64,000 nt of DNA, from contig JAZRSX010000002.1 of assembly GCA_045651725.1 (NCBI GenBank), forward strand, positions 136 through 64,135, in the 5' to 3' direction. A program made the translations under genes and the position numbers. The notes beneath the pieces were generated by a model that saw only the letters and a list, made by a program, of their open reading frames with translations, was not told the DNA's origin and did no database searches. The stretch is from Christensenellaceae bacterium. Its GTDB lineage: Bacteria; Bacillota; Clostridia; Christensenellales; Borkfalkiaceae. Positions 1 through 64,000 of the stretch are shown in pieces (position 1 is the stretch's first letter; each line of letters opens with the position of its first letter).

Positions 1-1367
1 GTTCCCGTTTTAGTATAACCGATGTAAGCGTTGTAACCCAATTCTTCACACAAAAGAACAGTGTCGTCCATGGTTCTAATTCCGTTACTTTTTACGGCAT
101 AACCACAAAAACTTTCAAAAGTAGTAAGTATATTTAATTCTAAATCATAATGAGTCGTAGTTTCTTCTTTATTTAAATATTTTATTGCGGCACCTATTGC
201 GCAAATTCCGCAAGAACTAGTCATCGTTTGTTGTAAAACGGTGTATTTTTCTAAAATAAGCCTACTACCTTCGCTTTTCATATTGTAATAATCAGTATGC
301 TTATTATAATTTGCTTCAAGGTGATTAGCCGAACCGTTTCTTGACGAAACTTCGCCGTATAATGCTTTATTTCTCATACCTTGATAACTTCCATCCGGAT
401 TAAGTGGAAGGTGAATTTCAGGTATTTGTTGCGTTACCGTTAAGTCTTTTTGTTGACGGTCAAAGTCTATATCTATTTTAGGGTCAATAACTACGTAATT
501 ATATTGGTCGGTTATATTGCCGTTAACAGCCATATTACACCACCACATATAAAATTCACGCATTCTTACGGTAGCGTAACCGTCTTGATAATGGTCGCTA
601 CAATCATACGGCTCTGCAAATACCATAGTATCGTCGTTTTCGCTGTCGTACATTTGTTTGGTAACGTCGCTTAACACCAAACCCATTCTATCGTAGCCTA
701 TTATAACTTTCCAGCCAAAATCTTTTGGCGATTGCCAACGCACTAGCACGAACTTTCCGTCCTTAATGCATTGTTCTAGTGCGTTTATAGCGTTGGTTTT
801 TGTTGATACGTTTAAACCGCTAATGCTTGCTTCCCAACCTAAATTTAAAGAATCAACCAAATTTTTTAAGCCTTGCGGATTAGTTCCGTTACCGTAAACG
901 GTAGTTTTATTTGCTTGCTCGTATTTATTTAAAAGATTTAATTCGGAATATTCGTCTTTAACGTCGTAACCCATATAGTTAAGCACCATTAAAACGCTTG
1001 CAATTCCGCTAGTATCTTTCATAGTTTGTTGATAAGGCGAAAATTTTGGTATAATCGTCCTTTCTTCAGTAGAAGTCTTATTGTAATAGTCGTCCGCAAT
1101 ATAATATTCCGAATTTTCTACGTCGTATTCGCCGTTTAAAGGCGCGCCTCTACCATACTCTATTTCATTATAACTGCCACCGTAACTTCCGTCTTCATTT
1201 AGTATAAAATATTTACCGCTTTTATTCCTTGTATCTACCGTAGACGGCGTTTCAAAATATTGTGACGAACTAGCATTTACTTCCGAATAAACGTTTGACG
1301 CGCTAAACGTGGGCGTCATACATAAACTCATTACGAATATCGTTAAAACGCTTATTGCTCTTTTCAT
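1..1367 (-). CDS. Secreted protein with two tandem papain-fold (peptidase C39-like) domains; C-terminus runs off the window
   Basis: Absent from the ORF track because there is no stop in the window. The reverse strand is open from ATG 1367-1365 to position 1: MKRAISVLTIFVMSLCMTPTFSASNVYSE... (signal peptide). Two Q-x6-[S/C]-G modules: YQQTMKDTSGIASVLMVLNYMG and LQQTMTSSCGICAIGAAIKYLN. A G-rich SD lies 7 nt upstream. Confidence 0.75.
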   Translation of the reverse strand, partial: MKRAISVLTIFVMSLCMTPTFSASNVYSEVNASSSQYFETPSTVDTRNKSGKYFILNEDGSYGGSYNEIEYGRGAPLNGEYDVENSEYYIADDYYNKTSTEERTIIPKFSPYQQTMKDTSGIASVLMVLNYMGYDVKDEYSELNLLNKYEQANKTTVYGNGTNPQGLKNLVDSLNLGWEASISGLNVSTKTNAINALEQCIKDGKFVLVRWQSPKDFGWKVIIGYDRMGLVLSDVTKQMYDSENDDTMVFAEPYDCSDHYQDGYATVRMREFYMWWCNMAVNGNITDQYNYVVIDPKIDIDFDRQQKDLTVTQQIPEIHLPLNPDGSYQGMRNKALYGEVSSRNGSANHLEANYNKHTDYYNMKSEGSRLILEKYTVLQQTMTSSCGICAIGAAIKYLNKEETTTHYDLELNILTTFESFCGYAVKSNGIRTMDDTVLLCEELGYNAYIGYTKTG

Positions 1368-1383
1368 AATTTTACCCCCCCCC

Positions 1384-2811
1384 TTAATTGTACTCTACTA
1401 GTTTTACCCAAGACTCGTCTAAAATCAAAAATTGATTGTAACTTGAATTTCCGCCCAAATATACTGCAATTATTTCAACGTCGCAATAAAGCGGGTCACT
1501 GTAGTCAAACGAAGATGCTTGTGGATTATCAAATACCAACTCGCCAAAACTCTTACCCGTAGAATAGTAAATTGCAGGGTTTAAAAATACCGGTGACATT
1601 CCGTCTATTTTAGTTCGAGTTTCCGACGTAATCGATTCGCCACTAAACCAAAAATAGTATACTTCGTGCGTCGTGCCTAGCGTAAAGTTTAACTCGCCTT
1701 TTATCTTTACCGTTTTGTAAATATTTTTACTACGATTTGAACTTGACAAAAAGTCTTTAAGTTGTTCTTGGTCAGTTATTTCAACGTCTACGCTAATATT
1801 TGGCAAGGCGTTGTTTTTTGATATTACCGCAGTTTCGTAAAGCACACCGCCTGTAAATTCGGCGTGTAATTTATTGGAACTTGCAGATGTTGTAGACTGG
1901 GCTACTTTAACTAATTTTACCGGCAAAATTACTTCGTCGCCAACTTCTATACCCTTGCTGTCGTATCCACCGTGTAAAACACTACCTTCGCCTATTTTAG
2001 TAACGGTTATCAATTTGCCGTCAGTTTTATCCGCTAATAGCATTTCTCTTTCCATATAAGTAGACGTAAAGCCTACCACTATTCCGTTTACCGAATAATT
2101 TTTATTTACGCTCGAAGATAGTACTTGGCTTACGGACCTAACGGTTTCAACGATAGGTAAAGTCAATTCTTTGGTATATTTTTGATTATATAATCCCGCC
2201 GTAACCTTTACCGTTACGCTATCGGCAGTTGCCGTTACAGACTCTACGTTTTCTTTTTGAATATAAGTCCATTTTGAATACGCCTTTTTATCTACCGAAT
2301 AATACCTGTATTGAAGCGATTTATAAATATCGCTTGTTCTAGTGTAACTCGTATTAGATACGCTTCTTATTTGCAAAATGCCGTCTTTATAACCACAACC
2401 AGAGCAAGTTAAAGACCACTTTCCGTCATTGCCTTTTTGAACGTTGCCTAGTTGGTGAGAAGTTTTACTTACCAAATTGCCCTCGCACTCGCAAGTAACA
2501 GCTTTCCAATGGTAATTATTGTCGTAAGACCACTCACTGCTAAACGTATGCTCGTGCGAATAAGTGTGACCGCAAGTTAAACACGCGTAACTAACTGAAC
2601 CATCAGATTGCAACGTGCCCGCGTCGTATTCATGAGCGCCTTTGTCAATAAACTCTTCGGCATGCTCGCAAGTTGCGCTTTTCCAGTGATACTCGTCGTC
2701 AAAAGTATAGTCGCTTGAATAAGTATGGCTATGCTCACTACAAGCAACGGCGCTAAAAGTAAGCGCTAAAAAGACGAATAATATCGATATGATTTTATAC
2801 CTTTTTTTCAT
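1384..2811 (-). CDS. Lipoprotein with Cys/His-rich N-terminal repeats, function unknown
   Basis: Lipobox ...LTFSAVAC. Two copies of a module ending D-x-YHWK-x-[AV]TCE, each followed by CxxC-type pairs. No catalytic motif recognised. Confidence 0.8.
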   Translation of the reverse strand: MKKRYKIISILFVFLALTFSAVACSEHSHTYSSDYTFDDEYHWKSATCEHAEEFIDKGAHEYDAGTLQSDGSVSYACLTCGHTYSHEHTFSSEWSYDNNYHWKAVTCECEGNLVSKTSHQLGNVQKGNDGKWSLTCSGCGYKDGILQIRSVSNTSYTRTSDIYKSLQYRYYSVDKKAYSKWTYIQKENVESVTATADSVTVKVTAGLYNQKYTKELTLPIVETVRSVSQVLSSSVNKNYSVNGIVVGFTSTYMEREMLLADKTDGKLITVTKIGEGSVLHGGYDSKGIEVGDEVILPVKLVKVAQSTTSASSNKLHAEFTGGVLYETAVISKNNALPNISVDVEITDQEQLKDFLSSSNRSKNIYKTVKIKGELNFTLGTTHEVYYFWFSGESITSETRTKIDGMSPVFLNPAIYYSTGKSFGELVFDNPQASSFDYSDPLYCDVEIIAVYLGGNSSYNQFLILDESWVKLVEYN

Positions 2812-3112
2812 AACTTTCCCCCCAAGAAATAATTTAATTTTTTATTAAAATAAATATGGTGCAATTTAATTTTATCACTAACGCTATTTTTCGAACAGTA
2901 TTTTTACTTTAACAATTTTGCCTTATTTTTTAAAATAATTACGAATATTTTTAAATTCAAAAATATTTACCGCGTTACTTTTTTTACTTGACATCAATAA
3001 ATCTTATGCTTTATAATCAATTTATTAAATGCTTTTGATAAATAATTTTATATTTTAAATTCTAACGTTAAAATTAAAAAGTCAATATAGTTATATAAGG
3101 AATTGTTAAAAA

Positions 3113-4060
3113 ATGCAATATAATAAAAATTTTGAAGTTATATTTTGTGCCATAGAACGCAACCGTAACGACGAAATCTTAACGGAAAATTATCATAACG
3201 ACGCGCACTTTATTTACGTTATAAAAGGCTCGCCGACGTTTTACGTAGAAAACACACCCCATAAATTAAAAGAAGGCAACTTGCTTTTTATTCCCGAACG
3301 CGCATTACACAAAATGCCTGCTTCCGGCAAAGAAACTATTATTATTTCCGTGCGTTGCGTTATTTTAGATGAGTATTTTAAAAGTAAATTATCTAAAATT
3401 TATTGCATAAAAGGCAACGAATTTCACAAAAATACTTTGCATTACGTCAGTCTAAACTACAAGTATAAAAACGAACAAAACCAAAAGAATATTGACTATA
3501 TGCTTTCGACAATAGCGCTTTCTTTGTTTCAAAACGAACTTACTTACACGGATATGTCTTCACATTTAACTAAAACTGAAAGTTACAGCCCGCTAGTTAA
3601 ACAAATTATTTTTTATATAGAAAAAAACTTTGTTAGGCAATTTAAATTAAGCGAACTTTCTGAAGAACTAAACTACAACGCAAACTACCTATGTCGTATT
3701 TTTAAAAAAGAGACTGGTTTTACCATTATAGACCGCGTAAACTTTTCAAAAGTTAGGCGAGCGACCGACCTTATTATTTATAGAAATTACGATATTTCAA
3801 CGATAGTAATATACCTTTCTTTTAACTCGTTTAGTTATTTTTCGGAAATCTACAAAAAATACTCGGGGTTTAGCGCAACTGATTTAAAAAAACTTATGGA
3901 AGTTATTAGTAAAGAAGATAAAAGAGAGTTTTTCTTATCACTTGACTATTTAAACATACGCCCGTCGGAATTAAAAAGCATTGTTAAGCAGTTTGAGAAT
4001 TTTAAAATCGCAGTAAAAAAACTATTAATCAAATACGAAATAACTACGCAGTTTGAATAA
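3113..4060 (+). CDS. AraC family transcriptional regulator (cupin N-domain + AraC HTH)
   Basis: C-terminal LSELSEELNYNANYLCRIFKKETGFTIIDRVNFSKVRRATDLI... is a typical AraC double HTH. The N-terminus is cupin-like (HFIYVIKGSPTFYVEN). Confidence 0.85.
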   Translation: MQYNKNFEVIFCAIERNRNDEILTENYHNDAHFIYVIKGSPTFYVENTPHKLKEGNLLFIPERALHKMPASGKETIIISVRCVILDEYFKSKLSKIYCIKGNEFHKNTLHYVSLNYKYKNEQNQKNIDYMLSTIALSLFQNELTYTDMSSHLTKTESYSPLVKQIIFYIEKNFVRQFKLSELSEELNYNANYLCRIFKKETGFTIIDRVNFSKVRRATDLIIYRNYDISTIVIYLSFNSFSYFSEIYKKYSGFSATDLKKLMEVISKEDKREFFLSLDYLNIRPSELKSIVKQFENFKIAVKKLLIKYEITTQFE

Positions 4061-4082
4061 TAGTTTATAGTTTAATTATTTA

Positions 4083-4120
4083 AAGTTATTTTAAGCGCAA
4101 GTTCTTAAAATAACTTTTTT
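4083..4120 (+). terminator. Rho-independent terminator after the AraC gene
   Basis: AAGTTATTTTAAG-cgcaagtt-CTTAAAATAACTT followed by a T-run. Confidence 0.7.
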
Positions 4121-4231
4121 AATTGCAATTAAATTTAATTTTACGCTAATTTCTTTAATTTCTAAATTGCCCACCGATGAGTATCGCAGTAAATACTCTT
4201 GATAGCATTATCTTTTTTTTAAAGTTTAAAA

Positions 4232-4663
4232 TCAACTAAAAGATTGAAAAACCCAAATATATAGACAGCCGTCTTTAACGGTTAATAATTCTGCCCCTAA
4301 TATTGCCGACCCATAAACTTTTCCGTTATAGTCAATTGTACCCCAACCAGAATTTGCGTTATCAACGTCACTTGTGTAGAGCATCCAGCAACTTGACCAA
4401 TCGGCAGGGTTATCTATTCCATTTACTGAACTTACCATACCATTATCAAGTTCAAAAGAGAGTTTACCGTCTTCTTTTAAATAATTCATATAATCTACCA
4501 AAGTAGTATCGTTATTTATCTTCGTTTGCTCACTAGAAGCGTGTATAACGATATACGTATCTGATTCCTTTATAACTAACGGTTCTTTTTGCGTGCAAGC
4601 GCCAAAACCTAATACAATAATTGATACGACGGTTGCTAAAACCAAACTAAAAACTTTTTTCAC
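4232..4663 (-). CDS. DUF4430 (transcobalamin-like) lipoprotein, probable cobalamin-binding surface protein
   Basis: GTG start after AGGAGG. Lipobox LGFGAC. The SVNGIDNPADWSSCWMLY... region is typical of DUF4430. It lies directly downstream of a B12-riboswitch-like leader. Confidence 0.75.
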   Translation of the reverse strand: MKKVFSLVLATVVSIIVLGFGACTQKEPLVIKESDTYIVIHASSEQTKINNDTTLVDYMNYLKEDGKLSFELDNGMVSSVNGIDNPADWSSCWMLYTSDVDNANSGWGTIDYNGKVYGSAILGAELLTVKDGCLYIWVFQSFS

Positions 4664-4685
4664 GTATAAAACCTCCTAAAAAAAT

Positions 4686-4850
4686 TGCGCACTCTTTGAG
4701 CGCGCAAAAAACGACCTTTCGGCTTTAATGCTTTTTCTTCACTGCCCAAGAAAATTTACATTATTTTTTGACGGATAGGCAATCGGACTTTAACCGCAAT
4801 GACTGTTGCGACGGAATTTCACCGCACTTCCCCTACTTTCTGCAATTACT
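4686..4850 (-). promoter_or_regulatory. Cobalamin riboswitch candidate with terminator expression platform
   Basis: Minus-strand read: AGGGGAAGUGCGGUGAAAUUCCGUCGCAACAGUCA...UUAAAGUCCGAUUGCC (core GGUGAAAUUCC plus a B12-box-like AGUCCG..UGCC). Then hairpin GCGCGCUCaaaGAGUGCGC plus a U-run abutting the SD. A TTGATT-17-TATAAT promoter lies upstream at about 4880-4910. Confidence 0.55.
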
Positions 4851-5140
4851 TGCAACTCTCGTCAAATATTAGATTAAAATTATTATATCATTTACTCTTG
4901 ATTAAATCAACCTTTTTACCTATTAGATTACGATAATGAAAGATTATTTTTAAAATTGAAAATGCGTTCTATAAAACGTCAACTAAACAAATGCGCTTAA
5001 TTTAATTTTTTGTCTAAACTTTTGAGTTCACGTCTTTACGCCTAAAAGCGTTTTTTCTTTAATTTAAACTCTAAATATAAAAACACGCATAGGCGTTTCG
5101 CCTAAACGACACAACTAAATATTATTACCTTTTGCAAACC

Positions 5141-5171
5141 AAAAAAAGTGGCTTTTTTAAGCCACTTTTTT
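5141..5171 (-). terminator. Bidirectional terminator downstream of argF
   Basis: AAAAGTGGC-ttttttaa-GCCACTTTT flanked by A/T runs. Confidence 0.8.
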
Positions 5172-5185
5172 ATATTTTTTAAGTT

Positions 5186-6190
5186 TTAAAACACAACTTT
5201 ATCGGATAGCGTTGCAGCCATAACCGCTTTTATAGTGTGCATTCTGTTTTCCGCTTCTTCAAATACTACGGATTGCTTACCTTCAAACACGTCGTCGGTA
5301 ACTTCCATAGCGTCCATATTAAACCTTGCGCCCATCTCTTTGCCGATTTTAGTTTTAAGGTCGTGATACGCTGGTAAACAGTGCATAAATATCGTTTCTT
5401 TTTTGCCCGTCATTTCCATTATTTTGCTATTAACTTGATATGGCGCTAAATCGTGCACCCTGTAATCCCAAACTTCAACAGGCTCGCCCATAGATACCCA
5501 AACGTCCGTATAGATAACGTCTGCATCCTTAACGGCAATTTCTGGGTTAGTTTCAAATTTAAGAGTTGCGCCACTTTGTTTGGCAATCTCTTGACAAGTG
5601 TCAATGAGTTTTTGGTCGGGGAAATAAGCGTTAGGCGCACAAGCCGTAAAGTTTAAGCCAAGTTTAGCGCAAGTTACCATTAAAGAGTTGCCCATATTGT
5701 AACCCGCGTCGCCCATATATACGAAGTTAATACCCTTTAATTTGCCGAACTTTTCTTTAATCGTAAGCATATCGGCAAGCATTTGCGTAGGATGAAATTC
5801 GTTTGTTAAGCCGTTCCATACGGGGATAGACGCGTATTTTGCAAGTTCTTCAACGATTTCTTGACCATAGCCACGATATTCAATGCCGTCGTACATACCA
5901 GATAACACCCTTGCGGTATCGGCAATACTTTCTTTTTTACCTATTTGTGATGCCGTAGGGTCAAGGTAAGTACAGTGCATACCTAAATCGTATGACGCAA
6001 CTTCAAAAGAACACCTTGTTCTTGTGCTTGTTTTTTCAAAAATTAAAGCGACGTTTTTACCTTCACACAACTTGTGTGGTATGCCCGCTTTCTTTTTCTT
6101 TTTTAAGTCTTCCGCAAGTGAAATAAGCGCTAATATTTCTTCCGCTGAAAAATCAAGTAGTTTTAAAAAATCTTTTCCTAAAAAATTCAT
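5186..6190 (-). CDS. argF: Ornithine carbamoyltransferase
   Basis: STRTRCSFE, HPTQMLAD and FMHCLPA motifs; last gene of the arg operon. Confidence 0.93.
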   Translation of the reverse strand: MNFLGKDFLKLLDFSAEEILALISLAEDLKKKKKAGIPHKLCEGKNVALIFEKTSTRTRCSFEVASYDLGMHCTYLDPTASQIGKKESIADTARVLSGMYDGIEYRGYGQEIVEELAKYASIPVWNGLTNEFHPTQMLADMLTIKEKFGKLKGINFVYMGDAGYNMGNSLMVTCAKLGLNFTACAPNAYFPDQKLIDTCQEIAKQSGATLKFETNPEIAVKDADVIYTDVWVSMGEPVEVWDYRVHDLAPYQVNSKIMEMTGKKETIFMHCLPAYHDLKTKIGKEMGARFNMDAMEVTDDVFEGKQSVVFEEAENRMHTIKAVMAATLSDKVVF

Positions 6191-6206
6191 AATTCACCTA
6201 TTCGTT

Positions 6207-6248
6207 ATTTTATTTACAACCCGCTATATTTTATTTACAACCCGCTAT
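6207..6248. repeat. Perfect 21-bp tandem duplication spanning the argD stop codon
   Basis: attttatttacaacccgctat occurs twice back to back (6207-6227 and 6228-6248). It encodes the last residues of ArgD plus TAA; the second copy in reading direction is untranslated. Confidence 0.95.
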
Positions 6249-7394
6249 AATAATTTCTATTGCTTTTTCTAGCGTTTTAAAAGGTATGTTAAGAGCAGGC
6301 AATAACCTAATTTTATTTTTTGCCGTAAGCACTAAAACGCCGTTTTCTTTGCAATAGTTTAAAACTTCTTTACAAGGTTTAACCGTTTCAATACCTATCA
6401 TAAGCCCCATACCGCTAACGGATACTATACCGTCAACGCCTTGAAGTTTAGAAAATACGTATTCGCTTTTTTGCTTTACTTCGTCTAAAAGTTCGTCGGT
6501 TAAACGGCTTATTATATTAACAGCGCCCGCACAAGCAATAGGATTTCCGCCAAAAGTTGAACCGTGGTCGCCAAATCCGAAAACGTCTTTGACCTTTTCG
6601 CCAAGCATAGTTGCGCCGATAGGAAGTCCACCGCCAAGCCCTTTTGCCGTGGTTACTACGTCGGGCATAATTCCATAGTTCATATAGCCGTATAATTTCC
6701 CCGTTCTTCCGTTTCCCGTTTGAACTTCGTCTACTATAAGCACTACGTCGTTTTCCTTACAAAATGCGTCTACTTTTTTAACAAAGTCGACGTATAGCGC
6801 GTTTACACCGCCTTCGCCTTGCACGCACTCTATCATTACGCCCGCTATTTTCACGCTTTTTGCAAGTTCAACTAGTTGGCAAAAATCGTTTGCTTCAATA
6901 TGCGCAAAACCTGGGGTTAAGGGGTTATATAGTTTATGAAAAACGTCTTGCCCCGTAGCCGAAAGCGTAGTTAAAGTTCTTCCGTGAAAACTGTTTTTTA
7001 AAGTTACTATGGTATAATAATCTTCGCCCTTTTTTTCCGCCGCGTACTTGCGCGCAACCTTAATTGCGCACTCGTTTGCTTCTGCGCCCGAATTAGAAAA
7101 GAAAACCTTTTTCATACCCGTTTTTTCGCAAAGCATTTTTGCAAGTTTTACGCAAGGCGAAGTGTAATACAAGTTAGAAGTATGGGCAAAACTGCTTAAC
7201 TGCTTGGTTACCGCATTAGTCCACTCTTTATCGCAAACGCCGAAAGTATTAACGGCAATGCCCGTTCCCATATCAATATATTCTTTGCCGTCGCTATCGT
7301 ATACGTAAGAGCCGTTGCCCTTTACTATTTCAATAGGATATCTAGCGTAAGTCGACGCAATATATTGTTTATCTTGCTCTATTATGCAGTTCAT
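6231..7394 (-). CDS. argD: Acetylornithine aminotransferase
   Basis: Class-III aminotransferase (SGAEANE..., DEVQTG.GRTG, TTAKGLGGG) in arg operon context. Confidence 0.92.
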   Translation of the reverse strand: MNCIIEQDKQYIASTYARYPIEIVKGNGSYVYDSDGKEYIDMGTGIAVNTFGVCDKEWTNAVTKQLSSFAHTSNLYYTSPCVKLAKMLCEKTGMKKVFFSNSGAEANECAIKVARKYAAEKKGEDYYTIVTLKNSFHGRTLTTLSATGQDVFHKLYNPLTPGFAHIEANDFCQLVELAKSVKIAGVMIECVQGEGGVNALYVDFVKKVDAFCKENDVVLIVDEVQTGNGRTGKLYGYMNYGIMPDVVTTAKGLGGGLPIGATMLGEKVKDVFGFGDHGSTFGGNPIACAGAVNIISRLTDELLDEVKQKSEYVFSKLQGVDGIVSVSGMGLMIGIETVKPCKEVLNYCKENGVLVLTAKNKIRLLPALNIPFKTLEKAIEIIIAGCK

Positions 7395-7396
7395 AT

Positions 7397-8251
7397 TTAT
7401 ACCTCAAACAACGTGCCGATACCTTCGTCCGTCAACATTTCTACAATAATTGAGTGGGGAATTCGCCCGTCAATAATAAACACCCTTTTAACGCCCCATT
7501 TTAAAGCGTTAATGCAACACTCTACTTTGGGTATCATACCGCCCGAAATAACGCCTTCTTCAACAAGTTTATCTGCTTCTTCTATGGTAACCTTTTTGAT
7601 TAAACTATCGGGATTATTAGGGTCTTTTAAAATACCCGCTATATCCGTCATAGAAATTAAACTTTCCGCATGCAATTCGCCCGCTATTTTTGCCGCGGCA
7701 GTATCTGCGTTTACGTTATAGACGTTGCCTTCGTCATCACAAGCAACGGTTGATATTACGGGAATATATCCCTTTTCAAGCAAGTCTACGATAGGTTCGG
7801 CGTTGACTTTTTTAATTTCGCCAACGTATCCAAGTTCTGGATTTTTAATTTCGGCAACAAGCAATTTTCCGTCTAAACCCGAAAGACCTATGGCATTACC
7901 ACCTTTAACGCCTATTAAGTTTACTAGGCTTTTGTTAACTTTTCCCGCCAAAACCATTTGCACCACGTCAACGGTTTCTTTATCGGTAACGCGAAGACCG
8001 TTTTTAAACTCACTTTTTTTGCCTAGTTGCGACAATACGCCGTTTATTTCCGGACCGCCACCGTGAACAAGCACAACTCTAACGCCGATTAGCGAAAGCA
8101 AAACTATGTCTTTCATAACTTTGCTTTTTAAGTCTTCGTCTATCATCGCGTTGCCACCGTATTTAACAACTACCACTTTGCCAACGTATTTTTTAATATA
8201 AGGAAGCGCTTGAACTAAAACGCTTGCCCTTTTTTGATTTGTTATATCCAT
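7397..8251 (-). CDS. argB: Acetylglutamate kinase
   Basis: VVKYGGNAM, VLVHGGGP and NVNADTAA motifs. Confidence 0.94.
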   Translation of the reverse strand: MDITNQKRASVLVQALPYIKKYVGKVVVVKYGGNAMIDEDLKSKVMKDIVLLSLIGVRVVLVHGGGPEINGVLSQLGKKSEFKNGLRVTDKETVDVVQMVLAGKVNKSLVNLIGVKGGNAIGLSGLDGKLLVAEIKNPELGYVGEIKKVNAEPIVDLLEKGYIPVISTVACDDEGNVYNVNADTAAAKIAGELHAESLISMTDIAGILKDPNNPDSLIKKVTIEEADKLVEEGVISGGMIPKVECCINALKWGVKRVFIIDGRIPHSIIVEMLTDEGIGTLFEV

Positions 8252-8265
8252 TTTAATATATCCTT

Positions 8266-9477
8266 TTAAGTACGATAATCGCCGTTTATTTTAACGTAGT
8301 CGTAAGTTAAATCGCAACCCCACGCAACTGCGTTATAAGTGCCGTCGTTTAAGTCGACGCAAATGATTATTTCTTTTTCTAGTAAAATTTCTTTTGCCTT
8401 TTCTTCAGAAAAATCAACGCTTGCACCGTTATGACAAACTAAAATTTCGCCTTTATTTGACGCAAATTTTACGTCTATTTTTTGAACGTCAACGTCCGCG
8501 CCACTATAACCGATTGCGCAAAGAACACGCCCCCAATTTGCGTCCGCACCGAACATTGCCGCTTTTAAAAGAGAAGAACAAATAACCGATTTTGCAACAG
8601 TTTTAGCGCATAAATCCGTCTTTGCGCCCGTAACTTTACACTCTAATAATTTAGTTGCGCCTTCGCCGTCACCACAAATCTTTTTGCTTAAATAAACGTT
8701 GACGGTATTAAGCGCCTTCATAAACGTTTCAAAGTTTGTGCCTTCTTCATCTATTATTTTGTTTTGAGCCATTGCGTTAGCCATAACTACGACCATATCG
8801 TTTGTTGAAGTGTCTCCGTCAACACTTAACATATTAAAGGTGTTTTTAACGTCCGAAGAAAGCGCCTTTTGTAACATCGCTGAAGAAATATTGCAATCGG
8901 TTGTTATAAACACTAGCATGGTTGCCATATTAGGATGTATCATGCCCGAACCCTTTGCAATACCGCCTATTTTACATTCAACACCGTCAATTTCAAAACT
9001 AACGGCTATTGACTTTTCTTCGGTATCCGTAGTCATTATGCCTTCTGCGGCGTAAGAACTATAATTTCCTAAACCCTTGCATAAACTTGGTATGCCGTTT
9101 TTAATAGGCGTAATATCCAAAGGTTTTCCTATAACGCCCGTTGATGCAACGACTACGTCGTCTTGTAAAATATTAAGTTCGCTAGACAATGCTAGGCAAA
9201 TATTTTTTGCAACTTCTTCGCCGTCGGCATTACAAGTGTTAGCGTTTCCGCTATTGCAAATGATGGCTTGCGCCTTGCCGTTAGAAATATTGCTTTTAGT
9301 AACTAAAAGTGGCGCGCCTTTAACTAAATTAGTAGTGTAAACGGCTGATACGTTTGCTTGCGTTTCACTGTAAATAAGCGCTAAATCTCTTTTAGTTTTG
9401 TTTTTTCTTATGCCACAATGTATTCCATTTGCGGTAAACCCTTTTGGTGCGCATACACCACCTTGTATAATTTTCAT
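8266..9477 (-). CDS. argJ: Bifunctional ornithine acetyltransferase / N-acetylglutamate synthase
   Basis: ArgJ family over the full length, including the autoproteolytic ATML site (PNMATMLVFITTD). Confidence 0.93.
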   Translation of the reverse strand: MKIIQGGVCAPKGFTANGIHCGIRKNKTKRDLALIYSETQANVSAVYTTNLVKGAPLLVTKSNISNGKAQAIICNSGNANTCNADGEEVAKNICLALSSELNILQDDVVVASTGVIGKPLDITPIKNGIPSLCKGLGNYSSYAAEGIMTTDTEEKSIAVSFEIDGVECKIGGIAKGSGMIHPNMATMLVFITTDCNISSAMLQKALSSDVKNTFNMLSVDGDTSTNDMVVVMANAMAQNKIIDEEGTNFETFMKALNTVNVYLSKKICGDGEGATKLLECKVTGAKTDLCAKTVAKSVICSSLLKAAMFGADANWGRVLCAIGYSGADVDVQKIDVKFASNKGEILVCHNGASVDFSEEKAKEILLEKEIIICVDLNDGTYNAVAWGCDLTYDYVKINGDYRT

Positions 9478-9486
9478 ATTATCTCC

Positions 9487-10416
9487 TTATAAATCCAAGC
9501 CCGTTACAGGCGATACCCCTAAAACGTAGTTTAAACACTCTATTGCCGCACCCGACGCGCCTTTTCCAAGGTTATCGTATCTTGCTTGCAATATAATTCT
9601 ATCTTCGCTACCATATACGGATATTTCCATACAGTCTTTTCCGCTATACGCACCGCTAGACATAAATCCGCTTTCGTCGTTTTCTTTATAAAATACTATT
9701 TTGCTGTTATATAAGTCTTTATACGCGTTTACTACGTCTTCTTTTTTAGCGCCGTTAAGCAAATCTTTTTTAAATAACGGCACGCTTACGTGCATACCGC
9801 TATAAAAATCGCCAACGATAGGCAAAAACGCAGGACTGTTAGTTAATCCCGAAACGTAAGACATTTCTTTTAAGTGCTTGTGCGTTTGACCTAGCGCGTA
9901 TTGACGTGGATATTCGTAAAGCGCCAACTTATTTTCTTGCTCGTATTCGGCAATCATTTTTTTACCGCCACCGCTGTATCCCGTAACCGAAGTGCAAGAA
10001 AGCAATGCGTCTTTTGAAATTATGCCTTTATCTATAAGCGGTTTTACTAACGCTATAAATCCACTTGCGTGGCAACCGGGCACTGCTATTTTTTTTGCCG
10101 TTTTTACCACGGTTTCAAAGTCTTTTATTAGTTCGGGAAATCCGTAAATCCAACCGCTTTCCGTACGGTGCGCCGTTGACGTGTCAATAATTACCGTGTT
10201 TTTATTTTCTAAAAACGATACGGACTCTCTTGACGCGTCGTCGGGCAAGCACAAAAACGTTACGTCACTTTCATTTATTGCCTTTTTTCTTGCCGTTGGG
10301 CATTTTCTTTCACTTTCGGATAAAGAAATTAAGACAACGTCGTTTCTAGCCTCTAACCTTTCGTATATGCGTAACCCCGTTGTTCCCGCGCTTCCATCAA
10401 TAAATATTTTTTTCAT
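9487..10416 (-). CDS. argC: N-acetyl-gamma-glutamyl-phosphate reductase (short type-2 form)
   Basis: IDGSAGTTGLRI and PGCHASG active site. The ORF track starts at GTG 10422; ATG at 10416 (MKKIFIDG) is preferred. Confidence 0.9.
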   Translation of the reverse strand: MKKIFIDGSAGTTGLRIYERLEARNDVVLISLSESERKCPTARKKAINESDVTFLCLPDDASRESVSFLENKNTVIIDTSTAHRTESGWIYGFPELIKDFETVVKTAKKIAVPGCHASGFIALVKPLIDKGIISKDALLSCTSVTGYSGGGKKMIAEYEQENKLALYEYPRQYALGQTHKHLKEMSYVSGLTNSPAFLPIVGDFYSGMHVSVPLFKKDLLNGAKKEDVVNAYKDLYNSKIVFYKENDESGFMSSGAYSGKDCMEISVYGSEDRIILQARYDNLGKGASGAAIECLNYVLGVSPVTGLDL

Positions 10417-10540
10417 ACACACTTTCTTATTTTAACAAAATCTATTCTTTTAAAAATTATTAACGCTTGGTTGCGAATAAACGGTTAAAACGGGCAACTT
10501 TTCCACGCTTTTTTAAACGCAACCTAGCGTTTGATTGTTT

Positions 10541-11764
10541 TTATTTCTTTAATTTTTCATTTACTTGCGCTTGAACTTTAATTGGCAAGCCGAACAAGTT
10601 GATAAATCCCGTAGCGTCGGCTTGGTTGTATACGTTGTCTTCACCGAAAGTTGCATATTCTTCCGAATAAAGTGAGTAATCACTCCAAGCGCCCGCTTTT
10701 ATTATATTGCCTTTGTATAATTTTAATTTAACTTTACCCGTAACGGTTTCTTGAGTTTTGTCTACGAAAGCGCTTAAAGCTTCGCGAAGTGGCGTAAACC
10801 ATTGACCGTTGTATACAAGTTCAGCAAAGCATACCGACAATTCTTGTTTTTTATGAGCCGTCATTTTATCTAAACAAAGAGTTTCTAAATAGTTGTGAGC
10901 AAAGTATAAAATTTCACCGCCTGGGGTTTCGTATACACCGCGACATTTCATACCAACCAACCTATTTTCAACTATGTCTAATAATCCTATGCCGTTTGCA
11001 CCGCCGATTTTATTGAGTTGTAAAATAATTTCTTTTGCAGACATCTTTTCGTCGTTTAACGCAACGGGCACGCCCTTTTCAAAATCTAACGTAACGTAAG
11101 TTGGTTTGTCTGGCGCTTGTAATGGCGAAACACTCATTTCTAAAAAGCCTTGCTTTTCGTATTGTGGTTCGTTGCCTGCGTCTTCTAAATCTAAACCTTC
11201 GTGAGATAAGTGCCAAAGGTTTTTATCTTTACTGTAATTTGTTTCACGATTGATTTTTAAAGGTACGTTGTGCTTTTCTGCGTAATCAATTTCTTCTTCA
11301 CGACTCTTAATAGTCCATTCACGCCAAGGCGCAATAATTTGCATATCCGGTGCAAAAGCCTTTATTGCAAGTTCAAAACGCACTTGGTCGTTACCTTTAC
11401 CCGTACAGCCGTGACAAATAGCATCCGCGCCTTCTTTCTTTGCAATTTCTACGATACGTTTTGCAATGATAGGACGAGCAAATGAAGTTCCAAGCATATA
11501 TTCTTCGTATTTTGCGCCTGCCTTAACGGTAGGTATAATGTATTCGTCAACGAATTCGTCGGTTATATCTTCAACGTAAAGTTTAGACGCGCCCGTTTTT
11601 AAAGCCTTTTCTTCTAAACCGTCAAGTTCGTCGGCTTGACCAACGTTACCCGATACTGCGATAACTTCACAGTTATTGTAATTTTCTTTAAGCCAAGGTA
11701 TTATAATAGACGTGTCAAGCCCGCCAGAATATGCTAAAACAACTTTTTTAATTTCTTTTTTCAT
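10541..11764 (-). CDS. argG: Argininosuccinate synthase
   Basis: AYSGGLDTS, and family similarity over the full length. Confidence 0.95.
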
Positions 11765-11808
11765 AAATATATCTCCTATATTTCCATTTGAATTTTCGTT
11801 ATAAACTA

Positions 11809-11837
11809 ATATTAATACTTTACGATTTTTTTGTCAA
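11809..11837 (-). promoter_or_regulatory. SigA-type promoter of the arg operon
   Basis: Minus strand TTGACA-17 nt-TAATAT, about 45 nt upstream of the argG ATG. Confidence 0.6.
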
Positions 11838-11854
11838 CGATTTAAACGCACTTT

Positions 11855-11892
11855 TATGAATATTTATTTAAAATTTTGCATTAAAATTAACT
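11855..11892 (-). promoter_or_regulatory. Tandem ARG-box-like operators (ArgR/AhrC type)
   Basis: TATGAATATTTATTTAAA (11855-11872) and TTTGCATTAAAATTAACT (11875-11892), compared with TNTGAATWWWWATTCANW. The 18-mers are separated by 2 bp. More TGCATAAAAT-like half-sites extend to about 11950. Confidence 0.45.
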
Positions 11893-12004
11893 TTTTATTT
11901 ATTTTATGCAAGTTTTAGTGAATATTATTACATTTTATGCAAATTTTACTCATAACAAAAACGAGCGCTATAAATTTTAGAAGCGTCAAACGATTTTTTT
12001 AAGC

Positions 12005-12041
12005 AAAAAAAGATAGCAAATTTCATTTTGCTATCTTTTTT
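12005..12041 (-). terminator. Bidirectional terminator downstream of hisIE
   Basis: AAGATAGCAAA-tttcat-TTTGCTATCTT with flanking A/T runs. Confidence 0.8.
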
Positions 12042-12057
12042 AATATTTAATTTATTA

Positions 12058-12708
12058 TTATTTAGTCATTTTTTCTTGCTTTACTTTGTGGTCGATAACG
12101 TGGCGCGACGCTAGTTCGCTTTTAACGTCTTCAACGGATATTCCCATTTCTACCATTAAAACCATAACGTGATAGCAAAGGTCTGCTATTTCGTAAATAG
12201 TTTCTTTTTTATCGTTTGCCTTGCCCGCAATTATAACTTCCGTGGACTCTTCGCCAACCTTTTTTAATATTTTATCTATGCCCTTTTCAAAAAGATAAGT
12301 AGTGTAAGAGTTTTCGGGTAAAGTGTTTTTTCTATCTTGTAATAAACCGTATAAGCCGTTTAAAGAAAATTCAGTTTTTTCTTCGGATATAAACAACTTG
12401 TCGTTAAAGCAAGAGTCCGTACCCAAATGACAAGCGGGGCCGTCTTTTTGAACGACGACTACAAGCGCGTCTCTATCGCAATCTGCCGTAATAGAAACGA
12501 CGTGTTGATAGTTTCCACTTGTTTCGCCCTTTAACCATAATTCGTTTCTTGAACGACTGTAAAAACAAGTCTTTTTTTCTTTAAGAGTTATTTTTAAACT
12601 CTCTTCGTTCATATAAGCAAGCGTTAACACGTTTTTGCTAAATGCGTCAACCACTATTGCGGGAATTAACCCCTTTTCATCAAATTTTAAGTCTTTAATT
12701 TCTAACAT
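12058..12708 (-). CDS. hisI: Bifunctional phosphoribosyl-AMP cyclohydrolase / phosphoribosyl-ATP pyrophosphatase
   Basis: HisI N-domain (cyclohydrolase, Cys-rich DCDRD...CH) and HisE C-domain (TTYLFEKGIDKILKKVGEE). Confidence 0.92.
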   Translation of the reverse strand: MLEIKDLKFDEKGLIPAIVVDAFSKNVLTLAYMNEESLKITLKEKKTCFYSRSRNELWLKGETSGNYQHVVSITADCDRDALVVVVQKDGPACHLGTDSCFNDKLFISEEKTEFSLNGLYGLLQDRKNTLPENSYTTYLFEKGIDKILKKVGEESTEVIIAGKANDKKETIYEIADLCYHVMVLMVEMGISVEDVKSELASRHVIDHKVKQEKMTK

Positions 12709-12716
12709 AATCGTTC

Positions 12717-13472
12717 CTACCTAACGTTTATTTTTTCTTTTTTAAGTTGATTTTTTAAATTGCTAATACTAACTTCGCCAAAATGGAATATCGATGCGGC
12801 AAGACCTGCGTCTATCGTTGGAATTTCTTTAAAAAGAGTTACGAAATCTTGAATACTACCTGCACCGCCCGACGCTATTACGGGCACGTTTACGATTGAA
12901 CAAACTTCTTTTAATAACGGCAAGTCAAAGCCCTTTTTAACGCCGTCGGTATCAATAGAGTTTACTACTACTTCGCCCGCGCCGTTATCAACGCACCTTT
13001 TTATCCAACTTAACGCTTCTATACCCGTATTTTCTCTACCACCTTTTGAAAACACGGTATACTTTCCGTCTACCCTTTTTACGTCAACCGAAATAACCAC
13101 GCATTGATTTCCGTATTTTAACGCGCCTTGCTTAATAAGGTCGGGGTTTTTGATTGCGCCCGAATTGACGCTTACTTTATCCGCACCGCATTTAAGCACC
13201 CTGTCAAAATCTTCTATCGTGTTTATACCGCCACCAACGGTTAGTGGTATAAATACGTTTTTTGCAACTTCCGTCAACACTTCGGTAAACAACTTTCTTC
13301 CGTCACTACTTGCGGTTATATCGTAAAAAACTAATTCGTCCGCACCGCAACTACTATAATACTTTCCTAGTTCTATGGGCGAATTTACGTCTTTTAAATT
13401 GTCAAAATTAACGCCTTTAACGACTTTTCCGTCCTTTACGTCTAGGCAAGGGATAATTCTTTTAGTAATCAT
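12717..13472 (-). CDS. hisF: Imidazole glycerol phosphate synthase cyclase subunit
   Basis: RIIPCLDVKDGKVVKG..., typical HisF. Confidence 0.95.
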   Translation of the reverse strand: MITKRIIPCLDVKDGKVVKGVNFDNLKDVNSPIELGKYYSSCGADELVFYDITASSDGRKLFTEVLTEVAKNVFIPLTVGGGINTIEDFDRVLKCGADKVSVNSGAIKNPDLIKQGALKYGNQCVVISVDVKRVDGKYTVFSKGGRENTGIEALSWIKRCVDNGAGEVVVNSIDTDGVKKGFDLPLLKEVCSIVNVPVIASGGAGSIQDFVTLFKEIPTIDAGLAASIFHFGEVSISNLKNQLKKEKINVR

Positions 13473-14182
13473 TTTACCGCCTCCAAAGCGTCTTTTAAGT
13501 TTATTGAGCCTATATAGTATGCTTTGCCGATAATTGCGCCGTATAAGTTAAGGTCTTTAAGCGCCAAAATATCGTCGATTGTAGAAACCCCGCCCGACGC
13601 CGTAACGTCAAGCGAAAACTTGCTTGATAGTTCTTTATACAACTTTCTATTAGTGCCTTGCATTGCGCCGTCTTTAGACACGTCGGTACAAATTATATTT
13701 TTTACGCCGTAGTCTTGCATCAACTTGCAAAACTCATAACAGTTATAAGTTGACTTTTCTTCCCACCCTTTAATGGCAACAAAACCGTCTTTTACGTCTA
13801 CGCCAACGGCTATTTTATCGCCGTAAAGACTTAACGCTTGTTTTAAAAACTCTTGGTCTGTAACGGCAGAAGTTCCTAAAATTACGCGATTAACGCCACA
13901 GTCAAGATACTTTTTAACCGTTTCTAAACTTCTAATACCGCCACCTATTTCTATAAATAAGTTGGTGTTTTGCGCTATTTGTTTAACGACTTCTATATTA
14001 GGCGTAGTGCCAAATTTTGCACCTTCTAAATCGACAAGGTGAATACAAGTTGCCCCCGCATTTTCAAAGTCTTTTGCAACTTCAAGGGGGTTTTCGCTAT
14101 ACACCGTCATCTTAGAATAGTCGCCTTTATATAGCCTTACCGCTTTTTTATCATATAAATCTATTGCAGGAAAAATTAGCAT
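13469..14182 (-). CDS. hisA: ProFAR isomerase
   Basis: IFPAIDLYDKKAVRLYKGDY...; 4-nt overlap with hisF. Confidence 0.93.
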   Translation of the reverse strand: MLIFPAIDLYDKKAVRLYKGDYSKMTVYSENPLEVAKDFENAGATCIHLVDLEGAKFGTTPNIEVVKQIAQNTNLFIEIGGGIRSLETVKKYLDCGVNRVILGTSAVTDQEFLKQALSLYGDKIAVGVDVKDGFVAIKGWEEKSTYNCYEFCKLMQDYGVKNIICTDVSKDGAMQGTNRKLYKELSSKFSLDVTASGGVSTIDDILALKDLNLYGAIIGKAYYIGSINLKDALEAVK

Positions 14183-14197
14183 AATATACCTTTAATA

Positions 14198-14800
14198 CTA
14201 TATTTCGGCAAACGCCTTTAAAATTTTTAAGCCGACGTCTCCGCTTTTTTCGGGGTGAAATTGACAACCGTATACGTTTTTATACTGCACTATTGCCGTA
14301 AGTTCTTTGCCGTATTCCGTAGTTGCAACAAGTGAGTTTTGACAGTCTATCGCGTGATACGAATGCACGAAATAAACGTAGTCGTTTTGGCTAATATACT
14401 TTAAAATAGGGCTTTGTTTTTTAACGTTTAAAACGTTCCAACCTATGTGCGGAATTTTGTATTCGCTAGGTAAATCTATTTTAACGACCTTGCCTTTTAT
14501 AAGCCCAAGCCCATTATATTCGCCGTATTCGTAACTTTTTTCAAAAAGCATTTGCATGCCAAGACACACCCCCAAAAGCGGTTTGGCCTTTTCAACTTCT
14601 TCTATAACTACGCTGTCAAGCCCACTTTCTTGTAGTTTTTTTCTAGCGTCGCCAAACGCGCCGACACCTGGTAAAATTAGTTTGTCGGCTTTTTTAATAG
14701 TTTCAACGTCACTAGTAATAACTACTTCTTGTCCTATTGCCTTAAAAGACGAAGTTAAAGAAAACAAGTTACCAACGCCGTAATCAATTATTGCAATCAT
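14198..14800 (-). CDS. hisH: Imidazole glycerol phosphate synthase glutaminase subunit
   Basis: IAIIDYGVGN, GVCLGMQ and the HSY...QFHPEKS triad context. Confidence 0.94.
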   Translation of the reverse strand: MIAIIDYGVGNLFSLTSSFKAIGQEVVITSDVETIKKADKLILPGVGAFGDARKKLQESGLDSVVIEEVEKAKPLLGVCLGMQMLFEKSYEYGEYNGLGLIKGKVVKIDLPSEYKIPHIGWNVLNVKKQSPILKYISQNDYVYFVHSYHAIDCQNSLVATTEYGKELTAIVQYKNVYGCQFHPEKSGDVGLKILKAFAEI

Positions 14801-15387
14801 TACAAAACCCCTTTCGTTGAAGGTATTTCGCTTGCAAAATCTTTGTCGATAGCAACCGCACTTTTTAAAGAACGAGCAAACGACTTAAACGTTCCTTCTA
14901 CGATATGGTGCGCGTTTGTTCCTGCCATTTTTACAACGTGAAGCGTTATACCGGCGTGGCGAACGAACGCCAAGAAAAATTCTTCTACAAGTTCAACGGG
15001 AAAGTCGCCTATTTTACTTGCCCTTATAGGCAAATCTAACTTTAAATAACTTCTATTTGATATATCTATGGCGGTTAAAATTAAACTTTCGTCCATAGGT
15101 AAAATAGTCGTGCCGTATCTAACTATGCCTTTCATATCGCCAAGCGCTTTTTTTACGGCTTGACCTAAAACTATGCCAACGTCTTCAACGGTGTGGTGAT
15201 AATCTACGTTAATATCGCCTTTGCAAGTAACTTTTAAGTCAAATCTTGCGTGGCGCGAAAATAGTTCAAGCATATGATCAAAAAAACCACAGCCCGTATT
15301 TATATTGCTTTCGCCTTTTCCGTCTAAATTTATCGTAAGGCTAATATCCGTTTCCTTCGTCTTTCTATTTATAGTTATCTCTCTCAT
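14800..15387 (-). CDS. hisB: Imidazoleglycerol-phosphate dehydratase
   Basis: RKTKETDI..., FFDHML and DYHHTVEDVGI motifs. Confidence 0.95.
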   Translation of the reverse strand: MREITINRKTKETDISLTINLDGKGESNINTGCGFFDHMLELFSRHARFDLKVTCKGDINVDYHHTVEDVGIVLGQAVKKALGDMKGIVRYGTTILPMDESLILTAIDISNRSYLKLDLPIRASKIGDFPVELVEEFFLAFVRHAGITLHVVKMAGTNAHHIVEGTFKSFARSLKSAVAIDKDFASEIPSTKGVL

Positions 15388-16445
15388 TTTAGTTCTCCTA
15401 AAATATTTTTGATTTTTTCTATAAAGATTTGCATTTCAACCTTGCTTCCTATCGTAATGCGGATAAAATCTTTAATTCTATCCTTTTTAAAATGCCTAAT
15501 TAAAACGCCTTGTTCTTTAAGTTTTAAGTAAAGAGTTTCGCCGTCAATTTTATCGCTTTTTGCAAATATAAAGTTGGCTTTGGACGGTAAAACCGTAAAA
15601 CCAAGTTTAGTAAGTTCGCAAGTTGTAAACTCTCTATTTTGGCAAATCGTTTTTGCGTTTTCCATATAATAATCGTTGTCTATAAGTGCTTGCGTACCCG
15701 CAATTTGAGTTAACGTGTTGATATTATACGGATTTGTTGAATATTTGATTTTTTCTAAATCTAAAATAATATTTTCGCTTGCTATTGCAAAACCAAGCCT
15801 TGCACCTGCCATACTTCTTGACTTTGAAAACGTGTATACGCAAACCAAATTGTCGTATTTTTCAGACAAATACGAAACGTTTGTTCCGCCAAAATCAACG
15901 TAGGCTTGGTCTACTACTACGATATTGTTTTTGTTGGTTGTTAAAATTTCTTCTAACTCACTAACGGTTATTTCCATACCAGTCGGCGCGTTAGGGCTTG
16001 CAATAACTATAAGTTTATTTTGATTGCAAAATGCCTTATAGTCAAGCGAAAAGTCTTGTTTTAGCGGTATAACCGTACTTTTAATTCCGTAAAGGTCGGC
16101 AAATACCGAATAAAAGCCGTAAGTTATATCGGCGTAAACTGCACCGTTTTCAGCGTATGCCATAAATATAAAGTTTAAAATTTCGTCAGAGCCGTTGCCT
16201 AAAAATACGTTTTTGCTTTTAACGTTATAAACTTTGGCAACGCTTTCTTTTAAAACCTTGCAAGTTGGGTCGCAATAAAGCCTTAACGACTTAACCGCTT
16301 GTTCGTTTACGGCTTTTATAACGCCGTCACTAGGCGCAAACGGTGATTCGTTAGTGTTTAATTTTATATATTTTTTATCTTGTGGCTGTTCGCCCGGCGT
16401 ATATGCCGTCAATTTTGATATATTATCGTTAAGAAATTTACTCAT
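15384..16445 (-). CDS. hisC: Histidinol-phosphate aminotransferase
   Basis: Class-II aminotransferase (LNTNESP, YTFSKS) in his operon context. Confidence 0.92.
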   Translation of the reverse strand: MSKFLNDNISKLTAYTPGEQPQDKKYIKLNTNESPFAPSDGVIKAVNEQAVKSLRLYCDPTCKVLKESVAKVYNVKSKNVFLGNGSDEILNFIFMAYAENGAVYADITYGFYSVFADLYGIKSTVIPLKQDFSLDYKAFCNQNKLIVIASPNAPTGMEITVSELEEILTTNKNNIVVVDQAYVDFGGTNVSYLSEKYDNLVCVYTFSKSRSMAGARLGFAIASENIILDLEKIKYSTNPYNINTLTQIAGTQALIDNDYYMENAKTICQNREFTTCELTKLGFTVLPSKANFIFAKSDKIDGETLYLKLKEQGVLIRHFKKDRIKDFIRITIGSKVEMQIFIEKIKNILGELK

Positions 16446-17719
16446 TTTAATTCTTCAAACCTTACTTTTATACTGTTGCCGTGCGCGTCTAAACCTTCTT
16501 TGCTAGCAAAATACACAACGTCTTTATAAACTTCTTTTAAAGCCGTTTCGGTGTAATAGGTGTATTGCGTTTTTTTGATAAAATCGTCTACCGATAACGG
16601 ACTAGAAAACCTTGCCGTTCCAGAAGTTGGCAAAGTGTGGTTAGTGCCTGCATAATAATCGCCAAGCGCTTCGGGGCAAAACCTACCCATAAAGATACTG
16701 CCCGCATTTGTTATTTTTTCTAAATAGTCAAACGGGTTGTCTACCATCAACTCTAAATGCTCTGGGGCAATTTTGTTGCTTACGCTTATAACGTCTTCTA
16801 AATTTTTAGCAACGATAATTTTTCCGTTAGTTTCTATTGACGCTCTTGCAATTTCGCACCTAGGCAAAATTTTAAGTTGCTCTTCAATTTCATTTTGAAC
16901 TTTAAGCGCTAATTCGTTGCTATTCGTTACTAAAACGGCGCTTGCCATTTTGTCGTGTTCGGCTTGAGATAAAAGGTCGCTTGCAACGTGTTTTGCGTTA
17001 GACTTTTCGTCGGCAATTATTAAAATTTCGCTTGGACCTGCAATCATATCTATATTGACTTTTCCAAACACTTGCCTTTTTGCTTCGGCAACGAAAGCGT
17101 TACCTGGACCGACTATTTTGTCGACTTTATCTATCGTTTTCGTTCCAAAAGCCAACGCGCCGATTGCTTGCGCTCCGCCGACTTTATAAACCCTGTCTAC
17201 CCCCGCAATTTTAGCGGCAACTAAAATATTAGGGTTAATTTTGCCTTGACTGTTAGGGGGCGTAGTTATTGCAATTTGCTTGCAACCTGCAATTTTAGCG
17301 GGTATGCTATCCATTAAAACGGTTGACGGATAAACCGCCGTACCGCCGGGGACGTAAAGCCCAACCTTTTCGATAGGCGTTATTTTTTGACCTATTACCG
17401 CGCCGTTTTCCCTTTTAATTTCAAAACCTTGCCTAACTTGTTTTAAGTGAAACTCTTTAATGTTTTGGCTTGCTTTTTCTAATATTTCTATAAACTTTTT
17501 ATCTACTAACGAAAACGCTTCTTCAAATTCTTCTTGGCTAACTAAAAGGCTAGATAAGTCGCACTTATCAAACTTTTTAGCGTAGCGGTAAAGCGCGTCG
17601 TCGCCGTTAGTTATTACGTCGTTTAAAATTTCTTTAACTATATCTTCAACGTTTACGCTAGTTTCTTCCCTTTTAAAGACGTCTTCTTTAAGTTTAGAAT
17701 AATCTAAAATTTTAATCAT
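16442..17719 (-). CDS. hisD: Histidinol dehydrogenase
   Basis: QAEHD and PEHLEL motifs. The preferred start is ATG 17719 (GAGG 9 nt upstream), overlapping the hisZG stop as ATGATTAA. The ORF track extends to 17758. Confidence 0.93.
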   Translation of the reverse strand: MIKILDYSKLKEDVFKREETSVNVEDIVKEILNDVITNGDDALYRYAKKFDKCDLSSLLVSQEEFEEAFSLVDKKFIEILEKASQNIKEFHLKQVRQGFEIKRENGAVIGQKITPIEKVGLYVPGGTAVYPSTVLMDSIPAKIAGCKQIAITTPPNSQGKINPNILVAAKIAGVDRVYKVGGAQAIGALAFGTKTIDKVDKIVGPGNAFVAEAKRQVFGKVNIDMIAGPSEILIIADEKSNAKHVASDLLSQAEHDKMASAVLVTNSNELALKVQNEIEEQLKILPRCEIARASIETNGKIIVAKNLEDVISVSNKIAPEHLELMVDNPFDYLEKITNAGSIFMGRFCPEALGDYYAGTNHTLPTSGTARFSSPLSVDDFIKKTQYTYYTETALKEVYKDVVYFASKEGLDAHGNSIKVRFEELK

Positions 17720-19271
17720 TTTTTTCAACCTCGTTAAACAACCCGTTTTTAATGGCATTAATTTCGTCCGTTTTAAAGCCGTACGAAGTCTTATTCGCTA
17801 TAAGCCTTGCGCTTATAGGCATAATGCTTTCATAGGGTTTTAAGTCGTTTTCTAAAAGAGTTCTTCCCGTTTCAACGATATCTACGATAACGTCGGACAA
17901 GTCAAGAATAGGCGCAAGTTCTATTGAACCGTTTAGGCGGATAATATTGATATCCCTACACTTTTTAGCGTAATAATCGCTTGCAATATTTATAAATTTA
18001 GTTGCAACCCTTAACGTTTTTGTTTCATCGTCTACAAAATCTTTTTTAGTGGCAACCGCCATTTTGCACTTGCCTACGTTAAGGTCTAAAAGTTCGAACA
18101 CGTCGGGCTTGTATTCTAATAAAATATCTTTACCCGCAACGCCGATATCGGCACTGCCACGCTCAACGTATATAGCAACGTCAGACGGCTTAACCCAAAA
18201 GAATTTTAACTTCTTTTCTTTGTTTTCAAATATAAGTTTTCTATTAGTTTCTTTAATTGAAGGACAGTCAAACCCAGCGTTTTCAAACATCTTATAAACC
18301 TTTTCGCCAAGCCTACCTTTTGGTAATGCTATCTTAATAAAATCGTCGGTTTTAACAGAGTCTTCGTTAAGCCTTTCAAACTCGTCAAGATAAACGGCAA
18401 AACCTATTGCGCCCGCTTTTCTGTTCATCTTTTTCATAAGGTTATCGTATTCACCGCCAGATATAACCTTTTGAGAAATACCGCTTATAAACCCTTTAAA
18501 AACTATACCGCTATAATAACTGTTAAAGTCAATTATAGAAAAATCTACGCTAACGTTTTGTTTAAAGCCAAGTTTTATAAGTTCGTTGCAAACGTTTTTA
18601 AAATTATTAAAAATAGACTTGCTTTGTTTAGAAATTACTACGCTTTCTATTGCGGTTAAAGTTTCTTCTATTGAACAAAAATTATTTACAAGCACTTTTA
18701 CGGCGTTATATTGCTCGTCGTTTAAAACGCCCTTTAAACACTCTATATTTTTTTGAGTTATTGCAGTTATTGACGTTTCAAGCAAAGATTTTTCAATTTT
18801 ATAGTCGCTTAATATTGATTTTGCAAGGTCGATATTTGCAATTTGCAATAAATATTCGCTTGAAAAAAGTTGCAAAGTTTTAAGCGCAAGCGCCGTAACT
18901 TCTACAATTTCAAGTTGCGTAATACTACCCATACACTCAACGCCCGATTGCATTATTTCTTTATATGTGTGCGACGCTTGTGAAATTCTGTATACGTTTT
19001 CGTTATAGAAAAACTTTTGAATACCGCTTGCGGTATCTTTAAAATTTTTTATAATTGACAAGGTAACGTCTGGCTTTAACGCTAAAAGTTTGCCGTTAGT
19101 ATCGTTAAAAACTATTACGCCGTCGGATACCAAAAACTCTTTGTTTTTAGAATACAAATCGTATTCTTCAAACTTGTTCATTTTAAACTTTCGATAGCCG
19201 TTGTTTATAAATAATTCTCTTAACTTAAAAACTGATTTTTCTAAATTCGTTAAAATATCTTGGTTAATCAT
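17712..19271 (-). CDS. hisG: Fused HisZ (HisRS-like regulatory subunit) and short-form HisG ATP phosphoribosyltransferase
   Basis: About 305 N-terminal aa are class-II aaRS-like without an anticodon domain (HisZ-like). The roughly 205 C-terminal aa, IKIALPKGRLGEKVYKMFENAG...GSADIGVAGKD...VETGRTL, are short HisG. One uninterrupted 519-aa frame. Confidence 0.85.
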   Translation of the reverse strand: MINQDILTNLEKSVFKLRELFINNGYRKFKMNKFEEYDLYSKNKEFLVSDGVIVFNDTNGKLLALKPDVTLSIIKNFKDTASGIQKFFYNENVYRISQASHTYKEIMQSGVECMGSITQLEIVEVTALALKTLQLFSSEYLLQIANIDLAKSILSDYKIEKSLLETSITAITQKNIECLKGVLNDEQYNAVKVLVNNFCSIEETLTAIESVVISKQSKSIFNNFKNVCNELIKLGFKQNVSVDFSIIDFNSYYSGIVFKGFISGISQKVISGGEYDNLMKKMNRKAGAIGFAVYLDEFERLNEDSVKTDDFIKIALPKGRLGEKVYKMFENAGFDCPSIKETNRKLIFENKEKKLKFFWVKPSDVAIYVERGSADIGVAGKDILLEYKPDVFELLDLNVGKCKMAVATKKDFVDDETKTLRVATKFINIASDYYAKKCRDINIIRLNGSIELAPILDLSDVIVDIVETGRTLLENDLKPYESIMPISARLIANKTSYGFKTDEINAIKNGLFNEVEKND

Positions 19272-19557
19272 TTTTGCTATTAATCCTCTCTATTACCGTA
19301 GAATATCCGCCGTCACCATAGTTAAGGTATTTGCTTACCCTTGATATAGTGGCTGTACTTGCCGTTGTAATTTTATTTACGTCTGAATAACTCATACCCT
19401 GTTTTAATAAAATGGCAACGTCTAACCTTTGTTTTAACGCTTCAAGTTCTTGTATCGTGCATACGTCGTTAAAAAACGCCTCGCATTCGTCTATATTTTC
19501 TAACGAAAGGACTGCTTTATAAAAGTTTTTAAAATCATCTTTATTAACTTTTTTCAT
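19264..19557 (-). CDS. TrpR-like YerC/YecD family regulator; candidate histidine-operon repressor (HisR type)
   Basis: Matches the YerC/YecD pattern F..L.T..E...L..R..V......G.SY.....T..S.ATISRV.....YG. It is the first gene of the his operon and overlaps hisZG by 8 nt (ATGATTAA). Confidence 0.8.
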   Translation of the reverse strand: MKKVNKDDFKNFYKAVLSLENIDECEAFFNDVCTIQELEALKQRLDVAILLKQGMSYSDVNKITTASTATISRVSKYLNYGDGGYSTVIERINSKND

Positions 19558-19590
19558 ATTTTAATTATCCCCTTCACTTACTACTTTTAC

Positions 19591-19619
19591 ATTTTAGCAC
19601 ATTAAAGCGTTAAAGTCAA
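19591..19619 (-). promoter_or_regulatory. his operon promoter with overlapping candidate operator
   Basis: Minus strand TTGACT-17-TAAAAT. The quasi-palindrome CTTTAATGTGCTAAAA (19592-19607) covers the spacer and -10. Confidence 0.55.
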
Positions 19620-19673
19620 TTATTTATAACCGCTAACGATAAACTTTAAGGGTAAATTTTTACGTAAAAAACT

Positions 19674-19702
19674 AAAAAAACGGGGCTATGCCCCGTTTTT
19701 TT
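19674..19702. terminator. Bidirectional terminator after the CNNM gene
   Basis: AAAAAAACGGGGC-tat-GCCCCGTTTTTTT. Confidence 0.85.
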
Positions 19703-20969
19703 ATTCGTTTTCTTCTTCGATTTCTTCTTGCATTACTTCAACTTTAATTTCTATAACCTTTTTTCTCGTTGCTTTTGTAACGGTTATGTTTAAGTTTTTG
19801 TAACTTAACTTTCTGCCTTGAACGGGAAGTTCGCCAAGTTTTTCGGTTACCCAACCGCCAACGGTGTTAGCGTCAAACTCCTCTTCTTCTTCAATTTCAA
19901 AGTGTTCAAAGAAATTATCAAGCGCCATATTACAGTTTACCGATATAGTGCCGTCTTTGTTTTCTATAATTTCTTCATCAAATTCGTCGTATTCGTCGTA
20001 GATTTCGCCAACAAGTTCTTCGATGATATCTTCAACCGTTACGATACCCAAAGTTCCGCCGTATTCGTCTAAAACGATAGCCATATGCAACTTTTTAAGT
20101 TGCAATTTTTTTAATAAGACCGAAATTTTAGTATGCTCGACAACGAAAACGACTTCTTGCATTATGTCTTTAATGTCAAATTCTTTTTTAGAGTAGTTTT
20201 TGTAGAAATCTTTTTGGTGAATAATGCCCACTACACTATCAATGTTTCCGTCGTATACGGGTAGACGCGAATACCTTTCGGTATCAAAAAGTTTTTTAAG
20301 TTCGCTTTTTTCAACGTCTAACGGAACGGAAAGAACGTTAATTCTTGGTATCAAAATATCTTTAACTTCTAAATCGTCAAATTCAATGGCGCTTCTTATA
20401 AGGTTGCTTTCTTCTTCTTTTAAAGTGCCGTCTTCTTGCGCTTCGTTTACGATTGTTATAAGTTCGTCGTCCGTAATAGCGTCGTCATTTTTAACTTTAA
20501 AAATTTTACCCACAACAAAGTTGAATCCGCTAAAAATTAAAGTTATAGGAAAAAGAACGTAATAGAAAGCCATTATCGGTAAATATGAAAAACTTGCAAA
20601 TCTTTCCGGTTGTGCTTTTGCTAGCATTTTTGGCATAATTTCGCCAAAAGTCAATACTGCAACCGTAATTGCAACGGTTGATATAAGCGAATAATTTACG
20701 CCTTCGCTTAATATCTTTGCAAAAAACAACATTGATAACGACGATGCAGATAAGTTAACTATGTTATTACCCACTAAAATTGTGGATAAAAGCATATCGT
20801 ATTTATCGTAAAGGTTTAGTACTCTTTCGTACTTTTTGTCTTTTAACGCTAAACTTTTTATTTTTATAACGTTAATACTTGTGTAGGCTGTTTCCGTTGA
20901 TGAAAAAAAGCCCGATAAAATTACTAAAATGATAATCGCAATCAACAGTTGCGGTGTACCGTCAGGCAT
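19701..20969 (-). CDS. CNNM/HlyC/CorC family transporter (DUF21 + CBS pair + CorC_HlyC)
   Basis: N-terminal 4-TM DUF21, CBS pair (DILIPR..., VYDG.IDSVVGIIH), and a C-terminal CorC domain. Confidence 0.88.
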   Translation of the reverse strand: MPDGTPQLLIAIIILVILSGFFSSTETAYTSINVIKIKSLALKDKKYERVLNLYDKYDMLLSTILVGNNIVNLSASSLSMLFFAKILSEGVNYSLISTVAITVAVLTFGEIMPKMLAKAQPERFASFSYLPIMAFYYVLFPITLIFSGFNFVVGKIFKVKNDDAITDDELITIVNEAQEDGTLKEEESNLIRSAIEFDDLEVKDILIPRINVLSVPLDVEKSELKKLFDTERYSRLPVYDGNIDSVVGIIHQKDFYKNYSKKEFDIKDIMQEVVFVVEHTKISVLLKKLQLKKLHMAIVLDEYGGTLGIVTVEDIIEELVGEIYDEYDEFDEEIIENKDGTISVNCNMALDNFFEHFEIEEEEEFDANTVGGWVTEKLGELPVQGRKLSYKNLNITVTKATRKKVIEIKVEVMQEEIEEENE

Positions 20970-21010
20970 TGTAGTTTAAATTTACTCCTTTTTAATTCCG
21001 TTTAGATTTT

Positions 21011-21844
21011 TTAGTAGCGGAATTCAATTTTTTTATATTCGGCATACTCGTCGTATGCTTTTTTACAAAAATAATAGCCACCTTGCTTTATAAGGCGCAA
21101 ACCCTTTTCTTCAAGGTACGTTTCAAATGCGTTTTGTGTTACGCCTTTTTTAGATAAAAAGTCAAAAAGCACAGTTTCCGCATTTTTTTGAACGACTTGA
21201 TAGTCGCTTGACTCGTCTTTATTGATTTTTGCGTTAAACGCGTTTATAAAGGCGTTTTTTTCTTTTTCGGACGCAAAACTATCTATAAAATCTTGCACGT
21301 ATACGCCGATTGTTTCTTTAATTGCTTTTTTAAGTTGGTTAAGGTTGTAACCAAACGGCCTACGAATATCGGAATATTTGCCGTTTTTAATTACGGCGTA
21401 ATACCCGTTTTCGTCTTTAAACAAAGCGTTATATGGATTTACGAAAAATTCTTCTAAATTTTCGCTTTCCATAAAAGCGCAAAACTCGTTTTGCAAAACC
21501 GTTAAAAACTCTATATAGTCGCTTGTTTCGTTTGCCCTATTTTTAATGCCGTTTACAAACTCAACTTCTTTACTTGTATGCTTATTAAAACACAAATACT
21601 TTTTAAAAACGAAAATTATAAAATCAAGCGCTTTTTCTTGTGAAAAATACTTCTTTTCGTAAGTTTCGTCAAGCGCGATTTTTGATAGATAATCTACTTT
21701 TTCAACCGCTTCACTTTGCGAAGGTCGTTCAAAAGAAAAAGAAGTTCTTAACTGTTTAACAGCAAAGTGCGATTGCGCTTCTTCAAGTTTTTCTCTTGCA
21801 AGTATTTCATCTATTTCTTTATACATTTTTTCAAGACAATTCAT
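21011..21844 (-). CDS. Hypothetical cytoplasmic protein
   Basis: 277-aa ORF in host-like composition; no motif recognised. Confidence 0.6.
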   Translation of the reverse strand: MNCLEKMYKEIDEILAREKLEEAQSHFAVKQLRTSFSFERPSQSEAVEKVDYLSKIALDETYEKKYFSQEKALDFIIFVFKKYLCFNKHTSKEVEFVNGIKNRANETSDYIEFLTVLQNEFCAFMESENLEEFFVNPYNALFKDENGYYAVIKNGKYSDIRRPFGYNLNQLKKAIKETIGVYVQDFIDSFASEKEKNAFINAFNAKINKDESSDYQVVQKNAETVLFDFLSKKGVTQNAFETYLEEKGLRLIKQGGYYFCKKAYDEYAEYKKIEFRY

Positions 21845-22149
21845 ATTTTAATACTCTTAAACACAAAATATGTAATATTATACTATATATTTTTTAAATA
21901 TGCAAATTATTTTTAACAAATAACGCTTTTTGACACTTTTTAATACAGTATGCAATAAAAACGTATAATATTTTAAAATTTTTAAGCATAAAAACCTATT
22001 ATGGACGTTGTTTTATCTTTAATCTTATCGGTTTGGGCTACTTTTTCTATAATTTTTTTGATAATAAACAAAAATGACGCAGGCTGTATAAACTGTAAAA
22101 ATTGTAAAAAGATTTGTAGAAATAAAAAAACCTATCGTAAAGACAGGTT

Positions 22150-22758
22150 TTAGTTTTTAGAAAATTTGCAACCGCAATAATTTTGCCTATATAGGTTATA
22201 CTCTTTTGAAAGTTCAATGCTTTTTTGATATCCGCCTTCTTTTTTAAAGTCGGCAAATAGGCAATTTACGTTTGTTTTTATAGAGTATTCTTTTAAAAGT
22301 TCGTTTATCCATTGTTCGTTTTTATGTGGACTAACCGATAGCGTGGTTGAAAAATAATCGTATCCGTTAGTTTTAGCAAAATTAGCCGTTTCTTCTATAC
22401 GCAAGGCATAACAAATTTTGCAACGCGCACCCCTTTCTAAATCGGTTTCGCGCCCTTTTACCGCCGTCAAAAACTCTTGCGGTTCGTACTTATGCGCAAT
22501 AACTTTTACGGTTTTTGCATAAGCCTTTTTAACAAATTCAATTTGTTCGTTTAGCCTTTTAAAATACTCTATTTCGTCGGTAATATTAGGGTTATAATAA
22601 AATATCGTAACGTTAAAAAACGGCGTAACCCTTTCTAAACAAAGCGAAGAACAAGGCGCGCAACAACTGTGAAGTAGTAGCGTTGGTTTTTTACCGCTTT
22701 TTTTAATTTCTTCTATTTGACTTTTAAAAAGCAAATCGTAATTAACCTTATTTATCAT
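22150..22758 (-). CDS. queH: Epoxyqueuosine reductase QueH (DUF208)
   Basis: LLLHSCCAPCSS, CKICYALR and YCGC cysteine motifs. Confidence 0.85.
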   Translation of the reverse strand: MINKVNYDLLFKSQIEEIKKSGKKPTLLLHSCCAPCSSLCLERVTPFFNVTIFYYNPNITDEIEYFKRLNEQIEFVKKAYAKTVKVIAHKYEPQEFLTAVKGRETDLERGARCKICYALRIEETANFAKTNGYDYFSTTLSVSPHKNEQWINELLKEYSIKTNVNCLFADFKKEGGYQKSIELSKEYNLYRQNYCGCKFSKN

Positions 22759-23020
22759 TTAATATTTTTTTGTAACCTTTGCCGTATTTTACGCATTTAG
22801 AAACCCTTGAAAGCGTTGCGGACGATATATCCGTTTTAGAAATTACTTCTTCATAGGTGTTGCCTTCTATTAAAAGTTTTGCCGAAACAACCCTTTGAGC
22901 CATTTGTTCTATTTCTTTATAGGTACACAAATCGGCAAAAAAATCGCGACAGTCGCTTTCGGTTTTTAATTTTAATATAGCGCTATAAAATGCTTTTACG
23001 TCTTTTTCGTCAATACTCAT
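22748..23020 (-). CDS. Second TrpR-like YerC/YecD family regulator
   Basis: FYSAILKLKTESDCRDFFADLCTYKEIEQMAQRV...ISSATLSRVSKCVKYG. Paralog of 19264-19557; distal gene of the ABC-transporter operon. Confidence 0.8.
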   Translation of the reverse strand: MSIDEKDVKAFYSAILKLKTESDCRDFFADLCTYKEIEQMAQRVVSAKLLIEGNTYEEVISKTDISSATLSRVSKCVKYGKGYKKILNDK

Positions 23021-23025
23021 TTTTC

Positions 23026-23820
23026 TTAATTATTATAATTTTTAAAAAATTGCTTTGCCATTTCCGTTTTTGGATTTTCAAAAACTTCTTGTGGCGTACC
23101 AAATTCGCCGACTTTTCCGTCATACATAAACATAACTTTATCAGAAACGTGTTTAGCAAATTCCATTTCGTGAGTTACGATTATCATAGTTATTTTTGAA
23201 TTTTCTTTTAATTCCGTTATAACTTTTAAAACTTCGTTAGTAAGTTCGGGGTCTAGCGCGGAAGTAGGCTCGTCAAAACACAAAACGGCAGGTTTTAACG
23301 CCATAGCGCGCGCAATTGCAACGCGTTGACATTGTCCGCCCGAAAGTTGACAAGGATAATAATTGATTTTATCGCTTAAACCAACGCTGTTTAAAAGTTC
23401 TATGCCCGTTTGTTCGTTTTGCTTTGCAATTTGTTTTAATTGCCTTTTTCTTTCAAAAAAGCCCACTTTTTTGCGTTTTAATTGCCTTTCCGCCCTAGCG
23501 TTTAAAGCAAGCGTTACGTTTTGAAGCGCCGTGTATTGCGGAAACAAATTAAAACTTTGAAACACTAAACCAAAAGTTAAGGTTTCGTCGTCACTTTTTT
23601 TAACTTCGCTTTTTGGAAATACGATTTCGCTATCAACCGTAATAGTACCGCCGTCGGGCGTTTCAAGATTGTTTAAACACCTTAAAAAAGTGGTTTTTCC
23701 GTTACCCGACGAACCAATTACAGACAAAACTTCGCCCTTTTCGATAGAAAAATCTATGCCCTTTAACACCGAAATTTCGCCAAAATTTTTAGTTAAATTT
23801 TTAACTTCTAAAAATGCCAT
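23026..23820 (-). CDS. Polar amino-acid ABC transporter ATP-binding protein
   Basis: Walker A GSSGNGKTT, signature LSGGQCQRVAIARA, Walker B LCFDEPTSALD. Two short insertions relative to typical GlnQ/HisP. Confidence 0.9.
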   Translation of the reverse strand: MAFLEVKNLTKNFGEISVLKGIDFSIEKGEVLSVIGSSGNGKTTFLRCLNNLETPDGGTITVDSEIVFPKSEVKKSDDETLTFGLVFQSFNLFPQYTALQNVTLALNARAERQLKRKKVGFFERKRQLKQIAKQNEQTGIELLNSVGLSDKINYYPCQLSGGQCQRVAIARAMALKPAVLCFDEPTSALDPELTNEVLKVITELKENSKITMIIVTHEMEFAKHVSDKVMFMYDGKVGEFGTPQEVFENPKTEMAKQFFKNYNN

Positions 23821-23822
23821 AG

Positions 23823-24497
23823 TTACTCCTTATAATATGAGAGTTTCTTCTCAAAATAGCCAAACAATAGAGTTAAAATTCCTACGAATATTAAATAGAA
23901 TACGGCAGAATAAAATAGTGGCCAAATTGCATATTTAGTAAATTGCTTTGCGATAATTATAATTTCAAGAACACCTATTGAGTTAGATAACGCAGTATCT
24001 TTTACTAACGTTATAACCTCGTTACTCATAGGCGCAAGTATTCTTTTTATTACTTGAAGCAAAACTATTTTATTAAAAATTTCGCTTTTTTTCATACCTA
24101 GAACAAACCCTGCTTCATATTGACCTTTTGGAATACTTTCTATGCCACCTCTAAATATTTCGGAAAAATAGCAAGCATAGTTAATAACAAAGGCTATACA
24201 TACCGCAATAAACGGACCAACGTTAACTAAATCGTATTCAAAATAAAAGTGATTGTCTAAATTATTCCAATATTTGCCGGGAAGAAAATATACCACAAAT
24301 ATTTGAAGCATAAGCGGAACGCCTCTAACTATCCATACTATAACTTTAAAAAGTCCTTTTAACGGCTTAAATCTGCTCATTGAACAAAACGCAATGAGCA
24401 GACCTAGTGGCAATGAACATATTAAAGTTATGGCAAACAATAAGCAAGTTAAGGCAAATCCATTAAGCAAACTTAACGTTACATAACCAAAATCCAT
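23823..24497 (-). CDS. Polar amino-acid ABC transporter permease
   Basis: His/Glu/Gln/Arg-type permease with an EAA-like loop (FRGGIESIPKGQYEAGFVLGM). Confidence 0.88.
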   Translation of the reverse strand: MDFGYVTLSLLNGFALTCLLFAITLICSLPLGLLIAFCSMSRFKPLKGLFKVIVWIVRGVPLMLQIFVVYFLPGKYWNNLDNHFYFEYDLVNVGPFIAVCIAFVINYACYFSEIFRGGIESIPKGQYEAGFVLGMKKSEIFNKIVLLQVIKRILAPMSNEVITLVKDTALSNSIGVLEIIIIAKQFTKYAIWPLFYSAVFYLIFVGILTLLFGYFEKKLSYYKE

Positions 24498-24515
24498 AAT
24501 TTATTATTCCTAATA

Positions 24516-25340
24516 TTAATCGTTTAAAGTAAAATCAGTTATAGCAGTTGCTACGCCATATTTTTCTGCCAACTCGTCAATATAACCTGTTTCTTTAAAT
24601 GCTTTTAAAATCGTGTTAACTTTTGCAGTTAATTCACTACCCTTTTTGAAAGCAATAGCGTAATATTCAATACCCAAGTCAATGTCGCAAATTGCAAAAT
24701 CAGAATAACCACTGTTATTTTTAATTAAGTCTTTTGCTAAAATAATATCAATAACTGCATAGTCTTTATTGCCGTTTCTAACAGCCTCGCAAGCGTCCAT
24801 TTGTGCAGTTAAACCTTGTTTATTGATGTTGATACCGTTAAAAGCAGAGTTTTCGCCATTGATAAGAGTATCCGCAGCAGAATCTGTTTCATATGCTAAC
24901 GACTTATTTGCTAAATCATTAAGACTTGTAATCTTATTAGCATTCTTTGTGAAAAGACATTGTCCGTTTTCCATATAATATAAAGAGAAATCTACAAGGT
25001 CGCTTCTATTCGTACCGTCGTCTTCTTTACTATTTGCAGTAAAGCCGTTCCAAACACAACCGATAGTATCGTTATTCAATTCAACGTATTTGTTAGACCA
25101 GTCAATGAGTTTGAACTTAACGTCATAACCAAGAGCGTTAAATACTCTTACGGCAAGTTCTGTGTCAAAACCTTTTAATTCGCCGTTTTCTTTATAGTTC
25201 ATAGGCGCATAATCTGTGTAACCTACTACTATTTCATTTGGCGTTACGTCAACAACTTTGTCTTTACCACATGCAGTTAAACCTAAACTAGCGGTAATCG
25301 CTAACGTTAAAGTTAAAATAAGCGTTAATAATTTTTTCAT
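24516..25340 (-). CDS. Amino-acid ABC transporter substrate-binding lipoprotein
   Basis: Lipobox LGLTAC; SBP_bac_3-like (GFDTELA..., WNGFTA). Confidence 0.85.
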   Translation of the reverse strand: MKKLLTLILTLTLAITASLGLTACGKDKVVDVTPNEIVVGYTDYAPMNYKENGELKGFDTELAVRVFNALGYDVKFKLIDWSNKYVELNNDTIGCVWNGFTANSKEDDGTNRSDLVDFSLYYMENGQCLFTKNANKITSLNDLANKSLAYETDSAADTLINGENSAFNGININKQGLTAQMDACEAVRNGNKDYAVIDIILAKDLIKNNSGYSDFAICDIDLGIEYYAIAFKKGSELTAKVNTILKAFKETGYIDELAEKYGVATAITDFTLND

Positions 25341-25546
25341 AATTTTTTACCTCTTTAAAAAATTTTTTTCTTTGTTTTTTGCTTTATCACTTTAATGCAA
25401 TAAAGTAATTTGATAGTGTCATTATACTTCATTACGATAAAGTTGTAAAGTGTTTTTAACTACTTTTTTTAATTTTTTTTATATTTTTTTCGACGCTTTT
25501 TAAAATTGCCGATAATATATGTGATTTTACAAATAAATTAACAAAA

Positions 25547-25587
25547 TAAAAAACCACTTTTTTGGTTTTAAAAAGTGGTTTTTTTTA
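25547..25587 (-). terminator. Terminator downstream of htpG
   Basis: AACCACTTTTT...AAAAAGTGGTT with flanking A/T runs. Confidence 0.75.
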
Positions 25588-25601
25588 GGTTTTAGTTGAT
25601 T

Positions 25602-27446
25602 TTATTTAGATATAAGGTCAAAAATTGCGTCAGCCGTTTCGGTAACGTTTTCTAATTCTAACCCTGCCATAAGCATTGCCTCGGCATAGATAACGCCACA
25701 AAGTTTTGTAAATTCTTGGCTAGTTGCGTCAAGCGTTTTTAACTTTTTAAACAACGGGTGTAAAACGTTGATTTCTAAAACCTTGTTTGCCTTAACCTTG
25801 TTTACTTCGTTGTTATTTGCGCTTAAAACTTTTTCCATTTCAAGCGAAATTTCGCCTTCGCTAGACATACAAACTGCGTGGTTGTTGAGTTTTGTTGAGC
25901 CAACGACTTTTGTAACCTTATCTTTTAAAATTGTTTCTATTGATTTTAAAAGTTCTTTATCTTCTTCGGCTACGGCTTCGTCTTGAACGTCTTGCGATTG
26001 ACTTGTAACGTTTTTAAATTGCTTTTTATCGTATTCGCCCAAAAACTTAACGGCAAATTCGTCAACGTCGTCACTCATTAACAACACGTCGTTACCGCTA
26101 TTAAGCGCCGTTTCAACTTGTGGCAATAATTTTACCGCCGATGCAGTTTTTCCGCTTACGTAGTAAATTGCGTCGCTAGATGAATCGCAATATTCTTTTA
26201 AAGTTATTAGTTTTTCTTGCTTTAAAGAGTAGAACATCAAAAGGTCTTGCAACATTTCTTTATTCATACCCCAAGTTTGATAAATCGTAAACTTTAATTG
26301 TAAGCCGAAAGACTTGTAAAACTCTTCGTAGGCGCTTCTATCGTTTTTTAATAAATCTAAAAGTTCGCTTTTAATCTTCTTTTCAATACTACTTGCAATA
26401 GCCTTGATTTGACGCGTTTGTTGTACCGTTTCGCGCGAAATATTAAGCGTAACTTCGCTGTCTACTAACCCTTTAACGAAACTAAAATAATCGGGCAAAA
26501 GGTCAGAGCATTTTTCCATTATCATAACGCCGTTTGTGTAAAGTTTTAAACCTTTTTCGTAGTTTTTAGAGTAATAGTTATAAGGCGCGGTTTTTGGTAT
26601 ATAAAGCAAAGCCTTAAAGTCAACGGCGCCTTCAACCGACATAGAAATAGTTTTTAAAGGCTCGGTTGCGTCGTAAAAGTTTTCTTTATAAAAGTTTTCG
26701 TATTCTTCTTTTTTAACTTCGCTTTTCGACTTTTTCCAAATAGGCGTCATAGAGTTAAGAGTTTCTAGTTCAGTATACGCTTCTTGCTCTTTTCCGTCTT
26801 CTTTTGGTCTATATTTAGTTGCAAGCGCTTTTATAGGATACCTTATATAATCGGAGTATTTTTTAACAAGATTTTTAATTGTATATTCTTCTAAATAACT
26901 GTCGTAATTGTCGTTTTCAGTATTTTCCTTTATATATAAAGTAATTTCCGTGCCGTTACCTTCTTTACTTGCGCTTTCTATATCGTAACCGCTTGCGCCG
27001 TTAGAAGTCCATAAAAACGCATCGCTACTACCGTAAGCCTTTGATAAAACTTCAACCTTTTTAGCAACCATAAACGCCGAATAAAACCCGACGCCGAATT
27101 GCCCGATAATGTTGATGTCTTCTTTTTTTAAGCCTTCGTCGTTTTTAAAATCTAACGAACCCGATTTTGCAATAGTTCCAAGGTTTGTTTCAAGTTCTTT
27201 TTCGGTCATACCTATGCCGTTATCTATAATTTTTAGAGTGCGCGCGTCTTTATCAACCTTTATTTCAATATAAAAATCGTTGCGCGTAAGCCCCGAAATG
27301 TTGTCCGTTAAAGTTTTGTAGTAAAGCTTGTCAATAGCGTCCGAACAGTTAGACAAAAGTTCCCTTAAAAAAATTTCTTTGTTCGTATAAATTGAGTTAA
27401 TCATTAAGTCAAGCACTTTTTGTGATTCCGTTTTAAACTTTTTCAT
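25602..27446 (-). CDS. htpG: Molecular chaperone HtpG (Hsp90)
   Basis: ELLSNCSDAIDK, GQFGVGFYSAFMVA; full-length Hsp90. Confidence 0.95.
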   Translation of the reverse strand: MKKFKTESQKVLDLMINSIYTNKEIFLRELLSNCSDAIDKLYYKTLTDNISGLTRNDFYIEIKVDKDARTLKIIDNGIGMTEKELETNLGTIAKSGSLDFKNDEGLKKEDINIIGQFGVGFYSAFMVAKKVEVLSKAYGSSDAFLWTSNGASGYDIESASKEGNGTEITLYIKENTENDNYDSYLEEYTIKNLVKKYSDYIRYPIKALATKYRPKEDGKEQEAYTELETLNSMTPIWKKSKSEVKKEEYENFYKENFYDATEPLKTISMSVEGAVDFKALLYIPKTAPYNYYSKNYEKGLKLYTNGVMIMEKCSDLLPDYFSFVKGLVDSEVTLNISRETVQQTRQIKAIASSIEKKIKSELLDLLKNDRSAYEEFYKSFGLQLKFTIYQTWGMNKEMLQDLLMFYSLKQEKLITLKEYCDSSSDAIYYVSGKTASAVKLLPQVETALNSGNDVLLMSDDVDEFAVKFLGEYDKKQFKNVTSQSQDVQDEAVAEEDKELLKSIETILKDKVTKVVGSTKLNNHAVCMSSEGEISLEMEKVLSANNNEVNKVKANKVLEINVLHPLFKKLKTLDATSQEFTKLCGVIYAEAMLMAGLELENVTETADAIFDLISK

Positions 27447-27473
27447 AACAAATTCCTTCTTTATTTTTAAAAA

Positions 27474-27500
27474 TTAGCACTCTTATCGCGCGAGTGCTAA
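27474..27500. promoter_or_regulatory. CIRCE operator (HrcA binding site)
   Basis: TTAGCACTC-ttatcgcgc-GAGTGCTAA, a perfect match to the CIRCE consensus with a 9-nt spacer, 3 nt downstream of the -10. Confidence 0.92.
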
Positions 27501-27503
27501 TTT

Positions 27504-27532
27504 ATTATATATCTATATCTGCTAAAAATCAA
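27504..27532 (-). promoter_or_regulatory. htpG promoter
   Basis: Minus strand TTGATT-17-TATAAT. Confidence 0.7.
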
Positions 27533-27642
27533 GGGTTTTTGTATATTTTTTTGTGATTTTTTTGTAAAAAAATAAAAGTTGCCTTAAAAAAAGCAACCTT
27601 TAATAAAAAATTTAAGCGAGGCGTTAAGCCTCGCTATAAAAA

Positions 27643-27834
27643 TTAGTCTTTATTTTCAGTAGTTTCAACAACTTGCTTGCCGTCATAGTATCCGCATTTA
27701 GCGCAAACTCTATGAGATTGCTTTTGTGCGTGACATTGTGGGCATTCTACAAGGGTAGGAACTTTTGCTTTGTAGTTACTTGCAAATCTTTTAGCACCTC
27801 TTGCTTTGGAAACTTTACTCTTTGGAACTGCCAT
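27643..27834 (-). CDS. rpmF: 50S ribosomal protein L32
   Basis: MAVPKSKVSKARGAKR... with CxxC...CxxC. Terminator hairpin AGCGAGGC/GCCTCGCT at 27612-27636. Confidence 0.95.
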   Translation of the reverse strand: MAVPKSKVSKARGAKRFASNYKAKVPTLVECPQCHAQKQSHRVCAKCGYYDGKQVVETTENKD

Positions 27835-27853
27835 TTTTAAACACCTCTCTTTT

Positions 27854-28294
27854 TTACTTACAATCGCAATCCGTTTCGTTTAGATTGCATCCGCATTTAG
27901 GGCATAAACCCTTACAATCTTCTTTACAATATATTACAGACGGCGCGTTAGTAATAATGCAATCGTTCACCGCTTCGGTTAAGTCGACTAATCCCCTTTT
28001 ATACAAGAATTCGTCTTCTTCGGCATTATTTAGCACGTATTTAGCGCTTAACTCTTGACTAAAACTATATTTGCTTTCTTCTAAACACCTTGCACATCTA
28101 CCAACAATTATGCAATTGACGTTGCAGTCTACGTAAACGGCACTGTCGTGAAGTTCTACAGTACCAACTACGTTTACACCGCCGTCAATAACGGAGTCGA
28201 AAGGCAAAAGCAAATCGCTTTGCGCCTCTACGCAAAAAGCAAATTGTGATTCAAGTTTGCCACTATATTTTAACTTATTTACGTCTATAATCAT
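27854..28294 (-). CDS. yceD: YceD/DUF177 family protein
   Basis: Conserved position upstream of rpmF; C-terminal CKEDCKGLCPKCGCNLNE motif. Confidence 0.85.
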   Translation of the reverse strand: MIIDVNKLKYSGKLESQFAFCVEAQSDLLLPFDSVIDGGVNVVGTVELHDSAVYVDCNVNCIIVGRCARCLEESKYSFSQELSAKYVLNNAEEDEFLYKRGLVDLTEAVNDCIITNAPSVIYCKEDCKGLCPKCGCNLNETDCDCK

Positions 28295-28383
28295 TATATT
28301 GCTTTAAAATTATATAATATTTGATTACGCTTGTCAACTTTATTAAAGTATAAAAAAGCAATTATTTAGCCTTTTTAAAACTT

Positions 28384-29583
28384 TTATTTGCCAAATGCAA
28401 CTGCAAGCGTGTCTCTTGCAATAACAAGTTCTTCGTTTGTAGGAATAACCAAAACTTTAACTTTGCTATTTTCAGCACTTATTTCGTTTATACCGCTTTT
28501 TCTTTCAGCGTTTTTATTATCGTCAATTTCAATACCTAAATATTCTAAACCAGAACAAATAGATTTTCTAATATAACCGTCGTTTTCGCCAACGCCTGCC
28601 GTAAATACAAGGCAGTCGATACCGCCCATAACCGCAGAGTATGAACCAACGTATTTTTTAGTGCTATAAGCAAAGATGTCAAGCGCAAGCGCTGCCCTTT
28701 CGTTGCCTTCTTTTTTAGCAGAAGATAAATCTCTAAAATCAGAAGAAACACCGCTTATACCAAGAACGCCTGATTTTTTGTTGCAATAGTTGATTGCAGT
28801 TGCAATGTCGCAATCTAATTTCTTCATTAAGAATTCAATTATTGCAGGGTCGATATCGCCTGAACGCGTACCCATAGGAATACCGCCAAGTGGGGTAAAA
28901 CTCATAGTAGTGTCCATACACTTGCCGTCTTTAACCGCGCTAATTGAAGATCCGTTACCAAGGTGACAAGTTACGATTTTACTGCTTTTGCCTTCTAAAC
29001 CAAGGTATTTGATTGCTTCGCTAGAAACGAACCTATGGCTTGTGCCGTGGAAACCGTATCTTCTAATTTTATAGTTTTCATACGCTTCGTATGGTAAACC
29101 GAAGATATAGGCTTGTTTTGGCATTGTGTTGTGGAAAGTCGTATCAAAAACGCCGACCATCGGAGTGTTTGGCATTACTTGTTTGCACGCTTTAACGCCC
29201 GCGATGTTTGCAGGTTGGTGAAGTGGCGCAAATTCAGTAAGAGATAAGCACTTTTCAATGTTTTCTTCCGTCATTAAGATAGGTCCGTCAAAAACTTCGC
29301 CACTGTGAACTATTCTATGGCCAACGGCACTAATTTCGTCCATTGAATTTAAAACGCCGTATTCTTTGTTAACAAGCGCGTCTAAAACGAGTTTAATTGC
29401 TTCTTGGTGAGTTGGCATATCTTGGTTTATAACCGTTTCAACGCCGTTTGCCTTATGTTTTAAAACGGACTTGTCTATACCTATTCTTTCGCAAAGACCT
29501 TTAGCGATAACGCCTTCCGTTTCCATATCAATAAGTTGATATTTGAGTGATGAACTACCTGCATTTATTACTAAAACTTTCAT
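28384..29583 (-). CDS. ackA: Acetate kinase
   Basis: VLVINAGSSSLKYQL, RRYGFHGTSH. Confidence 0.95.
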   Translation of the reverse strand: MKVLVINAGSSSLKYQLIDMETEGVIAKGLCERIGIDKSVLKHKANGVETVINQDMPTHQEAIKLVLDALVNKEYGVLNSMDEISAVGHRIVHSGEVFDGPILMTEENIEKCLSLTEFAPLHQPANIAGVKACKQVMPNTPMVGVFDTTFHNTMPKQAYIFGLPYEAYENYKIRRYGFHGTSHRFVSSEAIKYLGLEGKSSKIVTCHLGNGSSISAVKDGKCMDTTMSFTPLGGIPMGTRSGDIDPAIIEFLMKKLDCDIATAINYCNKKSGVLGISGVSSDFRDLSSAKKEGNERAALALDIFAYSTKKYVGSYSAVMGGIDCLVFTAGVGENDGYIRKSICSGLEYLGIEIDDNKNAERKSGINEISAENSKVKVLVIPTNEELVIARDTLAVAFGK

Positions 29584-29592
29584 AACTTCTCC

Positions 29593-30621
29593 TTAAATTT
29601 GAGTTTGTAAAGCAGTGATTGCTACTGCCGCAACGATATCTTCTACACCGCAACCGCGCGATAAGTCGTTAATAGGTTTAGCAAGACCTTGGCAAAGTGG
29701 TCCAACGGCTTGGAAACCGCCAAGTCTTTCAGTGTTTTTATAGTTGCTGTTACCAGCGTCAAGGTCAGGGAAAATCATAACGTTTGCGTGACCTGCAACA
29801 GTTGAGCCCGGCGCTTTTGATTTAGCAACGTCAGGAACGATAGCCGCGTCAAATTGCAATTCGCCGTCGGCATTGTATTCAGGCGCAATTTCTTTAAAGA
29901 TTTTAACAGCGTCAGTAACCTTGTTTACGTCAGCGTGTTTTGCGCTACCCTTCGTAGAGTGAGAAATGAACGCAATTCTTGGTTCAACGTTAGCGATATT
30001 TTTAGCACTTTTTGCAGAAGAAAGCGCGATATATGCAAGTTCTTCGCTAGTTGGGTTTTGGTTAAGCCCGCTATCAGCGTAAATATAGCAACCGTCTTCA
30101 CAATACTTGTTTCCGCAAGGTGGCGCAATCATTAAAAAGTAAGCCGAAACCATTTTTTCGCCCGGTGCAGTTTTGATAACTTGAAGACCTGGACGAAGAG
30201 TGTTTGCAGTTGAGTGGCAAGCGCCCGAAACCATACCGTCAACGTCGTCAAGTTTAAGCATTAACGCGCCGTACATAGTATAGTCTTTTAAAATATACGC
30301 CTTTGCATCTTCAACCGTTGGATATTCGTCAAGCCCCGTCTTTTTATTTATTTTTCCCTTTCTTAATTCAAAAAGCGTTTGAGCGTAAGTTTCCGTCTTT
30401 TCGTAAGTTTCAGGGTCGATAATAGTAACGCCCGTAAGGTCAACGCCTTCGTTACTTGCAAGAATAGTTTTTTCGTTGCCTAATAAAACGATTTTTGCAA
30501 CGTTTTCTTTTACTGTTTTAACGGCAGCTTCTACTACGCGCTTGTCTTCACTTTCAGGCAAAACGATTGTTTTGCAAAGTTTAGATGCTCTACTTTTAAT
30601 GTCTTGTAAAATATCTTTCAT
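29593..30621 (-). CDS. pta: Phosphate acetyltransferase
   Basis: Short-form Pta (PTA_PTB domain) immediately upstream of ackA. Confidence 0.92.
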   Translation of the reverse strand: MKDILQDIKSRASKLCKTIVLPESEDKRVVEAAVKTVKENVAKIVLLGNEKTILASNEGVDLTGVTIIDPETYEKTETYAQTLFELRKGKINKKTGLDEYPTVEDAKAYILKDYTMYGALMLKLDDVDGMVSGACHSTANTLRPGLQVIKTAPGEKMVSAYFLMIAPPCGNKYCEDGCYIYADSGLNQNPTSEELAYIALSSAKSAKNIANVEPRIAFISHSTKGSAKHADVNKVTDAVKIFKEIAPEYNADGELQFDAAIVPDVAKSKAPGSTVAGHANVMIFPDLDAGNSNYKNTERLGGFQAVGPLCQGLAKPINDLSRGCGVEDIVAAVAITALQTQI

Positions 30622-30732
30622 AAAACTCTCCTCTTAATGCTTTATTATTTTTCAATTTTGGTGTATTATATAAATATAACACAAACACATTATCTATTAT
30701 ATAACAATATTTACTAAAAGTAAATAAATAAA

Positions 30733-31920
30733 ATGGGTATAAAGGGGGTAATTTTGAAAATTTGTTTCGTAATTTGCGAATATAACCCGTTTCACAACGG
30801 TCATTTATTGCATTTAAACCACGTAAATAAAAATTTGAAACCCGATGCAACCGTATGTTTAATGAGTGGCAATTTTACTCAACGCGGTGATATTGCCGTT
30901 TTAGACAAGTTTACAAGAGCAACCCAAGCAGTGCGCGCGGGTGCGGATATGGTGCTAGAACTTCCAACCGTTTTTGCAACGGCTAACGCCGAAATTTTTG
31001 CAAAGGGCGCAATTAAAATTATGGCGTCTATTTGCGCAAACAAAACTCTTTGCTTTGGCGCGGAAACGGATAACCCTAGCGACATTTTTTTTGCGCTTGA
31101 CGAAACGCTTTACGAAAGCGACGAATTTAAACAAGAACTAAAAAAGCAACTAAAAAGCGGTTCGTCTTTTGCAAAGGCGCGTTCTACGGCAATTCTGTCG
31201 CTATCAAAAGTAGATAAAAACGTTTTAACAAAACCCAACAATATTTTAGGGCTTGAATACGTTAAAGCCATTAAAAAATGTGGCGACGATATCGTGGTTA
31301 ACGTCTTTAAAAGGCAAGGCTCAAATTATAACGACAGCGCGCTAAACGGCGAACTTTCTTCGGCTACGTCTATAAGAAACGCTATAAAAAACGGCGATTA
31401 CAGTAACTTGTTAAAGGCTATTCCCGACTTTTGCAAAGACGATTTGCCAAAGAGTTTGCCTAATATTGACGGGCTACTTGCCTACGCTTTAACAAGCGCT
31501 AAAAAAGAATTTATATCTAGCGTTCAAGATTGTAGCGAAGGTTTAGAAAACTCAATTAAAAAGGCGGTGCAAACCAACTTTACCTTTAACGATATAGTAA
31601 CCGCCGTAAAAAGCAAGCGGTATACCGAAACAAGAATAAAGCGAATTTTAATTTCTACCCTATTAAAAATTGACAAAGTTTTTATTAAAGACTGTTTATC
31701 AAACGACTTATATTACAAAGTTTTGGCAATAAAAAAAGATAGGCTAGACCTTTTAAACGTTTTATCTAAAAGTAAATATCCGCTTATTACAAGAAAAGGC
31801 GACGAACAAAACCTTTCGCCCGTTGCAAAACTCTGCTTTTTAAAAGACTGTTTTGCAAGTAGCGTTTACCAAATTGCAACTAACAAAAAACTAAACGATT
31901 ACGAAATGAAAAAAGTGTAA
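30733..31920 (+). CDS. tmcAL: tRNA(Met) cytidine acetate ligase (YlbM/DUF795 nucleotidyltransferase)
   Basis: ICEYNPFHNGHLLHL. TTG at 30754, preceded by AAGGGGG, is a plausible true start. Confidence 0.85.
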   Translation: MGIKGVILKICFVICEYNPFHNGHLLHLNHVNKNLKPDATVCLMSGNFTQRGDIAVLDKFTRATQAVRAGADMVLELPTVFATANAEIFAKGAIKIMASICANKTLCFGAETDNPSDIFFALDETLYESDEFKQELKKQLKSGSSFAKARSTAILSLSKVDKNVLTKPNNILGLEYVKAIKKCGDDIVVNVFKRQGSNYNDSALNGELSSATSIRNAIKNGDYSNLLKAIPDFCKDDLPKSLPNIDGLLAYALTSAKKEFISSVQDCSEGLENSIKKAVQTNFTFNDIVTAVKSKRYTETRIKRILISTLLKIDKVFIKDCLSNDLYYKVLAIKKDRLDLLNVLSKSKYPLITRKGDEQNLSPVAKLCFLKDCFASSVYQIATNKKLNDYEMKKV

Positions 31921-32024
31921 CACCCGTTACACTTTTTTGTTTTATTTCGTTTATTTTACGGTTTTATTTTAAAAGCCGTTTAAATTTAGTTGTTAAAAAT
32001 TATTATTTATTTTATAATTTATAT

Positions 32025-32600
32025 ATGAAAACACTTGTAGTAGCCTCTTCAAACAAGGGCAAATTAAAAGAAATAGAGCAAATTTTTGGAAAGTTTTACA
32101 ACGTTATTCCTATGGCGGAACTTGGCTTTAACAAAGAAATTGAAGAAAACGGAAAAACTTTTTTTGAAAACGCCTTAATAAAGGCAAAAACCGTTTGCAA
32201 AACGCTTAACGTGGACGCGCTTGCCGACGATAGCGGTTTAGCGGTTGACGTTTTAAACGGCGCGCCTGGAATTTACAGCGCAAGGTATTCGGGCGCTCAT
32301 GGAAACGATGCTTTAAACAGACGACTTTTACTTAAAAATTTAGACGGAGTAACTAATAGAAAAGCAAAGTTTATATCTTCCGTAGTGCTTTATAAAACGG
32401 ACGGCACTTTCGTTGAAGGCTATGGCGAAACTAACGGAACTATTTTATTTAAAGAAGACGGCGAAAACGGTTTTGGCTATGACAGTTTGTTTTTTAGCGA
32501 CGATTTGCAAAAGTCGTTTGGCGTTGCTACGGCGGAAGAAAAAAATGCGGTAAGCCACAGATATCGCGCGCTTATCGACCTTTACTCTAAAATAAAATGA
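32025..32600 (+). CDS. rdgB: Non-canonical purine NTP pyrophosphatase (RdgB/HAM1)
   Basis: ASSNKGKLKE, DDSGL.VD.LNGAPGIYSARY, FGYD.LF. Confidence 0.92.
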   Translation: MKTLVVASSNKGKLKEIEQIFGKFYNVIPMAELGFNKEIEENGKTFFENALIKAKTVCKTLNVDALADDSGLAVDVLNGAPGIYSARYSGAHGNDALNRRLLLKNLDGVTNRKAKFISSVVLYKTDGTFVEGYGETNGTILFKEDGENGFGYDSLFFSDDLQKSFGVATAEEKNAVSHRYRALIDLYSKIK

Positions 32601-33076
32601 GTGCCGTTATAACTGTTTTTTCGGATAGCCACAATAACGCGCTTGCCGTAAAAAGTTTGCAAAGCGATTTTTTACGAAGCGACTATATTTTCTATTTGGG
32701 CGACGGAATTTACGATATTAAAGACTATTATTTTGAATATCTAAACAAGTTTTTTGCAGTTGAAGGCAACTGCGACGGTTATAGTTTAAACCCGTCCGAA
32801 ATTATAACGGAAATTGAAGGCGTTAAAATTCTTGCCGTTCACGGGCATAAATTTTTAGTTAAGCAAGGGCTAGACCGCCTAGTATCTTACGCAAAGCAAA
32901 AAAATTGTAGGCTTGTTTTTTACGGGCATACACACTTACCGCTTGTAAGTATTATAGACGGCGTTACTCTTATAAACCCCGGCACGGTATCTTTATACGG
33001 AAATACCCCTACTTTTTGCCGTGTAACCATAAAGGATAAAATTATAACCCCTAAAATTATCCCTATAAAATTTTAA
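32597..33076 (+). CDS. YfcE/MJ0936 family metallophosphoesterase
   Basis: SDSHNN, GDG..., GNCD and GHTH motifs; overlaps the rdgB stop by 4 nt. Confidence 0.88.
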   Translation: MSAVITVFSDSHNNALAVKSLQSDFLRSDYIFYLGDGIYDIKDYYFEYLNKFFAVEGNCDGYSLNPSEIITEIEGVKILAVHGHKFLVKQGLDRLVSYAKQKNCRLVFYGHTHLPLVSIIDGVTLINPGTVSLYGNTPTFCRVTIKDKIITPKIIPIKF

Positions 33077-33110
33077 AATAAAAAAATTTGCAAAACAAGG
33101 CTAAATTTGA

Positions 33111-33139
33111 TTGACAATAATATGTTGTTTTGCTATAAT
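33111..33139 (+). promoter_or_regulatory. Consensus SigA promoter of the tRNA operon
   Basis: TTGACA-17 nt-TATAAT with an extended TGc; the -10 ends about 22 nt before tRNA-Gly. Confidence 0.85.
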
Positions 33140-33161
33140 CATTTGGCATTGTGAAAGAAGT

Positions 33162-33235
33162 GCGGGTGTAGTTCAATGGTAGAACACCAGCCTTCCAAGC
33201 TGGTTGCGTGGGTCCGATTCCCATCACCCGCTCCA
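33162..33235 (+). tRNA. tRNA-Gly (anticodon UCC)
   Basis: GCGGGTG acceptor, anticodon arm CCAGC-CTTCCAA-GCTGG, encoded CCA. Confidence 0.93.
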
Positions 33236-33282
33236 ATCACGGCCGAAAGCAGTCGCCAAGAAACACCACTCAGACACAATAT

Positions 33283-33359
33283 GCGCCAGTAGCTCAGCTG
33301 GATAGAGCACCGCCCTTCTAAGGCGGGTGTCAGGGGTTCGAGTCCCTTCTGGCGCGCCA
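33283..33359 (+). tRNA. tRNA-Arg (anticodon UCU)
   Basis: GCGCCAG acceptor, CCGCC-CTTCTAA-GGCGG, GGTTCGAGTCC T-arm, encoded CCA. Confidence 0.93.
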
Positions 33360-33368
33360 AATATAAAT

Positions 33369-33445
33369 GGCGAGAGTAGCTCAATCGGTGGAGCGCCAGA
33401 TTGTGGTCCTGGAGGTCGTGGGTTCGATTCCCATCTCTCGCCCCA
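33369..33445 (+). tRNA. tRNA-His (anticodon GUG)
   Basis: 8-bp acceptor with extra G-1 (GGCGAGAG/CTCTCGCC), anticodon loop TTGTGGT, encoded CCA. Confidence 0.9.
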
Positions 33446-33459
33446 TATATATCAATCGT

Positions 33460-33534
33460 TGGGGTGTCGCCAAGCGGTAAGGCACCGGATTTTGATTCCG
33501 GTATTCGTAGGTTCAAATCCTGCCACCCCAGCCA
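33460..33534 (+). tRNA. tRNA-Gln (anticodon UUG)
   Basis: TGGGGTG/CACCCCA acceptor, CCGGA-TTTTGAT-TCCGG, encoded CCA. Confidence 0.92.
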
Positions 33535-33548
33535 AAAAAACTTAATAT

Positions 33549-33624
33549 GGTCCACTAGCTCAGGCGGTAGAGCACTTGACTTTTAATCAAGTTGTCCGGG
33601 GTTCGAGTCCCCGCTGGATCACCA
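33549..33624 (+). tRNA. tRNA-Lys (anticodon UUU)
   Basis: CTTGA-CTTTTAA-TCAAG anticodon arm, GGTTCGAGTCC T-arm, encoded CCA. One mismatch at the base of the acceptor stem. Confidence 0.85.
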
Positions 33625-33659
33625 TTTTTAGGGGGTTATCTAACCCCGTAAAAATATAT

Positions 33660-33735
33660 GCGCCTTTAGCTCAGTTGGTAGAGCAACTGACTCTTAATCA
33701 GTGGGTCCGGAGTTCGAGTCTCCGAAGGCGCACCA
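33660..33735 (+). tRNA. tRNA-Lys (anticodon CUU)
   Basis: GCGCCTT/AAGGCGC acceptor, ACTGA-CTCTTAA-TCAGT, GGAGTTCGAGTCTCC T-arm, encoded CCA. Confidence 0.93.
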
Positions 33736-33743
33736 GAAAGCAA
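33720..33743 (+). repeat. Direct repeat copy 1 (3' end of tRNA-Lys-CUU plus 8 nt)
   Basis: CTCCGAAGGCGCACCAGAAAGCAA; identical to 33983-34006. Confidence 0.95.
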
Positions 33744-33763
33744 ACTTTTAGTTTGCTTTTTTT
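33737..33763 (+). terminator. Terminator of the tRNA operon
   Basis: AAAGCAAAC-tttta-GTTTGCTTT plus a T-run. Confidence 0.8.
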
Positions 33764-33982
33764 ATTTTTCGTTAGAGACTCGAACTACGTCTTGCTTCCC
33801 CTTGATGTGCAAGGGGAAGTGTCGCTACAAAGCGACGATAGGGATTAGTCCTTAATGCTAACTGTTTCGCAAATACCTATCACAATCCCTTCCGTCAACT
33901 GCGTTGCCACCTTCCCTTTCAGCTAAAGGGAAGGCAAGATTTTTAGGGGGATAGTTGACACTCCCCTTAACAAGGGGAATTA

Positions 33983-34006
33983 CTCCGAAGGCGCACCAGA
34001 AAGCAA
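33983..34006 (+). repeat. Direct repeat copy 2 (orphan tRNA-Lys 3' end; att-like scar)
   Basis: CTCCGAAGGCGCACCAGAAAGCAA with no tRNA body upstream. It is followed by its own hairpin AAAGCAAG-tttaaccga-CTTGCTTT. Confidence 0.95.
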
Positions 34007-34025
34007 GTTTAACCGACTTGCTTTT

Positions 34026-34481
34026 TTATTTTAAATTTATTAAAACTTTTTTCTTTTTTACGGCATACTTATACGCTTTATATGCACCAGAATTTTCTTT
34101 TGGCTCTACATAAAAGACCGCAATATCACTTCTGTCTATCATTGCACAATTGCGACAATATATTCTTTGATACCACCAATCAAAGTCTAAATCTAAATAT
34201 ACAAATTCTTCATAATCTTCATCTTTTAGCCATCTTGGTCTTTTACTAACTCTTTGGTGTCTTGGGTCTAATAAACAATAAATTCTTTTTATATGAGGAT
34301 ATTTTTCTTTTAGTTTTGTAACAACTTTATGACACAAATCATCAAACATTCCAAATCCCCCAAAATAAAAGAACTCACAACCTTTATTTATTATATCTTC
34401 AAATGTTACAAAAAGTTTTTGCTCTAACTCTTGAGTAATCTCTATTTCACTATGACCAAACACCGAACAAAATTCTATCAT
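34026..34481 (-). CDS. SLOG-superfamily protein (DUF1273/YpsA-like)
   Basis: Block order matches B. subtilis YpsA: FGHSEIEI, FYFGGFGMFDDLCHKV, EKYPHIKRIYCLLD, IDRSDIAVFYVEP..SGAYKAYKYA. The composition is CpG-poor. Confidence 0.65.
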   Translation of the reverse strand: MIEFCSVFGHSEIEITQELEQKLFVTFEDIINKGCEFFYFGGFGMFDDLCHKVVTKLKEKYPHIKRIYCLLDPRHQRVSKRPRWLKDEDYEEFVYLDLDFDWWYQRIYCRNCAMIDRSDIAVFYVEPKENSGAYKAYKYAVKKKKVLINLK

Positions 34482-34607
34482 AATACATTCCTTTTATAGT
34501 TATACATAACCATAATTACTATAACATATTAATATGGTTGTATGCAACCATACATAAATTTTTTCTTTTAGTAAAATATAGTTATATACAACTATAAGGG
34601 AATATTT

Positions 34608-34853
34608 ATGAATAATAACGTAAACAGAGCTGTTGCTTTGCGAATTACTCAACTACTAAAAGAAAAGAACATGACTCAATATAGATTGGCAATGAATAGT
34701 GGCATCACTCATTCAACTTTAAAAAATATAATACACGAAACAGTGAAAGACAATTTGCTATCTACTGTAATTTTAATTGCCTCTGGCTTTGATATGACTG
34801 TAAGCGAATTTTTAGATAGTCCATTGTTTTTAGAAGAAAATCTTAATATATAA
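34608..34853 (+). CDS. XRE-family HTH regulator
   Basis: RITQLLKEKNMTQYRLAMNSGITHSTLKNII. Divergent from the SLOG gene; ATGGTTG-tatg-CAACCAT inverted repeat at 34534-34551 in the shared intergenic region. Confidence 0.85.
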   Translation: MNNNVNRAVALRITQLLKEKNMTQYRLAMNSGITHSTLKNIIHETVKDNLLSTVILIASGFDMTVSEFLDSPLFLEENLNI

Positions 34854-34989
34854 ATAAAAACCTTTAAACCACCATTAACTTGGTGGTTTTTGTTTGTCTT
34901 ACACACCTTAAACTTTACTTAACACCCCGCCTTTCAGTTAAAGAAACGGCTTATTTTATCGTGTTTTTGCTTTTATCTATACAAAGTTG

Positions 34990-35047
34990 TTGACAAAAAT
35001 AAGCGTTGCTAGTATAATTAGTATGAAAAGTATAACTAATTATACTA
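34990..35047 (+). promoter_or_regulatory. Consensus promoter overlapped by a perfect 13-bp inverted repeat (operator)
   Basis: TTGACA (34990-95)-17 nt-TATAAT (35013-18). TAGTATAATTAGT (35010-22) and ACTAATTATACTA (35035-47) are exact reverse complements separated by 12 nt. Confidence 0.8.
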
Positions 35048-35084
35048 ATTAAAAATGAAAAATATATTTATAAAAGGTAATACT

Positions 35085-35270
35085 ATGAAAGATAAATTTA
35101 TAGGAATTTGTAAAGTTGGCGAAAAGGGGCAAATTGTTATACCGAAAGAGGCGCGCGAAATGTTTGACATTAAAAGTGGCGATTCCGTCGTTGTTTTGTG
35201 CGATAAAATCAAAGGTATGGCAATAGTAAAATCTAGCGTTTTAGAAGATTTAACAAACGATTTAATATAG
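35085..35270 (+). CDS. AbrB/SpoVT-family DNA-binding protein
   Basis: KVGEKGQIVIPKEAREMFDIKSGD. ATG 35085 follows AAAGGTAA; the track start at 35055 lacks an SD. Confidence 0.85.
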   Translation: MKDKFIGICKVGEKGQIVIPKEAREMFDIKSGDSVVVLCDKIKGMAIVKSSVLEDLTNDLI

Positions 35271-35276
35271 GTAAAT

Positions 35277-35990
35277 ATGAAAGCAATAGTTGTTGAAAAT
35301 ATTTATAAAAATTATAAACAAGTAAAGGCGCTTCAAGGCGTTTCACTTTCCATAGACTGTGGCGAATTATACGGTTTATTAGGCGTAAACGGCGCAGGCA
35401 AAACGACTTTAACTAACGTTTTGTGCGGTTTAACTCAAAAAACTAGCGGTAAAGCCACTGTTTTAGGGTTTGATTTAGACGAAAACTTACATGAAATTAA
35501 AAAGATTTTAGACGTTTCGCCACAAGAAACTTCAATAGCGTTAAACCTTACCGTAAAAGAAAATTTAGAATTTTTTGCAAGCGTTTACGGTGTTTTAGAC
35601 CAAGAATACCTTAACGAACTTATCTCTACTTTTAATCTACAAGAAGTTGAAAGCGTTAGAGCCAAAAACCTTTCGGGCGGATTTAAAAGGCGTCTTTCTA
35701 TTGCAATCGCCTTAATTTCTAAACCTAAAATTTTGTTTTTAGACGAACCTACGCTTGGTTTAGACATACTTGCAAGGCGTGAACTTTGGAAAATTATTAA
35801 CAAGTTAAAAGGCAAAATTACCATAATTTTAACGTCACATTACCTAGAAGAAATAGAGGCTCTTTGCGATAGGGTTGCAATATTAAAAAAGGGCAAACTT
35901 TTAGCCGTTGGCACTACTGACGAATTAAAGCAAAAAACAAAAACCGCCACCTTTGAAGACGCGTTTGTAAAAATAATAGAGGATAACTAA
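35277..35990 (+). CDS. ABC-2 type exporter ATP-binding protein
   Basis: GVNGAGKTT, LSGGFKRRLSIAIAL, LFLDEPTLGLD. Confidence 0.92.
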   Translation: MKAIVVENIYKNYKQVKALQGVSLSIDCGELYGLLGVNGAGKTTLTNVLCGLTQKTSGKATVLGFDLDENLHEIKKILDVSPQETSIALNLTVKENLEFFASVYGVLDQEYLNELISTFNLQEVESVRAKNLSGGFKRRLSIAIALISKPKILFLDEPTLGLDILARRELWKIINKLKGKITIILTSHYLEEIEALCDRVAILKKGKLLAVGTTDELKQKTKTATFEDAFVKIIEDN

Positions 35991-35991
35991 A

Positions 35992-36771
35992 ATGAATAGA
36001 ACGATAAATTTTGCAAAAAGAAATTTTAAGGAAATGCTACGCGACCCTATTATATATATTTTTTGTTTAGGGTTTCCCCTTGTAATGCTAATGCTATTTC
36101 AAATAATAAACGGTTATACAGACGGCAACACCCCTATGTTTTCGCTAAAAGCGTTATTCCCTGCCGTTATGATGTTTTCTTATACTTTCGTAATGCTACT
36201 TATGGCGCTTTTAGTTTCAAAAGACAGGCAAACGTCTTTTTTAAAAAGGCTTTACACTTCGCCTATGAAACCCGTTGAATTCGTGCTAGGCTACGCCGTT
36301 ACGGGCGTTATTATAGGCGTTTTACAAAGCGTTATAACGGTTGGTGTAAGTTATATTATATCCTTAATAACCAAAACTCAATTTACAAGTTTTTTAGGCT
36401 GTTTACTCGTTGTGTTAAGCCAAACGCCTGTGCTTTTAATTAGCGTGTTTTTAGGTATATTATTCGGCGTTTTACTAAACGATAAAAGCGCGCCGGGGAT
36501 ATGCTCTATATTCATTTCCGCATCAGGCGTTTTGGGTGGCTGTTGGATGCCGATAGAAAGTATGCAAGGCTTTGAAATTTTTTGTAGGTTTTTGCCCTTT
36601 TATCCGTCAGTTTATATAGGTAGGATATTTTCGGGCGCAACTAATATTTTTAACAGCGCCTACACCTTTAACCAAACGGCGATTTTAGGACTTATTACTA
36701 TATTTGCATTTCTAGTTTTAAGCGTAATTTCTTGCTTTATTGCGTTTTCTAAAACTATACGAAACAACTAA
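35992..36771 (+). CDS. ABC-2 type exporter permease
   Basis: Six predicted TM segments, immediately after the ATPase. Confidence 0.85.
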   Translation: MNRTINFAKRNFKEMLRDPIIYIFCLGFPLVMLMLFQIINGYTDGNTPMFSLKALFPAVMMFSYTFVMLLMALLVSKDRQTSFLKRLYTSPMKPVEFVLGYAVTGVIIGVLQSVITVGVSYIISLITKTQFTSFLGCLLVVLSQTPVLLISVFLGILFGVLLNDKSAPGICSIFISASGVLGGCWMPIESMQGFEIFCRFLPFYPSVYIGRIFSGATNIFNSAYTFNQTAILGLITIFAFLVLSVISCFIAFSKTIRNN

Positions 36772-36773
36772 AC

Positions 36774-36808
36774 AAAAAAAATGGCAAATTCAATTTGCCA
36801 TTTTTTTT
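36774..36808. terminator. Bidirectional terminator between convergent operons
   Basis: AAAAAAATGGCAAA-ttcaa-TTTGCCATTTTTTTT. Confidence 0.85.
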
Positions 36809-36809
36809 A

Positions 36810-38138
36810 TTAATCAATATTTATTAGTTCTTGTTCTACGTCATAGAAAAGGTTTTGTATTTTTTGATAAATGTAAACTTCCATTGCCTCGTCAAAATAA
36901 ATGTTTTCGTTAAGCACCTTTTCTATCGTTTTAGCGTTTGCTTCAAAATTATTACTCCAAACTTTCATATCTTCTTTTTGTTCGGCAATACTTTGAGTTG
37001 CTATATACAACCTGTCCACTTGATTTTTTAAAGTTTCAACTTTAACAAGCCTGTGCTTATCGTTATCTTTAACGACGTCTTCTTCAAGCACTTCTATGTT
37101 TCTTTTAAGATTTTTTATTTCTTTTTCGCCCAAGTCTTTATTTGTTTTTAATTCAAAATATTGAAGAAGATATTGATTGTATTTTATGCCGAAAACCATT
37201 TTGTCGTATTTAATATTATCGTGGGTTTCAAAATACTCTTTTACTTCTTTTATTTCGCAAAGTTCAAGCGCTTCTTTAAGTGATTTTTCAACGAAATTAT
37301 CGTCTTTAGACTTATAGGTGTAATAAGTCGTGCCCATATGCCTTAATGCCCTTGCCTTTAATAAAACGTATTTACAATAGCCTTCGTTGTCGCCACTATC
37401 TTTACAGTCGTCAATTTTATAATTGATAAGTTCAAGACCTTTTTCTATATATTCAAAGCCCTTCTTATTATCGCCAAGCAAGATGTTCGTCCAACCCAAA
37501 TAGTCGACGTAAGCGTCGATTGCCTCGTCTATATTATTAGTGCAAGCAACGACGTATTTGCCAAGTTTTATCCTTAAAGAGTGTTGTTCAAGTTGAAGTA
37601 AAATTCTTTGAAACGACGATATGTTTTTATAAATTACGTTGTATACCGCTTGCGCCTTTTCGGCATTACTTCTTTTAATTTTAGAAACGACTTGTTTACA
37701 AGGCTCTATCAACGCTTTTTTAGAGTAGTAGTTGTTTATTAAAACCTTGTTTTCGTCCCTTAAAATTTTAACGGCTTGCTTTTCTTCGTTTTGCTTAAAA
37801 TCGCCGTTAGAATAGACAAGTTTAATAATCTTATTGTTGTTTTTATCTATCTTTTTAAAGTCGGAAATATTGACTTCTTTTAGCATTTGCTTTTGGTTAG
37901 CCTTAACTATTTTCCATAAATATTTAGTGTATTTTTTACTTTTATCTATTACGGCGGTGTTAGATAAGTTCCTGTTTGCCTTTGTTTGCGTAATTATAAT
38001 GTTAACGACTAAAATTGCCAAAACTATGCCTATTATGGGAAAAATTACCATAGCGTTGGCTTCGTTTTTAAAAATACTTAATAAAACGGTTATTGCAAGA
38101 GATACTATGCTTAACCAATTTATTTCTGTTTTTTTCAT
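36810..38138 (-). CDS. Hypothetical 2-TM membrane protein with a large helical/TPR-like cytoplasmic domain
   Basis: Two N-terminal hydrophobic helices, then a Lys/Glu-rich helical region with no recognised motif. Confidence 0.7.
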   Translation of the reverse strand: MKKTEINWLSIVSLAITVLLSIFKNEANAMVIFPIIGIVLAILVVNIIITQTKANRNLSNTAVIDKSKKYTKYLWKIVKANQKQMLKEVNISDFKKIDKNNNKIIKLVYSNGDFKQNEEKQAVKILRDENKVLINNYYSKKALIEPCKQVVSKIKRSNAEKAQAVYNVIYKNISSFQRILLQLEQHSLRIKLGKYVVACTNNIDEAIDAYVDYLGWTNILLGDNKKGFEYIEKGLELINYKIDDCKDSGDNEGYCKYVLLKARALRHMGTTYYTYKSKDDNFVEKSLKEALELCEIKEVKEYFETHDNIKYDKMVFGIKYNQYLLQYFELKTNKDLGEKEIKNLKRNIEVLEEDVVKDNDKHRLVKVETLKNQVDRLYIATQSIAEQKEDMKVWSNNFEANAKTIEKVLNENIYFDEAMEVYIYQKIQNLFYDVEQELINID

Positions 38139-38149
38139 TTGCTTACTCC

Positions 38150-39211
38150 TTAATTAAACTTTTTTATTAAATTTACAATGTCAATTTGCCTATTTTTTGA
38201 AAGTTGTTTAAACCCGTAATTTTTTAACTCTTCGTTTGACGTTGACACTATAAACGGCAAACCGACGTAATTTAGCATTTGAAAATCGTTCATACTGTCG
38301 CCAACACCTATCGTGCAACGATAATACCTGTTTAGCATTTTAGATATTAGTTTTACGGTGTTGCCTTTATGTTGATTTCGCTTTAAAATTTCGTAACTGT
38401 GCGGACCTGTGCGGACTGCGTTAAGATAGTCGTAGTTTTTTACGATATTTTGCACTTGCAATTCTTTTTCGGGCTCGTCTTCATAAGCGAAAACTAAAAT
38501 TTTTATAACCGCATCATAGTCTATACCGCTTGGCATTATTTCGTACCACTCGTTATACTTACGCAAATAACTTTCGTTTTTTTGGTTTAACTTTTTATTG
38601 CTTATAATTTCAGCATTATTGTAAACGACGTATTCTAATCCATTTTTATCTAGTTCGGTTGCTAGTTGCTTGCTTACGCCACCAACTTTACAAATATCTT
38701 TAATAACCGTGCCGTCAAAAATTGCCGAACCGTTTAAAAAAGACGAATAGTTGCCGTTTAAGTCGCAAGGTTCAATTACGTCCATAATGGCGTTTTTTAA
38801 CTTACCCGTACTTAAAATTATTCTATCTTTACCCGACCAATTTTTTATAAAACGTTGTTTTTGAGAACTTAAAACTCCGTTGTCGGTTACGGTATTGTCT
38901 ACGTCAAAAAAGTATAGCGGTTTATTGTTTTTAAACAAGTTTTCTATAAACGACTTGTTCACCCTTTTATAAAAACTAGCGTTTTTTCCGCCGTTATTTT
39001 TTAAAAAAACTTCAAGCGAAACGGGGTTACCACTATCGTCTACGTGACTAATAAAATAATAATATACCGTTTTTGCCCACTCGTTTTTAATATTAGATAA
39101 AGATAGCGATTTCAAATCTTCTTTCTCTTGCTTTGACAAAACGGTATCGTACTCTAAATATTCAATTATTTCACTTTTTAAAGCGTTTAATTTAACGTCG
39201 TTCATAAACAT
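38150..39211 (-). CDS. Cof-type HAD-IIB phosphatase with an extra N-terminal domain of about 95 aa
   Basis: YFFDVDNTVTDNG (motif I) ... GVGDSMNDFQML (motif IV); the N-terminal extension is unassigned. Confidence 0.8.
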   Translation of the reverse strand: MFMNDVKLNALKSEIIEYLEYDTVLSKQEKEDLKSLSLSNIKNEWAKTVYYYFISHVDDSGNPVSLEVFLKNNGGKNASFYKRVNKSFIENLFKNNKPLYFFDVDNTVTDNGVLSSQKQRFIKNWSGKDRIILSTGKLKNAIMDVIEPCDLNGNYSSFLNGSAIFDGTVIKDICKVGGVSKQLATELDKNGLEYVVYNNAEIISNKKLNQKNESYLRKYNEWYEIMPSGIDYDAVIKILVFAYEDEPEKELQVQNIVKNYDYLNAVRTGPHSYEILKRNQHKGNTVKLISKMLNRYYRCTIGVGDSMNDFQMLNYVGLPFIVSTSNEELKNYGFKQLSKNRQIDIVNLIKKFN

Positions 39212-39292
39212 ACCTATTAATTATTATACTAAACATAAAAATTATTTTCAATACATTTATATAATAATTATGCGTTTTTTAATTTTTGCCAT

Positions 39293-39326
39293 AAAAAAGA
39301 TTGACGGAACTAACCCCGTCAATCTT
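39293..39326 (-). terminator. Terminator downstream of putP
   Basis: AAGATTGACGG-aactaac-CCCGTCAATCTT with a T-run on the minus strand. Confidence 0.8.
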
Positions 39327-39339
39327 ATAATTCGTTATT

Positions 39340-40896
39340 TTATAAAGACTTTGCTTGTTCAAATTCGTCTAAAATTTCTTTGCATGGCTCTTTTGTTAAA
39401 AGCGAAACGACTACGATTGCTATTGCCGATAAGATAAACGCTGGCAATAATTCGTAAATTGCAAATACGGGCACGTATTTAGAAAGCAAGTTGTTAAGCA
39501 CTAATTTCCAAATAAATACCATAGAACCGCCCGTTATCATACCTGCGATTGCGCCTTCTTTCGTAGTGCGTTTCCAAAATAGTGAGAATAACATTAAAGG
39601 TCCAAACGTTGCGCCAAAGCCCGACCACGCAAAAGACACTATTTCAAAGATGACGCTGTTTTCGTCCCACGCGATTATTAAACCGATTAAGGCTATAATA
39701 ATAAGAACTATTCTTGAAATCCACATAACCTTTTTATCGCTAACTTCTTTGCCCTTTTTGATAAAGCCCTTGTAAACGTTTACGGATACCGCTGACGACG
39801 CTATTAACAAATACGAATCCGAAGAAGAAATAGTAGCCGCTAAAATGCCCGCCATTATAAGCCCTGCAACGACAAGTGGCAAGTATTCCGTTGACATTAC
39901 GATTAAAATCTTTTCCGCGCCCGTTTTAGACGTTAATTCTGGGTGGTCGCCTAAAATTGCCCTACCTATAACGCCTATGCAAACTGCGGCAATAAGTGAA
40001 ATTACGCACCAACTTGACGCTATAATTCTTGAACGCTTAATGTCCTTTGCCTCTTTAATTGCCATAAAGCGAAGTAAAACTTGTGGCATACCGAAATATC
40101 CAAGACCCCAAGCAAGCATAGAAAACATATTTAATACGCCGTATGGTATCGCATCTTTAAACACGACTATTCCGTTTTCTACAACGGGGTTTGCCATATT
40201 CGTTAAAGAGAAATAACCTTCAATTTCCTTTGCGTTTGCAATTACGTTTGAAATACCGCCTGCGTTAACAGTGCCAACGACTATCATAACTACAAGCGCC
40301 GTAACCATAACGATTGCTTGCATAAAGTCTGATACGCTTTCCGCCAAGAAACCACCTATTAAAGTGTAAATAACAACGAAAACCGCGCCCACGATAAGCA
40401 ACACGTGATAAGAGTTTTCCCAACCGAATAAAGTTGTAAAGAGTTTTCCGCAAGTAACGAAACAACTAGCGGCGTAAACTGTAAAGAACACTAAAATGAA
40501 GATAGACGCAATAAGCATTATAACCTTGTTCTTTTCTTTAAACCTGTTGCTAAAAAAGTCTGGCACGGTTATTGCGTTTCCTGCAATTTGAGAATAATTG
40601 CGAAGCCTTTTTGCAACTAAAAGCCAGTTTACGTAAGTGCCGATGGCTAAACCAAGAGCCGTCCAAAACGCATCGGCTAAACCGCACCAGTACGCAACGC
40701 CTGGTAAACCCATTAAAAGCCAACCGCTCATATCACTTGCTTCCGCACTCATAGCGGCAACCCAAGGGCCAAGCGACCTTCCGCCTAAAAAGTAGTTTTC
40801 TGAACTTTTTTGTGAACGCTTATAAAAATACACGCCTATACCTATAACGACAGCCATATACGCTATCATAACTATAAATATTTCGGTGTTTTTCAT
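39340..40896 (-). CDS. putP: Sodium:solute symporter, PutP-like sodium/proline symporter
   Basis: SSS family, 13-TM layout, YFLGGRSLGPWV and SAEASDMSGWLLMGLPG. Confidence 0.8.
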   Translation of the reverse strand: MKNTEIFIVMIAYMAVVIGIGVYFYKRSQKSSENYFLGGRSLGPWVAAMSAEASDMSGWLLMGLPGVAYWCGLADAFWTALGLAIGTYVNWLLVAKRLRNYSQIAGNAITVPDFFSNRFKEKNKVIMLIASIFILVFFTVYAASCFVTCGKLFTTLFGWENSYHVLLIVGAVFVVIYTLIGGFLAESVSDFMQAIVMVTALVVMIVVGTVNAGGISNVIANAKEIEGYFSLTNMANPVVENGIVVFKDAIPYGVLNMFSMLAWGLGYFGMPQVLLRFMAIKEAKDIKRSRIIASSWCVISLIAAVCIGVIGRAILGDHPELTSKTGAEKILIVMSTEYLPLVVAGLIMAGILAATISSSDSYLLIASSAVSVNVYKGFIKKGKEVSDKKVMWISRIVLIIIALIGLIIAWDENSVIFEIVSFAWSGFGATFGPLMLFSLFWKRTTKEGAIAGMITGGSMVFIWKLVLNNLLSKYVPVFAIYELLPAFILSAIAIVVVSLLTKEPCKEILDEFEQAKSL

Positions 40897-41114
40897 AAAA
40901 ATCCCCTTTTTTACTAACGTTTATAAATATACATAGTAAATTATAACACATAAGCACACTATAATCAAATATAAATAAGCATATAATAGTTATAAATAAA
41001 ATTTATAGAAATATTAAAATTTTTTTCTTATAGTTTGGCTTATTTTTTTGCAGTTTTTCTAAATAAAGTGGCAAAAACGCGGTTATAGAACGGTTTTAGC
41101 AAAGTTTTAAAAAG

Positions 41115-41145
41115 AAAAAAACGTTGAAGTTTCAACGCTTTTTTA
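41115..41145 (-). terminator. Terminator ending the BCAA-related gene array
   Basis: AAAAAAACGTTGAA-gt-TTCAACGCTTTTTT. Confidence 0.8.
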
Positions 41146-41155
41146 ACAAAACTGT

Positions 41156-41962
41156 TTACAAATTATAAACTTTTTTTGCGTTTTCGCTAAAAATTTTGTG
41201 ATAGTCGCTTTCGTCTAAATTTAAAGAAAGCAAAGTTTCTATCTCTTTTTTAGCGTTCCACATAGGATAATCCGACCCAAAAAGCACTCTATCCGTACCG
41301 TATCTGTAAATCATTTCTTTAATGATTTTTTTGTCTAAATAATTAAAACTTGAAGAACAGTCGACGTAAAAATTTTCTATTCCCGCATACTGTTTAGACG
41401 CTTCTTCCCAAATACTGTATCCGCCGAAATGCGCGCCTATAACGGTTAGGTCTTTAAACTCTTTTAGAATAGGTAACAGCCTATTAGGGTTAGATAAATC
41501 GTACCTATTATCGCCCGTGTGCATAAGTATAGGCAAGTTTAATTTACTGCAAATTTCATAGGCTTTAACGTAGCCTTTATCGTCAACGGCAAAACCTTGA
41601 ATATCGGGGTGAATTTTTATACCCTTTAAACCTAACTCGTATAGGTGACGAACGTCGCCAAGCATATCTTCACTTCGTGGGTGAATAGTGCCAAGACCTA
41701 TTAACTTTTGGCTATTATTCTCTACTTCTTTTGCAATAAATTCGTTTATTCTTTGAACTTGTCTTTCCGTAGTTGCAACAGACTGCACTAAAAACTTATC
41801 CACGCCCGAACCTTTTGAACTTTCTATCAAATGTTCGGTTATACCCTTTTCGCTTGACTTTTCGCTATAAAACTCATCGGTATGACGTATTGCTAAAAGT
41901 GCAATTTTAGGCGGATATATATGACAGTGCGCGTCTATGACGTAGTATTTATTGTTAACCAT
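41156..41962 (-). CDS. Amidohydrolase-2 family metal-dependent TIM-barrel hydrolase/decarboxylase-like protein
   Basis: YVIDAHCHIYP (HxH metal motif), ...MHTGD..., ...FGSDYP... Confidence 0.8.
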   Translation of the reverse strand: MVNNKYYVIDAHCHIYPPKIALLAIRHTDEFYSEKSSEKGITEHLIESSKGSGVDKFLVQSVATTERQVQRINEFIAKEVENNSQKLIGLGTIHPRSEDMLGDVRHLYELGLKGIKIHPDIQGFAVDDKGYVKAYEICSKLNLPILMHTGDNRYDLSNPNRLLPILKEFKDLTVIGAHFGGYSIWEEASKQYAGIENFYVDCSSSFNYLDKKIIKEMIYRYGTDRVLFGSDYPMWNAKKEIETLLSLNLDESDYHKIFSENAKKVYNL

Positions 41963-41978
41963 TATGATTTACCACACT

Positions 41979-44441
41979 TTATGATTTTTTAATTCCGCAT
42001 TTTTCTATTGCTTGTTCACGCATTTTGTATTTTAAAATTTTACCTGCGGCGTTCATAGGGAATTCGTTTACAAACAAGAAGTATTTTGGAACTTTGTGCC
42101 TTGCAATAGATGCGTTGCCAAATTCACGCATTTCGCTTTCGCTTGAAGTTTCGCCTTTATGAAGAATTATCCACGCGCAACATTCTTCGCCATACTTTTC
42201 GTCTGGCACGCCAACGACTTGAACGTCGCTAACCTTTGGATTTGTTAAATAAAATTCTTCAATTTCGCGTGGGTATAAGTTTTCGCCACCGCGAATAATC
42301 ATATCTTTAAGCCTACCCGTTACTTTGTAGTAGCCGTCAGCCGTCTTCATACAAATATCGCCTGTGTGAAGCCAACCGTCTTTATCAATGGCTTGCGAAG
42401 TTGCTTCGGGCATTTTATAATATCCTTTCATAATATTAAAGCCACGCGCAACGAACTCGCCACTTTGACCATTTGGTAGTTCTTCGCCCGTTTCGGGGTC
42501 TATAATTTTACAATCAACGCCTGGAAAAGCGCTTCCAACGGTTTCAACCCTGTGGTCTAAATCTTCGTTAACTTCGCCCATCGTACACCCCGGCGACGCT
42601 TCCGTTTGACCGTAAACGGATATAATTTCGCGCATGTTCATTTCAACTGATGCCCTACGCATTAAGTCTGCCGGACAGTTTGCGCCCGCCATAATGCCCG
42701 TACGCATATACGAAAAGTCCGTCTTTGCAAAATCGGGGTGTTCAAACATTGCAATAAACATAGTCGGCACACCGTTAAAGCAAGTAATATGCTCGTCGTT
42801 TACGCAAGCAAGTGATGATTTTGGCGAAAAATATGGAATAGGACAAAGCGTACCGCCATGCGTCATCATAGAAGTCATAGAAAGCACCATACCGAAACAG
42901 TGGAACATAGGAACTTGTATCATCATTCTATCCGCCGTTGACAAATCCATTCTATCGCCTATTGTTTTACCGTTATTTACGATATTGCGGTGCGTAAGCA
43001 TAACGCCTTTTGGAAAACCCGTCGTTCCCGAAGTGTATTGCATATTGCAAACGTCGTCGGGTTTAACAAGCGATGCGCGCCTTTTAACTTCTTCTTGTGG
43101 AACAAGAGAAGATCGTGAAAGCATTTGCTCCCAAGTTAAGCACCCTTCCATACTAAAACCGACTGTAACGACGTTGCGAAGAAACGGCAACGCTTTAGAA
43201 TATAATGGCTTGCCCGCTTCTAAATTTTTAATTTCTGGGCAAAGTTCTTTGATAATTTCTTTATAATTGATATCTTTACAATACTCTATCATAACGAGAG
43301 TATGCGTGTCGGACTGCCTTAACAAATATTCGATTTCGTGAATTTTATAAGCCGTATTTACGGTAACTAAAACCGCGCCGATTTTCGTAGTTGCCCAAAA
43401 CGTTATAAACCATTGTGGAACGTTCGTTGCCCAAATTGCAACGTGGTCGCCCGCCTTTACGCCCAAAGATATTAAAGCGGCGGCGCACTCGTCAACGTCA
43501 CGACGGAATTGTTCGTAAGTTCTCGTATAGTCAAGCGTTGGATATTTAAAGGCGTATTGGTCGGGGTAGTTTTCAACCATAGTGTCAAGCACTTGTGAAA
43601 AAGTTGCGTCTATAACGTCGTACTTTTTCCAAACGAAAGAACCCGTTTTAGCCCTATTGTAATATTTTTGTACGCTATTTTTTTTATCGCGATTAAGTGA
43701 TGCAACGTAGTTTGCAAAGTGCGTAAGAACTATATCGGCATCACAAATTTCTTCGTTCCAAGCGGCGCAAATAAAGCCGTCGTAATTAAGAGAAGAAAGT
43801 GCGTTTAAAAGTTTTTGAACGTCTAAATCGCCGTCGCCGATAAGAACGGTTTTGCCGTCTTTCATATCGCCTAAACGGACGTATTTAATATAAGCGCCCA
43901 ACGTTTCAATCGTAGTTTCCGCCGATTCTTTAGCGCTAAAATAAGTGCCTCTAACGTTCCAAGACGCACCTATTGAAATAGACGAAAAATGATTGATAAT
44001 TTCTATAACTTTTTGAGTTTTAGAAAGATAACCTACGGTTTCAAACAAAAGGTTTACGTCCGCTTTTTCAGCCTTTTTAACGGCGGAAGAAAGTTTAGCG
44101 TCTAACACGTCGAACGAAACGTTTTCGTTTATATGAACTATTACGCTTTTTACACCCGAAAAAGATGCAAAATCAACGTATTTTTCAACAGTTTCGCTTG
44201 TTACGGCATCACTTTCAATAGGTTCGGGCATACGAAGTGCCGAAACGGATAGTCCCCTATTTACAAGTTTTCTTGTAGAATCGGCAACTTTGTCACGCCT
44301 TAAAATGCTGTCAAAATGCTCCGTTCTTTCTTTTATGGCATCGTATATTTCAAAACCTTCAAAACCATAATCGTAAGCATAACGGCAAGTATCCAAAAAG
44401 GTACTTCGGCTTACGTTTTTGGTAGAAAATACTATTTTCAT
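41979..44441 (-). CDS. Fusion: xylose-isomerase-like TIM barrel (about 260 N-terminal aa) + AMP-forming acyl-CoA synthetase
   Basis: N-terminus GFEGFEIYD...LLFETVG... (AP_endonuc_2-like). C-terminus YTSGTTGFPKGVMLTH, SVYGQTE, GWLHTGD, RLKDMIIRGGENLYP, KILK. Confidence 0.88.
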   Translation of the reverse strand: MKIVFSTKNVSRSTFLDTCRYAYDYGFEGFEIYDAIKERTEHFDSILRRDKVADSTRKLVNRGLSVSALRMPEPIESDAVTSETVEKYVDFASFSGVKSVIVHINENVSFDVLDAKLSSAVKKAEKADVNLLFETVGYLSKTQKVIEIINHFSSISIGASWNVRGTYFSAKESAETTIETLGAYIKYVRLGDMKDGKTVLIGDGDLDVQKLLNALSSLNYDGFICAAWNEEICDADIVLTHFANYVASLNRDKKNSVQKYYNRAKTGSFVWKKYDVIDATFSQVLDTMVENYPDQYAFKYPTLDYTRTYEQFRRDVDECAAALISLGVKAGDHVAIWATNVPQWFITFWATTKIGAVLVTVNTAYKIHEIEYLLRQSDTHTLVMIEYCKDINYKEIIKELCPEIKNLEAGKPLYSKALPFLRNVVTVGFSMEGCLTWEQMLSRSSLVPQEEVKRRASLVKPDDVCNMQYTSGTTGFPKGVMLTHRNIVNNGKTIGDRMDLSTADRMMIQVPMFHCFGMVLSMTSMMTHGGTLCPIPYFSPKSSLACVNDEHITCFNGVPTMFIAMFEHPDFAKTDFSYMRTGIMAGANCPADLMRRASVEMNMREIISVYGQTEASPGCTMGEVNEDLDHRVETVGSAFPGVDCKIIDPETGEELPNGQSGEFVARGFNIMKGYYKMPEATSQAIDKDGWLHTGDICMKTADGYYKVTGRLKDMIIRGGENLYPREIEEFYLTNPKVSDVQVVGVPDEKYGEECCAWIILHKGETSSESEMREFGNASIARHKVPKYFLFVNEFPMNAAGKILKYKMREQAIEKCGIKKS

Positions 44442-44442
44442 A

Positions 44443-45828
44443 TTACGCCTCCTCGGCTACGATTTTATTTAGAGCATTTATATACGCCCTTATACTTGCG
44501 CTTATTATGTCGGTTGAAGTGCCGTTGCCCGAATAAAGTTTACCGTTGTTGCGAAGTTTTACAAGCGCCGAACCTAACGCCTCTTTACCTTCGGTTACCG
44601 ATTGCACTTGAAAATCGTCAAGCTCGTAGTGATGCCCAACACATTGTTCAATAGCGCGGAAAGCGGCGTCAATTGGACCGTCGCCTATTGCAACGCCACT
44701 AATAACTTCACCGTTGCATTTTAAAGTTATTTGAGCCATAGAAGTCGTTGCGTTACTACTTGTAGTAGTATAAGTTTCAAAGTGATAAGTTGACGGCGCT
44801 TGCATTGCGTTACTTGCAATAATCGCTTCAAATTCTTTAGCGCCTATAGCACCCCTTCTTTCGCAAACTTTTAAAAGCGCTTTATGAACGTTGCCACAGT
44901 CCGATTCCGTAAGGTCGTAGCCAAGCATTATTGCCGATTGCATTACGCTAGTTATGTTAGAATCGGCATCAAGTAAAATCTTCTTTTTGTCGCTAACCAA
45001 TTCTTCCGTATACGCTTTTGTGTTTATTTTTGAAAGCGTTTCTTCAATACTTGTGTGTATTTTAGTTGCGTTTAAGTCAATAGTTGCGTTAACGCTTGTA
45101 CCGCAGACTTTGATAGCATCTGAAAGTTGACCTAATAAAAGAGTATCTTTACCCGCAATAGCACACTTTAAGCCGTCAACCCCGTTGACGATTGATTGTA
45201 ACGCCGTTGCAACAGCCATATTGATTGCGTTGCTAACTTGTATATAAACGGGCGTGTTAACTTGACTTTTTACCTTTTTTACTATATTTGCAATTTCGTT
45301 AGGTACAAAAATACCGGCATTATCGCAAATATTTATTACGGTTGCGCCGTTTTCTTCGGCTTTTTTAGATGCTAAAATTAAGAAATCTATATTTGCCCTC
45401 GTAGCGTCAACGGCAGAAAATTCAACGTCTTGACAATAAGTTTTTGCTTCTTTTACAAGTTCGACGATTTTATCAAGCATTTTTTCTTGCTTAACGTGAT
45501 AGTTGTATTCCATTTGAATAGTAGAAACGGGAAGTTCAATTTGTAAACGTGGTTTTTTTGCTTGTTTAATGCACTCCCAAGCCTTACCAACGCTTTCTTT
45601 ATCAAACCCAACGGGGATAGAAATTATAGCGTTTTGTACGTTTTGAGCAATAGTTTTATATATGATTGCGTCTTCGCGATAATTTTTTATAGCAGGTAGT
45701 TCAATAACGTTTACACCTAACGTATCCGCATTTATTGCAATGGCAGATTTTTCCCTAAAAAGTAACGAGACTTCTCTTTCTTCCGAAAGTTTTTTAAGCG
45801 TAATGTCTGAAATACTAATTTTTTTCAT
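44443..45828 (-). CDS. 2-isopropylmalate synthase-like protein with degenerate catalytic motifs and an intact LeuA-type C-terminal regulatory domain
   Basis: Collinear with LeuA, but DTTLRDGEQ reads SDITLKKLSEE, HxH reads QVS (YIQVSNAINMAVATA), and GERAGN is absent. The C-terminal GDGPIDAAFRAIEQ...TEGKEALGSALVKL... matches the LeuA dimer/regulatory domain. Confidence 0.8.
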   Translation of the reverse strand: MKKISISDITLKKLSEEREVSLLFREKSAIAINADTLGVNVIELPAIKNYREDAIIYKTIAQNVQNAIISIPVGFDKESVGKAWECIKQAKKPRLQIELPVSTIQMEYNYHVKQEKMLDKIVELVKEAKTYCQDVEFSAVDATRANIDFLILASKKAEENGATVINICDNAGIFVPNEIANIVKKVKSQVNTPVYIQVSNAINMAVATALQSIVNGVDGLKCAIAGKDTLLLGQLSDAIKVCGTSVNATIDLNATKIHTSIEETLSKINTKAYTEELVSDKKKILLDADSNITSVMQSAIMLGYDLTESDCGNVHKALLKVCERRGAIGAKEFEAIIASNAMQAPSTYHFETYTTTSSNATTSMAQITLKCNGEVISGVAIGDGPIDAAFRAIEQCVGHHYELDDFQVQSVTEGKEALGSALVKLRNNGKLYSGNGTSTDIISASIRAYINALNKIVAEEA

Positions 45829-45870
45829 AATAAATCTCCTTTAAACCAAGAATACTAACCCGATAGTAAC

Positions 45871-46135
45871 AAAAAAACGTTTCCGCCTCTTTGCTTTAAA
45901 GAGACGAAAACGTTAAGACAATTTCCGCGGTACCACTCTTATTCACCCTAAAAGGATGCACTTTAGATGCCAACACATCTTAACTCTATTACGGGAGTTC
46001 CCGTTTGCCGTTACTGTTACTTCACAACAACCGCTCCGCGACGAGTTCAACAATACCCTTCTAACGCCTTGCACCACACTAGCGTCTCTCTAAAAGCAAG
46101 AATAATACCTACTATTTCGCTTCATTGCGTTTAAT
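45871..46135 (-). promoter_or_regulatory. T-box riboswitch leader, specifier read as CUC (Leu)
   Basis: Minus-strand read: AUGAAGCGAAAUAGUA...AGAGAGA...GUGGUGCAAGG...GAA-CUC-G-UCGC...AGAGUGGUACCGCGG (UGGU bulge). Terminator AACGUUUUCGUCUCUUU-aaagc-AAAGAGGCGGAAACGUU plus U7. Confidence 0.85.
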
Positions 46136-46143
46136 TTTATTAA

Positions 46144-46172
46144 ATATTATCATTATATTAACTATTTGTCAA
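46144..46172 (-). promoter_or_regulatory. Promoter of the Leu T-box unit
   Basis: Minus strand TTGACA-17-TAATAT, in the 60-nt gap after ilvE. Confidence 0.6.
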
Positions 46173-46191
46173 ATAATTTTCGCTTTATTTA

Positions 46192-47253
46192 TTAAAGTTT
46201 TTTAACCCAGTTATACTTGTCTTCAATCTTACCCCATTGAATACCCGTTAAAGTATCGTAAAGGTGTTGAGTTAAAGCGCCGATTTTATTTTCGTTTATA
46301 GCGTACTTAACGTCTTTATGGCAAAGTTCACCGATAGGTGAAACGACTGCCGCCGTTCCGCAACCCCACGCTTCTTCAAGTTTGCCGTTTTCAAGCGCCG
46401 AAATAAGTTCGTCCACGCTTATAAGCCTTTCTTCAACGGTGTAGCCTTCGTCTTTTAAAAGTTCTATAATAGACTTTCTTGTAATGCCAGGAAGTATTGA
46501 GCCTGCAAGTTTAGGCGTAACTACTTTGCCGTCAATTTTAAACATAACGTTCATTGCGCCTACTTCTTCAATGTATTTTCTTTCAACGCCGTCAAGCCAC
46601 AAAACTTGTGAATAACCCTTTTCTTCGGCACGTTGACCAGCACGGTTACTTGCCGCATAGTTACCACCGCATTTTGCTTCGCCCGTACCACCGCGAACGG
46701 CACGCACGTCTTCGGATTCTATCATAATTTTAACGGGGTTAATGCCTTCTTTATAATAACTGCCAACAGGCGAAGTTATAATTACGAAAGTTGCGTTTTT
46801 TACGGAGTGAACGCCCAAAGTTTCGTCGTTGCCAAACATAAATGGTCTTATGTATAAAGATGTTCCTTCTTTTTTAGGCACCCAGTTCTTTTCAATTTCT
46901 ATAAAAGTCGTTAAGGCTTGTAAAGCGTCTTCTTCGTCAATCGTAGGAAGACACATACGCTCTGCCGAACGGTTAAGCCTTTTGATGTTTTCCATAGGTC
47001 TAAAAAGTTGAATTGTGCCGTCGCTTGTTCTATACGCTTTTAAACCTTCAAAAATTTCCGAACCATAGTGAAGAACGGTTGACGCTGGGTGTATAGAAAG
47101 GTTTTGAAACGGAACTATTCTAGCGTCGTGCCAACCCTTTCCTTCGGCATAGTCCATAATGAACATATGGTCTGTAAACACTTTGCCAAATCCAAGTGTA
47201 GATTCGTCTTTAATGCTACCTAATACTTCTTTTTTAGTTATTTTAATTTCCAT
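46192..47253 (-). CDS. ilvE: Branched-chain amino acid aminotransferase
   Basis: Class-IV aminotransferase, long (about 350 aa) form: FEGLKAYR, GTGEAKCGGNYA, GITR.S. Confidence 0.92.
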   Translation of the reverse strand: MEIKITKKEVLGSIKDESTLGFGKVFTDHMFIMDYAEGKGWHDARIVPFQNLSIHPASTVLHYGSEIFEGLKAYRTSDGTIQLFRPMENIKRLNRSAERMCLPTIDEEDALQALTTFIEIEKNWVPKKEGTSLYIRPFMFGNDETLGVHSVKNATFVIITSPVGSYYKEGINPVKIMIESEDVRAVRGGTGEAKCGGNYAASNRAGQRAEEKGYSQVLWLDGVERKYIEEVGAMNVMFKIDGKVVTPKLAGSILPGITRKSIIELLKDEGYTVEERLISVDELISALENGKLEEAWGCGTAAVVSPIGELCHKDVKYAINENKIGALTQHLYDTLTGIQWGKIEDKYNWVKKL

Positions 47254-47264
47254 AATAACACCCC

Positions 47265-47801
47265 TTAATAATCTCTACCTAGTTTTAATGCGTTAAGGTT
47301 GATTTGCAACATATCTTCGTGCTTTGCCGAAACTACTTTTTTAAGCGCGTTGTAAACGCCTTCTTCGTTTTCAAAACCGCCCGTTTTTTCTAAAACTTTG
47401 CCCATAATAATCATATTTGCAAGTTTAGGCATTTTGTTTTCGGACGCAAGCGCCGTTGATGGAATATAGTAAACTTCAACGTCAGTTCTATTAACTTTTC
47501 TATCAATTAAAGTAGAGTCTACGAATATTTTACCGCCACTTTTTACGCTGTTTTCGTATGCGTCAAGCGATGGAAGATTCATTGCAATTAAAACGTCTGG
47601 TTTAGATACGATAGGCGAGCCGATTGCATCGTCGCTAATAATTACGCTACAATTTGCCGTACCGCCACGCATTTCTGGACCGTAAGATGGTAGCCAACTT
47701 ACGTTTTTGCCGTCGGTTAAGCCCTTGTATGCAAGCACTTTTCCCGAAAAGAGTATGCCTTGACCGCCAAAGCCCGCAAATAAATAATTAGTCGTACTCA
47801 T
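47265..47801 (-). CDS. 2-oxoacid:ferredoxin oxidoreductase gamma subunit
   Basis: [14 protein letters not shown]... ATG 47801 follows AAGGGGG; the track start at 47846 overlaps the beta subunit. Confidence 0.88.
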
Positions 47802-47805
47802 ATGC

Positions 47806-48555
47806 TTATTCCCCCTTTTCACTAGACCTGTCTTTATAAACGCCAAGTGGATAATACGGTATCATTTTTTCATCTATCCATTGAAGTGCTTTTTCAGGTG
47901 TTAAACCCCAGTTTGTTGGGCAACTAGATAAAATTTCTACAAGAGAAAAACCCTTGTTGTTTATTTGATTTTCAAATGCTTTTTTAATAGCCTTTTTAGC
48001 GTTTTTTACGTTTTTAACGTTGTTTACGGCAACTCTTGTAATAAATTCCGGTCCGTCAAGTTGCGATAACATTTCGCAAACTTTTACAGGAAAACCGCAA
48101 TCTTCAACTTTTCTTCCGTATGGCGAAGTTTGAGTTATTTGACCAGGAAGTGACGTTGGCGCCATTTGACCGCCAGTCATACCGTAAATTGCGTTGTTTA
48201 TAAATATAATAGTTATATTTTCGTTTCTTGCGGCAGAGTGTACGGTTTCCGCCATACCGATAGACGCAAGGTCGCCGTCACCTTGATAAGTGAATACGAC
48301 GTTTTGTGGAAGTGAACGCTTAACGCCCGTTGCAACGGCAGGCGCTCTACCGTGCGCCGCTTCTATCATATCGCAGTTATAATAGTCGTATGCCATAACC
48401 GCACAACCAACGGGTGCAACGCCTATGGTTTTGCCTTGAATATCAAGTTCGTCTATTACTTCGGCAACAAGACGGTGTACTATACCGTGCGTGCAACCTG
48501 GACAGTAGTGAAGTGGAACGTCTGCAAGTGCCTTTGGTTTATCAAAAACTACCAT
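47806..48555 (-). CDS. 2-oxoacid:ferredoxin oxidoreductase beta (TPP-binding) subunit
   Basis: YCPGCTHG, GDGD...IGM, NNAIYGMTGGQ. Confidence 0.9.
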   Translation of the reverse strand: MVVFDKPKALADVPLHYCPGCTHGIVHRLVAEVIDELDIQGKTIGVAPVGCAVMAYDYYNCDMIEAAHGRAPAVATGVKRSLPQNVVFTYQGDGDLASIGMAETVHSAARNENITIIFINNAIYGMTGGQMAPTSLPGQITQTSPYGRKVEDCGFPVKVCEMLSQLDGPEFITRVAVNNVKNVKNAKKAIKKAFENQINNKGFSLVEILSSCPTNWGLTPEKALQWIDEKMIPYYPLGVYKDRSSEKGE

Positions 48556-49619
48556 TATTTATTACCCCCTTTGTTAGCGTCTATTATACTTTGTAATACT
48601 TGTTCTGGCGATGGTATCATACCGCCACTGCGGTTGCATAAAGTTACAGGCACTTTACCTTCAACCGACAAGCGCACGTCTTCAATCATTTGACCCATAG
48701 AAAGTTCAACCGATATAATTTGCTTAACTTTATCTGCAACTTTCTTGTATGCGTCTTGTGGGAAAGGCCAAAGCGTAATAGGTCTAATTAAACCTACTTT
48801 TATGCCCATTTCTCTTGCCATATTAACGGCGTTTCTTGCAACTCTTGACGCAATGCCGAAAGCAGTTACGATAATTTCAGCATCGTCAATCAAATATTCT
48901 TCGTGCATAGTTTCGGTTTGTTCAATTTTTTTGTATCTTTCAAACCTTTCAATATTCGTTTGTTCAAGTTTTTCGGGTTTAAGGTATAAAGAGTTTACAA
49001 CGTTATGCTCTCTTTTCAATTCCGTACCCGTAGTTGCCCAAGGCTTTTCGATAGGCGCGCCTATTTCGTAGTCAAGGCTAACGGGTTCCATCATTTGACC
49101 AAGCGTACCGTCGGCTAAAATCATAGAAGTCATACGGTATTTATCGGCTAAATCAAACCCTTTAACGGTTAAGTCCGCCATTTCTTGAACGGATGCCGGT
49201 GCAAAAACAAGCATATGAAAATCGCCGTGCGCACCGCCCTTTGTCGCTTGAAAATAGTCCGATTGCGATGGTTGAATACCGCCAAGACCTGGACCACCGC
49301 GTTGTACGTTAACAACGAGTGAAGGAAGGTCCGCGCCCGCCAAATAAGAAAGACCTTCGCCTTTAAGTGAAATTCCTGGGCTTGAAGAAGAAGTCATACA
49401 ACGCTTGCCCGTTGCCGAAACGCCGTAAACCATATTGATAGCGGCAATTTCGCTTTCCGCTTGTAAAAATACACCGCCAACCTTTGGCATTCTTTTAGCC
49501 ATATAAGCCGCAATTTCCGTTTGTGGCGTTATAGGATAACCAAAATAGTGCTTGCAACCTGCAATTATTGCAGCCTCTGCAATAGCTTCATTACCTTTCA
49601 TTAAAACTTTATCTTTCAT
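48555..49619 (-). CDS. 2-oxoacid:ferredoxin oxidoreductase alpha subunit (VorB/KorA-like)
   Basis: GNEAIAEAAI.AGC..YFGYPITPQTEI. ATG 49619 follows GAAAGGTGA; the track start is 49634. Confidence 0.9.
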   Translation of the reverse strand: MKDKVLMKGNEAIAEAAIIAGCKHYFGYPITPQTEIAAYMAKRMPKVGGVFLQAESEIAAINMVYGVSATGKRCMTSSSSPGISLKGEGLSYLAGADLPSLVVNVQRGGPGLGGIQPSQSDYFQATKGGAHGDFHMLVFAPASVQEMADLTVKGFDLADKYRMTSMILADGTLGQMMEPVSLDYEIGAPIEKPWATTGTELKREHNVVNSLYLKPEKLEQTNIERFERYKKIEQTETMHEEYLIDDAEIIVTAFGIASRVARNAVNMAREMGIKVGLIRPITLWPFPQDAYKKVADKVKQIISVELSMGQMIEDVRLSVEGKVPVTLCNRSGGMIPSPEQVLQSIIDANKGGNK

Positions 49620-49623
49620 ACCA

Positions 49624-49830
49624 TCACCTTTCAACCTTTATGATACAGTCTGGGCACATAGTAGCGCAAAATGCACACGCTATGCACGCTTCGGGTTTTA
49701 CCGCTTCTACGGGGTGGTGCCCTTTACTATTGATTTTATCTTGCGAAAGTGCAAGTACGCCCTTTGGACATACGCCCACGCACAATCCGCAACCTTTACA
49801 TTTTTCACTTTTAAAAGTCAACGTTGCCAT
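49624..49830 (-). CDS. 2-oxoacid:ferredoxin oxidoreductase delta subunit (2x[4Fe-4S] ferredoxin)
   Basis: CKGCGLCVGVCP and CIACAFCATMCP. Confidence 0.9.
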   Translation of the reverse strand: MATLTFKSEKCKGCGLCVGVCPKGVLALSQDKINSKGHHPVEAVKPEACIACAFCATMCPDCIIKVER

Positions 49831-49842
49831 ATAGGTTACTCC

Positions 49843-50502
49843 TTATAATTTTTTTTGCAATTTTATAGCATATAAATCGTTTATTTTATCTTTTAACGGT
49901 TCGTATAGATTTTCGCTAACAGTCGTCATAACGACGGGCAAACCTGTTAACTTTGAAATTTCGCTTGCATAATCTTGACTAGACAAAACGTCATCTATCG
50001 TCGTTTCTTGACCTAAATTAGAGTTGTTTATTATACCCGTAAAATTAATTTTGCAAGCGTACTCTATTTCTTCTTTAACTTCTATCGTGCTTTTTGCGTC
50101 ACTTGTCAAAGGTCTAAATTTATTGACGACGTAGAACATATCGTAGTCGTTTTCGTCAACTATTTTGCTTGAAAGCCTGCCAAGTGCAAGCGCACCGCGG
50201 TCGTCTCCGCCAACGTCTAGTATAAACGAAGTGGTTTTATCGTCTATAACGCCGTAAATTTCTTGTGGCAAGGCGGGTATATCTACGTTAGAGTTTGCAT
50301 ATTTAGAACAAATTAGTTTGATATCGTTGCTATTAAAAAGTTCTTCGCTATCTTTCGTTCTAAAATATGGGTTAACTATGTCTATATCCGCAATAGCCAC
50401 CTTTTGTTTAATTTTTCTTAATTCTAGCGCTAAATTGACGGCGATATTAGTTTTACCGCTACCAAAATGCCCCGAAATAATCGTTATTCTTTTAAAATTC
50501 AT
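49843..50502 (-). CDS. MinD/ParA/CooC-like P-loop NTPase
   Basis: ISGHFGSGKTNIAVNLA (deviant Walker A region). ATG 50502 lies 1 nt after the upstream stop; the track start 50532 overlaps it. Confidence 0.8.
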   Translation of the reverse strand: MNFKRITIISGHFGSGKTNIAVNLALELRKIKQKVAIADIDIVNPYFRTKDSEELFNSNDIKLICSKYANSNVDIPALPQEIYGVIDDKTTSFILDVGGDDRGALALGRLSSKIVDENDYDMFYVVNKFRPLTSDAKSTIEVKEEIEYACKINFTGIINNSNLGQETTIDDVLSSQDYASEISKLTGLPVVMTTVSENLYEPLKDKINDLYAIKLQKKL

Positions 50503-50503
50503 T

Positions 50504-52792
50504 TTATAGCCTACTTCTTTGAATTTTACCACTTATAGTTTTAGGAAGTTCGGTTTTAAACTCAATAATTCGTGGATATTTGTATGGCGCAGTACGTTTT
50601 TTAACGTAGTTTTGAATTTCAACCTTTAATTCTTCGCTAGGCTCTTTACCTTTAACTAAAACTATGCTTGCTTTAACGACTTGTCCCCTAACTTCGTCTG
50701 GGTATGGCGAAACACCACACTCTAATACGTAAGGAAGTTCCATTATAACGCTTTCAATTTCAAAAGGCCCTATTCTATAACCAGAAGATTTAATAACGTC
50801 GTCAGCCCTACCAACGTACCAGAAGAAACCGTCTTCATCGCACCACGCTAAATCGCCCGTGTGATAGTAGCCGTCGTGCCAAACTTCAGCCGTTTTTTCT
50901 TGGTCTTTATAATAACCTTTAAACAAACCGCAAGGCACTTTTTCGCTAGTTTTTATACAAATTTCGCCCGTTTCACCCGTTCGAACGGCGTTGCCGTCAC
51001 TATCAAGCAAGCAAACGTCATATATAGGTACGGGTTTACCCATTGAGCCGGGTTTTGTTTTTGCGCCCCTTAAATTACCTATAACAAGCGTGGTTTCCGT
51101 TTGACCAAAGCCTTCGGATATTGAAAGCCCCGTTGCATCTTTAAACTGTTTGTAAACTTCTAAATTTAGCGCTTCGCCCGCCGTAGTTATATGGCTTATT
51201 GAAGATAAGTCGTATTGCGAAATATCTTGCTTAACAAGCATACGGAGCATTGTTGGTGGCGCGCAGAAAGTGGTTATGCCGTATTTTTTAAACAATGGCA
51301 ATATGTCGCACGCGTTAAAGCGGTTAAAGTCGTAAGTAAATACGGCGCCTTCCGAAAGCCATTGACCGTATAATTTACCCCAAAGCGCCTTTGCCCAACC
51401 CGTATCAGATATCGTAAAGTGTAAACCGTCGGGGTTAACTTTGTGCCAGTATTTTGCGGTGTGGAAATGCCCTAAAACGTATTTATAACTGTGTTCGGCA
51501 ATTTTTGGATAGCCCGTTGTTCCCGAAGTAAAGAACATAAGCATAGTATCGTCGCCACCAGGGCTTAACGCAGTTCTTTCAAAATGAGTGCTAAATAACG
51601 TGCTTTCTTCGTCAAAGTCGTGCCAACCGTCTTTACCGCCACCCGTTAAAATTTTGTGTTTTAACGTTTTGCAATTTGCACTTGCTATATCGACTTGTTC
51701 GCTTGCCGTACCCTTTGACGTACAAATTACGGCGCTTACGCCCGCTTGATTAAACCTATACTCAAAGTCTTTTGCTAAAAGTTGGTTCATAGCAGGTATT
51801 ACTATTGCGCCAAGTTTATGTAATCCTAATATAACGTGCCAGAATTGATAATCTCTACCTAAAACAAGCATTACCCTATCGCCCTTTTTAATGCCAAGCG
51901 ATTTAAAGTAGTTTGCAGAACGGCAAGAGTATTTTTTGATATCTTTAAAGGTAAACCTTCTTTCAACGCCTTCGTTATCTAAATGTAAAAGCGCAAGTTT
52001 GTTTGGTTCTTTATTTGCAATTTCGTCTACGATATCAAAGGCAAAGTTAAAGGTTTCAGCGTTTTTAAACTCAATTTTCGTTGGAGTTCCGTTTTCGTCA
52101 ACTTCCGCGTCAATAAACTTTTTGTAAACGCGTTCCTTTTTATCTTTTACGTAAACTTGCTTTGCTTGTTTAGGCTCTATAATCGCGCCGTCAATAGGGT
52201 TTTCGCCCGTTGGGTTTAAAACTATTGCGTAGAATATACAATCTTTACCGCCAACGGCAATCATGCCGTGTGGGGTTGAACTGTCGTAATAAATACTGTC
52301 GCCCGCGTTTAATATTTCTTCGTGGTCGCCGATTTTTATTTTTAAACTACCTTGTAAAACTATGTCGCATTCTTGCCCTGTGTGAGTAGTTAACTCTATG
52401 GGTTTTTCTTCCGCCTCTTTACTGTAAGCGTTAACGACGTATAAAGGTTCGGCAATACGCCTTTTGAAAGCAGCCGCAAGGTTATAGTAAGTCATACCGT
52501 GCGCTTGCTCTATTCTTTGCCCTTCGCCACTTCTTGTAAGAGTATATGATTTTAAGGTGGGGCTTCTGCCTTCAATAATATCCATAACGTCTACGTTAAA
52601 GGCAAGCGCGCACCTATAAATGAACGCAAAGTTAAGGTCGGCAAGTCCGTTTTCGCAAAGTTCGTATTGCTCAACCGTAACGTCCGTCTTTTTCGCCATT
52701 TCTTCTACGGTTAAGTTTTCAATTTGCCTTAACTCGCGAATTCTTCGCGCCATTTCTTTAATTTTTAAGTCTAATCCGTTGATGTTTTGCAT
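50504..52792 (-). CDS. Fusion: XRE HTH + cupin + medium-chain-type AMP-forming acyl-CoA synthetase (paralog A, behind the Val T-box)
   Basis: HTH LTVEEMAKKTDVTVEQYELCENG. Cupin HTGQECDIVLQGSL...STPHGM. ACS FFTSGTTGYPKIAEHSY, GFGQTET, YYHTGD, DDVIKSSGYRIGP, GKIQR. Confidence 0.9.
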   Translation of the reverse strand: MQNINGLDLKIKEMARRIRELRQIENLTVEEMAKKTDVTVEQYELCENGLADLNFAFIYRCALAFNVDVMDIIEGRSPTLKSYTLTRSGEGQRIEQAHGMTYYNLAAAFKRRIAEPLYVVNAYSKEAEEKPIELTTHTGQECDIVLQGSLKIKIGDHEEILNAGDSIYYDSSTPHGMIAVGGKDCIFYAIVLNPTGENPIDGAIIEPKQAKQVYVKDKKERVYKKFIDAEVDENGTPTKIEFKNAETFNFAFDIVDEIANKEPNKLALLHLDNEGVERRFTFKDIKKYSCRSANYFKSLGIKKGDRVMLVLGRDYQFWHVILGLHKLGAIVIPAMNQLLAKDFEYRFNQAGVSAVICTSKGTASEQVDIASANCKTLKHKILTGGGKDGWHDFDEESTLFSTHFERTALSPGGDDTMLMFFTSGTTGYPKIAEHSYKYVLGHFHTAKYWHKVNPDGLHFTISDTGWAKALWGKLYGQWLSEGAVFTYDFNRFNACDILPLFKKYGITTFCAPPTMLRMLVKQDISQYDLSSISHITTAGEALNLEVYKQFKDATGLSISEGFGQTETTLVIGNLRGAKTKPGSMGKPVPIYDVCLLDSDGNAVRTGETGEICIKTSEKVPCGLFKGYYKDQEKTAEVWHDGYYHTGDLAWCDEDGFFWYVGRADDVIKSSGYRIGPFEIESVIMELPYVLECGVSPYPDEVRGQVVKASIVLVKGKEPSEELKVEIQNYVKKRTAPYKYPRIIEFKTELPKTISGKIQRSRL

Positions 52793-52815
52793 AAATTTAC
52801 CCCTTTTTTGAAACG

Positions 52816-53068
52816 AAAAAAGCCCGTTTCAAAGAATAAACTTTGAGACGAGCTTGTATAAACAAAATCCCGCGGTACCACTCAAATTGTAGTCAAACTA
52901 CCACTCAGGGTCAAACAACCCGTATGCACTAACGTGGCAATCACGGAAAGGGTCTACTCAATTCTTCCTTTCGGCTCTAAAGTTACAGCAATTGAAAGCG
53001 CTTTAACGAATTTCACCAAACTTCGTCTCTCTAAAAAAGTTCTTTTCAACGCACTCTTTGTCATCGCC
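52816..53068 (-). promoter_or_regulatory. T-box riboswitch leader, specifier read as GUA (Val)
   Basis: Minus-strand read: GGCGAUGACAAAGAGUG...AGAGAGA...GGUGAAA...UUGCU-GUA-A-CUUUAGAGCC...GAGUGGUACCGCGGG. Terminator GCUCGUCUCAAAG-uuuauu-CUUUGAAACGGGC plus U6. Promoter TTGACA-18-TAAAAT at 53082-53111. Confidence 0.8.
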
Positions 53069-53199
53069 TTTATTTTAAAGCATTTTAACACAAGTTGTCT
53101 CAATATGTCAAACAGTTTTTGCTAGTTTCGATTAAATTTTATTACTATATTATATCTGCACAGTAATTTTTAAGTTTTTTTGATAATTTTAGTTAATCT

Positions 53200-53916
53200 T
53201 TAAAACAAAAGATAGTAGCAAGCGCCTAAAATTCCAGGCATCATATTCGCTATTTTTAGTTGCTTAATTTCTAATAAGTTTATGCCTATCATCATAACGA
53301 AAACACCGCCGATAGCCGTCAATTCTTGTTTGAATAGCGGTTTAGACATTAAAAATTCGCCCACGAAACTAGAAGACAACGCTATCACGCCTTGAAGTAT
53401 AAATACGGGGATAGCCGAACAAGTTATACTAAAACCGTATTTTACCGATAAAATTAAGGCAAAAGTGCCGTCTAATACCGACTTGACGTAAAGTGTTTTA
53501 TTGTCGCCTAAACCTGCTTGAATACTGCCGTAAATAACCATTGCGCCCACGCAATAAACCATTGTTGCTTGAACAAAGCCTTCGCAAAATTTACCCTTTT
53601 CGCTATCTTTTGAGCCGTTTTTATTAAAGAGTTTATTAAAGCCGTTTTCAAAGGCTTCTCCAAGTTTATTAAAGCCCTTTTCTATGTTTAAAATCGCGCC
53701 TATAAGTCCGCCCAAAACTAAACTAACTATTACAACAAGCGTTCCCGTAATACCTTCAACAGGGTGTATTGCGTCAATGATACCAACTGCTAAAACGCAC
53801 ATGCCAAGCGCTTGCATTAAAACGTTTTCTATTCTATCGTTTAAAACTTTTTTTAAACACATACCAAGTAGCGAACAAACTACTATCGTAAGCGCGTTCA
53901 CCGTAACACCTAACAT
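53200..53916 (-). CDS. DUF554 family integral membrane protein (YqgA/YdfK-like)
   Basis: NALTIVVCSLLG...; about 7 TM segments; typical DUF554 length and N-terminus. Confidence 0.8.
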   Translation of the reverse strand: MLGVTVNALTIVVCSLLGMCLKKVLNDRIENVLMQALGMCVLAVGIIDAIHPVEGITGTLVVIVSLVLGGLIGAILNIEKGFNKLGEAFENGFNKLFNKNGSKDSEKGKFCEGFVQATMVYCVGAMVIYGSIQAGLGDNKTLYVKSVLDGTFALILSVKYGFSITCSAIPVFILQGVIALSSSFVGEFLMSKPLFKQELTAIGGVFVMMIGINLLEIKQLKIANMMPGILGACYYLLF

Positions 53917-54044
53917 AAATTACCTTATCCTTTTTGTAGACAAATCCGCTTTATAGCACGTTTTTTCTACAAATTCGCTTTTATTTTTTCTAAAAATTTT
54001 TGCAACTAATATATTGCTTGCAAACGAGTTATTAACTAGTCGTA

Positions 54045-56309
54045 TTACAATTTATTTCTTTGAATTTTTCCACTTATAGTTTTTGGAAGTTCGGTTTTGA
54101 ACTCAATAATTCGTGGATATTTGTATGGTGCAGTACGTTTTTTAACGTAGTTTTGAATTTCAACTTTTAATTCTTCGCTAGGCTCTTTACCTTTAACTAA
54201 AACTATGCTTGCTTTAACGACTTGCCCCCTTACTTCGTCTGGGTATGGCGAAACACCGCACTCTAATACGTAAGGGAGTTCCATTATAACGCTTTCAATT
54301 TCAAAAGGCCCTATTCTATAACCAGAAGATTTAATTACGTCGTCTTTTCTACTTACGTACCAGAAGAAACCGTCTTCATCACGCCATGCCAAATCGCCCG
54401 TGTGATAGTAGCCGTCGTGCCAAACTTCGTCGGTTTTTTCTTGTTCGTTATAGTAACCCAAGAATAAGCCACAAGGAACTTTGTCGCTAGTTTTTATACA
54501 AATTTCGCCCGGTTTACCGTTTTCAACTTCGTTGCCGTCTGCATCTAACAAGTGAATGTCGTACATAGGCGTTGGCTTACCCATTGAACCTGGTTTACAA
54601 GTATCGCCAACAAGGTTTGCAATAGTTAAAGTAGTTTCGGTTTGACCAAAACCTTCCATAATCTTTAAGCCCGTAACTTCATAGAATTGTTTGTAAACTT
54701 CTAAATTTAGCGCTTCGCCCGCCGTGGTTATGTGCTTAATTGAAGACAAGTTATATTTTTTGATATCGTCTTTAACAAGCATACGAAGCATCGTTGGTGG
54801 CGCGCAAAAAGTAGTTACGTTGTACTTTTCAAACATAGGCAAGATTTCGCTTGCGTTAAACTTATCAAAGTCGTACGTAAATACGGCGCCTTCCGAAAGC
54901 CATTGTCCATAAAATTTACCCCAAAGCGCTTTACCCCAACCCGTATCGGATATAGTAAAGTGCAAACCGTCTCTACTTACGTTATGCCAATACTTTGCCG
55001 TTATAAAATGCCCAAGAGCATATTTGTAACTGTGAGTTGCAATTTTTGGATAACCCGTAGTGCCCGAAGTAAAAAACATTATCATAGGGTCGCTACCGCA
55101 AGCCGTGTTTTCGTCTCTATAAAAATGCGCGCTATATAATCCGTATTCTTCGGTTAAGTTATGCCAACCGTCTTTTGCCCCGCCAACTAAAATTTTTGTT
55201 TTTAACGTTGGGCATACTTTTGACGCAATATCTACTTGATTAGCCGTATCGCCGTCAGAAGTACATAAAATTGCCGAAACGCCGGCAGCGTTAAAGCGGT
55301 ATTCAAAGTCGTGCGCTTGCAATAAGTTTGTTGCAGGGATTGCTATTGCGCCAAGTTTATGAAGCGCAAGCATTACAAACCAAAATTCGTAGTGACGCTT
55401 TAACACAAGCATAACCCTATCGCCCTTTTTAATGCCAAGCGATTTAAAGTAGTTAGCGCACATATTTGAAAAACGCTTCATATCCTTAAAGGTAAAACGG
55501 CGTTCAACCATATGTTTATCTATATGTAACATAGCAAGTTTATTTGGGTTTTGTTTTGCTATGCCGTCGACGATATCAAAGGCAAAGTTAAAGGTTTCTT
55601 CGTTTTTAAAGTCAATTTTTCTTAACGCGCCGTTGGCGTCTTCTAACCTATCCATAAACTTATCGCAAATAAGAGTTTCTTTTTTTGCAGACGAAGTTAA
55701 CGTTTCGGTTATAACCGTTTCGGCGGTATCGTCGCCAGGTAAAACTACGGCTATAAAGTGACAGTCTTTACCGTCAACGGCAATCATACCGTGTGGCGTA
55801 GCGCTGTTATAATAAATACTGTCGCCTTCGCCTAACAACTCTACGTGGTCGCCGATTTGAATTTTTAACTTACCGCTAACGACCATATCAAACTCTTGAC
55901 CAGAGTGTGTTGCTAATTTTATAGGTTTATTTTGCAAATCTTCGTCGTAAGCGTAAGTAACGGCGTAAGGTTGAGCGATTTTTTTTCTAAATAAAGGCGC
56001 TAAACTCTTAATTTCTATGCCGTCTTCTTGCGCAGTAGTTTGACCTTCGCCCTTACGCGTTAAAGTGTAAGACGAAAGGTGTGCGCTTTGACATTCAAGC
56101 AAGTCCGTAATGCCTATGCCAAACGCAAGCGCGCATTTATGGATAAATGAAAATGGAAAATCTTTTTTGCCAGATTCGTATTCAAGATAATCACTTACCG
56201 AAACTTCCGTTTTTAATGCCATTTGTTCAATAGAAACACCATCTATTTCGCGCATTTCACGAATTCTTGTTGCAACTTCTAATAATGCATTTGGTTCTAA
56301 TTTAGACAT
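54045..56309 (-). CDS. Fusion: XRE HTH + cupin + medium-chain-type AMP-forming acyl-CoA synthetase (paralog B, behind the Ile T-box)
   Basis: Same architecture as 50504-52792. The last 96 residues before the final tripeptide are identical to paralog A. Confidence 0.9.
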   Translation of the reverse strand: MSKLEPNALLEVATRIREMREIDGVSIEQMALKTEVSVSDYLEYESGKKDFPFSFIHKCALAFGIGITDLLECQSAHLSSYTLTRKGEGQTTAQEDGIEIKSLAPLFRKKIAQPYAVTYAYDEDLQNKPIKLATHSGQEFDMVVSGKLKIQIGDHVELLGEGDSIYYNSATPHGMIAVDGKDCHFIAVVLPGDDTAETVITETLTSSAKKETLICDKFMDRLEDANGALRKIDFKNEETFNFAFDIVDGIAKQNPNKLAMLHIDKHMVERRFTFKDMKRFSNMCANYFKSLGIKKGDRVMLVLKRHYEFWFVMLALHKLGAIAIPATNLLQAHDFEYRFNAAGVSAILCTSDGDTANQVDIASKVCPTLKTKILVGGAKDGWHNLTEEYGLYSAHFYRDENTACGSDPMIMFFTSGTTGYPKIATHSYKYALGHFITAKYWHNVSRDGLHFTISDTGWGKALWGKFYGQWLSEGAVFTYDFDKFNASEILPMFEKYNVTTFCAPPTMLRMLVKDDIKKYNLSSIKHITTAGEALNLEVYKQFYEVTGLKIMEGFGQTETTLTIANLVGDTCKPGSMGKPTPMYDIHLLDADGNEVENGKPGEICIKTSDKVPCGLFLGYYNEQEKTDEVWHDGYYHTGDLAWRDEDGFFWYVSRKDDVIKSSGYRIGPFEIESVIMELPYVLECGVSPYPDEVRGQVVKASIVLVKGKEPSEELKVEIQNYVKKRTAPYKYPRIIEFKTELPKTISGKIQRNKL

Positions 56310-56338
56310 TTTTTTATCTCCTTTTTTCTAAATAATGC

Positions 56339-56591
56339 AAAAAACCCGCCTCAAATTTCTTTGAGACGGGTAATAAATACTCGCGGTACCACTCAAATTG
56401 TAGCATAAGCCACCACTCAGTCAAGGTCCAACAACCTCTATGTTCTAACGCGACAGTTACGGAAAAACTTACTTGCAAACGCTTTGGGCTTTTCGGCTCG
56501 GAAGTGATAGGTTGTTTAAAACTTTGACGTCGGTTCGCACCAAACACCGACTCTCTTTAATCTTTGTTTTAAGCCTGTCTTCGTCACAGCC
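56339..56591 (-). promoter_or_regulatory. T-box riboswitch leader, specifier read as AUC (Ile)
   Basis: Minus-strand read: GGCUGUGACGAAG...AAAGAGAGU...GGUGCGA...CCU-AUC-A-CUUCCGAGCC...GAGUGGUACCGCGAG. Terminator CCCGUCUCAAA-gaaa-UUUGAGGCGGG plus U6. Confidence 0.85.
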
Positions 56592-56605
56592 TTTATTTTG
56601 CAAAA

Positions 56606-56634
56606 ATTATACACCCTATAAAAATCGTTGTCAA
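56606..56634 (-). promoter_or_regulatory. Consensus promoter of the Ile T-box unit
   Basis: Minus strand TTGACA-17-TATAAT. Confidence 0.8.
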
Positions 56635-56835
56635 CTATTTAAAAGTGGTTTTAAAAAATTTTTGATATTTTTTTAGATGTTTTTTACCCTAATATCCATA
56701 TTATTTTAGTTTGCCTTTTTTTTCAAAAAAAAATTAGTGGTTTTTTTAATTTTTGCTTGCAATCTTGTGAACTGTGTTTTACAATAGTTTTAACGCAAAA
56801 CTTTGCGAAAATCTATTTTTTTTAGGTATAAAATT

Positions 56836-58164
56836 ATGAAAGAAAGTATCAAAAAATGGCAAGATTATAAACTTGGATTATTTATTCACTGGGGCTTATA
56901 TTCCGTTGACGGCGTAGGCTGTTGGGGAATGTGGGCTAACCCTATTGACAAAGACGAATATCGCAACAAATATATGCCACGCTTTACGGCGGAAAACTAC
57001 AACCCTAACGACTGGGCTGACCTAGCAAAAAAAGCGGGTATGAAGTACGCCGTTTTAACGGCACGCCATCACGACGGTTTCTGTTTATGGGATAGCGAAA
57101 GCAGTTTTGAAAACTTCACCGTTATGAACGAAAACTGCGGTTGTAAGCGTGACCTTATCAAAGAATATTGCGATGCTTTTAGGGCAAAAGACCTTGCCGT
57201 TGGCTTATATTATTCTCCAACCGACTGGCGTTTTCCCGGTTTCTTTATTCCATTATTATATAAACAAAACGCTATTGCAATGCGTGAACAATGCCATAAG
57301 CAAATTAACGAATTAACTACTAAATACGGCAAAATTGACATTATGTGGTATGATGCCGGCGAAGACTGGTATTTATCTTTTGCCAGATGGCCACACAAGG
57401 GCTTTTCTCGTATGGACGATAATAAAACTAACCCTATGTGGAAAGGTTTTTGGCAAGAAGCCGTTATCGATAAAATGGTACGAACTAACCAACCTGACCT
57501 TATATATAATGAAAGAATAGGTATGAAAGAACTTGGCGACTTTAAAAATGCTGAATGTAGAGTTGGCGTGTTTGATACTACGCACCCTTGGGAAACTTGC
57601 GATAAACTTACGGAATACTGGGAATGGATGCCTAACGCGCAACCACGCTCACTTCGTCAAATTATTCACCTTTTAATTAACGTCGTTACGGGTGGCGGTA
57701 ACTTATTACTTTCTGTTGGCCCTAACGGAAAGGGCGAAATTGAGCCTTTACACGCAAAGCGTTTGCTTGAACTTGGCGAGTTTATGGAGCAATATGGCGA
57801 AACTATTTACTCTACGAAAGCAGGCCCTATCATAAACGGCAAATGGGGTGGTGCAACTTATAAAGGCAACAAAGTTTACCTTCACGTTTTAGACTGGAAA
57901 CTCGACGCCGTACAACTTCCTATTTTAAACGGCAAAGTTACGGGCGTTAGATGTCTTAACGGCGACGGCGCAACCTATGAAATTAAAAACGGCTTTTTAT
58001 TTGCAAACGTGCCTAGTAACCTTAAAAAAGAAGACGACACTATTATTGAAGTTACTTTTGATAATGACGTTGAAAAAATTTACGAAGGTTACGACCCACG
58101 TTCGTTTAGTATGGACGAAGCAAATATCGTTGACAACACTTTAAACGTTGATACTTTAAAATAA
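56836..58164 (+). CDS. Alpha-L-fucosidase (GH29)
   Basis: LGLFIHWGLYSV, TARHHDGFCLWDS. ATG 56836 is preferred over the TTG at 56803. Terminator AAGCGGTGC/GCACCGCTT at 58172-58197. Confidence 0.9.
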   Translation: MKESIKKWQDYKLGLFIHWGLYSVDGVGCWGMWANPIDKDEYRNKYMPRFTAENYNPNDWADLAKKAGMKYAVLTARHHDGFCLWDSESSFENFTVMNENCGCKRDLIKEYCDAFRAKDLAVGLYYSPTDWRFPGFFIPLLYKQNAIAMREQCHKQINELTTKYGKIDIMWYDAGEDWYLSFARWPHKGFSRMDDNKTNPMWKGFWQEAVIDKMVRTNQPDLIYNERIGMKELGDFKNAECRVGVFDTTHPWETCDKLTEYWEWMPNAQPRSLRQIIHLLINVVTGGGNLLLSVGPNGKGEIEPLHAKRLLELGEFMEQYGETIYSTKAGPIINGKWGGATYKGNKVYLHVLDWKLDAVQLPILNGKVTGVRCLNGDGATYEIKNGFLFANVPSNLKKEDDTIIEVTFDNDVEKIYEGYDPRSFSMDEANIVDNTLNVDTLK

Positions 58165-58235
58165 CTATTTTAAGCGGTGCTTTGTTGCACCGCTTTTTAC
58201 TTGCTTATTTTCTACGCATAATGTAATATATAGTT

Positions 58236-58904
58236 ATGAAAAACAAAATTCTAACAATTTTATATATTTGTTTGGTTTCGGTTTTAATTTTAACTTTTTG
58301 TATAGGCGTGCCCATTTATTTTAGGCCGTTTTACTATGCTCAAATAAAACCGTTGCAACTTGAAAGTGTTTCGGGATATTCTTACGAACAAATTAAGAAC
58401 GCTTACGATAGCGTGCTTAACTACCTTACCCTTCCGTTTACGGAATTTTCGGTTGGCGATTTTTCATACTCCGAAAGCGGAAAAGCGCATTTTGTCGACT
58501 GCAAATTTTTGTTTATGCTTAACTTTTGGGGGTTTGTAGTTTCGCTAATAGGCACCGTTTTATTAAAAGTTTTAGATAAAAAAGGCGTTATTAAACTAAT
58601 AAACTTTTTTAACTTTAAACCTTACTTTTATTCGTCAATAGTTTCTTTAATAATACCTTTATTTTTAGGTACGGTTGCAGTTATTGACTTTGACGTTGCC
58701 TTTACCCTATTTCACTCTATACTCTTTCCCGGAAAAAGCAACTGGGTATTTTACTCTTATTTAGACCCCGTAATTTTAATACTACCCGAACGCTTTTTTA
58801 TGAATTGCGGAATACTAATAGCAACTTTATTGATTATAATATGCGCCGTTTTAATAACGATAAACATAATAAAAAAACGCAAATTAAAAGATAGCAAAAA
58901 CTAA
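58236..58904 (+). CDS. TIGR01906/DUF1461 family integral membrane protein (Lit-like)
   Basis: N-terminal TM, FRPFYY...YSYEQIKNAYDSVLNYL, and three C-terminal TM segments. Confidence 0.75.
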   Translation: MKNKILTILYICLVSVLILTFCIGVPIYFRPFYYAQIKPLQLESVSGYSYEQIKNAYDSVLNYLTLPFTEFSVGDFSYSESGKAHFVDCKFLFMLNFWGFVVSLIGTVLLKVLDKKGVIKLINFFNFKPYFYSSIVSLIIPLFLGTVAVIDFDVAFTLFHSILFPGKSNWVFYSYLDPVILILPERFFMNCGILIATLLIIICAVLITINIIKKRKLKDSKN

Positions 58905-58919
58905 TTTTGCTATCTTTTT

Positions 58920-59684
58920 TTAATCGGTTATTATTTGTGGCGTAGTTATCGTTTTTGAATATTTAGGCAACTTGTGGTTACTTATTATATAGTCTACGTC
59001 GTTAAGCGAACACAAGTGATATTGCGAAGTGTTTTCAAACTTACTGCTATCGCACAAAAACACCTTTGTAGTAGCGTTTTTTATCATTGCCTTTCTTATT
59101 ACGTTTTCTTCTTCAAAGCAATCGAAAATTTCGCCGTTTTCGTCTACGGAACGCGCCGAAAAAAAAGCTACGTCGGCGTGGAAATTGCCTATCATTTCTT
59201 CGGCATAATGCCCTACTAAAACCGAACGGTTTACGCTTTCAATAACACCGCCCGTAGAATATGCCGTTATATTTTGCTTTGCTAATAGCGAAAGCGTGTC
59301 TATACCGTTAGTTATAACCCTTACGTTAGAAAACTCTGAAAGATATTCGGCAATTATAAAAGACGACGTAGTGCCGTCTAAAAATATAAGGTCACCGTTT
59401 TTAATGAGTTTTATTGCGGACAATGCAATTTTCTTTTTTTCAAAGTGGTTTTCGTGCACCCTAAAAGTAAAACTAGGAAAAAACTTGCTTTCGTCGTTTG
59501 CCTTAACGCCACCGTGCGTTCTTGTTACAAGCCCCTTTCTTTGAAGTTCGTTTATCTTTCGCCTTACCGTTGATTGACTTACGAATAAAATATTAGACAA
59601 TTCTTCTATCGAAATATATTGGCGTTGTAATATGACTTCTAAAATTTCGTTTTCTTCTTTATTTTTGCTTATCATTTTGCTCAT
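58920..59684 (-). CDS. DeoR/GlpR family transcriptional regulator
   Basis: N-terminal wHTH ISIEELSNILFVSQSTVRRKINELQRKGLV plus a DeoR C-terminal sensor domain. Confidence 0.9.
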   Translation of the reverse strand: MSKMISKNKEENEILEVILQRQYISIEELSNILFVSQSTVRRKINELQRKGLVTRTHGGVKANDESKFFPSFTFRVHENHFEKKKIALSAIKLIKNGDLIFLDGTTSSFIIAEYLSEFSNVRVITNGIDTLSLLAKQNITAYSTGGVIESVNRSVLVGHYAEEMIGNFHADVAFFSARSVDENGEIFDCFEEENVIRKAMIKNATTKVFLCDSSKFENTSQYHLCSLNDVDYIISNHKLPKYSKTITTPQIITD

Positions 59685-59831
59685 TTACCCCTATTTTTAG
59701 CACAAAATTTGCTTATTTAATCAAAATATCTTTCAAAATAACTATTTTTTTTATTTAGTATTGCTCATTTGCTTATTTGTATTATAATAGAATTATAAAA
59801 ATATGTCAACACTAAATTAAAGGAGTATACG

Positions 59832-61262
59832 ATGTTTGATATTTTGATTATAGGCGGTGGCGTTATAGGTGGAACTATAATGCGCGAAGCTACTAAATAT
59901 AACTTAAAAGTCGCTCTTTTAGAAAAAGAAAACGACGTTTGTATGGGGCAAAGCAAGGCAAATAGCGGTATTGTGCACGCGGGTTTTGACGCTATGCCAA
60001 ACACTTTAAAAGCAAAGTTTAACGTTTTAGGAAACCAAATGATGCCAAATTTAGCAAAAGAACTTGGCGTTAAGTATATAAACAACGGCGCTTTAGTAGT
60101 TGCCTTTACAAGTGAAGATTGCGATACGCTAGAACGACTTTACTATCGTGGCGTTGAAAACGGCGTTACGGGGCTTGAACTAATAGACAGAGAAAGGCTT
60201 AACGAATTAGAACCTAACGTTTCTAAAAACGCGCTTATGGCGTTACACGCTAAAACAAGCGGTATTATTTGCCCTTATGAACTAACTATTGCGTCTATCG
60301 GCAACGCTATGGATAACGGTGCAAAACTCTACACTCAATTTGAAGTAAACTCAATTAAAAAAGACGGCGAAGAATTTATCGTTTCTTCTACAAACGGTCA
60401 AACGGTAAAGGCAAAAGTGGTTGTCAACTGCGCGGGAATTAACAGCGGTAAAATTGCTAAAATGATAGGCGACGATTATATTGAAGTTAAAGGTAGAAAA
60501 GGCGATTATATTTTACTTGATAGAGAAAGCAAAGACTTTGTAAACCACACCTTATTTTTTACGCCAACTAAAAAAGGCAAAGGCATTTTAGTTACTCAAA
60601 CTGTTGACGGAAATATCCTTTTAGGCCCAACTTCAACGGAAATTGAAGAAATTTCAACTAAAACAGACGGCGAAAGTTTAAATTTAATTATACAAAAAGC
60701 AAGGGAAATGACTGATAATCCCCCACTTTATAACTCTATAACTTCGTTTACTGGCGTTAGAGCGTACTGCAATAGGCACGACTTTATAATTGAAGAAAGC
60801 AAATCTTTAAAAGGATTTATTCATCTTGCGGGCATAGAGTCGCCAGGGTTAACTTCCGCCCCCGCAATAGCAAAACACGTTATAGAAAACGTTGTTTCTA
60901 ATATGCTTACGCTTACAGTAAACAGCAACTTTAACGGCAAAAGAACACCCGACTATTTCTTTAAAAACCTTTCTATTAAAGAAAAGAACGAAATAATTAA
61001 AAAGGACGATAGTTACGGCAAAATCGTTTGCCGTTGCGAACAAATTACGGAAGGCGAAATTATACGCGCGCTTACTGAAAACCCACCTGCAAACGATATT
61101 GACGGCGTAAAGCGTAGAACTCGCGCGGGCATGGGAAGGTGTCAAGGCGGTTTTTGTCAACCTTACGTTGCCGAATTAATAGCAAAAGTAAAGGGCGTTA
61201 ATTTAGAAGACGTTACTAAAAAAGGCAAAAATTCTAAATTACTTGTGGGGAAGACGAAATGA
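59832..61262 (+). CDS. FAD-dependent glycerol-3-phosphate dehydrogenase/oxidase-like protein with a BFD-like [2Fe-2S] domain
   Basis: DILIIGGGVIGG...; C-terminal CRCEQITEGEI...RAGMGRCQGGFC. Confidence 0.85.
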   Translation: MFDILIIGGGVIGGTIMREATKYNLKVALLEKENDVCMGQSKANSGIVHAGFDAMPNTLKAKFNVLGNQMMPNLAKELGVKYINNGALVVAFTSEDCDTLERLYYRGVENGVTGLELIDRERLNELEPNVSKNALMALHAKTSGIICPYELTIASIGNAMDNGAKLYTQFEVNSIKKDGEEFIVSSTNGQTVKAKVVVNCAGINSGKIAKMIGDDYIEVKGRKGDYILLDRESKDFVNHTLFFTPTKKGKGILVTQTVDGNILLGPTSTEIEEISTKTDGESLNLIIQKAREMTDNPPLYNSITSFTGVRAYCNRHDFIIEESKSLKGFIHLAGIESPGLTSAPAIAKHVIENVVSNMLTLTVNSNFNGKRTPDYFFKNLSIKEKNEIIKKDDSYGKIVCRCEQITEGEIIRALTENPPANDIDGVKRRTRAGMGRCQGGFCQPYVAELIAKVKGVNLEDVTKKGKNSKLLVGKTK

Positions 61263-62512
61263 AAACATATTATGACGTTATAATTATAGGCGGTGGCCCT
61301 GCGGGGCTTGCGGCGGCAATATCGGCTTACGACAACGGTGCAACCGACGTTTTAATTATTGAACGCGAAAGCACTTTGGGTGGAATACTTAATCAATGTA
61401 TTCACAACGGCTTTGGCTTAACTAGGTTTAAAGAAAGTTTAACAGGCCCAGAATACGCTTATAGATTTATTGAAGAATTGCAAAAGCGCAACGTGGAAGT
61501 TTTAACGAACACGACGGTTTTAAACCTTTCAAAAGACAAGACCGTAACGGCTATGAACAAAGAGTTCGGCGTGTTCGTTTTAAACGCAAAAGCCGTAGTT
61601 TTATCTATGGGTTGTAGAGAGAGAAGTAGGGGCGCAATAAACGTTGCGGGAACAAGACCTGCCGGCATTTACTCTGCGGGAACTGCGCAAAAGTACGTTA
61701 ATATTAAAGGATATTTACCGGGTAAAAGCGTCGTTATTTTAGGTTCTGGCGACATAGGTTTAATTATGGCGCGCCGTATGACGCTTGAAGGCGCAAAAGT
61801 TAAAGCGGTTTTTGAAATTATGCCCTACTCTACGGGTTTAAAGCGTAATATTAGCCAATGCTTAAACGACTTTGACATACCGCTTTATTTAAACCATACC
61901 ATAATGGATATACAAGGCGACGAAAGAGTAACGGGAATAACGGCTTGCGAAGTTGACGAAAACAAAGTGCCTATCAAAGGTACGGAAATGCAAATTGATT
62001 GCGACACGGTTTTATTTTCTATCGGCTTAATACCAGAAAACGAACTTACGAAAGAAGCGCAAGTTGAACTTTCGCCATTTACGAAAGGCGCCGTAGTTTA
62101 TGAAAATAGGCAAACGCTTGTCGACGGCATTTTTGCTTGCGGAAACGTGTTACACGTCCACGACCTTGTAGACTTCGTTTCGGAAGAAGCCGAACTTACG
62201 GGGCGCGCCGTTGCTAGTTACGTTAAAGGCGAAACCATTACCCAAAACAGTATTGCGGTTGTAAACGGCAAAAACGTGGGTTACGTAGTGCCACAAAAAA
62301 TTCACCTTGACGTTAATGACGACGTTAAACTATTTTTTAGAGTTAAAAACGTGTTTAAAAACTGTAAAATAGTTGCTAAATCAAACGGCGAAACAATAGT
62401 TGAAAAGAAAAAGAAAATTGCCGTACCCGGCGAAATGGAAACCTTAATTTTACAAAATTCTAAAATCGCAAACCTTAAAGGCGATTTAGAAATTAGTTTG
62501 GAGGAAGTATGA
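61259..62512 (+). CDS. NAD(P)/FAD-dependent pyridine-nucleotide-disulfide-type oxidoreductase
   Basis: DVIIIGGGPAGLAAA and a second GSGDIGL dinucleotide fold; 4-nt overlap with the upstream gene. Confidence 0.85.
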   Translation: MKTYYDVIIIGGGPAGLAAAISAYDNGATDVLIIERESTLGGILNQCIHNGFGLTRFKESLTGPEYAYRFIEELQKRNVEVLTNTTVLNLSKDKTVTAMNKEFGVFVLNAKAVVLSMGCRERSRGAINVAGTRPAGIYSAGTAQKYVNIKGYLPGKSVVILGSGDIGLIMARRMTLEGAKVKAVFEIMPYSTGLKRNISQCLNDFDIPLYLNHTIMDIQGDERVTGITACEVDENKVPIKGTEMQIDCDTVLFSIGLIPENELTKEAQVELSPFTKGAVVYENRQTLVDGIFACGNVLHVHDLVDFVSEEAELTGRAVASYVKGETITQNSIAVVNGKNVGYVVPQKIHLDVNDDVKLFFRVKNVFKNCKIVAKSNGETIVEKKKKIAVPGEMETLILQNSKIANLKGDLEISLEEV

Positions 62513-62859
62513 CTAAAAAGAGTTTAACTTGTATAGAATGCCCTATCGGTTGCGATATATCGGTTACCATTATGGACGGAAAAGTTACGGAAGTTGTCGG
62601 CAACTCTTGTCCACGCGGTAAAGTTTACGCTGAAAACGAAGTGATTTCGCCTAAAAGAGTAGTAACTTCTACGATAAGACTAGATAGTGGCGAAATGGTT
62701 GCGGTTAAAACAAGTTGTCCTATAAATAAAAGCGATATTTTTAAGGTTATGCAAATTATCAACGAAACGACTGCATCAAAACCTGTCAAAATTGGGGACA
62801 CTATAATTGAAAATATTGTAGAAGGAGCAAATTTAATTGCAAGTGGTAACGCATTATGA
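62509..62859 (+). CDS. DUF1667 domain protein
   Basis: LTCIECPIGCDISV...NSCPRGKVYA; usual third member of this triad. Confidence 0.85.
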   Translation: MTKKSLTCIECPIGCDISVTIMDGKVTEVVGNSCPRGKVYAENEVISPKRVVTSTIRLDSGEMVAVKTSCPINKSDIFKVMQIINETTASKPVKIGDTIIENIVEGANLIASGNAL

Positions 62860-63668
62860 AAGATTATTTTGGAAAAAGTTTAGAAACGTTAAAAGATAAA
62901 AAATTATATCTTTTTGATATGGACGGCACGATTTATAGAGAAAACGAATTGTTTGACGGCGTAATTGAACTTTTAAACTATATTAAAAACAAAGGTGCAA
63001 ATTTTGCCTTTATTACGAACAATCCAACGAAATCTATAAAAGCATATATTAAAAAACTTAGTAAAATGGGCATTAGCGGTTTAACCGAAGAACACTTTTT
63101 TACTTCACTTCAAGCCGCAATTTTAATTTTAAAACAACATTATAGCGACAAGTTAATTCACTTTTTAGGCACTCGTTCTTCTAAAACTGAAATTATTAAA
63201 AACGGTTTGAGAATAACCGATAAATACGAAAGTGATATAGGCGTCGTTTTAGCGTCTTTTGACACCGAACTTTCGGGAAGAAAGATAAGAAATATTTGCG
63301 AAGTTTTAACAAAATTAGACGTGCCTTATTACGCGACTAATAAAGACCTTGTTTGCCCCGTTAGTTTCGGCGCTATACCCGACTGCGGTTCTATGTGCAT
63401 AGGCATTGAATACGCTACGGGTAAAAAACCTATTTATATAGGAAAACCCGAACCGCTTATGATAAACGAACTAATAAAAAAATACGGCGTAACAAACAGT
63501 CAAACGCTTGTTATAGGCGACAGACTTTATACGGATATTGCTTCGGGAATAAACGCAAAAGTAGATACGGTTTGCGTGCTTTCGGGCGAAGCAACGCTTG
63601 ACGATATTAAAACAAGCGAATTTCAACCAACTTTCGTTTTAGATAGCATAAAAGATTTAATAATTTAA
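62856..63668 (+). CDS. HAD-IIA (NagD-like) sugar-phosphate phosphatase
   Basis: LFDMDGTIY, FITNNPTKS, GDRLYTDI. Confidence 0.85.
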   Translation: MKDYFGKSLETLKDKKLYLFDMDGTIYRENELFDGVIELLNYIKNKGANFAFITNNPTKSIKAYIKKLSKMGISGLTEEHFFTSLQAAILILKQHYSDKLIHFLGTRSSKTEIIKNGLRITDKYESDIGVVLASFDTELSGRKIRNICEVLTKLDVPYYATNKDLVCPVSFGAIPDCGSMCIGIEYATGKKPIYIGKPEPLMINELIKKYGVTNSQTLVIGDRLYTDIASGINAKVDTVCVLSGEATLDDIKTSEFQPTFVLDSIKDLII

Positions 63669-63688
63669 TAAAATTATTGCGTTGAGTA

Positions 63689-63717
63689 TTGACATTGCCC
63701 CTTTGCAATGCTATAAT
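63689..63717 (+). promoter_or_regulatory. Consensus SigA promoter upstream of mgtC
   Basis: TTGACA-17-TATAAT. Confidence 0.75.
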
Positions 63718-63756
63718 TAGAAAACTATAATTTTTTAAGGATAAATTTTATATATT

Positions 63757-64000
63757 ATGGAATCTTTTATTGAACAACTTTACATGCTTCCAGACCTTCT
63801 TTTATCGGTAATATTAGGCTTTGTTATCGGTTTAGAAAGAAAACTTCGCTTAAAAGAAGCGGGCATTAAAACTCACACAATCGTGTGTTTAGGCGCATCA
63901 CTTATGATGGTTATATCTAAAAATGCCTTTAATAGCGACGCTGATACCGCGCGTGTTGCCGCGCAAATAGTTGCGGGCGTAGGCTTTTTGGGTGCAGGTA
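63757..64000 (+). CDS. mgtC: MgtC/SapB family membrane protein (5' part; runs off the window)
   Basis: LSVILGFVIGLERKLRLKEAGIKTHTIVCLGASL...AAQIVAGVGFLGAG. Confidence 0.85.
   Translation, partial: MESFIEQLYMLPDLLLSVILGFVIGLERKLRLKEAGIKTHTIVCLGASLMMVISKNAFNSDADTARVAAQIVAGVGFLGAG

What the first reader, a model, noticed from the sequence alone, without database searches (positions are those of the whole stretch)
44443..45828. LeuA-like pseudoenzyme keeps the leucine-type regulatory domain but has lost the DRE-TIM catalytic residues, and is the first gene behind the Leu T-box
The protein is collinear with 2-isopropylmalate synthase (..PRLQIELPVSTIQMEYNYH.., DVEFSAVDA, ATVINICDNAGI). However, every catalytic or metal-binding signature I can align is substituted. 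DTTLRDGEQ reads SDITLKKLSEE. HCHND reads QVSNA. GERAGN is absent, and the SHESGIHQDG subdomain is missing. The C-terminal LeuA-dimer / allosteric domain is well preserved (GDGPIDAAFRAI, TEGKEALG). A dead catalytic barrel with a preserved leucine-sensing module, co-transcribed with an acyl-CoA synthetase fusion, suggests a regulatory or scaffold subunit, for example leucine feedback on isovalerate activation. That role is inference only.
Basis: partly seen in the sequence, partly recalled or inferred. Interest (0 to 1): 0.62.

Follow-up and report, generated by a model that had tools for sequence, protein, structure and literature searches.

The report
Dead LeuA partner of isovalerate ligase
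This gene encodes a catalytically dead copy of the first leucine-biosynthesis enzyme that keeps an intact leucine-sensing pocket and is always encoded directly in front of one unusual acyl-CoA synthetase, so it most likely acts as that enzyme's leucine-responsive regulatory subunit in gut bacteria that make leucine from isovalerate.

Summary
ORF 44443..45828(-) encodes a 461-aa LeuA homologue with a DRE-TIM barrel and a LeuA_dimer domain (AF2 pLDDT 92; TM 0.92 to Listeria LeuA). Its Arg/Asp, HxH and GERAGN motifs are replaced or deleted, and about 35 residues carrying the HxSGIHQDG subdomain are missing. This is not a decaying gene. It belongs to an unnamed family found in at least 536 species genomes and about 105 clusters at 50% identity. 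All members lack the catalytic set, and all are under purifying selection (dN/dS 0.11 for the barrel, 0.03 for the regulatory domain). The nine effector-pocket columns read IDLF(S/A)AGTI, as in true LeuAs, and are the most conserved part of the protein. The gene is always followed by a TIM-barrel + AMP-binding fusion: 76/76 genome loci, 79/79 loci found through the partner, and relatives down to 31% identity. A Leu (CUC) T-box precedes it in 76/81 loci of the window's clade. Next to it lie Val- and Ile-T-box MbcS-like ligases, VOR and BCAT, which together form a reductive-carboxylation route from branched-chain fatty acids to branched-chain amino acids. Best reading: a HisZ-like, leucine-sensing pseudoenzyme subunit of an isovalerate-CoA ligase. 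Leucine binding, complex formation and the ligase's substrate are inferred, not shown.

The parts
46144..46172 (-). Promoter-like site (TTGACA-17-TAATAT with TG) directly upstream of the T-box
   Evidence: Consensus scan only
45897..46134 (-). T-box leader with specifier codon CUC (Leu)
   Evidence: Rfam RF00230, 127.7 bits (gathering 93). The specifier was read from the cmscan alignment as GAA-CUC-G. It is conserved upstream of the gene in 76/81 loci of this clade, CUC in all but one (CUG).
45876..45914 (-). T-box terminator hairpin (17 pairs plus a U tract)
   Evidence: it overlaps the 3' end of the T-box model.
44443..45828 (-). Dead LeuA paralogue (461 aa), the finding itself
45151..45828 (-). 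DRE-TIM (HMGL-like) barrel, aa 1-226, without a metal site. K12-K13 replace Arg-Asp (45790..45795). Q197 and S199 replace the two His (45232..45240). GERAGN is deleted after aa 226.
   Evidence: fold; dN/dS 0.11
44842..45150 (-). Shortened accessory region, aa 227-329. Subdomain I with HxSGIHQDG is deleted. The subdomain-II motif GYxLxxxD..V is kept.
   Evidence: least conserved segment (0.36)
44446..44841 (-). LeuA_dimer allosteric domain, aa 330-461. Effector-pocket residues are I386, D387, L403, F406, S410, A417, G419, T439 and I441 (GDGPID = 44668..44685).
   Evidence: Pfam 1e-33; pocket mapping through 3f6g and 1sr9/3fig; conservation 0.88; dN/dS 0.03
43647..44441 (-). N-terminal xylose-isomerase-like TIM domain (aa 1-265) of the 820-aa partner. 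The His motifs of the usual metal site are absent in this clade.
   Evidence: Pfam AP_endonuc_2, 7.7e-10; motif comparison
41979..43646 (-). AMP-forming acyl-CoA synthetase part (aa 266-820) of the partner; inferred isovalerate-CoA ligase
   Evidence: Pfam AMP-binding 5.6e-94 plus AMP-binding_C; NCBIfam PRK12583 670 bits, below its cutoff of 832; 89-94% identical across loci. The substrate is inferred from the Leu T-box.
41156..41962 (-). Amidohydro_2 protein, third gene of the operon; role unknown
   Evidence: Pfam 7.9e-34; follows the pair in about half of the loci
41115..41144 (-). Intrinsic terminator closing the three-gene operon
   Evidence: 13-pair stem plus a T run
46192..47253 (-). 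Branched-chain aminotransferase (context: last pathway step)
   Evidence: NCBIfam PRK13357, 493 bits against a cutoff of 307
47265..49830 (-). 2-oxoisovalerate:ferredoxin oxidoreductase: gamma 47265..47846, beta 47806..48555, alpha 48555..49634, delta ferredoxin 49624..49830
   Evidence: Pfam POR, TPP_enzyme_C, POR_N/PFOR_II; VorB 540 bits against a cutoff of 399; 68-aa 2x[4Fe-4S] ORF
50504..53073 (-). Val T-box (52841..53073, specifier GUA) and the 762-aa HTH-cupin-ACS (50504..52792)
   Evidence: best NCBIfam hit MbcS at 445 bits, below its cutoff
54045..56596 (-). Ile T-box (56359..56596, specifier AUC) and the 754-aa HTH-cupin-ACS (54045..56309)
   Evidence: best NCBIfam hit MbcS at 429 bits, below its cutoff

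Best explanation
The gene encodes a non-catalytic paralogue of 2-isopropylmalate synthase, a pseudoenzyme. I propose that it is the leucine-sensing regulatory subunit of the enzyme encoded 1 nt downstream, an AMP-forming acyl-CoA synthetase with an extra N-terminal TIM domain. The proposed mechanism has four steps. (1) When tRNA-Leu is uncharged, the CUC T-box lets transcription read into the operon. (2) The two translationally coupled products assemble. The dead LeuA dimerises through its barrel and LeuA_dimer domains as LeuA does, and it docks on the ligase, plausibly on the ligase's own non-catalytic TIM domain. (3) The ligase activates isovalerate to isovaleryl-CoA. The neighbouring VOR reductively carboxylates this to 2-oxoisocaproate, and BCAT transaminates that to leucine. 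(4) When free leucine rises, it binds the conserved LeuA-type pocket at the regulatory-domain dimer interface. The resulting rigidification, which is how Leu inhibits real LeuA, is passed to the ligase and lowers its activity. This gives fast feedback on the committed, ATP-consuming step, on top of the slower T-box control. As with HisZ and HisG, the subunit may also be needed for full ligase activity. Shown here: loss of the catalytic set, the fold, purifying selection, pocket conservation, obligate gene pairing, the Leu T-box, and the gene content of the cluster. Inferred: Leu binding, the physical complex, the direction of the effect, and isovalerate as the substrate.
For: Catalytic loss. 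Arg/Asp, HxH and GERAGN are replaced or deleted and subdomain I is excised. This holds in all of about 105 divergent representatives and in the 77 full-length LeuA-like genes of a second clade: none has HxH, GERxGN or HxSGIH, and one matches the RDGxQ pattern. Not decaying. The family is in at least 536 species genomes. dN/dS is 0.11 (barrel), 0.12 (linker) and 0.03 (regulatory). The fold is intact, with pLDDT 92 and TM 0.92 to 3ewb. Function centred on the regulatory domain. Within-family identity is 54% for the regulatory domain against 35% for the barrel, whereas true LeuAs show 38% against 49%. The family's regulatory domain is as close to true LeuAs (37.3%) as they are to each other (37.7%). 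The nine pocket columns, mapped through LiCMS 3f6g and Mtb LeuA 1sr9/3fig, read IDLF(S/A)AGTI as in true LeuAs and are 0.88 conserved, against 0.68 for the rest of the domain. Obligate pairing. The TIM-ACS fusion follows in 76/76 genome loci, in relatives of 40%, 34%, 32%, 32% and 31% identity in unrelated neighbourhoods, and reciprocally in 79/79 loci found through the partner's TIM domain. Stop and start codons are 1 nt apart. Leucine logic. A CUC T-box is present in 76/81 loci. Pathway context. Val (GUA) and Ile (AUC) T-boxes drive two MbcS-like ligases. MbcS takes 2-methylbutyrate and isobutyrate but takes isovalerate poorly (PMC10026030), which fits a separate ligase class for Leu. VorB and BCAT pass their curated cutoffs. 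In L091 the pair, BCAT, ferredoxin and VOR form one gene string. Carboxylation of isovalerate to Leu is documented for rumen microbes (PMC7356843). In real LeuA, Leu acts by rigidifying the accessory and regulatory domains (PMC9860122).
Against: There is no direct evidence for Leu binding, for a complex, or for any effect on the ligase. No complex model could be computed here. The pocket residue lists are recalled from the literature. They were checked only by the fact that all 15 recalled residue letters match the PDB chains at the predicted positions. Subdomain I, which in LeuA helps transmit the allosteric signal by capping the partner active site, is deleted, so transmission would need a new route. 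T-box control is not universal: about half of a second clade and the L091 locus lack it. The ligase's substrate is inferred from context only. Its best NCBIfam hit (PRK12583) is below cutoff, and no close solved homologue fixes its specificity. The barrel keeps about 29 well-conserved positions with dN/dS 0.11, so it may do more than provide a scaffold. RNA data were uninformative.
Confidence: 0.5

Rival explanations
1. It is a structural or assembly subunit only. The dead LeuA dimer is a scaffold that dimerises, stabilises or activates the ligase, or tethers it to VOR. The LeuA_dimer domain serves only for dimerisation, and no ligand is sensed.
For: The pairing is obligate and translationally coupled. 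The barrel is under purifying selection. The partner's own TIM domain looks non-catalytic in this clade, which suggests a docking role. The LeuA_dimer domain is also a dimerisation domain (Pfam name).
Against: The columns that line the effector pocket in ligand-bound LiCMS and Mtb LeuA are the most conserved in the protein and keep the LeuA-type residues. A pure dimerisation role would not require that. The regulatory domain is more constrained here (54% within-family identity, dN/dS 0.03) than in real, Leu-regulated LeuAs (38%).
Confidence: 0.2
2. The barrel has a new ligand-binding or catalytic role. The metal-free barrel, perhaps together with the ligase's TIM domain, binds a pathway intermediate (isovalerate, isovaleryl-CoA or 2-oxoisocaproate). 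It either channels this between ligase and VOR or senses it, or it carries out a new metal-independent reaction.
For: Several residues that LeuAs also conserve on the barrel survive: D8, T10, S102, E107, Y108, D141, R144, D169. F24 and K113 are invariant in the family. Barrel dN/dS is 0.11. An Amidohydro_2 gene of unknown role is often co-transcribed.
Against: All residues known to do chemistry or hold the metal are gone, and the position of the catalytic Glu is variable (V, E, L, G and others). The acetyl-CoA-side subdomain is deleted. The surviving conserved barrel residues are mostly those shared with LeuA, not a new constellation. The barrel is the faster-evolving domain.
Confidence: 0.15
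3. It is still an active 2-isopropylmalate or citramalate synthase that uses a non-canonical active site.
For: Overall homology and fold are those of LeuA. It sits under a Leu T-box, as leuA does in related bacteria (L089).
Against: It has lost Arg, the metal Asp, both metal His and GERAGN, and the subdomain carrying the second catalytic His is deleted. It scores at less than half of every LeuA/CimA/NifV equivalog cutoff. No leuBCD genes lie next to it in any of the roughly 165 loci, whereas a LeuA-length relative (P0254) sits next to an aconitase-family gene.
Confidence: 0.03
4. It is a decaying pseudogene, a relic of leuA in a lineage that lost the classical pathway.
For: The catalytic motifs are lost.
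Against: The reading frame is intact in hundreds of species. dN/dS is 0.03-0.12. The model has pLDDT 92. The family spans identities down to 31% with constant length and a constant partner.
Confidence: 0.01

Closest known systems
2-isopropylmalate synthase LeuA (bacterial short form, e.g. N. meningitidis 3rmj, L. monocytogenes 3ewb; Mtb 1sr9/3fig)
   Same: It has the same DRE-TIM barrel fold (TM 0.92 to 3ewb), the same subdomain-II motif, and the same C-terminal LeuA_dimer domain with an identical effector-pocket signature, IDLF(S/A)AGTI. It often sits under a Leu T-box.
   Different: It has no Arg/Asp, HxH or GERAGN. About 35 residues of subdomain I are deleted. It is about 460 aa rather than about 510. 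It scores below all curated cutoffs. It is never next to leuBCD and always next to a TIM-ACS fusion. The regulatory domain, not the barrel, is the most constrained part.
HisZ, the dead histidyl-tRNA synthetase paralogue that is the regulatory subunit of short-form ATP phosphoribosyltransferase HisG (own knowledge)
   Same: This is the same concept. A catalytically dead paralogue of an enzyme that naturally binds the pathway's end-product amino acid is recruited as an obligate partner of the first enzyme of that amino acid's pathway, and it conveys feedback inhibition.
   Different: The fold and ancestry are unrelated. Here the complex and the allosteric effect are not demonstrated. The partner is an acyl-CoA synthetase rather than a phosphoribosyltransferase.
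IlvN/IlvH, the ACT-type small regulatory subunits of acetohydroxyacid synthase (own knowledge)
   Same: A separate polypeptide binds a branched-chain amino acid at a dimer interface and regulates the catalytic subunit encoded next to it.
   Different: IlvN is a small ACT-domain protein, not a degenerate enzyme. The fold differs from LeuA_dimer.
MbcS, the S. aureus methylbutyryl-CoA synthetase (PMC10026030)
   Same: It is the closest named relative of the two neighbouring Val- and Ile-T-box ligases, and it activates exogenous 2-methylbutyrate and isobutyrate.
   Different: MbcS feeds fatty-acid synthesis, has no HTH-cupin extension, and is not known to have a pseudoenzyme partner. The Leu-operon ligase belongs to another ACS class (PRK12583-like).
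Reductive carboxylation of branched-chain volatile fatty acids to BCAA in rumen bacteria (cited in PMC7356843)
   Same: The gene content matches that physiology: ligases, VOR and BCAT, with anabolic T-box control.
   Different: That physiology was described without the activating enzymes or their regulation. The pseudoenzyme partner is not part of any description I could find.

Membership tests
2-isopropylmalate synthase (LeuA, EC 2.3.3.13) / Claisen-condensing DRE-TIM metallolyases | HMGL-like (DRE-TIM) barrel fold | tested here: met
   Pfam PF00682, 2e-31; Foldseek 3ewb TM 0.92, rmsd 1.6 A
2-isopropylmalate synthase (LeuA, EC 2.3.3.13) / Claisen-condensing DRE-TIM metallolyases | Divalent-metal site: the Asp of LRDG plus the two His of HxH | tested here: not met
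   K13, Q197 and S199 occupy these columns. They are absent in the whole family.
2-isopropylmalate synthase (LeuA, EC 2.3.3.13) / Claisen-condensing DRE-TIM metallolyases | Substrate Arg (LRDG), the GERAGN loop, and the catalytic His of subdomain I (HxSGIHQDG) | tested here: not met
   R is replaced by K12. A 4-residue deletion lies at GERAGN, and a deletion of about 35 residues removes subdomain I.
2-isopropylmalate synthase (LeuA, EC 2.3.3.13) / Claisen-condensing DRE-TIM metallolyases | C-terminal LeuA_dimer allosteric domain | tested here: met
   PF08502, 1e-33; pocket signature identical to true LeuAs
2-isopropylmalate synthase (LeuA, EC 2.3.3.13) / Claisen-condensing DRE-TIM metallolyases | Score above the curated equivalog cutoff (NCBIfam) | tested here: not met
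   Best hit 262 bits against a cutoff of 532; TIGR00973 238 against 599
2-isopropylmalate synthase (LeuA, EC 2.3.3.13) / Claisen-condensing DRE-TIM metallolyases | Synthase activity with acetyl-CoA and 2-oxoisovalerate | not testable with these tools
   An enzyme assay is needed.
Pseudoenzyme regulatory subunit (HisZ-type) | Paralogue of an active enzyme that lacks its catalytic residues but is kept under purifying selection | tested here: met
Pseudoenzyme regulatory subunit (HisZ-type) | Obligate co-occurrence with one catalytic partner | tested here: met
   76/76, 79/79 in the reciprocal test, and distant members
Pseudoenzyme regulatory subunit (HisZ-type) | Retained binding site for the end-product effector | tested here: inconclusive
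   The pocket columns are conserved and LeuA-like. Binding itself was not measured, and the pocket residue list is recalled from the literature.
Pseudoenzyme regulatory subunit (HisZ-type) | Physical complex with the partner and allosteric control of it | not testable with these tools
   No multimer prediction or biochemistry is available here.
T-box regulon, leucine class | T-box leader with a Leu specifier codon and a terminator directly upstream | tested here: met
   RF00230, 127.7 bits, CUC specifier, terminator at 45914..45876; 76/81 loci. Only about half of a second clade has it.
Branched-chain fatty acid to BCAA reductive-carboxylation pathway | Acyl-CoA ligase, 2-oxoisovalerate:ferredoxin oxidoreductase and BCAT encoded together under anabolic control | tested here: met
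   This concerns gene content and regulation only; flux was not tested.

The most novel reading that the evidence does not exclude
The dead LeuA, the ligase's own degenerate TIM barrel and the AMP-forming ligase form a previously unknown type of allosteric acyl-CoA synthetase complex. A recycled LeuA regulatory module gives leucine feedback on isovalerate activation. It would be the first amino-acid-regulated ACS that works through a pseudoenzyme subunit. It would also be the committed, regulated step of the long-known but genetically undefined isovalerate-to-leucine route of rumen and gut anaerobes. The lineage would have kept the sensor of the classical pathway's first enzyme, and possibly its T-box, and transplanted it onto the first enzyme of a replacement pathway.
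Probability: 0.4. Interest if true: 0.82.

Novelty: new variant of a known kind. Interest (0 to 1): 0.72.

Why it matters
1. It defines a large, unannotated protein family. Every source name seen is 'hypothetical protein'. The family is in at least 536 species genomes of uncultured herbivore-gut Clostridia, and automatic annotation could easily mislabel it as 2-isopropylmalate synthase, which would wrongly credit these genomes with classical leucine biosynthesis.

2. It is a clean, testable case of enzyme-to-regulator evolution. The catalytic half is gutted, the allosteric half is preserved more strictly than in the parent enzyme, and the gene is locked to a new partner.

3. Together with the Leu/Val/Ile T-box triad, VOR and BCAT, it gives candidate genes and a control logic for how rumen and gut anaerobes make branched-chain amino acids from branched-chain volatile fatty acids. 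That process matters for ruminant nutrition and for gut cross-feeding.

4. The isolated regulatory module could serve as a leucine-specific sensor part.

Tried and rejected
- The first AF2 run used a shallow alignment of 22 sequences at 71-80% identity. It gave pLDDT 54 and was discarded. The 109-sequence alignment gave pLDDT 92.
- RNA evidence was sought. One bovine-gut metatranscriptome holds only a 261-nt contig in the ligase gene and nothing on the LeuA-like gene, so it says nothing about co-transcription.
- Nine literature searches covered reductive carboxylation with isovalerate and leucine, LeuA_dimer with pseudoenzyme, T-box with isopropylmalate synthase and ACS, and isovaleryl-CoA with ferredoxin oxidoreductase. 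None found a description of this family or gene pair. The two papers opened to check the effector-pocket residue lists do not give them, so those lists rest on my memory plus the letter-match check.
- LeuA-length proteins with partly degenerate motifs (P0254, P0260) were examined as possible evolutionary intermediates. P0254 sits next to an aconitase-family gene and P0260 sits behind a Leu T-box. They belong to ordinary leu loci, not to this family.
- Short metagenome proteins that join a LeuA_dimer domain to MFS, MBOAT, 7TMR or response-regulator fragments were considered as alternative architectures. I rejected them as probable assembly chimeras.
- PDB searches with the ligase and with its TIM domain found no close solved homologue that fixes the substrate or function.
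- I looked for a common element in the leaders that lack a T-box and found no consistent conservation.
Full report
OBSERVATION

Pfam finds an HMGL-like barrel at residues 4-226 (E 2e-31), which covers only profile positions 2-222 of 260, and a LeuA_dimer domain at 330-456 (E 1e-33). All NCBIfam LeuA, citramalate-synthase and homocitrate-synthase equivalogs score at less than half of their curated cutoffs; the best is 262 bits against 532.

HMMER alignments to solved LeuA structures place DITLKKLSE under DTTLRDGEQ and QVSNA under HCHND. So the substrate Arg, the metal Asp and both metal His are replaced, by K12, K13, Q197 and S199. An alignment with four canonical LeuAs shows two further losses: a 4-residue deletion where GERAGN lies, and a deletion of about 35 residues that excises the (A/V)FxHxSGIHQDG..TYE segment of subdomain I. 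The regulatory-domain signatures GDGPIDA, TEGxEAxG, STDI and AYxxAxNK are all present.

A first AF2 model from a shallow alignment was poor (pLDDT 54). A model built from 109 diverse family members has pLDDT 92.1. Its barrel superposes on Listeria LeuA 3ewb with TM 0.92 and rmsd 1.6 A, and full-length M. tuberculosis LeuA, including the leucine-bound 3fig, aligns over both domains. One small correction: D8 and T10 of the 'DTTL' motif survive, and it is the Arg-Asp pair that is lost.

IT IS A FAMILY, NOT AN ACCIDENT

The word-indexed search returned over 7,800 relatives. The best 120 are 71-80% identical and 460-472 aa long (nearly all 461-462), and where they carry a name at all it is 'hypothetical protein'. 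The 80 best are all MAGs of uncultured Clostridia (Christensenellaceae, Acutalibacteraceae, Congzhengia, Eubacteriales), and those whose record titles name a source come from ruminant and other herbivore guts.

The exhaustive search of 50%-identity representatives found 276 representatives below 1e-30. About 105 of them are full-length proteins of 453-497 aa at 29-48% identity. Canonical LeuAs of 500 aa or more appear only at about 200 bits. In an alignment of all of these, every ~460-aa member lacks RDGEQ, HxH and GERAGN, while the canonical LeuAs at the bottom of the list keep all three.

Purifying selection acts on all parts. Nei-Gojobori dN/dS over 172 pairs with dS between 0.05 and 1.2 is 0.11 for the barrel, 0.12 for the linker and 0.03 for the regulatory domain. 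dS is near 1, so these values are approximate. A decaying pseudogene is excluded.

WHERE THE CONSTRAINT LIES

In the 109-sequence family alignment the mean frequency of the commonest residue is 0.48 in the barrel, 0.36 in the linker and 0.69 in the regulatory domain. Mean pairwise identity within the family is 35% for the barrel and 54% for the regulatory domain. Among the four true LeuAs it is 49% and 38%, so the constraint is inverted. The family's regulatory domain is as similar to true LeuAs (37.3%) as true LeuAs are to each other (37.7%) (only four LeuAs were used).

A profile of the C-terminal domain aligns to the two solved ligand-bound regulatory domains: Leptospira citramalate synthase (3f6g/3f6h) and M. 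tuberculosis LeuA (1sr9/3fig). I recalled the effector-contacting residues from the structural papers on these two proteins: Y430, D431, L451, Y454, I458, T464, V468, P493 and Q495 for LiCMS, and L535, A536, V551, Y554, A558 and A565 for Mtb LeuA. All of them land on the right letters in those chains, and both sets fall on the same profile columns. This cross-validates the mapping, but I could not confirm the lists from a paper in the library. In the window protein these columns are I386, D387, L403, F406, S410, A417, G419, T439 and I441.

Across the family they read I(93)/V, D(102), L(104), F(104), S/A, A(103), G(108), T(103) and I(98)/V, counted out of 109 sequences. The signature IDLF(S/A)AGTI is identical to that of the true LeuAs (IDLFAAGTI, IDLFSAGTI). 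These columns are more conserved (0.88) than the rest of the domain (0.68). So the best-preserved feature of the whole protein is a LeuA-type effector pocket.

THE PARTNER

The next gene, 41979..44441, starts 1 nt after the stop codon. It encodes 820 aa: a weak AP_endonuc_2 (xylose-isomerase-like TIM) domain followed by a complete AMP-binding acyl-CoA synthetase. The best NCBIfam hit is PRK12583 at 670 bits, below its cutoff of 832.

- In all 76 genome loci with enough downstream DNA, the LeuA-like gene is followed within a few bases by this same fusion.
- The same holds for relatives only 40% (L081-L083), 34% (L086), 32% (L084, L091) and 31% (L085) identical, some of them in unrelated neighbourhoods.
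- Reciprocally, I scanned metagenome contigs with a profile of the partner's TIM domain. All 79 loci with enough upstream DNA had a LeuA-like gene directly upstream. It is 35-42% identical to the query and 463-474 aa long. None of the 77 full-length copies has HxH, GERxGN or HxSGIH. All 70 loci with enough downstream DNA had the AMP domain fused.

The pair is therefore the invariant unit.

The partner's TIM domain is itself peculiar. Distant orthologues keep the WxVHH and HVHxxD motifs typical of the metal site of that superfamily. The window's clade reads WNVRGTY and YVRLGD instead. Here it is probably a second non-catalytic barrel, which makes it a plausible docking surface.

REGULATION AND OPERON

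A promoter-like site (46172 to 46144) precedes a T-box (45897..46134, 127.7 bits). Its specifier reads CUC (Leu) and its terminator lies at 45914..45876. The three genes (dead LeuA, ligase, Amidohydro_2) follow, and a strong terminator at 41144..41115 closes the unit.

A T-box motif lies upstream of the gene in 76 of 81 loci of this clade, with CUC in all but one (CUG, also Leu). It is less general in the second clade. There, 36 of 71 loci have it by motif search, and Rfam found none upstream in 17 motif-less loci. L091 has none. A LeuA-length relative (L089) also sits behind a CUC T-box, so the leader may have been inherited from an ancestral leuA. That is speculation.

PATHWAY CONTEXT

Immediately upstream on the same strand lie:
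- a BCAT (493 bits against a cutoff of 307);
- a four-subunit 2-oxoisovalerate:ferredoxin oxidoreductase (VorB at 540 bits against a cutoff of 399, plus a 68-aa ferredoxin subunit);
- a ParA/CbiA-like protein;
- a 762-aa HTH-cupin-ACS behind a T-box with specifier GUA (Val);
- then DUF554 and a 754-aa HTH-cupin-ACS behind a T-box with specifier AUC (Ile).

Both of those ligases hit NCBIfam MbcS best, though below its cutoff. MbcS is selective for 2-methylbutyrate and isobutyrate and uses isovalerate poorly (PMC10026030). That fits a different ligase class being used behind the Leu T-box.

T-box control switches genes on when the cognate tRNA is uncharged, and AMP-forming ligases run towards the thioester. 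The cluster therefore reads as anabolic: branched-chain acid to acyl-CoA (ligase), to 2-oxoacid (VOR run in reverse), to amino acid (BCAT). This matches the carboxylation of isovalerate to leucine reported for rumen microbes (PMC7356843). In L091 the dead LeuA, TIM-ACS, BCAT, CbiA-like protein, ferredoxin and VOR alpha/beta/gamma genes form one co-directional string. In L084 and L086, VOR gamma and BCAT directly precede the pair. Substrates and flux are inferred, not shown.

MECHANISM PROPOSED

The most economical reading is a HisZ-like arrangement. A dead paralogue of the classical pathway's first enzyme retains that enzyme's end-product sensor and serves as the regulatory subunit of the first enzyme of the replacement pathway. 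It may also be an activating subunit.

In real LeuA, leucine binds at the regulatory-domain dimer interface and inhibits by rigidifying the accessory and regulatory domains over the barrel (PMC9860122). Here the same module would act on the ligase, plausibly through its TIM domain. T-box control would then set the amount of enzyme according to tRNA-Leu charging, and the pseudoenzyme would set its activity according to free leucine.

I put about 0.85 on 'non-catalytic LeuA paralogue functionally tied to this ligase' and about 0.5 on the full leucine-feedback mechanism.

RIVALS

- A ligand-blind scaffold (0.2). This is disfavoured by the pocket conservation.
- A barrel with a new ligand-binding, channelling or catalytic role (0.15). 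This is not excluded, because about 29 barrel positions are well conserved, mostly ones shared with LeuA.
- A still-active synthase (0.03).
- A pseudogene (0.01, refuted).

COMPARISON AND NOVELTY

The protein is a homologue of LeuA but fails the family's defining catalytic features, so it should not be filed or annotated as LeuA. In concept it resembles HisZ and IlvN/IlvH.

I found no description of this family, of the gene pair, or of a pseudoenzyme-regulated acyl-CoA synthetase in the searchable literature. That library does not hold most subscription-journal papers.

I rate it a new variant of a known kind (a pseudoenzyme regulatory subunit within the LeuA superfamily) and put its interest at about 0.72. 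It is widespread, cleanly delimited, unannotated and readily testable. It also bears on a classic but genetically under-defined route of amino-acid synthesis in gut anaerobes.

LIMITS

- There is no biochemical or structural evidence for the complex or for leucine binding.
- No multimer model could be computed.
- The RNA data were uninformative.
- Whether carrier genomes lack leuABCD could not be tested.
- The pocket residue lists are recalled from memory and were checked only by letter matching.

Noticed in passing
window 46192..56596 (- strand): Three T-boxes with specifiers for Leu (CUC), Val (GUA) and Ile (AUC) each precede a different acyl-CoA synthetase. Around them lie a four-subunit VOR, a BCAT and a ParA/CbiA-like gene. 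This is a compact candidate cluster for making all three branched-chain amino acids from branched-chain volatile fatty acids.
   Followed up: partly
window 50504..52792 and 54045..56309 (- strand): The Val- and Ile-T-box ligases carry an N-terminal HTH (XRE-type) plus cupin extension of about 240 aa in front of an MbcS-like ACS. The cupin may be a small-molecule sensor analogous to the dead LeuA of the Leu ligase. The architecture recurs next to the pair in many loci.
   Followed up: partly
window 41982..43646 (- strand); loci L001-L080: The AMP-binding part of the 820-aa partner is 89-94% identical across loci whose dead LeuA (66-75%) and TIM domain (65-80%) are much more diverged. This reflects either unusually strong constraint or recent spread of that segment.
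   Followed up: no
window 43647..44441 (- strand); L081, L084, L086, L091: The partner's xylose-isomerase-like TIM domain has lost the WxVHH and HVHxxD His motifs in the window's clade (WNVRGTY, YVRLGD), whereas distant clades keep them. This may be a second pseudo-domain in the same system.
   Followed up: partly
window 41156..41962 (- strand): An Amidohydro_2 (PF04909) gene is the third gene of the Leu T-box operon and follows the pair in about half of the loci. Its role in a leucine-related operon is unexplained.
   Followed up: no
L103, L104, L105, L111, L116 (leaders upstream of the LeuA-like gene): In second-clade loci that lack a T-box, several related leaders contain a small Leu-rich ORF (..LVSLLLGGLLLG.. 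or ..IVSLLKGGLI.GRS..). This might be a leader-peptide attenuator. The loci are not independent, and no common RNA element was found.
   Followed up: partly
P0254 (L088 7001..8536), P0260 (L089 2005..3516): These LeuA-length proteins (503-511 aa) keep subdomain I but have partly degenerate catalytic motifs (TTLCDGEQ with IRAYNDLG; STLCEGER with HSQNDLG). P0254 is next to an aconitase-family (LeuC-like) gene and P0260 is behind a Leu T-box. They may be independent cases of LeuA degeneration.
   Followed up: partly
P0238, P0246, P0251, P0256 (metagenome proteins): In these proteins a LeuA_dimer domain 55-61% identical to the query's is joined to fragments of MFS, response-regulator, 7TMR-HDED or MBOAT proteins. 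They are probably assembly chimeras. If real, they would be other uses of the same sensor module.
   Followed up: partly
window 4769..4845 (- strand) and 33162..33732 (+ strand): Rfam gathering-threshold hits elsewhere in the window: an AdoCbl-II riboswitch aptamer and a cluster of six tRNA genes.
   Followed up: no
window 39340..40896 (- strand): A sodium:solute symporter (SSF) gene lies just downstream of the operon's terminator. Weakly related SSF genes (27-30% identity) lie near the pair in a few other loci (L005, L036, L048, L059, L078). It may be a transporter for a pathway substrate.
   Followed up: no
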